This document shows positions 1-39,251 of a DNA stretch of 39,251 nt, one piece after another. The position numbers were made by a program, and so were the translations under genes. Under the pieces are notes generated by a model. That model saw only the letters and a list, made by a program, of their open reading frames with translations, did no database searches and was not told the origin of the DNA. Positions within the stretch are counted from its first letter, which is position 1, and each line of letters opens with the position of its first letter. The DNA is taken from positions 1-39,251 of the IMG/VR virus record IMGVR_UViG_3300037461_000497; one strand, written 5' to 3'. Source of the stretch: a virus. Lineage: Duplodnaviria; Caudoviricetes.

Positions 1-127
1 CGTCGGCCATGTTTGCCTCGCTAGTTAAATGCCTCGTTGACGGCCTGCCAGTGCTCCAGCGCCGCCGCCTGTTCTGCCGGCGTGCCGTGCCGGCTGATGT
101 AGCGGAGCATGAAGGCCAGGAACTCCA
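1..127. repeat. Terminal direct repeat, left copy (identical to 39125-39251)
   Basis: CGTCGGCCATG...GAACTCCA occurs at both ends; the ORF starting at 39134 has its ATG at 8-10, so genes read across the junction. Confidence 0.95.
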
Positions 128-155
128 ACAGCGCCTCACGCTCCTCTGCGCTCAT
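21..155 (-). CDS. Hypothetical 44-aa protein (MSAEEREALL...)
   Basis: ATG overlaps the endolysin stop (ATGA); GGAAGG upstream. Confidence 0.55.
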   Translation of the reverse strand: MSAEEREALLEFLAFMLRYISRHGTPAEQAAALEHWQAVNEAFN

Positions 156-817
156 CGGATGCCTTCCTTCCTGGCCTCCAGGCGCGCATAAAGGGCCAGG
201 GCCGCGCCTGCGAGTGCGACGCCGATCAGCACCCAGCGCGCAATCTCTGGCCAAATCGGTGTGACGATGGTTGCCGCGTCCGCAGCCTGCGGCAGTACCT
301 CGGTCGCCGTCTCGATGATCGCTCCGGCCACCGCCGCTCCGCCGGCCATGACGCTGCCGCGCGTGGTGCGCGACTGTGACAGCGGCTTGGACAGCGACCA
401 TCCGGCTTCCCACACGGCATCGTCCAGCCAGTTGCCGTTCGCCGTGCCGGCCGGAGCCGGCCCGCACTCCATCAAGCACATGGCCTTGAGTAGCGGCAGC
501 ATGGTCGCCTTGTCGTGACCGTCGATTGTCGTTCCGGCCTGGAACCCGGTCTTTCTGGCGACGAAGCCGATGTAGTTCTCAACGTTGTTTTCGGTGGCCG
601 GCGCCCAGGCGCTGATGATCTGCCGCAACGTGTCGAGTCCGCGCTTGTTGTAGTTTCGAATGATGAGAATCGCTGCGCGCACGCCCCACTGGGGTTCGAC
701 GAAGCGGCAGAACCGGCCGTCAGACGGCGGCGAGTCCAGTCCCTGCCACGGGTTGTTCGCGTGGTAGTCGATATTCAACGGGTTGTTGTTGCGGATGCCG
801 CGCGGCGTCTCACTCAT
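152..817 (-). CDS. Probable endolysin (RGIRNNNPLNI lysozyme-like family) with hydrophobic C-terminal segments
   Basis: MSETPRGIRNNNPLNI...WAPATENNV motifs; AGGAG RBS; ATGA overlap; C-terminal WVLIGVALAGAALALY. Confidence 0.75.
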   Translation of the reverse strand: MSETPRGIRNNNPLNIDYHANNPWQGLDSPPSDGRFCRFVEPQWGVRAAILIIRNYNKRGLDTLRQIISAWAPATENNVENYIGFVARKTGFQAGTTIDGHDKATMLPLLKAMCLMECGPAPAGTANGNWLDDAVWEAGWSLSKPLSQSRTTRGSVMAGGAAVAGAIIETATEVLPQAADAATIVTPIWPEIARWVLIGVALAGAALALYARLEARKEGIR

Positions 818-1248
818 CGTCTTGACTCCTTGCACGCCGCCAGCCGCTCGCATAGCCGGTCCTGCTCGGCCTTGATGTGGCCGAGGCGGTCCTCGATCCG
901 ATCCACCATGCGCTCCAGGTCGTTGACCTTGGTGGCCACGCTGTCGAGCGCCGGATTGAGCCTGGGCGGCCTCATCTCTTGCTCGCGGAGGCGACGGTCG
1001 AGTTCGTCCATGCGTTGCCAGTGCCGGTCGCCGTCGTGGGCGGTGAAGCGGCCGCCTGGGCTTCGGAAGGCCTCCAGGTCAGCGCGTAGCCGCTCAAGCT
1101 CGGCAGTGACATAGCCAAAGCGCACTGCGCTAGCACTAGACAGGTCACGCCAAGCCACAACAACTGACGCTGCGCCCGTGAGAAGTGCCAGGACGATCCC
1201 GGTGGCAAGTGCTGGCCCGGCTTTGTCGAGGACTGCGGCGATGCCCAC
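814..1248 (-). CDS. Membrane-anchored coiled-coil protein, holin/antiholin candidate
   Basis: One N-terminal hydrophobic segment (ALATGIVLALLTGAASVVVAW) then heptad repeats; directly upstream of the endolysin. Confidence 0.5.
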   Translation of the reverse strand: MGIAAVLDKAGPALATGIVLALLTGAASVVVAWRDLSSASAVRFGYVTAELERLRADLEAFRSPGGRFTAHDGDRHWQRMDELDRRLREQEMRPPRLNPALDSVATKVNDLERMVDRIEDRLGHIKAEQDRLCERLAACKESRR

Positions 1249-1249
1249 A

Positions 1250-1303
1250 TCATCTGCCTCTGCGGCCCGAGCCGCCCTTGCGCTTCTTGCCTTTGCACGG
1301 CAT
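1250..1303 (-). CDS. 17-aa highly basic peptide MPCKGKKRKGGSGRRGR
   Basis: GGAGG RBS just after the portal stop; fills the gap between portal and the next gene. Confidence 0.45.
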   Translation of the reverse strand: MPCKGKKRKGGSGRRGR

Positions 1304-1311
1304 ACCGCCTC

Positions 1312-3684
1312 CTAGTGAATCCGCACCGGACGCCCTTCGGCGTCGCGCTCGACCATGCGCCCGCCGACGCGCGCGATGCGCCCGTCCTCACCACGCTCGA
1401 TCTCCAGCGGCTGCGACCGCTCCTGCTCCAGTTGCGTGATGGTCTGCGTCAGCGCCTCGATCTTGTCGTACAGGCTGGCCGTCATCTCGCCATCCTGCTG
1501 CTGGCCCTGCTGCTGCTCGGCCTGCATCTGCGCCTGCTGCGCCTGCAGGCCCTGCAACTGCAGCTTCACCGCGGCGTCGAGCTGCGCCTTGTACGCTTCG
1601 AGCGCGCGATCCTTCTCGGCCTCCAGCAGGTCGATGCGCTGCTGGATGCGCGTCGCCGCGGCGTCGCTGTAGGTCTTGGCGGCGCTGGCCTGCGCGTTCA
1701 TCACTTGCGACCGCTCGTCCACCACCTGCTTCTGCAGCGCCGCGTTGGCCTTGAGCTGGTCGATCTGCGACTTGAGGTCCGACTCCTTGGCGCGCATCGC
1801 CACGTCCACCTGCTTGATCTGGCCGTCCTGCTGCAGCTTGGCGGCGTCGAGCTGCAGGCGCTGCTGATCGAGCTGCAGCTTGGCCTGCTCGATCTGGCTC
1901 TTCATCTGCATCTCGATCATCTTCGGGTCCGGCGGCGGCGGCGGTGGCGGCGGCATCTGCGCCGGGTCGGCGAAGTACAGCGACGGGTCCTTGAGGCCCA
2001 GCACCTCGCACAACTCGGCGGCGGTGCGGTACAGGTGCTGCGGCGTGATCAGTTGGCCCATCGCGCCGAACTGCAGGTAGGCATTCTGCAGCGCCATCAC
2101 CTGCTGCAGCGCGGCCTGCCGCTGCACCTTGGAGGTGTTGCCCACGCCGATGGTCACGCGCAGGTTCTCGCGCTGCCGCCACTCGCTGGGGTTGACCGGC
2201 ACCCACTGGTTGCGCAGCTTGACGACCTCGGCCCGCTTCTGGTTCTGCGACAGCAGGCGGTGGACGCGCAGGAACAGCGACTTGACGCCGGTTTCGGCGA
2301 AGATGCGCGCGATCAGCTCGATGCGCATGCGCGCCGCGTCGTAGGCCTGCGCGAGCGCCGTGGTCTGGGTTTGCGCCAGGGAGGCGGCGTCGAGGCCCAT
2401 CACCTCGTCGCCCACGCCCGTGCGCTGGCGCAGCACGCCGTCCATGTACTCTAACATCCCAAACGCTTCGGTCGGCGGCGTTGGCGTGGCCAACGGCTGA
2501 ACGTGGCCGCTCACGTCGGGCGCCTCGGTGTCGATGCGCACGATGCCGCCCGGCCGCGCGTCGGTCAGGTCTTCCAGGTTGGCGCGGTTGCTGGCCGCCA
2601 GCCGGCCGTTGTTGGCCAGGTACAGGTTGTCGAGGATGCCGCGCAGCAGCGCCGTCTTAATCTCCTGGATGTCCATCACGAGGTCGGCAATGGACAGGCC
2701 GAAGAACTTGTGCGTGATCGGCACCGGGCACAGCGCGACGAACGGGATGGCGTCCGCGTCCTCCACGTCCAGCAACTTGAAGCTGCCCGACTCGCCGGCC
2801 AGGGTGACCTTGAGCAGTTCGTCGATGCCGTCGTCGTTGCGGTCCACGCGGACGTAGCACTCGATGACCGGGATCTTCTCTAGCCGGTCGTCGCCTTCCA
2901 GGTCGTCGTCGGTCTTGTCGTAGCGCGCCAGCTCCTCCTCGTCGGCCGCGGCCTCGCCGGACGGCAGCGCCTCGACGGTGGCGCGGTCGTAGCCGGCCTC
3001 CAGAAGCTGGCTGCGCGTCATCTCGGTTTTGTGGTAGGCGAACTGCGCCTCGGCCGGGTCGTAGCTGTGGGTGCGCGCGTCGATGCCGAACTCTTCCGGC
3101 GGCACGCACTCGATGGCCGCCTTGCCGCAGGTGGTGGTGGCGGCGAACACGACGTTGAGGCTGCCGTCCAGGTTGCGCTCGAAGTCCAGCACCTCGCGCT
3201 GCACCGCCGGGTCCTGCAGCAGCGCGGCCAGCTCGATCTCCATCAGGTTGCGGTAGGCCTCGCGCTCGGTGCGCTCGTCGTCCTGCCACGTCACCTTGGC
3301 AATGCCGACCTTGGACAGCAGCGCGTCCTTGAACAGCGTGTACAGGCGCATGAAGCCGGGATTGCGCTCGTACACCTCGTAGCGCACGCGGTCGGTTTCC
3401 TGCTGCGCCTGCGCCTCGTCCTCGGGACCGCGCGGCACGAACTCGACGGCGTTGTCGGCGTCGAAGAAGATCCGCATGAGGCTGGGCAGAATCCACTCGA
3501 TGGTGTCGGCCACCTCGCGCGTGCGGACCTGGCTGCGGCCTTCCGTCTCGTTGCCGTAGGCGTCGCCGAGATAGCGGCCCATCGCCTCCGCGCGCTCGCT
3601 GGCGATCTGGCCCGAGTCGCCGCCCAGGCAGGCGTCGATTTCGGTCTGACAGAGGGCGACCAGCTCGTCGTCACGCATCTTCAT
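1312..3684 (-). CDS. Portal protein (P22/SU10-like) with long Gln-rich coiled-coil C-terminus
   Basis: GRSQVRTREVADTIEWILPSLMRIF, VPPEEF, FFGLSIADLVMDIQ motifs; follows terminase. Confidence 0.9.
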   Translation of the reverse strand: MKMRDDELVALCQTEIDACLGGDSGQIASERAEAMGRYLGDAYGNETEGRSQVRTREVADTIEWILPSLMRIFFDADNAVEFVPRGPEDEAQAQQETDRVRYEVYERNPGFMRLYTLFKDALLSKVGIAKVTWQDDERTEREAYRNLMEIELAALLQDPAVQREVLDFERNLDGSLNVVFAATTTCGKAAIECVPPEEFGIDARTHSYDPAEAQFAYHKTEMTRSQLLEAGYDRATVEALPSGEAAADEEELARYDKTDDDLEGDDRLEKIPVIECYVRVDRNDDGIDELLKVTLAGESGSFKLLDVEDADAIPFVALCPVPITHKFFGLSIADLVMDIQEIKTALLRGILDNLYLANNGRLAASNRANLEDLTDARPGGIVRIDTEAPDVSGHVQPLATPTPPTEAFGMLEYMDGVLRQRTGVGDEVMGLDAASLAQTQTTALAQAYDAARMRIELIARIFAETGVKSLFLRVHRLLSQNQKRAEVVKLRNQWVPVNPSEWRQRENLRVTIGVGNTSKVQRQAALQQVMALQNAYLQFGAMGQLITPQHLYRTAAELCEVLGLKDPSLYFADPAQMPPPPPPPPDPKMIEMQMKSQIEQAKLQLDQQRLQLDAAKLQQDGQIKQVDVAMRAKESDLKSQIDQLKANAALQKQVVDERSQVMNAQASAAKTYSDAAATRIQQRIDLLEAEKDRALEAYKAQLDAAVKLQLQGLQAQQAQMQAEQQQGQQQDGEMTASLYDKIEALTQTITQLEQERSQPLEIERGEDGRIARVGGRMVERDAEGRPVRIH

Positions 3685-3836
3685 GCCGCTTTCCTCGGCC
3701 GGCCCGGCCCGCGCCGTGCCTGCAGCTTCGACTCAAGTTCCGCCACACGCTGCTCCAGTTGAGCGATGCGCGTGAGTGGGTCTTGCTGCAGGAGGGTCGC
3801 GAGTTCCTTGAGCTGGCGCTGCTGTTCGAAGGTCAT
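3681..3836 (-). CDS. 51-aa coiled-coil protein with C-terminal AT-hook-like motif (RRGPGRPRK)
   Basis: ATGA overlaps with terL stop and portal start. Confidence 0.6.
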   Translation of the reverse strand: MTFEQQRQLKELATLLQQDPLTRIAQLEQRVAELESKLQARRGPGRPRKAA

Positions 3837-5092
3837 ATGACGTTGAGCTTCTTGTACGGGATCGGTCCCATGCGCTTGGCGTCCGGCAGGCGGTGCATGG
3901 CGAACTGCCGGAAGGCGTCCGCGCTGTGGCTGGTCCAGTCGTGGACCGGCGCGGTGCGCAGGGTGCGGTGCTTGGCGTCGTAGCCGGCGCGGTAGTTGCG
4001 CAGGCAGTCGAGGCCGCGGGCGGTCTTCCTGGCGTCGAACCAGCAGCGCGGCAGCAGGTTGCGCACGGCCTCGATGCCGTCCTCGACGCGGTGCTGCGGC
4101 AGCACGGTGGCGCGGATGCCGAGACTGAGCAGCGCCTCGACGCGACTCTTGCCGGACTGCAGCTCGCGCGCCGCGGCGTCGTGCGGCAGGATGTGCTGCT
4201 CGTACACGTACGGCTGCGCCTTCAGCCACTGCGCGTAGTGCGACAGCGGCTGCGACTCGGCCTCGTAGTGGTCGATGACGTGGACTTCCTTGCCGACCGT
4301 CTGCAGCACCCAGATGGCGGTGCTGTCGCCGATGCCCAGGTCCCAGGCGGTGTAGGTCTTGGCGTGCGAGTCCCACGGCACGCCGCCGATGCGGCCGTCC
4401 TGCTCCAGGCGCTCGATGAGGCGGCCGTAGTAGGCGCCGGGTATCGCCGCCGTCCAACTGCACTCGAACTCCTGCGCGTACTGCTCTTCCGACATCGCGC
4501 GGCGCGCAGCGTCCAGTTCCTCGGCGTCGATCAGGCCGGTCGTGCTGGCGCGCAGCAGCAGCCGGGACCAGCCGGGCTCGGTGCCGGCCAGGGTGTACAG
4601 GCGGTGAAAGTCGTTCTGGCCGAGCGGCGTGCCGATGAACACGGCCCAGCCCTTGCGGTCGGCGAGCTGCGGGCGGATGACTTCGCCCCAGGCGCGTGGG
4701 TCCATCTGCGCCACCTCGTCGAGCACCACGCCGTCGAGGTAGGTGCCTCTCAAGGCGTCCGGGTTGTCGGCGCCGGCCAGGCGGATGCGTGCGCCGTTGG
4801 GCAGATCGACGCGCAGCTCACTGAGGTTCACCTCGCGGCCGGGGATGTCGGCGCTCATGCGCAGCAGGTAGTCCCAGGCGACTTCCTTGGCCTGCGAGCG
4901 GAACGGCGCCACGAACAGGTAGCGCGCGTCGGGCTTGTCGCTGGCGCTCAGCGCGGCGTGCAGCAGGCGCTGGATGGCCGCCACGGTCTTGCCGGCGCGG
5001 CGGTGGGCGACCACGACCGCGAAGCGCGTCGGGTGCTCGAACAGCGGCAGGAACGGCGTCCTGACCTCGATCTCGGCCACGAGCTCAGGCAT
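3833..5092 (-). CDS. terL: Terminase large subunit
   Basis: AHRRAGKT Walker A, VVLDE Walker B, GTP coupling motif, nuclease AWDLG...DST and HSADAFR. Confidence 0.95.
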   Translation of the reverse strand: MPELVAEIEVRTPFLPLFEHPTRFAVVVAHRRAGKTVAAIQRLLHAALSASDKPDARYLFVAPFRSQAKEVAWDYLLRMSADIPGREVNLSELRVDLPNGARIRLAGADNPDALRGTYLDGVVLDEVAQMDPRAWGEVIRPQLADRKGWAVFIGTPLGQNDFHRLYTLAGTEPGWSRLLLRASTTGLIDAEELDAARRAMSEEQYAQEFECSWTAAIPGAYYGRLIERLEQDGRIGGVPWDSHAKTYTAWDLGIGDSTAIWVLQTVGKEVHVIDHYEAESQPLSHYAQWLKAQPYVYEQHILPHDAAARELQSGKSRVEALLSLGIRATVLPQHRVEDGIEAVRNLLPRCWFDARKTARGLDCLRNYRAGYDAKHRTLRTAPVHDWTSHSADAFRQFAMHRLPDAKRMGPIPYKKLNVI

Positions 5093-5339
5093 GGGGGACG
5101 ATGCGCACCGTGACCTGGAGCGGGCTGGTCTCGTCGCCGGTCACCTCGACGGCCTTGAGCTGCGGCGTCACGTACTTGGCGACTTCCTTGGCGGCGTTGA
5201 AGCGCAAGTCGATGGTCTGGCTGTCGTCGTTGGCGATCTCGGCCATTTGCACGACCGGGTGCCAGCCTGGAAACTTCTCGTTGAGCAGCGCGAGCAGTGC
5301 GCGCTTCGGCTTGGTAGGGACGCCGGCCGGTCTTCCCAT
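5085..5339 (-). CDS. terS: Terminase small subunit (probable)
   Basis: MGRPAGVP N-terminus, AAKEVAKYVTPQLKAVEVTG; overlaps terL start. Confidence 0.7.
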   Translation of the reverse strand: MGRPAGVPTKPKRALLALLNEKFPGWHPVVQMAEIANDDSQTIDLRFNAAKEVAKYVTPQLKAVEVTGDETSPLQVTVRIVPHA

Positions 5340-5405
5340 ACTAAATTCGTCAACCTCTTGACCGATCTGCCAAATTGGCAGGTGCCATTTTGTCAGGTGG
5401 CGGGC

Positions 5406-5431
5406 AATAAAAAGCCCGCGCTAGGCGGGCT
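5406..5431 (-). terminator. Rho-independent terminator, tR'-like
   Basis: AGCCCGC-CTAGC-GCGGGCT stem followed by TTTTATT, between late promoter and terS. Confidence 0.8.
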
Positions 5432-5498
5432 AAGTACTCTCTCGGAAGGGTGATCGAGGAGAGCCAGGGGGCTAGTGGCACCTGTCCTGACTAGCGAT

Positions 5499-5526
5499 AC
5501 CGTAGCAGTTTTGTGCGCACTGTCAA
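5499..5526 (-). promoter_or_regulatory. Late promoter, pR'-like
   Basis: TTGACA-16-TACGGT downstream of the Q-like gene; second TTGACA at 5529-5534. Confidence 0.55.
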
Positions 5527-5547
5527 GATGTCAAACGGTTCTGGCTT

Positions 5548-5563
5548 GGTTCCACGTGGAACA
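5548..5563. promoter_or_regulatory. parS: parS-type palindrome (TGTTCCACGTGGAACC on minus strand)
   Basis: Matches the bacterial chromosomal parS consensus TGTTYCACGTGRAACM; intergenic. Confidence 0.8.
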
Positions 5564-5573
5564 TGCCATTTTG

Positions 5574-5942
5574 TCAGGTGTCGCGGGTCAGCCGGCCGAG
5601 CAGCCACCAGTGGGCGTTCTCGACCGTGTGGTACAGCTGCCGCTTGCCCTTGCCGGCGCGTTCGCGCCACAGGGATTCCTGACCTTGGCGGTCAATATCC
5701 TCGACGTACCTGACCTGGACGGCGAGCTTCAGGCTAGGCGGCATGTCGCGGATGGCCCTGTCGAGGTCTAGGAGTCGCTCTGGGACGAGAACGTCCGGGA
5801 CCAGGGTGGTGGGGCGCCCTGGCGCTCTCGCCTCCCCTGCGCGGCTCTCGGCGGTTCTGGCAGGGTACGACAGGCAGGAGCGGTGGAGCTGCCGGCACCA
5901 GGCGCCCCAGTCGGCCAGCAGGATGTCGAGGGCGCGGATCAC
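5574..5942 (-). CDS. Q-like late antiterminator/activator
   Basis: LLADWGAW N-terminus and DRAIRDMP...VQVRY HTH-like C-terminus; sits before promoter plus terminator. Confidence 0.65.
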   Translation of the reverse strand: MIRALDILLADWGAWCRQLHRSCLSYPARTAESRAGEARAPGRPTTLVPDVLVPERLLDLDRAIRDMPPSLKLAVQVRYVEDIDRQGQESLWRERAGKGKRQLYHTVENAHWWLLGRLTRDT

Positions 5943-6184
5943 TGCCAGGGGCGGTAGGCCCACAGCGGGCAGGGGGCGCTGCTACCTGGACCACTGGTGC
6001 AATCGCGCACGGTATCGCGCGCGCCCTCGCCGAGCCCGCCGACGCACTCTACGCACTTATTGCGGATTACCGCCCGTAGAACCGTCACAGTGGGCAGGGG
6101 CGGTAGGTCACCCCTCCTACGCGCTTCCGCGCGCTCCTGGCGAGCTTTCACTGCGGTTGCTTGGCGCTCTCGGATGTGAATCAT
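5939..6184 (-). CDS. Small Zn-binding hypothetical protein
   Basis: KCVEC...VRDC...CPLWAYR; coupled stops and starts. Confidence 0.65.
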   Translation of the reverse strand: MIHIRERQATAVKARQERAEARRRGDLPPLPTVTVLRAVIRNKCVECVGGLGEGARDTVRDCTSGPGSSAPCPLWAYRPWQ

Positions 6185-6588
6185 GCTGCCTCCTTGGGTC
6201 CGGTTGTGAGATTGGCCAGTCCGACCGTGATGGCGCCGCCCTTGACCGGCTGACCGCGCAGGATCGCCAGCTTGTCGATCTGGCCGTCGTCCGGGATGGC
6301 GCCGCCTTTCACCAGCGCGTCGAGAACGGACTTGAGCAAATTGTCGAGGTCGCGCTTGCGCCGATCCGGCGGCCGGGCGTGGATCACGACCTCGATGCGG
6401 TCCAGGTCGCCGAAGGCCGGCAGGCGCTCGATCTGCACGAGGCGGCGCACCAGCGCGTGGTAGTCCCGTGCCTGCTTGGACAGCAGGATTCGCGGCCTGC
6501 CGTTGATCTGGACGCTGCGGTAGAGCTGGTTGGTGGACGGCGGCCAGGGGAGGTCGAGGAAGCGCAGATCCTGCAGGTTGGTGATCAC
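6181..6588 (-). CDS. rusA: RusA Holliday junction resolvase
   Basis: LPWPPSTN, PPDRRKRDLDNLLKSVLDAL, DDGQI. Confidence 0.92.
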   Translation of the reverse strand: MITNLQDLRFLDLPWPPSTNQLYRSVQINGRPRILLSKQARDYHALVRRLVQIERLPAFGDLDRIEVVIHARPPDRRKRDLDNLLKSVLDALVKGGAIPDDGQIDKLAILRGQPVKGGAITVGLANLTTGPKEAA

Positions 6589-7343
6589 GGGTGGCTGGCC
6601 TCGTACTGCGCCTGCAGGCGGGCCACGTAGGCGTCCAGGGACTCGCCGCGCTTGGCCGGTGCCTGGTGCGCGCGTCCCCAGGCTTCCCACTGCTCGCGCG
6701 TGCGTGGCCGGGTGCCGTTGCCGGCCTTGCCGTTGGCCTGCTGGCGCCGCACCCAGTTGCGGACGGCGGCCTGCCAGTCCTTCATGGGGGTGTTGCCGAT
6801 CCGCCAGCCTTTGGCGGTGTAGAAATCCACGAAGGCGGCGGCGTCGATATCGAGTCCTTTCTCCTTGGCAAAGTTATCCACAGCTTCGACGGACGGCGGC
6901 GCGAAGCGACGCCTTACACATACGTCAGTATGTGTATTGGCTAGTGGATAGTGGCTAGGGTTTCGGTTGGGTTCGCTAATCGGTTTCTTTTCGCAAACCG
7001 AATCAGAAACCGAATCGGTTTTTTTTGGTCTGCCCCCTCGCTTTCCCAACTCAATATTGACTTCTCTTTGCTTGGCAGCCCGTTCAATTTCTTCCGCGCC
7101 ACGGCCGTTAGTCCATCCGTGCGGTCCTGGCGTCCAGAATTGGTCGAGGATAGCCTTCACCGCCTCGACTTCAATACGTGTGGTGGCGCGAATGATCCGG
7201 CAGATCACCGCAACGTCCGCCGGCAGCGGCGCCTCAGTAGCGTAATAGTGGTGCAGCATAAGCAGGTAGGTGCCGTGCTCAAGGATCGACAGGTGTGCCG
7301 TGGCCTTGGCGTAGTCGCCCAAATGGTGCTTATAAAAGTTCAT
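6585..7343 (-). CDS. Replication initiator, DUF1376/YdaU N-terminus with DnaT-like C-terminal domain
   Basis: MNFYKHHLGDYAKATAHLSILEHGTYLLML; FVDFYTAKGW...MKDWQAAVRNW; internal iterons. Confidence 0.85.
   Translation of the reverse strand: MNFYKHHLGDYAKATAHLSILEHGTYLLMLHHYYATEAPLPADVAVICRIIRATTRIEVEAVKAILDQFWTPGPHGWTNGRGAEEIERAAKQREVNIELGKRGGRPKKTDSVSDSVCEKKPISEPNRNPSHYPLANTHTDVCVRRRFAPPSVEAVDNFAKEKGLDIDAAAFVDFYTAKGWRIGNTPMKDWQAAVRNWVRRQQANGKAGNGTRPRTREQWEAWGRAHQAPAKRGESLDAYVARLQAQYEASHP
6874..7026. other. Putative replication origin
   Basis: AAACCGAATC at 6995 and 7007, inverted AATCGGTTT at 6978 and 7013; 9-bp inverted repeat 6915-6936; perfect DnaA box TTATCCACA 6874-6882. Confidence 0.65.
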
Positions 7344-7657
7344 GTTTTATCCCACCCATGCTTCCTTCGGAAAACAGCCCAGTTAAAATCATCTGGCCCC
7401 TTTCCAGAATTGCACCAAGCACATAAAGGCTGCAGGTTGTCTATGCCGTCAGATCCTCCGGCATATATCGGAATAATGTGGTCTTTCTCTATATAACAAT
7501 CGCCCCTTCCGCACCTCACGCAGCGATATTCAAACTCCTTCTTTATAGCCTCCCACTGTTCCTTCGTATGCGTGGCAATTTCCCTGGCACGCTTCAGCCT
7601 CTCTCGCCGTTTGATGGCATTATTTCGGAGCCTCTCAATATCAGAAACCATTCTCAT
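7340..7657 (-). CDS. HNH endonuclease
   Basis: CVRC...DHIIP..GG...NLQPLCAWCNSGK; low GC. Confidence 0.9.
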   Translation of the reverse strand: MRMVSDIERLRNNAIKRRERLKRAREIATHTKEQWEAIKKEFEYRCVRCGRGDCYIEKDHIIPIYAGGSDGIDNLQPLCAWCNSGKGPDDFNWAVFRRKHGWDKT

Positions 7658-8685
7658 GCAACTCGCTCCAAGCTAGTTCCAAGAACGGCCTTGATAGCGG
7701 CATGTACGTCGCGACGCCGGTAGGTGTTCGCCTCACGGACCAATCCCTGATCGCTCAAACGTTGCTGGCGCTTTGGTCCAGGCTTAAAACCTTGATTGCG
7801 CAACTCCTGGCCAACGTGCTGCTCCAGGTTCCATCCATGATTTGGCTTTGGGAGCTGGCTCGGATCTTTGTGGCGTTCCAGGCAGCCGTCGCGCACTGTG
7901 ATGAACTCGTCAGGGTCGAGGTCGAGTGCTAGTGTCTTTTTGATCTGCAATACCTCGGCTCGCGTGGCGCTAATCGCTTTGTCGTGGTTGTTGAGCACGC
8001 CAACGACGCGGTTGAGAACCTCTAGGTCGGACAGCCCGGAAGTGGCGAGGGAGCCGGACTTCGCCTGACGGTGGGCTTCGACGACGCGGCGCTCCATCCA
8101 GTCACCGAGCTGCTCGCGGAAGGCCTGGCCGGCTCGGCTTTCTGACTGCGTAAGAATCTGCACCATGCCAGAGCAGGTGACCAATAGACGCCCCTGCGCG
8201 TCGCGCCGCTTGTAGCGGCCGTCGAGTGCGGCGGCGCGCGTTTCGAGGAAACGCTCTAGGCTGCGTTTGCCACCATTCAGCGGCGACGGGCAGCCAGCCC
8301 TCGCATCCTCCTCGGTGATGCGGGATTGCACGTCGTCGACCGTAATCAGCGGCACGTCGTCGACCAGGAACAGTTCAAAGTCGTAGGTCCGACCGCGCCC
8401 CTCAAAGGTAAAGGTGACGGTTTCGTAGCTGTCGATTGTTGCTGGCAGGTTCATAACGTCGTCTCGGATGCCGTGGTTTAGTTCATGGCAGCGGTCGCAA
8501 ACGGCCAACAAATTGTCAGGATGGTCGTCGCTGAACCGCTTCGGATAACGGACGTGGTGCACTTGCGTTGCAGGAACAGCGCGGCATAGTTCGCAAACAC
8601 CGCGCGCGCGCTGCAGGATCACCTCGCGCATCTCGGTCCAGGCAGGCGAGGCTAGATATGCGCGGTACTCATCTGCCCTGCTCAT
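7654..8685 (-). CDS. HNH domain fused to an antirepressor-like/DNA-binding region
   Basis: CELC...VHHVRY...NLLAVCDRCHELNH in the first ~75 aa; remainder resembles phage Bro/Ant proteins by eye; GAGG RBS. Confidence 0.6.
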   Translation of the reverse strand: MSRADEYRAYLASPAWTEMREVILQRARGVCELCRAVPATQVHHVRYPKRFSDDHPDNLLAVCDRCHELNHGIRDDVMNLPATIDSYETVTFTFEGRGRTYDFELFLVDDVPLITVDDVQSRITEEDARAGCPSPLNGGKRSLERFLETRAAALDGRYKRRDAQGRLLVTCSGMVQILTQSESRAGQAFREQLGDWMERRVVEAHRQAKSGSLATSGLSDLEVLNRVVGVLNNHDKAISATRAEVLQIKKTLALDLDPDEFITVRDGCLERHKDPSQLPKPNHGWNLEQHVGQELRNQGFKPGPKRQQRLSDQGLVREANTYRRRDVHAAIKAVLGTSLERVA

Positions 8686-8773
8686 TCCTCGGCCTTTTGA
8701 CCATTCGCCCCATCCCACGCCACGGGCTCTTCTTGCTTGCAGCCTCAAGCTGGCGCGCGTGCTCGGGTTTCAT
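8669..8773 (-). CDS. 34-aa hypothetical protein MKPEHARQLE...
   Basis: Fills an operon gap; overlaps the next start. Confidence 0.35.
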   Translation of the reverse strand: MKPEHARQLEAASKKSPWRGMGRMVKRPRNEQGR

Positions 8774-8810
8774 CGGCTTGGCCGGACCCTCGTTCCTCGG
8801 TCGGCCACGC

Positions 8811-9056
8811 TTACCCGCCATACGGGTTCGCCCTATCCGCACGACGGTGCGCGATGGCCGCCTGACGGCCGCCAGAGCGCCTCTCGGCCTTCGCGGCGTG
8901 GTACGCCTCTATGGCCTTGACCGTGCGCATGTGGCTCGCCACAGCGGCGCGTAGCGGCTCCGGGACCAGGGCAAAGCGGTCGTACCGCTCGCTGCCGCCA
9001 GCGGCCACCCACGCCTGCCAGACGGCGGCCGGGTCACTCGGTGTCGGCGTCGGCAT
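8811..9056 (-). CDS. Hypothetical protein
   Basis: ORF in the cro operon. Confidence 0.55.
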   Translation of the reverse strand: MPTPTPSDPAAVWQAWVAAGGSERYDRFALVPEPLRAAVASHMRTVKAIEAYHAAKAERRSGGRQAAIAHRRADRANPYGG

Positions 9057-9231
9057 TGCGGTGGCGGATGACTTCGCGGCGGTGGATGGCGCGGTACAGC
9101 GAGCGCGCGCGCCAGACGACGCGCGGCAGCGGCCAGCCGATGGCGACCAGCTCGTCCACGAGGCGGCGTGCGTCGTCCATGTCGCGCAGGTAGTCGAGCG
9201 ACAGCGCGTGGTCGCGGATGCGCAAGCTCAT
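9034..9231 (-). CDS. Hypothetical protein (cII position)
   Basis: ATGA overlap with cro stop. Confidence 0.6.
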   Translation of the reverse strand: MSLRIRDHALSLDYLRDMDDARRLVDELVAIGWPLPRVVWRARSLYRAIHRREVIRHRNADADTE

Positions 9232-9452
9232 GCGGCGTCCTTCGGTGGCGCCCAGCCGGGATCGGGATAAATGTCCGGTCGCAGCAGGTGCGGCGACAGG
9301 CCGGTCACGCGCGACACCTCCAGCACCCGCTCGGCCGGGATACGACCTGCACGGCGCCAGTCGATAATCGAGGTGGGTCGAATGCCGAGACGGCGGGCCA
9401 ACTCGGCCTGCGAGCCGGCGCGCTGGTTGATCAGGTCGAAGATCGTGTCCAT
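9228..9452 (-). CDS. cro: Cro/YdaS-like HTH regulator
   Basis: GSQAELARRLGIRPTSIIDW...IPAERV...LRPDIY; divergent from cI. Confidence 0.9.
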   Translation of the reverse strand: MDTIFDLINQRAGSQAELARRLGIRPTSIIDWRRAGRIPAERVLEVSRVTGLSPHLLRPDIYPDPGWAPPKDAA

Positions 9453-9458
9453 GCGCGG

Positions 9459-9487
9459 ATGCTAGGCGCCGCCTTGCACTCTGTCAA
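9459..9487 (-). promoter_or_regulatory. PR-like promoter with operator TAGGC-GCC-GCCTT (9463-9475) in the spacer
   Basis: TTGACA-17-TAGCAT; cro ATG 7 nt downstream of the -10. Confidence 0.85.
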
Positions 9488-9492
9488 GACGC

Positions 9493-9521
9493 TTGCAAAG
9501 CACGGCCTTGCCGCCCATCAT
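9493..9521 (+). promoter_or_regulatory. PRM-like promoter with operator AAAGC-ACG-GCCTT (9497-9509)
   Basis: TTGCAA-17-CATCAT; cI ATG 7 nt downstream. Confidence 0.5.
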
Positions 9522-9527
9522 GTTGTT

Positions 9528-9932
9528 ATGCCTTACACTCGCGCTGTGGAAATCTGGCGACGAATTGAGGAGGCGCGGCGCTTGGGTGGCCTGTCAAAGG
9601 CCGAGCTGGCGCGCTGCACCGGAGTATCCCGTGCCACGGCCTCGCAATGGGAAGGCCACGGCTCGCGCGCCATCGCGCGCCCCTCCTGGGACAGCCTCAA
9701 GCTCATTGCGTCAGCCTGCAGCGTCGATTTCAACTGGCTTGCCACCGGGCTTGGTAGTCCAACTGGTCGGAGCGACGCTGTGTTCACCGAAGAAGAACTG
9801 GACCTCTTGTACGCATTGACCCAGCTCCCCCCTGAGCTTCGCCGCCCCCTGGAAGAACAGATCCGCGCCTTGGCGGCGGCCCTATCAGACACCCGCAAGC
9901 CCCCAACGCCGATACCCGAGAAAAAGGGTTAG
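9528..9932 (+). CDS. cI: CI-like XRE-family repressor with no S24 peptidase domain
   Basis: RIEEARRLGGLSKAELARCTGVSRATASQWE...VDFNWLATG; alternative start GTG 9546. Confidence 0.85.
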   Translation: MPYTRAVEIWRRIEEARRLGGLSKAELARCTGVSRATASQWEGHGSRAIARPSWDSLKLIASACSVDFNWLATGLGSPTGRSDAVFTEEELDLLYALTQLPPELRRPLEEQIRALAAALSDTRKPPTPIPEKKG

Positions 9933-9968
9933 CCATAGCCGGCCGCCGATTTTTTTCGCCTGAAGTGC

Positions 9969-10007
9969 AAGGCGCCGCTTGACAGCTTGATAGGCGTAGC
10001 CTAGCAT
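9969..10007 (+). promoter_or_regulatory. PL-like promoter with two operators (AAGGC-GCC-GCTTG 9969-9981; TAGGC-GTA-GCCTA 9991-10003)
   Basis: TTGACA (9979)-17-TAGCAT (10002); same hexamers as PR. Confidence 0.85.
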
Positions 10008-10032
10008 CTGTTTCCAGACACAGGAGGGCGCC

Positions 10033-10386
10033 ATGTACACGACCAGCACGATCTTCGACGTGACCGAGATCCGGTCAGAACTGCGGCCGGTCCCGAACGG
10101 CGGCTACGTCCGCGAGCTGCGCATCCAGGACACGTACAACAACGTGTTCGCCATCCAGTGCCACGGCGACTCGGCGCTGCGGCTGGAACTGCCGGAAGGC
10201 GGTCAGGCGCAGTTGCGGCGGATCGCCGAGCGCGAGGCCGAGAAGTACCTCACGGCGCTGGCGCGCATCTACGCGCTCGACGACCACGCCACGCTGGCTG
10301 ACGCCAGAAAGATCGTCGCCCAGTACCTCGATGCCGGTGACGCCATCGAGCTGGCCAGCGGCTACGAGGCGCAGGAGGCGGCATGA
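10033..10386 (+). CDS. Hypothetical early protein
   Basis: AGGAGG RBS; first gene after PL. Confidence 0.75.
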   Translation: MYTTSTIFDVTEIRSELRPVPNGGYVRELRIQDTYNNVFAIQCHGDSALRLELPEGGQAQLRRIAEREAEKYLTALARIYALDDHATLADARKIVAQYLDAGDAIELASGYEAQEAA

Positions 10387-10580
10387 ACCTGCAGACGAAG
10401 GAATGCCGGGTGGCCTACCAGATGGGCTTCGAGGACGGGCAGGCGGCGGCGCGCGAGGCGATGACGCGCATGGTGGACGACCTGGAGCAGCGTTACCTCG
10501 GCGAGGTCTACGCGCTTGAGCAGGCGCTCGACCACTACACCACCATGCCCGAGTCGCCGGTCGAGGAGGACATTCGATGA
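10383..10580 (+). CDS. Hypothetical early protein
   Basis: ATGA overlap; GGAGG RBS. Confidence 0.7.
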   Translation: MNLQTKECRVAYQMGFEDGQAAAREAMTRMVDDLEQRYLGEVYALEQALDHYTTMPESPVEEDIR

Positions 10581-10654
10581 ACCTGCGCGGCTTGCTGTTC
10601 TGCCCGGAAACGGTCGTCTTCCTGGCGCTTGTCGCCGCCGCGCTGCTGGGGTGA
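10577..10654 (+). CDS. 25-aa hydrophobic peptide MNLRGLLFCPETVVFLALVAAALLG
   Basis: GAGGAGG RBS; ATGA overlap. Confidence 0.5.
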   Translation: MNLRGLLFCPETVVFLALVAAALLG

Positions 10655-10657
10655 GTC

Positions 10658-10837
10658 ATGGTCAAGTTCAGCCCTTTCTGCGGCGAAAAGCCGCAAGACA
10701 ACGACCAGCGCCGGGACGAGTTCTATCGCCGCCTTGCGCTGGATCGCATGGACGAACTGATGGAGCGCGTCGAGGAGTTGGACCAGCTCATCGGCATGGG
10801 CGATTTGCCCGCCTATCTGCGGAGGCAGGCGTCGTGA
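10658..10837 (+). CDS. 59-aa hypothetical protein ending LPAYLRRQAS
   Basis: GGGGTG RBS; fills the operon. Confidence 0.6.
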   Translation: MVKFSPFCGEKPQDNDQRRDEFYRRLALDRMDELMERVEELDQLIGMGDLPAYLRRQAS

Positions 10838-10932
10838 CGCTGACGGCCGGCGTGATCGTGCTCGGCTTCGTGGCCACGGTCGTCGGCGGCGCCATCGGCC
10901 TCGCGTGGATCTACAGAAAGTTTGGAGGGTGA
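10834..10932 (+). CDS. 32-aa single-transmembrane peptide
   Basis: GGAGG RBS; GTGA overlap; hydrophobic stretch then RK. Confidence 0.5.
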   Translation: MTLTAGVIVLGFVATVVGGAIGLAWIYRKFGG

Positions 10933-10933
10933 C

Positions 10934-11515
10934 ATGAAAACCAGTGAACAGATCGACCAGATCGCCGCCGCGCTCGCTGCAGCGCAGGCGACGATCAAGG
11001 ACGCCAGCAAGGACCGGCAAGGCTACGGCTACAAGTACGCCGACTTGGCCAATGTCCTGCAGATCGTGCGGCCGGCGCTAACGGCGCAGGGGATCGCGAT
11101 CTTGCAGGACACCGAGACGATTGCCGACCACATCAGCGTCGCCACGCGCCTGGTGCACTCATCCGGCCAGTGGATCGAGTCCGAGCACCTGGCCCTGCTC
11201 ATCGAGGCCAAGAAGGGCCTGTCGGCGGCGCAGTGCGCCGGGTCCGTCGTCACCTACGCGCGCCGCTACTCGCTGGCCGCGATGGTCGGCCTGAGCCAGG
11301 AGGACGACGACGCAGGCGGTGCCGAAGACAAGCCGAAGGTGCCGGTGATCACCGACGCGCAGCTCTCGACGCTGCGTGACCTGTGTGCGGCGGCCGGCAA
11401 GGCAGAGGCCGACATTGCCAAGGCAATGGGCGTCGCCACGCTCGCGGCGCTGCCGGCGGCGAAGTATGCCGGCGTCGCCGACCGCCTGCAGGCGCTCGCC
11501 AAGGAGGCCGCGTGA
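10934..11515 (+). CDS. erf: Erf-family ssDNA-annealing recombinase
   Basis: YKYADL, LVHSSGQWIES, GSVVTYARRYSLAAMVGL..EDDD. Confidence 0.92.
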   Translation: MKTSEQIDQIAAALAAAQATIKDASKDRQGYGYKYADLANVLQIVRPALTAQGIAILQDTETIADHISVATRLVHSSGQWIESEHLALLIEAKKGLSAAQCAGSVVTYARRYSLAAMVGLSQEDDDAGGAEDKPKVPVITDAQLSTLRDLCAAAGKAEADIAKAMGVATLAALPAAKYAGVADRLQALAKEAA

Positions 11516-12132
11516 TTATCGTGGACGTTGAGCAGCGCAGTCCCGAGTGGCTGGCGCTGCGCCGTGGCGTGATCACCGCCAGTGCGGCGGCTCGCCTGCT
11601 GACGCCGGCCAAAGTGCAGGACTACGCGCTGGAACTGGCCGCCGAGCGGCTGGTCCGCGAGATGCCGCCGAACGTCGTCACCGCCGCCATGCAGTGGGGG
11701 ATCGACCACGAGGAGTCGGCGCGGCTGCGCTACGCCTTCGAGCGCAACGTGGACGTGTACGGTGTCGGCTTCGCTTGGCACGACGCCCACGAGGGCTGGA
11801 TCGGCTGCAGTCCTGACGGCCTTGTCTCGCCGGACGGGCTGGTCGAGATCAAGTGTCCGTCCAGCAAGCGGCACCTGCAGTATCTGAGCGACGGCGTGTG
11901 TCCGAAGGACTACGTGCCGCAGGTGCAGTTCCAGTTGTGGGTGACCGGCCACGCCTGGTGCGACTTCGTGTCCTACGATCCGCGCTTCGAGCACGGCGAC
12001 TATTTCTGCGTGCGCGTGCACCGCGACGACAAGGTGATCGAGGCGCTGGCCAACGGCGCGCGCACCTGCATCGGCCTGATTGCGCACCACGTCAACAATG
12101 CGCTTGGCAAACAACAGAGAGAGGCAGCGTAA
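11512..12132 (+). CDS. YqaJ/lambda-exonuclease family protein
   Basis: QRSPEWLALRRGVITAS, MQWGIDHE, SPDGLV...EIKCP, QVQFQLWV, CDFVSYDPR. Confidence 0.92.
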   Translation: MIIVDVEQRSPEWLALRRGVITASAAARLLTPAKVQDYALELAAERLVREMPPNVVTAAMQWGIDHEESARLRYAFERNVDVYGVGFAWHDAHEGWIGCSPDGLVSPDGLVEIKCPSSKRHLQYLSDGVCPKDYVPQVQFQLWVTGHAWCDFVSYDPRFEHGDYFCVRVHRDDKVIEALANGARTCIGLIAHHVNNALGKQQREAA

Positions 12133-12377
12133 TGGCATACGAACAGCGTGATATGAGCGGCTCGCTCTTCAGAAATGACAAGCGTGAGAGCGAGAACCAG
12201 CCGAACATGAAAGGCAGCGCCATGATCGACGGCGCCGAGTTTTGGGTGTCGGCCTGGACGAAGACCAGCAAGACCGGCGAGAAGTGGGTGTCGCTGGCGT
12301 TCACGCCGAAGGAAGCGCGCGCCGCCAAGCCAGAACCGGCGGCCACCGACAACTGGGGCGACGAGATCCCGTTTTAG
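12132..12377 (+). CDS. Small SSB-like protein (DUF736-like)
   Basis: GSLFRNDKRE..QP..KG...WVSAW; acidic DEIPF tail. Confidence 0.75.
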   Translation: MAYEQRDMSGSLFRNDKRESENQPNMKGSAMIDGAEFWVSAWTKTSKTGEKWVSLAFTPKEARAAKPEPAATDNWGDEIPF

Positions 12378-12385
12378 GGGGCGAC

Positions 12386-12589
12386 ATGAAATTGCTACTG
12401 CTGCTGTGCACCGCGCTGCTTTCCGGCTGCTACGCCGGCTCCGGCGGCTACCGGACGGTTGCGGACGATCCGCTATGGTGGAGTGGGCTGCACACGCTGA
12501 CGGCGCCGCACTACCAGGCGCCGGCAATGCTGCCGCCGCGCCCGCCAGTGAACTGCTTCCGCAACGGCAACATGGTGACGTGCTACTGA
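12386..12589 (+). CDS. Small lipoprotein
   Basis: MKLLLLLCTALLSGC lipobox; C-terminal Cys pair; GGGGG RBS. Confidence 0.7.
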   Translation: MKLLLLLCTALLSGCYAGSGGYRTVADDPLWWSGLHTLTAPHYQAPAMLPPRPPVNCFRNGNMVTCY

Positions 12590-12590
12590 C

Positions 12591-12767
12591 ATGCGCATCA
12601 CCAGGAACAAGGAACCGGGAAAGCTGTGCGACTTGTGCAAGCAGCCGCTGATCGTCGGCGAGCCGGGCGCGAATTTTCTGCCGGCGGTGACCATCGTGCG
12701 GCGCGGCCACCCGGCGTGCGTGAATCGCTGGCGCGAAAAGTGCCTTGGGAGGAAACCCAGTGAGTGA
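12591..12767 (+). CDS. 58-aa Zn-finger-like protein
   Basis: CDLC...HPAC; translated by hand. Confidence 0.55.
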   Translation: MRITRNKEPGKLCDLCKQPLIVGEPGANFLPAVTIVRRGHPACVNRWREKCLGRKPSE

Positions 12768-12942
12768 CATCGTGGAGCATCTGCGCGAGGAACTGCTGTC
12801 GCGGCACAACGAGCTGCGCGCCAAGGCAGAGGAGATCGAGTGGCTGCGCGGGCTGCTGCGCGAGGCGCTGGAAAGTCACGATCCGCCGGTCGAATGGTAC
12901 TGGCGTGTCCGTGAGGCGCTGGGCTATGTTCCTCTCGGCTGA
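12760..12942 (+). CDS. Hypothetical protein (MSDIVEHLR...)
   Basis: GGAGG RBS; N-terminus resembles 14088-14453. Confidence 0.65.
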   Translation: MSDIVEHLREELLSRHNELRAKAEEIEWLRGLLREALESHDPPVEWYWRVREALGYVPLG

Positions 12943-13126
12943 CGACCTCGCCGACCTCACCGGCCGCCGCCGGTCCTCGGCGCAGATCCGCTGGCTTTCG
13001 GCGCAGGGGCTGCGCTTCGTCTTGGGCGCTGACGGCAGGCCGCGCGTGCTGCGCGCGGAGGTGGAGGGGCGGCTGCTGAGTAAGCGGCCGGCGAGGGAGC
13101 CGCGACTGAGGGTGCAGGCGCTGTGA
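12926..13126 (+). CDS. DUF4224 excisionase-like protein
   Basis: MFLSADDLADLTGRRRSSAQIRWL...DGRPRV; directly upstream of the integrase. Confidence 0.8.
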   Translation: MFLSADDLADLTGRRRSSAQIRWLSAQGLRFVLGADGRPRVLRAEVEGRLLSKRPAREPRLRVQAL

Positions 13127-14091
13127 CGCCCGTCCGTCTCAAGCATATGCACTTCCGGCACGGCGCCTATTACTACGTCAGGCGCCAGGGCGGCAAAGTC
13201 GTGTGGCGCCGCCTGTCGGCCGACCTGAGCGAGGCGGTGAAGTTGTGGCAAGCCATCGAGGGTACGGCCGGCGTGCCTGCCACCAGGACCGTGGCGGCGG
13301 CCATCGACCGCTACCTGCTCCACCAGGCGCCGCAGTTGGCGCAGAGCACCATCGAGGCTTACGGGAAGCACAGGCGCAGGCTCGAAGCCGCCTTCGCCGA
13401 GTTCTCGGACGTGTCCCAGATCCGGTCAACGCACGTCTACGAATACCTCGACGCGAGGTCGGCGAAGGCCAGCGGTCGCCAGGAAATCAAGCTCCTGTCC
13501 GCCGCGCTCGGGTACGTCCAGCGCCTCGGCTGGATCGCGGTCAATCCCTGTCGCGGCGTCGAGATGCCCGAGGCCCGGCCGCGCCGCCGGGTGTTGTCCG
13601 ACGCCGAGGTGATCGCGCTGCGCGAGGCGGCGAACCCGAGGATGCGGTGCCTGATCGACCTGGCCTTGCTGACCGCCATGCGCCAGGGCGACCTGCTGCG
13701 GTTGCGCCTGTCGGATCTGACTGACGACGGCATCCAGGTGGAGCACGGCAAGACCGGCGCTCGGGTGCTGTACCAGTGGAGCGACGCCCTGCGTGAGGCC
13801 GTAGGGCGGGCCAAGCGGCTGCGGCGACGGGTGGGCTCGGTCTACCTATTCGCAGACGACAGGGGCGCCCCCTGGCGTGCGTCAGCGGTCCAGACGGCGT
13901 GGATCAGGCTCTGCAAGCGCGTCGGTATCCGGGACGCGCACTTCCATGACTTGAGGGGCACGACCTTGACGCTGGCCAAGGAGCAGGCGGGCATCGACTA
14001 CGCCCAGCAGCTCGCCGGTCATGCCTCGGCGACCATGACGGAAAGTTACATTGCGCGACGGAGTGTTACGAAGGTGAGGCCGATAAGATGA
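13123..14091 (+). CDS. int: Tyrosine integrase
   Basis: TAMRQGD (R), K (HGKTG), HFHDLR, LAGH, TESY. Confidence 0.93.
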   Translation: MTPVRLKHMHFRHGAYYYVRRQGGKVVWRRLSADLSEAVKLWQAIEGTAGVPATRTVAAAIDRYLLHQAPQLAQSTIEAYGKHRRRLEAAFAEFSDVSQIRSTHVYEYLDARSAKASGRQEIKLLSAALGYVQRLGWIAVNPCRGVEMPEARPRRRVLSDAEVIALREAANPRMRCLIDLALLTAMRQGDLLRLRLSDLTDDGIQVEHGKTGARVLYQWSDALREAVGRAKRLRRRVGSVYLFADDRGAPWRASAVQTAWIRLCKRVGIRDAHFHDLRGTTLTLAKEQAGIDYAQQLAGHASATMTESYIARRSVTKVRPIR

Positions 14092-14453
14092 ATGACATCG
14101 TAGAGAGGCTGCGGCTGCGGCGCGATCCGCTGACAGACGGCGAACGGGCAGAAGCCGCCGACGAGATAGAGCGGCTGCGCGATGCGCGCAGTCCTTACTG
14201 TGTGGTAGTCAGTAGAGAAACGTTGGAAGAATTTAATCGCCTCAGGGCCTTTATCGATGAGGCTTTCCAGGTCTGGCCTTACGGCGACTGGAGCGGCGGC
14301 GCCTTGCAGGATGCGCTGGTCCGGCACGGCTTCCTGGCGCTGAAAGATCCGCCGCCGCGCGAGCCATGCGGGCCGGACTGCCTATGCGCCGAATCGTACC
14401 TGGACGACGAGTTCGCTGGCGGCGACGTGCAGTGCTACTACCGGGTGCGTTAG
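14088..14453 (+). CDS. Hypothetical protein
   Basis: ATGA overlap with int; MNDIVERLR...AADEIERLR; Cys-rich C-terminus. Confidence 0.65.
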   Translation: MNDIVERLRLRRDPLTDGERAEAADEIERLRDARSPYCVVVSRETLEEFNRLRAFIDEAFQVWPYGDWSGGALQDALVRHGFLALKDPPPREPCGPDCLCAESYLDDEFAGGDVQCYYRVR

Positions 14454-14644
14454 ACAGTCTAACAAATCCGCTACCTAAGCCATTGAGCGGTATAGATGTC
14501 GGGTTTTCCAGGAGTTCCCTGGACGACGACGAGTCAAGTGACTGACGCAGGGACTGGATTTTTCCGGCGCCAGCGTCAAACGGTTGGCGTTGGCAGGCGC
14601 TGCGAGGCAATGGGAAAGAGCACGAAATGGGAGTAGCGTTAGAC
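14447..14644. other. Putative attP
   Basis: Core TCCAG-7bp-CTGGA (14507-14523); arm-like GCGTTAGAC at 14447 and 14636, inverted GTCTAAC at 14457; IHF-like boxes at 14475 and 14535; convergence point of the two transcription arms. Confidence 0.6.
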
Positions 14645-14739
14645 GGCTTTGGCACGCCAGGCGAGTGCATCTGGTGCGGCCGTTACAGCAACCGCTTGGT
14701 GGCGGGCGTCTGTCCGTCCTGCCGGCGGAAGGGGAGATC

Positions 14740-16470
14740 CTACCGCTTCGGAAAGTACCCAAATTCAAGCAGTGAGTCAGCCCACGATGTCACGTCGGAG
14801 GCCGGCACCTCCATCTTCACTACCTGCTCACCATATTCAGCAGCCATCTTTGGCGACAGCGTTACCCAATCGCCGGGATTGATCTTGCCTTCGGCCCCAG
14901 ACGGAATGCCACGGTAGATCGTCACCTTGGCGTCAGGCTTGCCGCGAAGGCTTTGCAGTTGCTGAAGCACCCGCTTCTCTTCTCTGCCGACGAATCCCGT
15001 GCCACCGCTGCCGTAATACTGCAGGGCGTTAGGTCCGTAGATATCTTCGCCAAAGGCCGTCGTCAGATCATGCAGCCTAGCGGCGCCGCCTGCGTCCTGC
15101 ATCGGTCTGTGCTGTATGCGATACCCCATGTCGCCAGTATCGAGCAGACCGCGCGGTTGCGCCATCGCCGGCCCGTCGCCGTAGCGCACGATGAGGTCGT
15201 CCAGGCCGCCGAGAATGCCCTCCTGCTTGAGCATGGTGTCCATCTGCTCGATGGGATCGAGCAAGGCGCGCTGCTGCGGCGTCAGGTCGCGCCGCGCCTG
15301 GACGAGACGCGCCTCGGCTTCGCCGGCCAGGCGGCGGTATTTGTCTTGCGGCGATGGCGCCCTGCTTGCCTCGCGCAGCGCCTCTTTCAACTCCTTTTGT
15401 GAATACGTTTTTGCATAAATGGACGCAATGTGATCTTCAGGCTCAACGGCCTTTGTTAGCGGGTTTGCCATTTGCGCTCTGTAATCGGCAATTGCGTCCT
15501 GAATCGCTAATCCTTTTTGCTTTGCAATTTGCCTGATGTCTAAAGCCCTGAATAATGAGCGGACCCTCGCCTCATTAGCCGCCTGTTCAGCCGCAAACAT
15601 CTCAGGATTGCCGCCGCTGGCAAATCCCTCCTTCCGCTGAACCATGTGCTGTAGTTCATGCAGCCCGGTGGATTTCGCTGGACCCGGCTGCAACGCCTCA
15701 TTTAATGCGATCCAGTCGTTGCCAAGCGTGCCCGCTGCGTTCTGCCCCTCCTCAATGAGATTCAGCGGCATGTCCATGATGGACATCTTTTCCGGCGTCG
15801 TGGTGAACCCATACGGATAGGCGCGAGCAAGCGACTTGTGTTCGTACAACCTACTCAGGCGTACAGGCGCCTCCGGTATCGTATTTGCGCGAATTGATTC
15901 CCAGGCGTCGCCGACATTCGGCGCAACATACTTGCCCTCGCGTTTGGCGATCCATTGATCAAGCGGCAGCACATTGCGCATCTGGCTGTCGTCCACCTCC
16001 ATCCGCCACTTCTGGTCCCACGGCGCGCGGAACCAGCCGCCACTACCACCCGGCGGATTGGTCGCCTGCCGGATCGCCTCGCGACTGGCGCCGGACTGCT
16101 CCAGCTCAAACGCCTTCTGCAGCATCCGCAGCTCGTCGTCCGAGAGGTTGGCGCCCATGCCCTTGAAGATCCCGAGCGCGCCGCCAGCGAGCGGATTGAC
16201 GCCCCAGTCCATCGCCACGTCGAGCAGCCCCTCGCCCTGCCGGCGAAATAGCTTTTTGGCTTCCGGCGAGTCCGGCGACGGCATCGAACCGATGGCCCGA
16301 TACCACGTCATCGGATCGAGCAGGCTGCCCAGGAAGCCCAGCCGGTCGCCCGTGTTCTCGGCCCAGCCCTCCAAAAACCCGACCTCGGGCTCCATCTGCG
16401 GCCCGGCCGGCAGGGTGGTCCCGAGCAGGCCCTCGGCAATGGCGCGGCGGCGGGCTTCCAACAGGCTCAT
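14740..16470 (-). CDS. Polyvalent protein: LPD23-like, zincin metallopeptidase (HELQH) and ADP-ribosyltransferase-like C-terminus
   Basis: GWFRAPWDQKWRMEVDDS; HELQH..Q..EGF..GG; YRRLAGEAEAR; VTIYRG...INPGDWVTLS...EFGY; GGAGGAG RBS. Confidence 0.7.
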   Translation of the reverse strand: MSLLEARRRAIAEGLLGTTLPAGPQMEPEVGFLEGWAENTGDRLGFLGSLLDPMTWYRAIGSMPSPDSPEAKKLFRRQGEGLLDVAMDWGVNPLAGGALGIFKGMGANLSDDELRMLQKAFELEQSGASREAIRQATNPPGGSGGWFRAPWDQKWRMEVDDSQMRNVLPLDQWIAKREGKYVAPNVGDAWESIRANTIPEAPVRLSRLYEHKSLARAYPYGFTTTPEKMSIMDMPLNLIEEGQNAAGTLGNDWIALNEALQPGPAKSTGLHELQHMVQRKEGFASGGNPEMFAAEQAANEARVRSLFRALDIRQIAKQKGLAIQDAIADYRAQMANPLTKAVEPEDHIASIYAKTYSQKELKEALREASRAPSPQDKYRRLAGEAEARLVQARRDLTPQQRALLDPIEQMDTMLKQEGILGGLDDLIVRYGDGPAMAQPRGLLDTGDMGYRIQHRPMQDAGGAARLHDLTTAFGEDIYGPNALQYYGSGGTGFVGREEKRVLQQLQSLRGKPDAKVTIYRGIPSGAEGKINPGDWVTLSPKMAAEYGEQVVKMEVPASDVTSWADSLLEFGYFPKR

Positions 16471-16484
16471 GCTAGACTCCTCCA

Positions 16485-16619
16485 ATGCGTGATGCGTTCG
16501 CCTTCGGCCTCATCGCGCCCCTGGTCTGGGCCGCGCTGTGGGGGATCGCGAAGATCCTCGCCGATGGCCTGCGGTCCCTACTGCGACAGAAGCAGCCCAC
16601 CGGCCGCACCCGGCCCTAG
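16485..16619 (+). CDS. 44-aa antisense single-transmembrane protein (MRDAFAFGLIAPLVWAALWGIAKIL...)
   Basis: Extended -10 TGCTAGACT at 16470-16478 ends 7 nt before the ATG; fills the gap between minus-strand genes. Confidence 0.6.
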   Translation: MRDAFAFGLIAPLVWAALWGIAKILADGLRSLLRQKQPTGRTRP

Positions 16620-18629
16620 CCGCTGCAGCCCGGCCTGGATCTGCTGCTGCAACGCCGCCACCGCGGCGCGCGCTTCCGGCGTGTCGATGGCCGTCCCCTG
16701 CAGCGCCTCCAGGATCGCCCGGCGCTGCGCGTTCTCGGCCGCGTAGTCCTTGCCGAGCTTGGCCAGGCCCATCAGCATGTCCATGCCGCCGCCGATCAAC
16801 GGCACCCGGCTGCCGATCCGCGACAGGTAGCTCACCAGGGTCGGCGCGGTGTTGCTGTAGTTGATCGGCGCACCAGCCGGGACCGTGGTGGCCGCCTTCG
16901 CCGCCCGCCCCAGTTGGCGCCGCGCCAGCGCGCCCGACTCGCCGAACAGCAGGTTCAGCTTGCGGTCGCCCAGCTCATCGAGCGCCGCCATGTAGTTGGT
17001 GCCGCTGAACGTCTCGCCGGCCTTGCCGGTCGCCTTGCGATAGAGGTGCTCGTCCACCTGCCGGCGCAGCCCGTCGAGGACCTGCTTGCCCAGCGCCTGC
17101 TGGCGCGCGCTGCCCTGGCCGAAGAAGTTCACGAGCTTGCCCAGCTCGCGCGTCTCGCCGCCGATCACCGCGCGCTGCACCACGTCCTCGACCGGGATCT
17201 TGTCGTCCAGCAACGCTGCCACGTACTTCGGCCGCAGGGTCGAGAACCGCTGTGCCGCGGCCTGCCTGGCGGCCTGGAAGGCCTCCACGGCCTCCTGCGA
17301 CGACGCCTGACTGTAGTCCTCCAGGGTCGTCAGGATCGTGTCCCTGGCGGCCCCCAGAGCGGCCCGCTCGGCCTTGTCGTTGGTCGCCCCATACCGCTTG
17401 TTGATGAGCTGCAGGGTCTTTTCCGCCTCCTTCGGCGTGAACGCCCGCGGCGCCTCGTCGGCGAAGAACTCGGCCATCCGGTTCTTGATCGGTCCCGGCA
17501 GCCGGTCTTCCCACTCGGTGGCCACGGCAGCCCAGTCGCTGCGCAACTGGTCGGTCGGGATCGGCTCGTCCGCCGCGAGCAGGGACCGCGCCTCGTCGTA
17601 CTTGCGGCTCACGCCGCGCTGCAGCAGCCGGGACCGCATCTTGGCCACGCGCTGCGCACGCTCGCCGGCCGCGAACGCATCCTCGGCCTGCCCGGTGGAC
17701 TCCACCATGCCGCGGGCCGCCGCCTTCAGTTGCGCGTTCTGGCCGCGGAACCGCTCGGCCAACGGGTTCACGCCGTCGTCCAGTTCGAGCTTGGCCATGT
17801 TCTGCTCGCTCGCCCACTGCGTCGGCGACCGCGACACCTGCCCGCGCGTCGGCCCCAGATCGCCCGTCAGGCCCACCGCCTCCATGTCGATCTTGCGCTG
17901 CAGGGCCGCCAGGTCGATCTCGCCCGTGGCCCGCAACTGCCGCGCCGCCTCCTCCTCGACGGCCTCGCGCACCGCCGCCGGCAGGTTGGGGACGCCCGCC
18001 TGCTGCGCCGCCAGCCCGACCGCGGTGGCCGCCCGGTTGCGGCCCAGGTCCGACAACTGGTTCCACAACCGCTTGCCCGTCTCGACGCCCGCCGCACCGG
18101 CCTTGCCCACGCCGTACATCGCGGCACCGCCCAGGCCACCGCCCACGGCGCCGGTCAGGGTCTTGCCGATCCGCTCGCCGCCCGACTCGGCCGGCAGCAG
18201 CGCCGCCGCGGCGCCCCCCTGCACGGCGTTGTTGATGACGGCCGGCGCCAGCCCACCGCCCTTGATGACGTTGACGCCGGACAGCGGCGCAGTCGCCGCC
18301 GCCTGGCCGCCGATGCGCCACCAGTCAAGGTCGCGACCCACGGCCTCCTCGTACAGTTGCCGGCCGGCATCGTCGCCCGCCGGGATGCCGAGCGCCTCCA
18401 TGCCGGCCGCCCAGCCGGCGCCCAGTTCCGGCGCCATGTGGCCTAGCAATTGCCCGCCGCCCTGCGCGATGTCCACCATGCCGCGGCCGAACCGCTCCAG
18501 GTCCGTCGGCTGGCGCTGGAACCCGGCCGGCGGCAGCGGCGCCACCGTAGGCGCGGCCTGCTCGACCACGGCCCACTCGCGGCCGTTCCACTCGATGACT
18601 TCGCCCGTGTCGGCGTTGCGGTATCTCAT
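16578..18629 (-). CDS. Internal virion/DNA ejection protein
   Basis: 683-aa Ala/Gly-rich helical protein; last of the ejection cluster. Confidence 0.7.
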   Translation of the reverse strand: MRYRNADTGEVIEWNGREWAVVEQAAPTVAPLPPAGFQRQPTDLERFGRGMVDIAQGGGQLLGHMAPELGAGWAAGMEALGIPAGDDAGRQLYEEAVGRDLDWWRIGGQAAATAPLSGVNVIKGGGLAPAVINNAVQGGAAAALLPAESGGERIGKTLTGAVGGGLGGAAMYGVGKAGAAGVETGKRLWNQLSDLGRNRAATAVGLAAQQAGVPNLPAAVREAVEEEAARQLRATGEIDLAALQRKIDMEAVGLTGDLGPTRGQVSRSPTQWASEQNMAKLELDDGVNPLAERFRGQNAQLKAAARGMVESTGQAEDAFAAGERAQRVAKMRSRLLQRGVSRKYDEARSLLAADEPIPTDQLRSDWAAVATEWEDRLPGPIKNRMAEFFADEAPRAFTPKEAEKTLQLINKRYGATNDKAERAALGAARDTILTTLEDYSQASSQEAVEAFQAARQAAAQRFSTLRPKYVAALLDDKIPVEDVVQRAVIGGETRELGKLVNFFGQGSARQQALGKQVLDGLRRQVDEHLYRKATGKAGETFSGTNYMAALDELGDRKLNLLFGESGALARRQLGRAAKAATTVPAGAPINYSNTAPTLVSYLSRIGSRVPLIGGGMDMLMGLAKLGKDYAAENAQRRAILEALQGTAIDTPEARAAVAALQQQIQAGLQRLGPGAAGGLLLSQ

Positions 18630-20023
18630 CGCACCGGCTCCCAGTTGCCCGGCGGCAGCGGCGGCATTCCCGTCTCACTGGCGGCTGCGCCGGCAGCCTC
18701 GCGCATCATGTCCATCTTCTGGCGCCTTAGCCTGCGCTTTACCTCGATCACTTCCGGCGGATCGCCCGGCACCGCAAAGTAGGTCTGGTAGTACCGCCAG
18801 AACTCGGTTTCAGGGACTGCCGCGCCGGACTCGAAGCGCACCACGGCGTTCAGCCAGTCTCGGCTGTTCGCCAGATACTTCTGATAAACAGGCGAAGCCA
18901 AAGTGTTGGTTGCTGCGCCCTGCGCTGTGTAATAGTCAAAGTGCGACGGCCCGCTCTTGCCTATTTTTTCCTCCAGCTTCTGCAGTTCCGGCTCTGTCTT
19001 CTCCATGCTTGCAACCCAGCCGCCCGCCTTGCGCTGACCCTCGGTCGGCGACCGCGGCGTTTTCGGGTCCGCTGGCCCGCCAGGGACCGGCGCCGCGGTG
19101 ATTCGGCCTTCCGGCGTCTGCGTGTACTCGTAGCCCTCCTTGATGTTGGGCGGCAGGTTGATCGTCGTCGCCCCAGCTCGCTGGTACTCCAGCGCGCGCG
19201 GATCAATGCCCTCCGGCGTGATGTACCACGGCTGGTTGAGGCCCATCGCGCGCTCGGCCAGCTTGCTGACGATCTCCGGGTTGGCCCGCGCAATCGCCTG
19301 CACTTCCGGCGGCAGGGTGGCAATCACCCGCTCCATCTCCATCTGCGCCTGCTGCTGCGCCATCTCCTTGCGGCGCCGCTCGGCCATCTGCGCGCGCCGG
19401 TACTCCTGCGCCTGATAGGCGGCCATGCCACCGATCACGCCCTTGCCCAGTTCGCCCGCCGGCCCGCCACCGGCCGCCATCGTCGCCGCGCCGGTCCAGA
19501 AGAGCGGATTGTCCAGCACGCGGTCCATGTACCCCTGCGGTTGCATCTCGTCCATCTGCGGTGCCTCCAGTGCTGTCATGGGTGGCGACTGCTGCGCGCC
19601 CGGCGACAGCAAGCCCGGCGCTACGTCGGCCCTGCCCGCCTGCGCCACCTGCAGCGGCTTGCCGGCGCGCGCCATCACCTGCCGCTCGTACTCGTCCGTC
19701 GTCGGGAACCCGGCCGGCGCCTTGCCCTCGCCGTAGTAGCCGCGCACGCCGCGCTCCTTCAGGTGCCGCGCCGCCCAGCGCGCCTGGCCCTCGAAGTCGC
19801 CAGGGATCTCGCCGTGGAACGACATGATCTGGAACGGCCCGCGCGCGTAGTGGCCGGCATGAGGGCCGCTCTGCAGCGTCTGGCCGCGCTTGCCCAGGTC
19901 GGTGCCGCCGGTAGACTCCTGCTGCCAGATCGACAGCAGGATGGCCGGATCTACGCCTTCCTCCAGCGCCACGCGGCGAACCGTGGCCTCTGCCTCGCCG
20001 GGCGACAGCGGCGTCGTCAGCAT
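18626..20023 (-). CDS. Ejection protein with N-terminal lytic transglycosylase-like domain
   Basis: GVDPAILLSIWQQES...ARGPFQIM; C-terminal RFESGAAV. Confidence 0.75.
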   Translation of the reverse strand: MLTTPLSPGEAEATVRRVALEEGVDPAILLSIWQQESTGGTDLGKRGQTLQSGPHAGHYARGPFQIMSFHGEIPGDFEGQARWAARHLKERGVRGYYGEGKAPAGFPTTDEYERQVMARAGKPLQVAQAGRADVAPGLLSPGAQQSPPMTALEAPQMDEMQPQGYMDRVLDNPLFWTGAATMAAGGGPAGELGKGVIGGMAAYQAQEYRRAQMAERRRKEMAQQQAQMEMERVIATLPPEVQAIARANPEIVSKLAERAMGLNQPWYITPEGIDPRALEYQRAGATTINLPPNIKEGYEYTQTPEGRITAAPVPGGPADPKTPRSPTEGQRKAGGWVASMEKTEPELQKLEEKIGKSGPSHFDYYTAQGAATNTLASPVYQKYLANSRDWLNAVVRFESGAAVPETEFWRYYQTYFAVPGDPPEVIEVKRRLRRQKMDMMREAAGAAASETGMPPLPPGNWEPVR

Positions 20024-20024
20024 G

Positions 20025-20999
20025 TCAGCGTCTCACCGATCCGTCCTGGTTCCACTTCAGCCGGCCGCCGCTATAGGCATTGTCGCGCCACTCGGGCCGT
20101 AGCCGCGGCGCCACACCGGCATATGAACGTGCCCCGGCGGCTGGCGCGCTGGTTTGCGTGCCCGGCGCGATCTGGAAGCTCGGCGCGGCCGCCGGCAGCG
20201 CGGCGCCCTTCGGCGTCGCCGGCGGGCTGAACCCGAACAGGCTCGCGTAGGGCGAGTTCTGCAGGTACGACATCATCGGCAGCGTCGCCATGCCGCCATA
20301 GGCCTGGCCGAACGGCGAGCCGGTCATGCCCTGCCAGCCGGTGGGCGACGACCCAAAGCCCGCCTGCGGCCGGTACTGGTTCGGCATCGGCGTGCTGAAG
20401 AAGTTGGTCTGGCCGGTAGCCTGGAAGTTCGACGTGGGCCGCCCCTCCTGCTGGCCGAACTGCAGGTAGTGCTGCAGCGGCGAGGCGAACTGGCCAGACT
20501 GCACGGCCTTCCCCACGTCCGGGTTGTTCTGCAGGTAGTACTGCGGATTGAACCCGAACGAGTTGAGCGCCGTGCCGTAGTCCATGGCCCGCGGCGTCCA
20601 GCGGTTGAGCGTGCCGGCGGTGCCGGACGGCGACCGGCCCTCGTTGGCGCCGAACTGTGTGTAGTGCGAGTAAGCGTCCGGGAACGCGCCATACTGCACC
20701 GCCTTGGCAACGTCGGGATTCTGCGCGAGGTAGTACGCCGCATCGAAGCCAGATTTCCCGCCCGTCCAGTTGCTCGGGTAGTTGTACGCCTGCAGCATCG
20801 GCGCCAGCGCGCCCTGCAGTTGCGCGGCGTAGTTGGTGCCTGTCCCGAAGCCATACGGTGCCGTCTGCGGTGCCTGCGCCTGCGCCGTCGCCGTGCCTGG
20901 CGCGCTGCCGGCCGGCGGCATCGTCGCGTAGTTCCACAGCGAGCTGTTGGCCGCCCACAGGTTCGACATGTCTTGTGCGGTGGGAAGTCCGGTATCCAT
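20025..20999 (-). CDS. Low-complexity virion protein with two F(D/N)xxYYLxxNPDV...HY..FG..EGR repeats
   Basis: Repeats at about 20625-20747 and 20430-20552; AAGGAG RBS before ATG 20999. Confidence 0.7.
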   Translation of the reverse strand: MDTGLPTAQDMSNLWAANSSLWNYATMPPAGSAPGTATAQAQAPQTAPYGFGTGTNYAAQLQGALAPMLQAYNYPSNWTGGKSGFDAAYYLAQNPDVAKAVQYGAFPDAYSHYTQFGANEGRSPSGTAGTLNRWTPRAMDYGTALNSFGFNPQYYLQNNPDVGKAVQSGQFASPLQHYLQFGQQEGRPTSNFQATGQTNFFSTPMPNQYRPQAGFGSSPTGWQGMTGSPFGQAYGGMATLPMMSYLQNSPYASLFGFSPPATPKGAALPAAAPSFQIAPGTQTSAPAAGARSYAGVAPRLRPEWRDNAYSGGRLKWNQDGSVRR

Positions 21000-21010
21000 G
21001 TGCGAGCTCC

Positions 21011-22243
21011 TTAGCGTATCCACTGATTGAACAACGACGGCGCTGGCGGCCCGAACTGGCCAGCCCCCATCACTTCCGGCGTGAACAACCCGGCCGGCGA
21101 GCCGTAGGCGGAACTTGAGTTGCCCTGGTTCCAGGCATTGCCGAGCGCATAGCCCATCTGCGCGCCGCCGAGCGCCCCGGACATCCAGCTCGGCTGCGGC
21201 CCCTGCATGGTCTGCTGACTATTCCACGGCACGCCGGACAGCAGGCTGTTCATGTTGTTGAGCGGCATCCAGTTGTTCTGCATCCCGGTCATGGCCAGCC
21301 CGTAGTTCTGGATCGCGCGCTGCTCGGCGTCCTTCATCTGCGCTATCTGCGCATTCTGCTCGTAGTCCCAACGCTGCCGCTCTGCGTCGATCTGCTGCTG
21401 CCGGTAGCTGTCCAGCGTGTTGCCCACGCCCTGATAAATCTGGCCTGGCAGCATGCCGAGCTGGGCGATCTGCGGCGCCATCTGCATGGCGTTCTGCTGC
21501 GCGTTCAGGCCCTGGCCCCAGGCGCCCATCTGCATGTTGGCGAGGCTGCCCGACAGCGCCCGTGCGGCGTTGCTGCCGTAGTCGGACAGGCCCGTCATGC
21601 CCTCGCCGACCGCGCGACTCAGGGCCTGAGTGGCGTCGCCCATCGCCACGCCCTCGGCCACGCCCTGCCGGGTGCCGCCGTACTGGCCGGCGAGGCTCGC
21701 GCCGCTCTCGATGCTCGGCAGCCAGTCGCGCGTGAGGGTGTCGCCGATGTCCTCCAGGCTGCGCCCAAACGCCTGCTGATAGCGGCCCACGTTCTGGCCG
21801 AAGGCGTCCGTGTTGGCGCCGACGTTCTGGCCGATGAGCTGGTTGAGGTAGGGATTGCTCGCTACGTCCTGCGCGTTGAGCAAGTCGTAGTAGCTCTGGT
21901 GCTGCGCGCCGATCATGCCAGGCAGGTAGTTCTGCGCGTAGTTGAGCTGCGCCTGCAGCCCTTCCAGCGACCGCTGGTCCGGGTTGAAGGCGGTCGTCGT
22001 CGCGTACGGGAAGTACTGCGCGTACGGCATCGACTCGGCCACTTGCGGCACCTTCGGCATCGCGCCCAACTGGCTGCGCGCGAGCGCGTCGCCGCTCGCG
22101 TACATCTGCTTGAGGTAAGGCTGGATGGCCTCCCACGGCTCGTTCTTCGTCGAGGTCTGCGTCTGCGACGACTCCTTGGACGACTTCTTGTTCATCAAGC
22201 CGCCGACGACCGCACCGGCTACGCTCCCCAGGATGCTGCTCAT
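21011..22243 (-). CDS. Ejection/pilot protein
   Basis: MSSILGSVAGAVVGGL N-terminus, PW..QPYL, GQYGGTRQGVAEG; Q/G/A/N-rich. Confidence 0.75.
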   Translation of the reverse strand: MSSILGSVAGAVVGGLMNKKSSKESSQTQTSTKNEPWEAIQPYLKQMYASGDALARSQLGAMPKVPQVAESMPYAQYFPYATTTAFNPDQRSLEGLQAQLNYAQNYLPGMIGAQHQSYYDLLNAQDVASNPYLNQLIGQNVGANTDAFGQNVGRYQQAFGRSLEDIGDTLTRDWLPSIESGASLAGQYGGTRQGVAEGVAMGDATQALSRAVGEGMTGLSDYGSNAARALSGSLANMQMGAWGQGLNAQQNAMQMAPQIAQLGMLPGQIYQGVGNTLDSYRQQQIDAERQRWDYEQNAQIAQMKDAEQRAIQNYGLAMTGMQNNWMPLNNMNSLLSGVPWNSQQTMQGPQPSWMSGALGGAQMGYALGNAWNQGNSSSAYGSPAGLFTPEVMGAGQFGPPAPSLFNQWIR

Positions 22244-22671
22244 GCTGTGACCTCCCCATTCAATGCCGGTGCTTCCCACGTCGATTCGCCCGGCGAGAAA
22301 CCGATCTGTGCAGCCCGCCGGCCCCATCCGGGACGCGGACTGACGAACTTCACAACCTCGCAACCCTGCGCTGCCGCAATCTTTCGGAGTTCATCGGCGT
22401 CGGCTTTCAGGTCGTAGTCATCGGCCGCTTTCCAGCCGATCCACAACGTCAGCACGCGCCTGCCGCTGAACGGCTCTGCCTGCGGCAATGTGACGTAGCA
22501 TGCCTGCAGCGGATCGCGCAGCCACAAAGTAGCGATGCCGCTGCGCAGCATGTGGTACACGTCCTCGATCAACCACTGCGACTTCTGGCGTCGCCGCAGA
22601 TCCTCGATGTGCTCACGCACTGCCAGCCAATCGGCGCGCAATGCATCTTGCGTGACGAGGCGCAACGTCAT
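22240..22671 (-). CDS. GNAT-like virion assembly protein
   Basis: Position before the ejection genes; AAAQGCEVVKF.SPRPGWGR motif. Confidence 0.6.
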   Translation of the reverse strand: MTLRLVTQDALRADWLAVREHIEDLRRRQKSQWLIEDVYHMLRSGIATLWLRDPLQACYVTLPQAEPFSGRRVLTLWIGWKAADDYDLKADADELRKIAAAQGCEVVKFVSPRPGWGRRAAQIGFSPGESTWEAPALNGEVTA

Positions 22672-23435
22672 GTGTTGCAGGAGAACATGATGGCGTTGGC
22701 TGGGCCGGGCAGGGGCGCATAGCAGGGATCTGCAAACGCTGCGGTTAACGTATTCATCTCGCTTGCAGACGCAACGTAATCCTGCCACGTTGCAATCCGC
22801 ATGACCCATCCTTTTAATGACCCCCAATACACATCCCAATAGTGACCAAGAACCAATGGATTAGTGTTTGCAACAGTGAACGCTGCCGGTGTCGTTACCT
22901 CGGACGAAGCAGATCCATTCGCCGACACTCGAAACTTACTTGTGTTAAACGAAAAACAAGCAGCGACCGTCTTGTTTGCAGTTGTTCCTATGCTGAGAAA
23001 TGCCACTGCAGGACTTTCAGTGTTTGGTTTTAAATGCACCGCCACATTGGGGTTTTGGTGATACAGCACAAAACCATTCTTAGAGTTCCCTGCGCCGCCT
23101 GGCGTTGACTTCTGCAAAACACAATCGCCAACAGCCGACGCATTGGTGCCGTCAGGATAGAACTGCACAAACCATGTCGCCGCATTGCTGGTGAATAGCG
23201 AAGCGTCCTGCTTTGACAATTCCGAGATTATGTCGGCCGACCTTGCGTAATACATGGCAGGGGTTACACACGCTGGCGTGCTCCCGGTGTCCAAGTCAGC
23301 GCCGGTCAGGTGCTCCCACGCCACTGGCGTATACCCACGGCCCTGCCCTGCCGTATTTGCCGATGTGCAGAAATCCCAGTAGGCGGAAGGCGTCAAGCCG
23401 CCGAGCTTTAGTTCCGGGTAGCAGTTCCTTGCCAT
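22668..23435 (-). CDS. LamG/concanavalin-A-like putative receptor-binding protein
   Basis: Beta-rich; NPLVLGH...LKGWVMRIATW; visibly lower GC. Confidence 0.6.
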   Translation of the reverse strand: MARNCYPELKLGGLTPSAYWDFCTSANTAGQGRGYTPVAWEHLTGADLDTGSTPACVTPAMYYARSADIISELSKQDASLFTSNAATWFVQFYPDGTNASAVGDCVLQKSTPGGAGNSKNGFVLYHQNPNVAVHLKPNTESPAVAFLSIGTTANKTVAACFSFNTSKFRVSANGSASSEVTTPAAFTVANTNPLVLGHYWDVYWGSLKGWVMRIATWQDYVASASEMNTLTAAFADPCYAPLPGPANAIMFSCNT

Positions 23436-23442
23436 TACTTAA

Positions 23443-23949
23443 TCACGCCACCGTGCTGGTCGGCGCCCGGCCGGTCAGGGTCAACGCACCGCGCGCCATG
23501 CTGGTCGCCGTCGCCGGCTCCAGGCTGTTGAGGGACGCCGTGGCGTGATAGCGGCTGCCGTCAAAGTACATGGCCACCACGTCCATGTCGTTGGCGCCCG
23601 TGCTCCAGGTCGGCGTCGTGCCGCCCTGCCAGCACACCGACGCCGGGAAGGTGAAGACCCGGCTGCCGGCGCCGTCCTGCACGAGGCGCAGCATCAGGTT
23701 GCACACGCCGTCCGGCGGACTGAAGATCAACTGCGTCGCAGCCGCGCCCAGATCGACGCGCTGCTTCTGGCCCGCTTTCCAATTGATTGTCAGCGTCGCA
23801 CCGCTGGCGGTGTTGGCGACCTCCTTGCCGTAGTGCAGTTGCGTCGCCTCGGGATGGTCAAGCGTCGCGGCGATGCGCTGCAACTCGCGCAACAGGTACT
23901 CGCCAAGCTCGCCCGAGCCAAGCGGCGGTGGTTCCGGCGTGTATCTCAC
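23443..23949 (-). CDS. Tail-associated adaptor/fibre protein
   Basis: EYLLRELQRIA N-terminus; INWKAGQKQ...YFDGSRY domain paralogous to 26418-26993. Confidence 0.65.
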   Translation of the reverse strand: MRYTPEPPPLGSGELGEYLLRELQRIAATLDHPEATQLHYGKEVANTASGATLTINWKAGQKQRVDLGAAATQLIFSPPDGVCNLMLRLVQDGAGSRVFTFPASVCWQGGTTPTWSTGANDMDVVAMYFDGSRYHATASLNSLEPATATSMARGALTLTGRAPTSTVA

Positions 23950-25484
23950 CGCGACCCTACCGGCGTGTATTCGAGGTCGTAGCCCTGCAGATCGCCGACC
24001 GTGCCGCCGGGAAACACGAACCGCACGGCGTGCAGCCGGCCGGTGCTGCGCACGTCCACCTTGCTGTCGGTGCTCGGCGTGAAGGTGTACGGCCCTTCCC
24101 AGGCATAGCCGGCGTTGAAGTCGATCTGCGCGCCGATGTACACCTGCAGGCTCGCGGCGCTGCTGCGCGGATAGATGGCGCGGACGTGCTTGACCGTGTC
24201 CAGGCCGTCCAGCACGAGGCCGGTGCGCTCGATGTACGAGGTGACGTTGACGCCGTCGAACTGCGGCGTGGCGTCCATCTCGAACAGGTCGGACGCGCTC
24301 GCCGCCACCAGCTTCTGCGTCGCCGGGTTGTAGGCGCGCGAGTCCCAGGTCGTGGTGTCAGAGTCCCAGGAGTTGGGATCGGCGCTCCAGGACACCGGGT
24401 CACTGCTGTCGAACAGCACGCCATAGCCGATGTGCGGACAGGCCGGCAGCTCGCGGTGGCCCCAGGTGCCGTCCTTCCAGTTCCACACCGCGGCGCGACT
24501 GATGCTCGCGCTGCCCGTCTCGTGGAAGCAACACCACATCTCGCTCTTGCTGAAGTTGCGCACCACGAACGAGCGCGTGTAGTAGGTCGGGTCGATGGCC
24601 GAGTACAGCTCCCTGCGAATGCGCCGGCTGGCCACCGACTCGATGCTCTGGCCGTCGTGCACGTAGCAGTCGTCGTTGCCGAACACGAAGTGCTTGCCGA
24701 AAAACTCCTTGGCGCACCGCTGCGCCAGGATGCCGGTGGTCTTGCTCACCTCGCGGAAGGTGTGGACGAACTTGCCGCCCACCTCCTGCATGGTGTGGAT
24801 CGCGTCGTCCTTGTAGATCACGAGCGCGTCGCGCAGCGCCTCGGCGTCGATGCAGTAGCCCGGCGTGCTGGCCAGTTCGTTCTGGCCCGCCTCGTTGGCC
24901 GGGTCGGCGAAGTCCCAGTCGCCGGGCACCGTCAGCGGATCTGCCCGGTCGGACCAGTACACCGTCTGCGGATAGCGCGTGGTGCCGGTGTTGAAGTCGA
25001 GCGCCACCAGGAAGTTGCGGTACGGCCGGATCACCTTGGCGGTGTAGCCCTTGTCGGCCCAGGTGGTGGTCGCGTCCCAGGTCAGCGCCGACAGCACCGC
25101 GCCGGTCCACATCTGCGGCGCGTCCTTGCCGTTGTTCAGCACCAGCACGCCGTTGAGCACGCCGCCGTTCCACAGGTCGCCGGCCGCGCCCGTGTAGTCG
25201 CCGGCCGCGCGCGTGATGTCCGCGTGCGTGCTGCCGTCGAAGCTGTACACCTTGTCGAGGCCCGGATACACCCAGTACAGCGTCGTGCTCTTGGTGGTCG
25301 GCACGAGGTAGTAGGGTGTCACGCTGGGCGTGGCGAAGCTCTGGTGGCCCAGGAACTTCTCGACGCCGCCGTCGCTGAACCGCACGTTCTTGCCCGCGGT
25401 CCAGGCGCCCGGCGGCAGCGTGGTCGGATCGACATCGCTGACGATGCCGATGGCGCCCAGGTCGGTGACGCGCAGGATCGGCAT
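23946..25484 (-). CDS. Tail nozzle/DNA stabilisation protein (P22 gp10-like)
   Basis: LPPGAWT..KNVRF, VYWSD, beta-propeller-like; position after adaptor and fibres. Confidence 0.75.
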   Translation of the reverse strand: MPILRVTDLGAIGIVSDVDPTTLPPGAWTAGKNVRFSDGGVEKFLGHQSFATPSVTPYYLVPTTKSTTLYWVYPGLDKVYSFDGSTHADITRAAGDYTGAAGDLWNGGVLNGVLVLNNGKDAPQMWTGAVLSALTWDATTTWADKGYTAKVIRPYRNFLVALDFNTGTTRYPQTVYWSDRADPLTVPGDWDFADPANEAGQNELASTPGYCIDAEALRDALVIYKDDAIHTMQEVGGKFVHTFREVSKTTGILAQRCAKEFFGKHFVFGNDDCYVHDGQSIESVASRRIRRELYSAIDPTYYTRSFVVRNFSKSEMWCCFHETGSASISRAAVWNWKDGTWGHRELPACPHIGYGVLFDSSDPVSWSADPNSWDSDTTTWDSRAYNPATQKLVAASASDLFEMDATPQFDGVNVTSYIERTGLVLDGLDTVKHVRAIYPRSSAASLQVYIGAQIDFNAGYAWEGPYTFTPSTDSKVDVRSTGRLHAVRFVFPGGTVGDLQGYDLEYTPVGSR

Positions 25485-25768
25485 CAGAGGATTCGCTCCA
25501 GCTCGGCCAGGGTCAGGCTGTCGTCGGCCAGGATGCTATCGGCGTGGGCGCTGGCCAGCGCGTTGATCTTGGCCGCCGCCAGGGCGATCAGTCGGGACCC
25601 GACCAGTTGCGCGTCGTTGTCGATCACTGCCTGCAAAATCGCCTGCTTCTGCAGTTGCGTGGCGTCGCCGACGCCGGCAACCAGTTGTGCCCAGGTCAGC
25701 GACGTGCGGTACTGCGGCGCGAGCTTGCGGACGATGCGTGCCTTGATCTCTTCTTTCGTCATGGCCAT
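25484..25768 (-). CDS. Hypothetical helical protein, possible fibre chaperone
   Basis: TGATG overlaps at both ends. Confidence 0.6.
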   Translation of the reverse strand: MAMTKEEIKARIVRKLAPQYRTSLTWAQLVAGVGDATQLQKQAILQAVIDNDAQLVGSRLIALAAAKINALASAHADSILADDSLTLAELERIL

Positions 25769-26421
25769 CAGAAATCGCTCCCGATCATCGACCCGCCGGG
25801 TATGTCGAGGTCGCACTCAATCGACATTGAATACCAATTCACTGCGGAATCCAGCGGCGCCAGCACGGAATAGGAGGTCGCGTACGGCAGCGCAGCCCAG
25901 TACGTTGCCAGGCACCAGCCGGTGCCATCGGTTTCGGCGCAGGTGGAAAACCCGGTCGGCGGCGCAATCCCAGAAGCGGCAATCTCCGCGTGGGCGGACA
26001 TGATCCCGATGTTGCCCTCACGGGATATGATCCATCTCCCGAGCACTTCCAAAGGATTGGACCATTGCGTGTAGGCGCGGGTCAGCGAGTAGTCAATCAG
26101 CCGCGCCCCAGAAATTTCGATGAGGTGCAGAGCGGCCTCGCCAAAGTTGCGCGGCGTGGTCCCGTCATTCCGATCAACGCTATCCGCGGTGAACGTCACG
26201 TCGCCCGCAGTGTCGTTGAACTTCCAGAACACGACAGGCGTTTGCCTAGTTTCCGCGGTTCCTTCAAGTGTCCAGCCAGCGGACTGGCTCCACTCGCCAA
26301 GCGGCGACCCATTGTAGGCACTTAGCACGGCAACAATCAGCGTCTCCGCGGCGGCGGTGATCGTCGCCGAGATCGTGTCGGTGCTGCTTGCCGTATTGGT
26401 GACTGTCTCTTCTACGTTCAC
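25768..26421 (-). CDS. Beta-rich putative receptor-binding/fibre-tip protein
   Basis: GTGA overlap; Thr/Ser-rich; lower GC than neighbours. Confidence 0.55.
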   Translation of the reverse strand: MNVEETVTNTASSTDTISATITAAAETLIVAVLSAYNGSPLGEWSQSAGWTLEGTAETRQTPVVFWKFNDTAGDVTFTADSVDRNDGTTPRNFGEAALHLIEISGARLIDYSLTRAYTQWSNPLEVLGRWIISREGNIGIMSAHAEIAASGIAPPTGFSTCAETDGTGWCLATYWAALPYATSYSVLAPLDSAVNWYSMSIECDLDIPGGSMIGSDF

Positions 26422-26993
26422 GACAGGTTGTAGTTCTGCAGGTACGACCCGTAGTAGGTCGTGCCGTCATAGTAGAACGCATAGATGTCATGGCGGCTGG
26501 CGGCACTCGTCATGGTCGGCGCCGCGCTCGCTGGCCACTCGACAGCCGCCGGCCAAGTCACGGTGTAGCCGCCGGCCGCCGCCTGGATCACCTTCAGCAC
26601 CAGCCCGGAGGTCGGTCCCGGCGGCGCGGTGAACGTCACCGTGGTGCTGGCCGTCAGGGTCATCTTCTGCTTCAGGCCGTTGTTCCAATCAATGGCCGAC
26701 GCCGTGGCCGCGTTGCCGGCGTTGTACTCGGCGTGGAAGCTCGCCGTCTTGAGGCCGCCCAGGTCGTTGTTGCCCATCGCGATGTCGCCGGCCATCGTGC
26801 CGCCGGTCAGCGCCAAGGCAGTGGTGTTGAGCAGCGTGTCGGTCGCGGTGACCGCGGCGTCGATGTTCGGGAATGTGGCCTTCAGCACGGACTTGATAAG
26901 GCGAATGTGGTCGTCGCCCTCGCTCTTGGCGTCGCCGCTGGCCGGATAGCTGGCGTTCAGGTCGTCAATGTAGGTGGCGCTTTCGACGGTCAT
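26418..26993 (-). CDS. Short tail fibre
   Basis: MTVESATYIDDLNASYP...SEGDDHIRLIKSVLKATFPN podovirus fibre N-terminus; LTGGTMAGDI. Confidence 0.75.
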   Translation of the reverse strand: MTVESATYIDDLNASYPASGDAKSEGDDHIRLIKSVLKATFPNIDAAVTATDTLLNTTALALTGGTMAGDIAMGNNDLGGLKTASFHAEYNAGNAATASAIDWNNGLKQKMTLTASTTVTFTAPPGPTSGLVLKVIQAAAGGYTVTWPAAVEWPASAAPTMTSAASRHDIYAFYYDGTTYYGSYLQNYNLS

Positions 26994-27610
26994 GGTGCAA
27001 ACCCCGTGCTGACTGTGAGCGTTGAGCCTGTCATGATCTCGGAACGGCCGCTGCGGTTGGCGTCCACCAGCGCCTGCCGGAACAGCGCCTCCCACACGCC
27101 GATGCGCGGATCGTCGTGCAGGAAGCCGCGCGCCTCGACCAGCGAGCCGTACAGCAGCAGGCTCGGGTACGTGGTCGTCAGGAAGTTGCTGGTGTTGCTC
27201 ACCGATAGCGCCGCCGGCCGCGCGTAGTAGATGCCCTTGATGGTGTAGTTGCTGTCCGGGTGCGGCCCGAAGATGAAGCTGGTCCCCTCGCGCGCGATGT
27301 ACGCCGGCATCCCCTCGCTTGAGCGCGTCGGGTAGCGGTTGTAGATGAAGTCGGTGGACACGCGCTGCAGCGGCTGCGTCGGCGAGCCGTCCACGTACGC
27401 GCTCTTGAGTTCCAGCAGGCCGGCCGGCACCGCGATCACGCCGCTTGCGATGGTGGCGTTGAGCGCCGTCTCCATGTCGGCGACGCGCAGGACCTGATAG
27501 ATCGCCTGCTCGGCCAGGGCGATGAAGTCGGTGACGTAGGCCGTCAGGTCGCTGCGGTCGAGCCAGGTGGCGACGGCTGTCTGCAGGTCGGAGTAGGTGC
27601 CCAGTGCCAT
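26990..27610 (-). CDS. Head-tail adaptor
   Basis: TYSDLQTAVATWLDRSDL...FIALAE; NFLTTTYPSLLLYGSLVEA. Confidence 0.8.
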   Translation of the reverse strand: MALGTYSDLQTAVATWLDRSDLTAYVTDFIALAEQAIYQVLRVADMETALNATIASGVIAVPAGLLELKSAYVDGSPTQPLQRVSTDFIYNRYPTRSSEGMPAYIAREGTSFIFGPHPDSNYTIKGIYYARPAALSVSNTSNFLTTTYPSLLLYGSLVEARGFLHDDPRIGVWEALFRQALVDANRSGRSEIMTGSTLTVSTGFAP

Positions 27611-28476
27611 TAGTGGAACCTCGCGAACACGGCCTGCCACTGCGCCGCCACGGTGGCCGGCGAGTAGCGGTCGCGGATATACCGCTGCCCGGCCTCGACC
27701 ATCGCCTTGACGGCGTCCGGGTGCTTGCGCGCCCAGCGGATGCCGTCGAGCATGGTGTCGGCGATGTAGATGTAGTCCTCCAGCTCGCGGTAGTGGTAGA
27801 TGTCGCTCGCCACCACGAACTGCCCCTGCCGCAACGCCTGGATCGCGCGGTTGTTGCTGGTGACCCACTTTTTGCGGTGCGCCGTGTCCTGCGGCAGGAT
27901 CACGATGTCGTGCTCCTCGAACGCCTTGAGCATGACCTCGCGCGAGTACGGCAGGAACCTGACGTTGACCTTGCTGGCCGGCTCCGGGATCGCCGTGATG
28001 GCCGTCAGCGGACAGTCCAGCTCGACGCCGCGTAGGGTGTTGATGTTCGGCAGGTTGCCGAACCACAGCACGCGCTGCCCGCCGCGCCAGTGGAATGGCC
28101 GCTCCTCGAACTCGTACGGGTCGAGGATCGGCACGACCTCGCGGCCCTGCGTCTCGGCGATCCACTCGGCGAGCTTCGGCGACGAGGCCGTCACCACGGT
28201 CGCCGCCGCGGTCATGTCCCGATACCAGTCGGCAAGGTCCGGCGTGTCGAAGTGGTAGTCGGTGATGTCGAACACGCCGCCCAGCTCGCGCATCTGGCGG
28301 ATGTCGTCCTCGCCGCCCCACTTGTGCCAGACGTTGACGGTCGCCGTCTGGTCCGGCTGGGTGTCCACGAACACCTCGGCGCCCTGCCGCACCAGTTCGG
28401 CGCCGGGAATGATCGCCCGGTAGCGCGTCGAGGCCAGTACCCCATCCATATCCTGCGTGACGTGATTGATCTTCAT
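27610..28476 (-). CDS. Glycosyltransferase-like protein (GT-B/GT4-like)
   Basis: ASTRYRAIIP, VFDITD, LWFGN, DIVILP...SNNRAIQAL..G, RYSPATVAAQW. Confidence 0.7.
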   Translation of the reverse strand: MKINHVTQDMDGVLASTRYRAIIPGAELVRQGAEVFVDTQPDQTATVNVWHKWGGEDDIRQMRELGGVFDITDYHFDTPDLADWYRDMTAAATVVTASSPKLAEWIAETQGREVVPILDPYEFEERPFHWRGGQRVLWFGNLPNINTLRGVELDCPLTAITAIPEPASKVNVRFLPYSREVMLKAFEEHDIVILPQDTAHRKKWVTSNNRAIQALRQGQFVVASDIYHYRELEDYIYIADTMLDGIRWARKHPDAVKAMVEAGQRYIRDRYSPATVAAQWQAVFARFH

Positions 28477-28940
28477 TTACGCGCCTCCAGGCGCATGTCG
28501 CGAACAGCAAAGTGCCATTGCGGCGGCGCCGGCTCGGCATCCCGAAAGCCGCTCTCTTCCACCAGTGACTTCAGCTCATCGAAGCCATACGCCCACTTGT
28601 GCGTCATAATGACCGACTGGTATCTCGGGTCACCGTACAGACCCCACAACGTCATCTGGTCCGGCAGGCCCTTGAGCAGATTGCGGACGATCTTGGCCAG
28701 GTCCGGGCACTCCAGCACCAGCTTGCCGCCGGGCTTGAGCACGCGCGCCCACTCCTCCAGCACCGCCGCCACTTCCCAGCGATAAAAGTGCTCGATGACG
28801 TGGATCGCCATGATCTCGTCGGCCGACTCGTCTTCGAACGGCAGCCTGCGTATGTCGGCATGCACGTCGGCGCGCGGATCAAGATCGACGTTGGTGTAGC
28901 CGACGATATTGCGGCAGCCGGACCCCAGGTTCAGCCTCAC
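28473..28940 (-). CDS. Class I SAM-dependent methyltransferase
   Basis: LNLGSG, NVD, LPFEDES, HVIEHF, RVLKPGG. Confidence 0.88.
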   Translation of the reverse strand: MRLNLGSGCRNIVGYTNVDLDPRADVHADIRRLPFEDESADEIMAIHVIEHFYRWEVAAVLEEWARVLKPGGKLVLECPDLAKIVRNLLKGLPDQMTLWGLYGDPRYQSVIMTHKWAYGFDELKSLVEESGFRDAEPAPPQWHFAVRDMRLEARK

Positions 28941-29647
28941 GCAACCGCCCTCGCATAGGCTCGCCAGTCCGGGTCCCACGGCGTCGCCACGGCGTCCGGT
29001 ACGTCCGGCGTTGCTAGGGTGTAATGCACCGCCTTGGCCTCGACCTGGGGGTCCGACCAGCCCTGCAGCCAGTTCCATTCCGGCGGCAGGAAGCCGATGG
29101 CGCCGTCCGTCAGCCACTGGAAGCCGTGCAGCCAGGCGCCCGGCTGCGAGTTGGCCTGGTACGTGGTCAGCATCTGGGCCTGCGGATGGCGCGCGTTGAC
29201 CAGCATCAGGCTCGACCAGTTCTTGCGCGGGTAGGCCTGCTGCGCCACGCCGCCGCGCAGCTTGGTGGTCTGCTTCGGCGCATAGGCGTGCGGCACGACC
29301 ATCACGGCGTAGCGGTCGTCGGCCAGGGCGAACAGGTCGGCGACATCCGCCCGCCACAGGAAGTCGGAGTCGCAGAACAGGACCCAGTCGGCGTCCTCGG
29401 CCACCGCCAGCATGGGGACCAGGAAGCGCGAGAAGCTGAAGTCGGTCGAGAACGGCTTGCCGTCCTGCGCGTCGTACCGCTGCCCGTCGTCGCTCCAGAA
29501 CGCGCGCCGGTACAGGCCGGCACGGCGCAGGTTGTCCTGCTTGAGCGGCGTGACGTACGCCCGCGGACAGTGCGCCAGCAGGGACGCCCGGCACACCCGG
29601 TAGGCGAGGTCTTCGCGCGCGTCGTAGCCGATAAAGACTCTAGGCAT
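28937..29647 (-). CDS. GT-A glycosyltransferase (GT8/CDI-like)
   Basis: VFIGYD.RE, STDFSFSRFLVP, DSD (DxD), YPRKNWSSLML, EWNWL, VHYT. Confidence 0.85.
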   Translation of the reverse strand: MPRVFIGYDAREDLAYRVCRASLLAHCPRAYVTPLKQDNLRRAGLYRRAFWSDDGQRYDAQDGKPFSTDFSFSRFLVPMLAVAEDADWVLFCDSDFLWRADVADLFALADDRYAVMVVPHAYAPKQTTKLRGGVAQQAYPRKNWSSLMLVNARHPQAQMLTTYQANSQPGAWLHGFQWLTDGAIGFLPPEWNWLQGWSDPQVEAKAVHYTLATPDVPDAVATPWDPDWRAYARAVA

Positions 29648-30590
29648 AGGCCACGCACGATTCGCAGATCGTCCCGGTCACGTCCTTTCTGAGGTGCGCC
29701 TCGCGCAGCGCGACGAAGGCCGGCGAGTTCCAGCCCTCCATGAACGGCACCTCGTGCAGATCCGCCATGATCCACGCGCTGGTCGCGTCGAAGCAGCACG
29801 CGCTCAGTTTGCCGTCCGCCGTGACGTGGCCCTCGGTGAACGCCGACCAGCACGGCAGCGGCTCGCGCAACGCGCCGATCCGGCCCTGGTTGCCCGCGGT
29901 CGGCCGGTAGCCCAGTTCCTCCTCGCGCTGCGTTGCCAGCGACCCCATGCTATACAGCGGCAGGTAGTAGTGCTGATCGACGTAGGGCAGCACGTACCGC
30001 TCCAGCGTGAGTTGCATGCGCTCGGCCTGCTCGCCGTCGTAGGCGATGCTGCTGGCATACAGGCCGCAGCGGAAGCCGCCGGCATCGCGGATGCGCCGCG
30101 CCTCGCGCAAGTTGTCGAGCGCCGCGTGAAAGAGCTTCGGCTTGACCGCCATGATCTCGGCGAACTGCTCCGGGTCGGCGGCGTTGACGCTGAACTTCAG
30201 CGAGTCCAGGCCGGCGCCGAACAGGGCCAGCGCCACGTCCGGCGTGCACAGGCTGCCGTTGGTCGTCAGGAACACATACGGCATCTGCAGTTGCGTCTTG
30301 AGGTAGCGCACTGCCTCGATGGTCAGGTCCGGCGCGGTCAGGCTCTCGCCGAGATAGAACACGCCGATCTCCTCGACGCCAGCTCTCCTCATCTCGGCGG
30401 TGATCTGCTTGAAGAACGCCAGATCCATCTTGGTGTTGGTCTGCGTCTCGCGCGTGCGCAAGGCGCAGAAAGCGCACCGGTAGTTGCAGGCGTTGGTCAG
30501 CTCGATCTTGACCGACTTCGGCGCCGGCAGGACCGCGGCCATGTACTCCGGCGCGATCTTGGTGATGCGGTCTATCTTGTCGGTGATCAT
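29640..30590 (-). CDS. Radical SAM protein with SPASM/Twitch domain
   Basis: CNYRCAFC; LTTNGSL; C-terminal PC...DGKLSACC...WNS...CESC. Confidence 0.92.
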   Translation of the reverse strand: MITDKIDRITKIAPEYMAAVLPAPKSVKIELTNACNYRCAFCALRTRETQTNTKMDLAFFKQITAEMRRAGVEEIGVFYLGESLTAPDLTIEAVRYLKTQLQMPYVFLTTNGSLCTPDVALALFGAGLDSLKFSVNAADPEQFAEIMAVKPKLFHAALDNLREARRIRDAGGFRCGLYASSIAYDGEQAERMQLTLERYVLPYVDQHYYLPLYSMGSLATQREEELGYRPTAGNQGRIGALREPLPCWSAFTEGHVTADGKLSACCFDATSAWIMADLHEVPFMEGWNSPAFVALREAHLRKDVTGTICESCVAYA

Positions 30591-32011
30591 GCCGCTTCCC
30601 TCGCGCCCGCGAACTGCTGCAGCGCCAGCGCCACCTGCTCGACGCTGTCGGCCCACTCGTCGTCCTTCGGCCGGCGGAACAGGCGCACGCTGCCGTAGTA
30701 CGGCATCCGCTCGCCGTGGTTGCAGTAGTGCTGGTTCGGCCAGGGGTGCACCAGACAGAAGGCCGGCGTGCCCAGCGCGCCCGCGGCGTGGATCGCCGTG
30801 GTCGGCACGCCGATGACGAGATCCAGCTCGGCGATCAGCGCGGCCGGGTCGTCGTAGTCCAGGTTGGCCTGGATGTGCACGTTGCTGTGGATCGGAATGT
30901 GCCGCCGCGCCACGAAGTCGCGCAGCTCGTCGCGCTTGTCCTGGTACTCCAGCGACACGAACGTATGGCCCTGCCGCAGCACCGGCAGCAGCGCGTCGAG
31001 CGGCAGATTGCGCGCCCGCTTGCCGGTCAGGGTGTGGCCGCCGTTGAGGCACAGGCCGATCTTGAGGCCGCCGCCCAGGCTGTCGAGCCAGCCGCGGTAC
31101 ATGGCCCGCAGGCCCGGATCGGCGACCAGATAGGGCGTCTTGGGGTAATCGGCCTCGCTCTTGCGGAAGTACGTGTGCAGGCTGAACAGGCTGCACGAGT
31201 GCGTGATGTCCGGTTTCTCGCCCCAGTCCAGTTGCTTCTTGAGCGCGTCGCCGTGCACCGGGATGCCGGGAAACGACCGCTGGAACAGGCTGCGCATCTT
31301 CGGGTCCACGTCCAGCGCGGCCACCGTCACGCACTGCATCACGTCGGTGAGCGGCTCGATGCCGGCGATCTGGTCGCCGATGCCCTGCTCGCTGTACACC
31401 AGCAGCCGCACGTCCTTGCCGGCGTCGCCCTGCCAGCGCGGCTCGCCGACGTAGTTGCGGATCTGCCGGTATTTCAGGTGGCCGGCGCCGTGCTCGTAGA
31501 GCGGCCAGCCGCGGCCGAAGTCGCGGTCCTGCAGGTAGGCAAAGCCCTTGTTGGACAGCGCCTGGATCGAGTCCGGCTGCACCGCCAGCGCCTTGTCAGC
31601 CCATTCGTGCACGGCGGCGGTGTCGTGCCGCTGCACCGCCAGGGTGGACAGGCCGAGCAGGGCCTTGACGTTGTCCGGCTCCAGGTCGAGCACCTGCCGA
31701 TAGACCGTCTCGCTGCGGTCCCACTGGCACAGCATGTCGTAGGCCTTGGCGAGGTTGAGCAGCGTCTCGGTGCGCTCGCCGTGGTTGGCCAGCAGCCAGT
31801 CGTACACGCAGCGTGCGTCGGCGTACCGCTCCTGCACGATGCGCAGCCGGCCCAGCAGGAACAGGCCGCGCATGTCGTCCGGGTGGTCGTTCAGGTAGTG
31901 CTTGAGGGCGACATCCGCCTGCTCGAACAGTTCGGAATCGAGCAGCGCGCGGATGTAGTCGAGATCGCCAGCGGTCCAGTGGTGCTGCTCCAGCACAACG
32001 CGCTTTGTCAT
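30587..32011 (-). CDS. TPR-repeat protein fused to GT9-like glycosyltransferase
   Basis: N-terminal TPR helices; EQGIGDQI; PYL; LDLVIGVPTTAIHAAGALG; PYYGSVRLFR. Confidence 0.85.
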   Translation of the reverse strand: MTKRVVLEQHHWTAGDLDYIRALLDSELFEQADVALKHYLNDHPDDMRGLFLLGRLRIVQERYADARCVYDWLLANHGERTETLLNLAKAYDMLCQWDRSETVYRQVLDLEPDNVKALLGLSTLAVQRHDTAAVHEWADKALAVQPDSIQALSNKGFAYLQDRDFGRGWPLYEHGAGHLKYRQIRNYVGEPRWQGDAGKDVRLLVYSEQGIGDQIAGIEPLTDVMQCVTVAALDVDPKMRSLFQRSFPGIPVHGDALKKQLDWGEKPDITHSCSLFSLHTYFRKSEADYPKTPYLVADPGLRAMYRGWLDSLGGGLKIGLCLNGGHTLTGKRARNLPLDALLPVLRQGHTFVSLEYQDKRDELRDFVARRHIPIHSNVHIQANLDYDDPAALIAELDLVIGVPTTAIHAAGALGTPAFCLVHPWPNQHYCNHGERMPYYGSVRLFRRPKDDEWADSVEQVALALQQFAGAREAA

Positions 32012-32379
32012 AGCTTCCCTGGGATGGTCTTGAGGTAGGAGTAGTCGCGCGAGTTGAGCAGGCGCTTGAACTTGCGCTGCCCCTCGGGCGACAGCCGGTG
32101 CGGCCGGTCGCCGCGACTGCCTTCGTAGAGGTCGAAATTTTCCTCCTTGAGCCACTTGTGCTGGACACCGACCGGGATCGACGCGGCGTGCATCCAGCCG
32201 CGCTTGATGCCGCGCTTCATGCGCTGCTCGTCGTTGGCCAGCCGCTTGTTGCGGTCGAGGATCGCCTCGACCACGCGCGGGTCCTGGAACGTCTCCAGGG
32301 CAAAGCCGCCATCCGGCGTGTCGTGGTAGTACTGCGCCATGCCGGTGGCGGCGTCGTAACTGAGCAACCTGCGCGCCAT
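32008..32379 (-). CDS. Conserved-looking phage hypothetical protein
   Basis: ILDRNK, HAASIP..V..KW, LNSRDY.YL.T; coupled to the GT gene. Confidence 0.7.
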   Translation of the reverse strand: MARRLLSYDAATGMAQYYHDTPDGGFALETFQDPRVVEAILDRNKRLANDEQRMKRGIKRGWMHAASIPVGVQHKWLKEENFDLYEGSRGDRPHRLSPEGQRKFKRLLNSRDYSYLKTIPGKL

Positions 32380-32380
32380 G

Positions 32381-32524
32381 TCACATCCGGCCGCTGCCGC
32401 CCTTGGGCTTGCTGCTCGGCATCCGGTGGCCGTCCTTCGGCGCCGGGTGCCGGCCAGAGAAACCGCTTTTGGTTTCGTTGTGCTTGAGCATCTTCTTGGG
32501 ATCGGGTCCAGACTTCGCCTTCAT
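32381..32524 (-). CDS. 47-aa basic peptide MKAKSGPDPKKM...KPKGGSGRM
   Basis: GGAGG RBS after the capsid terminator. Confidence 0.55.
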   Translation of the reverse strand: MKAKSGPDPKKMLKHNETKSGFSGRHPAPKDGHRMPSSKPKGGSGRM

Positions 32525-32534
32525 GCGTGCCTCC

Positions 32535-32561
32535 AAACAAAGGGGGCGCCGAAGCGCCCCC
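32535..32561 (-). terminator. Intrinsic terminator after the major capsid gene
   Basis: GGGGGCGC-TTCG-GCGCCCCC then TTTGTTT. Confidence 0.85.
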
Positions 32562-32583
32562 GTGGTTGCGGTTGTGGATACGG

Positions 32584-33543
32584 TTAACTGCAGCCGGACA
32601 CCTTCGCCGAAGCGTCCGGGTTGAGCGCCTTGAGGGTGAACTCGGTCAGCACCAGCCGCTTCTCGGCATCGCCGGTCTTGGCCAGCTCGACCGTCTGCAT
32701 CGGCCGCAGGTAGGCGACCTCCCAGTAGTCCATGTCGAGGCAGTACACGTTGTTGGCCGGCATGAAGCGGTCGGCCACGATGTAGTGCGTCCCGAAGTCG
32801 GACACGTAGGTGTCGGCCGAGCCGATGATGACGCCAGGACCCACCTGCGGATTGTCGCGGTACTGGGTGGCAATGCCGGTGAAGCCGCTGATGGCCTGCT
32901 TCAGCGAGGCGTTTACCAGCACGAGCGACGCATCGCCACCGTCCTCCCAGGCCGCCGCAATGGCGCTGTTGAGCCGGCTGCTGACGAGCGCCGATACCGA
33001 CGTCGTAGTGAGCACGTCAACGAGGGGCGCACCGCTGGTCACTGGCGCAGTGCTGTAGTTGGTGACAACGGCCACGTTGTTGCCGAACAGCCACGGGCCG
33101 ACGCCAGCCAGCTTGCGCGCGCCGTCGATGGCGCCAGCGGTCGCGCCCTGGTTGCCGAGCAAGGTGTACTCCATGTCGCGCTTGAGTTCCCGGCTGCGCT
33201 TGAGGATCTGGTACTGCAGCTCGGAACCGCGCCCGGCCTTCTCTGACACATCGAGCGTGCCGGCGACAACGGGCACCTTCCACATGATCTGGCAATAGTT
33301 TGCCCAGCGCGTGGTCGGCGAGGCGGTCATGCCAACGGCATCGTCGCCCTCGATCCGCGGCACGTTGGTCGCGGCGGTCAGGCTGTCGGTCTGCCACTCG
33401 GTGTACTTCTGCGTGGTGCGACCACGCTTGGCGTTGGTGAGAAACGGCGTCTCGGTCGGCGAGATGTCGTAGATGATGTTGGCGAGGTCTTCCTTTACGC
33501 CAACGGCGGAATAACTGACGAAAGTCCCGGTAGGAACGGCCAT
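32584..33543 (-). CDS. Major capsid protein (DUF5309/SU10-like)
   Basis: EDLANIIYDISPTETPF, EWQTDSL, NYCQI, ELKRDME, YVSDFG, LAKTGDAEK; follows scaffold. Confidence 0.9.
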   Translation of the reverse strand: MAVPTGTFVSYSAVGVKEDLANIIYDISPTETPFLTNAKRGRTTQKYTEWQTDSLTAATNVPRIEGDDAVGMTASPTTRWANYCQIMWKVPVVAGTLDVSEKAGRGSELQYQILKRSRELKRDMEYTLLGNQGATAGAIDGARKLAGVGPWLFGNNVAVVTNYSTAPVTSGAPLVDVLTTTSVSALVSSRLNSAIAAAWEDGGDASLVLVNASLKQAISGFTGIATQYRDNPQVGPGVIIGSADTYVSDFGTHYIVADRFMPANNVYCLDMDYWEVAYLRPMQTVELAKTGDAEKRLVLTEFTLKALNPDASAKVSGCS

Positions 33544-33554
33544 TGCTTGTTACC

Positions 33555-34580
33555 TCATCGAATGTTGAAGAGCTTCATGGCGTCTTCGAGCTTGCCGGTC
33601 TTGCGCAACTGCGCGCGCGCCTGCTTGTAGCTGGCCTGCGCGCCGGCATTCGCGGCCTTCGGGACGCCCGGCTTGACGAACCTCTTCGGCGCCGGCTCGA
33701 CCTTCTTGTCGGCGACCGCCTTGGAGTTTCGCAACTGCTGCAGCGTGTAGCTGTCATCGAGGAGCTTGACGAACCGCGCGTCCCACACCTGCTTGGTGTC
33801 GGCCTCGGTGAACCCCAGTGCCAGCATGTGCTGCATCAACGCCTTGCCCTTCGCCATTCCCGTCTCAGGGTCCGCGAAGTCCGGGACCAGGGTTCTCACC
33901 AAGTCACGGTGGTAGGCCTTCACCTGCTCGAATGCCTGCTCCTGCTGCTGCGCCTGCTGCGCGAACGCCGCCTGCGCGTGCTGCATGGCCTCGGCCTTGA
34001 GCTTCTGAATCTGTGCTGCCTCTTCCTGCAGCTCGACACGTTTCGCCGTCCATTCGGCCGGGTCGGCCTCGCGCAGGGCATTCCAGTTGATCGCCGCGGC
34101 GCGCGACAGCAGGCGCTCCTCGGCGTTCTTCACCACGGCGTCCATCTCGATGGCGCGCTGGTGGATCAGCGCCAGCCGCTGGTTCTGCGCCTCCTGCGTG
34201 GCCTGCAGACGCGCCTGCTCGGCGTGCCGCAGCGCCTGCAGCTTGGCGCTCTCCTGGTAACCGTCCTTCCACTCGCCGAGCTTGACCTTGACCGGCTTGC
34301 CGTCCGCGTCGGTGATCGGCACCTTGATGTCGTACAGCTTGGCGACATCGACGTTCCAGGCCGCGGCCAGTTCCTCCAGGTCCTGCGGAAGCTCGGTCGC
34401 CGGCTCGGTGTCGGCCACCACGTCGGCGCCCTCCACCTGCGCGACCGGCTCGGCCGGCAGCTCGGGTTCGGGTTCGGGTGCCGGCGCAGGCGCCGCCGCC
34501 ACGGCCGGCTCGCGCTCGGGTTCGTCGGCCTGGGCGAAGAACGCGGCTAAACGCTCCTCAACGCTGGGCTTGTCGCTCAT
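33555..34580 (-). CDS. Capsid scaffolding protein
   Basis: Acidic Pro-rich N-terminus, INWNALREADP, LRKTGKLEDA C-terminus; before the capsid gene. Confidence 0.8.
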   Translation of the reverse strand: MSDKPSVEERLAAFFAQADEPEREPAVAAAPAPAPEPEPELPAEPVAQVEGADVVADTEPATELPQDLEELAAAWNVDVAKLYDIKVPITDADGKPVKVKLGEWKDGYQESAKLQALRHAEQARLQATQEAQNQRLALIHQRAIEMDAVVKNAEERLLSRAAAINWNALREADPAEWTAKRVELQEEAAQIQKLKAEAMQHAQAAFAQQAQQQEQAFEQVKAYHRDLVRTLVPDFADPETGMAKGKALMQHMLALGFTEADTKQVWDARFVKLLDDSYTLQQLRNSKAVADKKVEPAPKRFVKPGVPKAANAGAQASYKQARAQLRKTGKLEDAMKLFNIR

Positions 34581-34797
34581 GTTGCAATCTCTCCAGGGTG
34601 TCCGTTCTCAGGACGTGATCGAACTTGCGGCGCAGTCGCTGCACCGCCTTGTAGTCGCGCCAGGCCTCCTCGCGCGCTTCGGCCGTGAGGCCCTGCTGCC
34701 AGGCCGCCACCGCCTCGGCCTCGATGTCGTCGAGGTAAGCGCCGAACTCCTCCAGCAGGATGCGCACCCGTTCGGCGAGCGCCGCGGTGTCAGCCAC
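34558..34797 (-). CDS. Small head-module protein of the type usually found between portal and scaffold
   Basis: AAW...REEAW helical pattern; overlaps scaffold start. Confidence 0.65.
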   Translation of the reverse strand: MADTAALAERVRILLEEFGAYLDDIEAEAVAAWQQGLTAEAREEAWRDYKAVQRLRRKFDHVLRTDTLERLQHERQAQR

Positions 34798-34933
34798 GCT
34801 TGGGCGCCTTCTTCCACGAGCCGCTGGCCGTGCGCGGCGGCTTGACCGGCGGCCGGTGGGTTACCAGCTTCTTGCGGTCGCGGTCGCCGATCAGCGCCTT
34901 GATGCGCGGATCAATCGAGCTTGAGGATGCCAT
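34790..34933 (-). CDS. 47-aa basic peptide (...DPRIKALIGDRDRKKLVTHRPPVKPPR...)
   Basis: Translated by hand; fills the gap; start uncertain. Confidence 0.35.
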   Translation of the reverse strand: MASSSSIDPRIKALIGDRDRKKLVTHRPPVKPPRTASGSWKKAPKRG

Positions 34934-35339
34934 TGGCGTTCCAGCTCAGGGTGAGGGTGTTGCCGTCGCTGACCGTGACGCTGGCCGGCGAGTTGTCGAT
35001 CAGGCCGTAGGCCACCAAACAGTCGCCGGTCGGCGTGTCGTCGATCAGCACCCAGTAGTGCGCCGTGAAGGCCGCGCCGCTGGCCGTCCACACCACGTTG
35101 GCCGCGCTCCAGGCGATGGCCGAGCCGGTCTGCGCCAGCGCGAGGCTGCCAAGCGTGGCGCGCGCGTAGCCGCCGGCCGCCACCTCGTTGGTCAACTGCG
35201 TGGTCACCGAGTGGTCGGCGCCGGGCGTGTAGCCGCTCTGCAGCAGCGCGACCAGGAAGGTGTCGGAGTCGAAGTCGATCTCCTTGTTCAGCAGCCGCTG
35301 CTTGAATTTCGTGTAGAAGTTGATTGTTCCGGTTGCCAT
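34911..35339 (-). CDS. Virion structural protein (fibre base/decoration)
   Basis: IDFDSDTFLVALL, TNEV..GGYAR, TLTLSWNANGI. Confidence 0.7.
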   Translation of the reverse strand: MATGTINFYTKFKQRLLNKEIDFDSDTFLVALLQSGYTPGADHSVTTQLTNEVAAGGYARATLGSLALAQTGSAIAWSAANVVWTASGAAFTAHYWVLIDDTPTGDCLVAYGLIDNSPASVTVSDGNTLTLSWNANGILKLD

Positions 35340-36910
35340 CAGTGCCTCCAGGCTCTGCCAATGAGGAGCAAAACCTCCTCGTCGTCGTCCAGCAGTTGCT
35401 GCAGCTCGCGCTGCAGTTCCGCCTCAGCCCGGCGCCGTTGCTTGAGCATCCGGGTAATGTCGGCCTTGCGTTGCGCGATCCGCGGCACCGGCTCGGCCTG
35501 CGCCTGCGCAACTTCGAGCGCCTGCTCGGCCTCGCGCAGCAGCGCGTTGAGCAGTTGCGCCTGCTCGGCCGCCGTGCGCGTCTTGTAGACCCGGCCGCGG
35601 TACAGCAGGCGCCGCCAGCGCCGGCCGACGCCACCGCCGCGCCTGGGCGCCAGGATCGCCGTGCCGCCGATGGTCTGAGGCGCCAGGCCGGTCAGCACCA
35701 GCGTGGCGAGCGGAATCAGCGACCGATCCACGCGCACGGCGGTGACCGGCGCGTTGCCCGTCAGGCTGAGTGTGCCGGTTGGGATCAGCGCCGCGGCCAC
35801 GCCCAGCAGGCTGGTCGGCGCGTAGCCGGTCAAGGCCAGCGCGCCGGTCGGGACCTCGGTCGGCGTATCGACCGCAGACGTGCTGGTCGGCGCGTTGCCG
35901 GTCAGCGCCAGATCGCCGCGCGGCAGGTAGCTGGTCGCGACGCCGAGCGTCGACTCGGGCGGCAGGCCCGTGAGCGTTATGTCGCCACGCGGCAGGTAGC
36001 TGCGCGCGACGTACACCGCGCTGTCGGGTGCGTTGCCGGTCAGCGACAGGTCGGCGCGCGGAATCTCGCTGGTGATGTGCGCGCTTGCCGCGACCAGGCT
36101 GGTCAGTTCGTTGCCGGTCAGCGTCAGGGCGCCGCGCGGAATCAGCGAGTAGCTGACCGCGACACCGCTGGTCGGCGCGTAGCCGGTGAGGGTCAGGCTG
36201 CCGGACGGCAGCAGTGCCTTACTGACGCCGGTCGCGCTGGTCGGCGTCAGGCCGGATAAGGTCAGCGCGCCTAGCGCAACTGCGCTTGTCGTTGCCGTAG
36301 CCGGCGCACTACTCGGCGCCGTGTCGCCGTTGGTGCCGACGCCGAAAGTATCGAATGATGCAGCGTAGCCGTTCGGTTGGTAATAGGCCGGGCCAAGCCA
36401 GCCACTACTACTGATGCTGCTGTCGTCGGTGACGGTGACAGTGCCTAACGGGCTCGATTCATCTCCATCCGTCGCCCAGATTTTCGCGACCAGATCGTTG
36501 CCATTTACGCGAAAGCGAATGTTGTAATAGGTGTCGTTTGATAGCGTGACCGCTGCGCTACCCAGGGAAGTGCCGGATTCCGACGCATTGAAATAATAGA
36601 TGCGGAGCGTCGTGCCACTTACAGCGACCGTATAGCACGTCGGTGATCCGGCGGAACCCGAGCCGCGGATAAAGCCGCAATGATGCCGATTACCGAGATT
36701 TGAGCTTTTCCATTGGAACAGTAGATCTACATCATCATCGTCGCCAACCGTGTCCCAGGAAACGCCGCAAAAAAGAAAGTTGGCGCTGGAAGTATCGGCA
36801 GATAGCACGCCTGACGACACGGCCCAGTCAGTGTCCGGCGTGTCCCATCGTCGGGTCCAGGTAGACCCGATCGAGAAGCCGGAAAAGTCGTCTGTGAAGT
36901 ACTGGGCCAC
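35339..36910 (-). CDS. Fibre-like protein: N-terminal lectin-like domain, nine ~23-aa PxGxLxLTGxAP repeats, C-terminal coiled coil ending DDDEEVLLL
   Basis: Repeats at about 35665-36296; N-terminal domain has lower GC. Confidence 0.7.
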   Translation of the reverse strand: MAQYFTDDFSGFSIGSTWTRRWDTPDTDWAVSSGVLSADTSSANFLFCGVSWDTVGDDDDVDLLFQWKSSNLGNRHHCGFIRGSGSAGSPTCYTVAVSGTTLRIYYFNASESGTSLGSAAVTLSNDTYYNIRFRVNGNDLVAKIWATDGDESSPLGTVTVTDDSSISSSGWLGPAYYQPNGYAASFDTFGVGTNGDTAPSSAPATATTSAVALGALTLSGLTPTSATGVSKALLPSGSLTLTGYAPTSGVAVSYSLIPRGALTLTGNELTSLVAASAHITSEIPRADLSLTGNAPDSAVYVARSYLPRGDITLTGLPPESTLGVATSYLPRGDLALTGNAPTSTSAVDTPTEVPTGALALTGYAPTSLLGVAAALIPTGTLSLTGNAPVTAVRVDRSLIPLATLVLTGLAPQTIGGTAILAPRRGGGVGRRWRRLLYRGRVYKTRTAAEQAQLLNALLREAEQALEVAQAQAEPVPRIAQRKADITRMLKQRRRAEAELQRELQQLLDDDEEVLLLIGRAWRH

Positions 36911-36913
36911 GAT

Positions 36914-37297
36914 TTAGAAGTCGCTTACGTCGCTCGCCTCGACATTCATCGTCGGCTGATTCTGTTTGCCGATAGTGCCGATCAGGTCGCGCATCCTGGT
37001 GCCAACGGTGATTTTCGACAAATCGACGCCGAAAGACTCAAGCCGCGATCTGAGGGTCATGCGTTCTTGGGCTGGCACCGCGTTGAAGGCGGTATCAAGC
37101 GTTAGATCCGGCAGCACGACACAGGCGCTGTCTGCGTTAATCGCAGTCAGGTCTTTCACGCCAACTTGGCAAAGCGTCCACTTCCCTGCTGCGTAATCCT
37201 TCGGCGGATAGGAACGGAAATTCTCCGTAAACCGCGATACAGCGGGCTCGATGTTGCCGTCGATTAGCTCCAGCTTGCACACAACCCATCGCTTCAT
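36914..37297 (-). CDS. Hypothetical protein
   Basis: 127-aa ORF with lower GC, next to the fibre gene. Confidence 0.65.
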   Translation of the reverse strand: MKRWVVCKLELIDGNIEPAVSRFTENFRSYPPKDYAAGKWTLCQVGVKDLTAINADSACVVLPDLTLDTAFNAVPAQERMTLRSRLESFGVDLSKITVGTRMRDLIGTIGKQNQPTMNVEASDVSDF

Positions 37298-37298
37298 C

Positions 37299-37400
37299 TC
37301 AGCACGTCCTCACGATAATGGCCTCGGGCCACAGGATCGGCCACGGCGGCAGCAGCGGCGGCTGCGGCAGGAAGTACCAGGCCAACAGCAGCGCGGTCAT
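37299..37400 (-). CDS. 33-aa Pro-rich hydrophobic peptide
   Basis: ATGA overlap; GAGGAG RBS. Confidence 0.4.
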   Translation of the reverse strand: MTALLLAWYFLPQPPLLPPWPILWPEAIIVRTC

Positions 37401-37660
37401 TCGGTCAGCTCCTCGACCACGGCGCGGCACTCGCGCAGCGCCGACTGCAGGATCACATCGCGCTCGGCGAGGCGCAGGTACACCGCGTCGGTCAGGCACG
37501 ACAGTTCCACCGCGCTCACCGCCGGCAGCACTGGCTCGGGCAGATCGACAATCGGCTTGACGCACCCGGCCGGCGCGCAGCCGCTCAGCGCCCAGGCCAG
37601 GCTGACGACCACGATCAGGAGGATCGCAGTCCACATGGTCAGGGCGTCATCCGGCTCCAT
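37397..37660 (-). CDS. Outer-membrane lipoprotein, o-spanin (Rz1-like)
   Basis: Signal peptide with LSGC lipobox, Pro-rich stretch, additional Cys. Confidence 0.65.
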   Translation of the reverse strand: MEPDDALTMWTAILLIVVVSLAWALSGCAPAGCVKPIVDLPEPVLPAVSAVELSCLTDAVYLRLAERDVILQSALRECRAVVEELTE

Positions 37661-37802
37661 TGGTCCCCAGCACCTCGGTCACGCGGCGATCCCAGGATGA
37701 CGACAGGTGACTGCCGCCGTTGCGGTGCCGCCAGATTTCCTCAAGCAGCTCACGCAGCAGGCGCACCTCGCGCAGCAGGGCGGCGGTGGCGGCGTCGGTC
37801 AC
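37647..37802 (-). CDS. 51-aa hypothetical protein between the spanin genes
   Basis: GTGA overlap with the i-spanin stop. Confidence 0.5.
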   Translation of the reverse strand: MTDAATAALLREVRLLRELLEEIWRHRNGGSHLSSSWDRRVTEVLGTNGAG

Positions 37803-38077
37803 GGTCCGTATCCCTGCTCGAAATGGTCGCGCTTGCGCGCGTCCAGTTCCTCGCGCCACTCGCGTTCCCTAGCCCGCACGCGGCTGATCCGCTCGGCGAT
37901 ACGCTTCTCCGACCGCCGCGCGGCTGCGAGCGCATCGGCCCGCTGGCTGGCCCGCGATGCCTTGGCGCTCGCCATTCGCCACGCTACCCACAGGCCGCCC
38001 AGTGCGAGCAGGCCCGCCAGGGCGATGGCGCCGTAGATTTTGAGCCGCAGTGGCAGCAGCGCGAGCCAGGCGATCAC
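37799..38077 (-). CDS. i-spanin (Rz-like)
   Basis: N-terminal transmembrane segment then coiled coil. Confidence 0.65.
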   Translation of the reverse strand: MIAWLALLPLRLKIYGAIALAGLLALGGLWVAWRMASAKASRASQRADALAAARRSEKRIAERISRVRAREREWREELDARKRDHFEQGYGP

Positions 38078-38220
38078 TTAGCGTCTCCACCGACGACCCA
38101 CGCCACGAGAAGGGAGAAACCGAGCCACCCGACGAGCAACCAGCCATGCAGGTCCGTCAGCACGTCCCACGCTGCCAGCAGGTACGGGTCCAGCCACATT
38201 GCCGGGTGACTCGGTGCCAT
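38074..38220 (-). CDS. 48-aa membrane protein (holin candidate)
   Basis: MAPSHPAMWLDPYLLAAW...GWLLVGWLGFSLLVAWVVGG; abuts both neighbours. Confidence 0.45.
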   Translation of the reverse strand: MAPSHPAMWLDPYLLAAWDVLTDLHGWLLVGWLGFSLLVAWVVGGDAK

Positions 38221-38778
38221 TTACGCCTTCTTCACGATGGTCGATCCGGTAGGAGCCTGATAGTTCGACCCCGGCACTGAGGTTTCCGGCAGATCGAGCA
38301 GAGGGCGCTCGGTCATCTCGTTGAGCAACTTCTCGATGACCGTCAGGTTGTTGATAGCGCGCTCGTGATCCTTCGGGTGCAGGCCGCCGGCATGGGCCGC
38401 CGACTGCGACTTGGCCAGCTCGACCGCCGTGATGAGCCAGTACTCGGCGAGCAGTTGCGTCGATTCGTTGATCGGCACTTCCTCGCCGTTCACCGACGTG
38501 GTGAACGTCACGTAGGGCTCCTCGAAGTTGATGTCGAGGCGGATCGGGTGCGTCGCCGGCTGGTCCGGCTCGGGCTTGCTGGCGATGGCATTGACCAGGC
38601 CGGTCGCGTAGGCGAGATAGTCGCGCTGCCGCTTGATGGCGTGGTCGGTCAGCCCCTGGCTGTAGGCCGACGACGCCTCCTTGGCAATCGTCTTGCCGTA
38701 TTCAAACAGCGTTTTGCAGACAGAACGCAACTCGGCGTTCCTGTTAGCGTATGTAACGAAGAGTTCTGATAGCGCCAT
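38221..38778 (-). CDS. 185-aa hypothetical helical protein with two-fold internal repeat
   Basis: AKEASSAYSQGL...PEPDQPAT aligns with AKSQSAAHAGGL...PLLDLPET; GAGGTG RBS. Confidence 0.75.
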   Translation of the reverse strand: MALSELFVTYANRNAELRSVCKTLFEYGKTIAKEASSAYSQGLTDHAIKRQRDYLAYATGLVNAIASKPEPDQPATHPIRLDINFEEPYVTFTTSVNGEEVPINESTQLLAEYWLITAVELAKSQSAAHAGGLHPKDHERAINNLTVIEKLLNEMTERPLLDLPETSVPGSNYQAPTGSTIVKKA

Positions 38779-38876
38779 GTGTCACCTCGTTGGTGTCAGG
38801 TGGACCGGCAACCCCAGAGGGGCTTTCGGCAACGAGGCAAACCTAGCCGGTCCATTGTCGGCCTGCCTCTCGATTC
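38779..38876 (-). ncRNA. Putative structured cis-regulatory RNA (anti-SD pseudoknot/switch)
   Basis: 9-bp stem 38854-38846/38809-38801; loop segment complementary to both neighbouring RBSs. Confidence 0.45.
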
Positions 38877-39134
38877 TCAGCGCGCGAACTTGTCCTCTTT
38901 GTCCGGCTTGCCGCCGGCCCGCTTGCCTTTCACTTCCTCGGCGATCTCATTGCCCATACCGAGCAGCAACTGAGCCAGCGCCGGGATGGCGACCGCCTGC
39001 AGGTTCTGCATGTACTCGTACTTCATGTCGAAGTACTCCTGCACCGTGCGGCTGAACGGCGTGGGTTCGCCGGTCGTCGCGTCGCGGATGTCGAGGATGA
39101 TGCTTACGTTGTATCTGCTGTTCTCGTCGGCCAT
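38877..39134 (-). CDS. 85-aa hypothetical protein
   Basis: GAGG RBS; continues the late operon across the circular junction. Confidence 0.7.
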   Translation of the reverse strand: MADENSRYNVSIILDIRDATTGEPTPFSRTVQEYFDMKYEYMQNLQAVAIPALAQLLLGMGNEIAEEVKGKRAGGKPDKEDKFAR

Positions 39135-39251
39135 GTTTGCCTCGCTAGTTAAATGCCTCGTTGACGGCCTGCCAGTGCTCCAGCGCCGCCGCCTGTTCTG
39201 CCGGCGTGCCGTGCCGGCTGATGTAGCGGAGCATGAAGGCCAGGAACTCCA
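39125..39251. repeat. Terminal direct repeat, right copy
   Basis: Identical to 1-127. Confidence 0.95.

Follow-up and report, generated by a model that had tools for sequence, protein, structure and literature searches.

The five enzyme genes lying between the capsid gene and the head-tail adaptor gene of a temperate podophage probably serve to O-glycosylate a virion protein in the cytoplasm during late lytic growth, the capsid being the most likely acceptor; to this reading we give a probability of about 0.6. The window, i.e. the whole stretch of 39,251 nt analysed here, is a complete 39-kb genome of LUZ24/SU10-like type; it is called temperate on the basis of its integrase, excisionase and repressor-like genes, and a spanin-like gene (weak match) makes a Gram-negative host likely. 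Since bacteria keep the same enzyme families at pilin and flagellin genes, the phage likely uses them for a coat of modified glycan on its virion. A literature search found no description of the cassette; subscription papers and supplements beyond its reach may contain one.

Gene order and transcription of the capsid–adaptor interval

Gene calls and family matches confirm the five-enzyme cassette, all on the - strand, that a sequence-only reading had placed between capsid and adaptor, but a 47-aa ORF and a 123-aa head-module gene share the interval with it:

32584..33543, - strand: major capsid protein, SU10/LUZ24-like (PF17236, E 5e-84; phrog_1328); candidate glycan acceptor
32542..32561, - strand: terminator-like hairpin 3' of the capsid gene (8 G-C pairs, 4-nt loop, T run; consensus match only)
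32381..32524, - strand: basic 47-aa ORF with a GGAGG ribosome-binding site, without a family match
32008..32379, - strand: 123-aa head-module gene (phrog_3982); marks the insertion slot, outside the enzyme set
30587..32011, - strand: TPR + GT9-fold GT-B transferase (TPR-GT), 474 aa; predicted initiating, protein-directed glycosyltransferase
29640..30590, - strand: Twitch radical SAM enzyme, 316 aa (PF04055 + PF13186); predicted sugar epimerase or dehydrogenase
28937..29647, - strand: GT8/GT24-fold GT-A enzyme, 236 aa (phrog_28018), DxD motif D93-D95
28473..28940, - strand: class I SAM-dependent methyltransferase, 155 aa, GTG start (PF08241, E 6e-13); predicted sugar O-methyltransferase
27610..28476, - strand: GT4-like GT-B enzyme, 288 aa (PF13524, E 2e-4, weak); methyltransferase partner
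26990..27610, - strand: SU10-type head-tail adaptor (PF24175, E 2e-33), with a TAATG overlap with the GT4-like gene

The proposed translational coupling is supported by gene overlaps: between the 123-aa gene and the adaptor there are six junctions, and each is an overlap (ATGA, ATGA, 8 nt, GTGA, ATGA and TAATG); judged from the sequence, the adaptor is translationally coupled to the final cassette gene, the GT4-like one. The cassette also resembles the structural genes in base composition, as had been claimed (GC 0.63-0.70 and GC3 0.82-0.95, against 0.65-0.71 and 0.87-0.95, respectively). We infer that it lies on the late transcript, and a consensus scan found no sigma-70-type promoter for it. 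Since the terminator-like hairpin (32561-32542) lies 3' of the capsid gene, transcription of the cassette would depend on read-through, shared with the adaptor and tail genes and attenuated by the hairpin. The 123-aa gene has homologues in the cultured phages Venkman and phiM5, which carry no cassette in the capsid–adaptor slot, and therefore belongs to an ancestral head module. In the phiM5 record its homologue is not among the listed particle proteins. Contigs from four wetland sequencing runs cover 30/30 bins, with no single contig spanning the cassette. Of 942 differences in near-identical wetland variants, 40 were listed; 20 of these map to the five genes, 17 of them to a third codon position.

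Predicted enzymes and proposed steps

Hydropathy revealed no transmembrane segment in any of the five cassette proteins (highest 19-residue value 1.5). In the TPR-GT, soluble by the same measure, a TPR region (approximately residues 15-175) precedes a C-terminal GT-B part. Its predicted structure (AF2 pLDDT 92) aligns in VIA-align with the GT9 structure 3tov at Z 17.9 (rmsd 3.1, 258 aligned), with the ADP-heptose LPS heptosyltransferase II (1psw) at 17.3, with WaaC at 15.8 and with TibC, a protein heptosyltransferase, at 15.4. The catalytic-domain fold is thus shared with these last three (Z 15-18) at 10-15% identity, but unlike in TibC and the GT9 LPS heptosyltransferases, the GT9-fold domain of the window is fused to TPR. 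Foldseek matches were to SPY/OGT and GT9; Q209, G210, G212 and D213 are invariant in 33/33 aligned sequences. The window protein has no profile match to PF01075, the GT9 heptosyltransferase family, which turns up among its Atlas feature matches, and TIGR02201 weakly matches 2/33 relatives. FlmG is described in PMC7591256 as a TPR + GT-B protein that binds flagellin through its TPR and glycosylates it in the cytoplasm, and the FlmG class (Caulobacter, Brevundimonas; PMC7591256 and 10.1101/2022.03.25.485807) offers a likeness by architecture: both are soluble with an N-terminal TPR and a C-terminal GT-B, the GT parts measure about 288 aa in FlmG and 295 aa in the window, and homologues of the window TPR-GT adjoin flagellin. 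In contrast to the FlmG class, the window protein has a shorter TPR region, belongs to a viral clade and is not accompanied by pseudaminic or legionaminic acid genes.

The GT8-like protein is predicted to adopt a GT-A fold (AF2 pLDDT 92) nearest to GT8/GT24 structures, with D93 and D95 invariant and with GlyE, UGGT, WbbM and LgtC as Foldseek matches (TM 0.50-0.62); it scores below the PF01501 gathering threshold (19 bits vs 24.3), and one relative reaches 31.9. The methyltransferase shares 43% identity with the C-terminal domain of GT-B-MT fusion proteins from bacteria, and its family is fused to that of the GT4-like enzyme in three bacterial loci (L153, L159 and L225). Structural neighbours of the GT4-like enzyme in the ESM Atlas are of GT4 type (TM 0.86-0.93), and PDB sequence searches with it gave no transferase match.

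The radical SAM enzyme carries a CX3CX2C motif and the C-terminal single-cluster cysteines of a Twitch domain; eight cysteines (C35/39/42 and C247/265/266/309/312) are invariant in 148/148 sequences, C266 being the spare one. Its best PDB match, covering both domains, is BtrN, which is remote (E 6e-15), followed by viperin-like proteins and MoaA, and no curated NCBIfam cut-off was reached among the best 25 of 46 rows. Besides the CX3CX2C motif, four C-terminal cysteines align with C169, C187, C232 and C235 of BtrN, which act as ligands there. Unlike BtrN, the window enzyme lies outside an antibiotic cluster, has a GT8-like enzyme as partner and belongs to a family with an FNR box in bacteria. 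The related radical SAM sugar enzymes NeoN and HygY are epimerases, and NeoN uses a spare cysteine as hydrogen donor (PMC10991966). The oxidation suggested by the sequence-only reading is one option only: the invariant C266 fits an epimerase too, which makes an epimerase as plausible as an oxidase. In other respects its enzyme assignments (GT9-fold, GT8-fold, GT4-like, Twitch radical SAM with BtrN as best match, class I methyltransferase) held up.

From these assignments one can propose an order of events. Acceptor binding would fall to the TPR domain and transfer of the first sugar to Ser/Thr to the GT9-fold domain, with a host nucleotide-sugar as donor, for which, by fold and analogy, ADP-heptose and a CMP-ulosonate are candidates. 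The GT8-fold enzyme would then lengthen the glycan, and the radical SAM enzyme, acting only at low oxygen, would alter the donor or the product of that step by hydrogen abstraction, with either epimerisation, in which Cys266 would return the hydrogen, or a BtrN-like oxidation as the outcome. The GT4-like enzyme and the methyltransferase would attach a terminal cap and then O-methylate it, and the resulting coat would shield the particle or alter its adhesion. Inspection of gene maps revealed no consistent oxygen-dependent substitute in phages without the radical SAM enzyme.

A Ser/Thr-rich capsid loop (residues 153-188; Ser/Thr fraction 0.31 in the window) was considered as an acceptor marker and rejected, since it is Ser/Thr-rich with and without the cassette (0.24-0.45 in cassette-bearing relatives vs 0.24-0.28 in three cultured cassette-free relatives). 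A complex prediction of the TPR-GT with the capsid protein scored 0.00 and was weighed neither for nor against.

Distribution in phages and bacteria

Among capsid-selected viral loci with the adaptor visible, the TPR-GT lies between capsid and adaptor in 47/51 (11/13 after dereplication at 85% capsid identity), and the remaining four hold a different glycosyltransferase-like gene in the slot. The viral TPR-GT family, collected via capsid and radical SAM loci, forms a separate clade (support 0.998) that includes a single bacterial sequence, on a long branch; a single-sequence scan of viral contigs with the TPR-GT gave no matches. The capsid genes that adjoin relatives of the radical SAM gene belong to several unrelated families, and the gene layouts resemble podoviruses in some cases and siphoviruses in others. 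These radical SAM relatives have a GT8-like companion in 47 of 70 viral loci, adjacent in 36, and GDP-mannose dehydratase together with DegT aminotransferase in 12; heptose-pathway-like genes are their companions in one locus (L022), and some relatives add deoxy/amino-sugar, FkbM-type or sulfotransferase genes. The GT8-like gene often lies outside the slot, upstream of terminase. Since all five families recur in just one further viral locus of 150 (L006), they represent a mix-and-match set rather than a fixed pathway.

Among GenBank phages, only one metagenomic record matched the TPR-GT, and matches to the radical SAM protein were limited to two records, both distant and partial; actinophage records gave no match to the TPR-GT, GT8-like or radical SAM proteins. 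The cultured Caulobacter jumbo siphovirus CcrColossus encodes, between its tail and lysis genes, a set (gp126-131) in which a GT8-like gene, 41% identical to that of the window, is joined by four more families of this pool; unlike the window it has no TPR-GT or radical SAM match, and the literature search found no functional study of the set. A functional precedent is given by cluster O mycobacteriophages, in which three glycosyltransferases and an O-methyltransferase act on capsid and tail tube (Freeman 2023, as cited in PMC11600133; virion glycosylation from Freeman et al. 2023 is cited also in PMC12619734). Tandem phage glycosyltransferase genes and an O-methyltransferase are common to both systems, but the window phage is a podovirus with a likely Gram-negative host, employs TPR-GT9 and radical SAM enzymes, and has only a candidate acceptor. 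In chlorovirus PBCV-1 a capsid glycan is reportedly capped by transferase and methyltransferase activities of viral origin (GT-GT-MT protein A064R); PBCV-1 differs in being a eukaryotic giant virus with an N-linked glycan.

Of 80 bacterial loci, three unite all five families, next to a pilin gene in L153 and L225 and next to a flagellin gene in L159; in a fourth, L173, three of the families adjoin flagellin. The seven best TPR-GT homologues in a 151-genome sample flank pilA, and the synteny of these loci indicates that they probably derive from one ancestral locus. Among the best 30 TPR-GT loci, 10 have a pilin (7) or flagellin (3) gene within 1.5 kb; the flagellin-adjacent bacterial TPR-GT is just 23% identical to the window protein. 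Two of the pilA-linked loci also encode a Wzy_C membrane protein, so that the TPR-GT there may build a lipid-linked glycan instead of acting directly on protein. Taken with the enzyme folds and the sugar-enzyme companions, the pilin and flagellin contexts support the glycan-building role proposed earlier.

The bacterial radical SAM copies nest inside the viral diversity (FastTree, midpoint root, 115 of 148 sequences), but since the bacterial set consists of the 80 best matches to this query, we draw no direction of transfer. Most of these copies are solitary, away from glycosylation genes and in low-oxygen contexts, with Fnr, Usp, ccoNOQP, NrdD, U32 proteins and nar genes as neighbours; an FNR box precedes 52/79 of them, mostly without GT neighbours. 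It is possible, although we consider it doubtful, that a large group of uncultured phages took over a pilin/flagellin toolkit of bacteria in which the TPR-GT primes the capsid in the cytoplasm and the radical SAM enzyme, an epimerase whose bacterial kin are FNR-linked, produces a rare sugar under anoxia alone, such that the glycans of virion and host pilus would switch with oxygen level.

Alternative targets and significance

Instead of coating the virion, the cassette could edit a pilin or flagellin glycan of the host, or a lipid-linked precursor, and mask the receptor from competing phages or from re-adsorption of progeny. The phage is temperate, the nearest bacterial homologues flank pilA or fliC, and 10.1101/2022.03.25.485807 cites the block of phages by pilus glycosylation. 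It had been argued that the lack of a flippase excludes host-surface conversion; indeed neither family matching nor the hydropathy of the five proteins pointed to a Gtr-type membrane flippase or transferase, but the argument is incomplete, since soluble enzymes require no flippase of their own and soluble homologues sit at bacterial pilin and flagellin loci, so that host glycans could be edited without a membrane partner. We nevertheless regard this as unlikely, because the genes are coupled between head and adaptor, 3' of the capsid terminator and with no sigma-70-type promoter in the consensus scan, because the slot is kept across diverse relatives and the viral TPR-GT clade is separate from host TPR-GTs, and because late expression would presumably postdate the export of most pili. 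Alternatively, the enzymes might act on a non-virion target inside the cell, such as a protein of phage assembly or of host defence, or a pool of nucleotide-sugars or small molecules. OGT/SPY-type regulators of soluble proteins likewise combine TPR and GT-B, the radical SAM family is mostly an FNR-box gene without GT neighbours in bacteria, and viperin-like proteins and MoaA follow BtrN among its matches; the odds appear low all the same, as three transferases plus a methyltransferase, with extra sugar genes in relatives, better fit a multi-residue capped surface glycan, and radical SAM presence predicts GT8-like presence genome-wide.

This association also bears on a further alternative, in which the pathway consists of the GT and MT genes alone and a tolerant slot picked up the radical SAM gene as an unrelated passenger from low-oxygen metabolism. 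Two relatives (L125, L141) that hold the other four families without it, and the mostly solitary bacterial copies beside low-oxygen genes, would agree with a passenger. Against this, the gene adjoins the GT8-like gene in over half of its viral loci, a GT8-like gene is present in 44/50 radical-SAM-bearing genomes vs 15/151 of an order sample, and the two co-occur in 6/7 vs 8/143 genomes (Fisher p 1.4e-6, kinship ignored), and we consider a passenger rather improbable. Glycosylation of packaged DNA against restriction enzymes is the least probable target and very unlikely. Phage GT-A and GT-B enzymes glycosylate 5hmC and 5hoC DNA, but the pathways described cluster with a base-hydroxylating enzyme (10.1101/2023.12.21.572611 and PMC13326640). 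One of these pathways uses an arabinose-5-phosphate-isomerase-like gene; such a gene lies next to the radical SAM gene at three loci in bacteria (L159, L167, L183), and in one viral locus (L046) the radical SAM gene adjoins primase and ribonucleotide reductase. The scanned window genes, several small ORFs of the window being without assignment, include no 5mYOX/TET, C5-methyltransferase, thymidylate synthase or DNA polymerase, in agreement with the earlier case against DNA hypermodification; a PHROGs scan of 78 out of 186 neighbour families gave no TET or thymidylate synthase match, and bacterial homologues sit at pilin and flagellin loci.

Whereas phage virion glycosylation is already established in mycobacteriophages, glycosylation of the virion by this cassette would, if true, extend it to a widespread phage group of Gram-negative bacteria with a different, appendage-type initiating enzyme. 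The variation of the glycan between relatives suggests selection on the particle surface. The survey in addition brings out an uncharacterised module that bacteria carry at pilA and fliC (TPR-GT9, GT8-like, Twitch radical SAM and GT4-MT fusion), and a highly conserved family of FNR-box radical SAM enzymes whose sugar-epimerase prediction is open to test. With cultured CcrColossus and the isolate genome of Azoarcus sp. L1K30, parts of the reading are testable now.

Enzymes and expression of the cassette

For the five genes found between the SU10-type capsid and adaptor genes (the slot), which the sequence-only reading took to build and tailor a glycan on capsid or fibres, we favour, with a probability of about 0.6, a role in cytoplasmic O-glycosylation of a virion protein, the capsid being the first candidate. 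Gene calls on the window sequence bear out the genes and their order:

32011-30587, - strand: TPR-GT, 474 aa
30590-29640, - strand: Twitch radical SAM protein, 316 aa
29647-28937, - strand: GT8-like protein, 236 aa
28940-28473, - strand: methyltransferase, 155 aa
28476-27610, - strand: GT4-like (GT-B) protein, 288 aa

The proposed translational coupling also holds, with an overlap at every junction from the 123-aa gene of the slot through the adaptor, as does a composition like that of the structural genes. Among 40 listed of 942 differences, 20 variant sites fall within the five genes, 17 of them at third codon positions (p 3e-6). The proposed late transcript can be kept in a weaker form: since a terminator-like hairpin lies directly 3' of the capsid gene and a consensus scan found no sigma-70-type promoter for the cassette, we infer expression together with the adaptor and tail genes.

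The TPR-GT gave a confident model (pLDDT 92) with TPR repeats and a GT-B domain that comes closest, among solved folds, to GT9 enzymes and to TibC (Z 17.9, 17.3, 15.8, 15.4), and structure comparison of the model indicates an overall architecture like that of OGT/SPY. The GT8-like protein has a GT-A fold of GT8/GT24 type with invariant D93 and D95, and may be linked to plant CDI. The methyltransferase is of class I, the GT4-like protein has structural neighbours of GT4 type, and hydropathy detected no transmembrane segment in any of the five proteins. The radical SAM protein matches both radical SAM and SPASM families, and BtrN is its top solved structure; C247, C265, C309 and C312 align with BtrN C169, C187, C232 and C235, and an additional cysteine, C266, is invariant in 148/148 sequences. 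In NeoN, a spare cysteine of this kind serves epimerisation (PMC10991966). Under the glycosylation reading, the TPR-GT would prime the candidate acceptor, the GT8-like transferase would extend the glycan, the radical SAM enzyme would epimerise or oxidise it, and the GT4-like enzyme and methyltransferase would cap it. No nucleotide-sugar synthesis genes were recognised in the window, so that donors would be supplied by the host.

The phage and the slot

The window, 39,251 bases long, covers a virus record from end to end. It carries direct terminal repeats, and CheckV estimates its completeness at 53%; the sequencing runs matching it best are wetland metagenomes. Judged by its gene content, namely head and structural genes (terminase, SU10-type portal, scaffold, capsid, adaptor, ejection-type proteins), endolysin and spanin (a weak match), Erf and exonuclease for recombination, and repressor-like, excisionase and integrase genes, the phage is a temperate LUZ24/SU10-like podophage with a likely Gram-negative host. 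Features elsewhere in the window are:

152-1248 and 34911-39134, spanning the circular junction: lysis/fibre block between portal and scaffold, a second head-module insertion point, with endolysin and spanin-like genes for lysis, a 523-aa protein and, with it, a gp80-like fibre gene
14740-16485, - strand: 581-aa protein closing the ejection-protein block, with an LPD23 polyvalent-protein domain and, C-terminally, a ParB-like match
7340-8748, - strand: two neighbouring HNH endonuclease matches, at the lowest-GC bin (7001-8000, 0.535)

Among 80 viral loci chosen on capsid similarity alone, 51 have a visible adaptor, and a TPR-GT occupies the slot in 47 of these (20/22 and 11/13 after capsid dereplication at 95% and 85%), the other 4 having another glycosyltransferase-like gene there. 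The genes after the TPR-GT differ between loci (methyltransferases, GT9, one unassigned family, FkbM-type genes). The cassette is absent from the slot in two cultured relatives, phiM5, where different genes precede the homologue, and Venkman, where a 107-aa gene stands between capsid and tail tube A; it is therefore an accessory insert. A Ser/Thr-rich capsid loop is present in relatives with and without the cassette.

A radical SAM search gave 70 viral loci (identity 47-70%), many of them incomplete. A GT8-like gene lies within 10 kb in 47 of them and adjoins in 36; a TPR-GT is found in 28, and 12 have both GDP-mannose dehydratase and DegT aminotransferase. Among the neighbours are capsid genes that belong to several families unrelated to one another; exceptions are L046, with primase and ribonucleotide reductase, and L036, with DNA methyltransferase and exonuclease. 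Of 150 viral loci, L006 alone showed the five families together. Heptose-pathway-like genes (SIS isomerase, PfkB kinase, nucleotidyltransferase, epimerase) adjoin the radical SAM gene in viral contigs L022 (2004-11254), which has two radical SAM paralogues, and L031. In the cultured Caulobacter phage CcrColossus (JX100810.1), six genes drawn from the same pool of families (gp126-131) form a related cassette that separates the tail genes from the lysis genes; no TPR-GT or radical SAM match was found in it.

Pilin and flagellin loci and the target of the cassette

Among the best 80 of 249 bacterial radical SAM relatives from a genome scan, all five families cluster in three loci: L159, next to flagellin, and L153 and L225 (Azoarcus sp. 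L1K30), next to type IV pilin. The GT4-like and methyltransferase parts are a single protein in each of the three; in L173, three families adjoin flagellin. A TPR-GT homologue was present in 63 genomes of a 151-genome sample of one order, with adjoining pilin genes in all seven best-scoring genomes; among the best 30 TPR-GT loci, pilin lies within 1.5 kb in 7 and flagellin in 3. The pilA-linked loci have flanking genes in common and are probably descended from a single locus. A Wzy_C protein in two of them points to lipid-linked transfer there and thus weakens the analogy with direct transfer, for which FlmG is a precedent: it shows that enzymes with a TPR plus GT-B layout can bind a protein and glycosylate it in the cytoplasm (PMC7591256, 10.1101/2022.03.25.485807). 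In a tree of 97 sequences the viral TPR-GTs form a clade separate from the bacterial ones. The Burkholderiales loci L298-L304, L153 and L225 share the order pilB, HD-domain gene, ~110-aa gene, TPR-GT, pilA, and also contain TPR-GT9 and TPR-GT41 genes in arrays; this may be a locus for pilin glycosylation that has not been described before. Several loci (L159:10979-11959, L167, L183, L193, L308) have an additional isomerase gene of SIS-CBS (KdsD/KpsF-like) type beside the radical SAM or GT8-like gene, which hints at a Kdo- or arabinose-related sugar.

That the phage cassette edits a host pilin or flagellin glycan seems rather unlikely to us, although the missing flippase is not enough to discard it. 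Intracellular targets and DNA modification are less likely readings: the former we consider improbable, the latter very improbable. The DNA modification pathways known so far have a base-hydroxylating enzyme clustered with them; no such enzyme was found among the window genes scanned. That the radical SAM gene is a passenger, a matter reckoned apart from these, is improbable as well. Glycosylation of a virion protein remains our preferred reading; mycobacteriophages are already known to glycosylate their virions with GT and MT genes of their own. In the open literature we found no paper that deals with the cassette, with TPR-GT9 enzymes encoded in head modules of phages or with the pilA-linked module.

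The radical SAM family and low oxygen

The Twitch radical SAM family is highly conserved in bacterial genomes (L152-L231) and uncharacterised, with a tandem paralogue in L184, L187, L199 and L204. Bacterial copies are mostly solitary, with Usp, Fnr, two-component, cbb3 oxidase, NrdD, U32, nar and NnrS genes as neighbours. An FNR box, scored against the consensus with at most one mismatch, lies within 250 bp upstream of the radical SAM gene in 52/79 genome loci versus 0/79 internal controls, and at 1/62 viral copies, the same as their own control. A GT8-like gene is present in 44 of 50 radical-SAM-bearing genomes, hand-picked from the 80 loci, and in the order sample in 6/7 radical-SAM genomes versus 8/143 without, a comparison of incomplete genomes with the seed genome left out and kinship uncorrected. 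The simplest reading is that, under low oxygen, the radical SAM enzyme edits the sugar that the GT8-like transferase works with.
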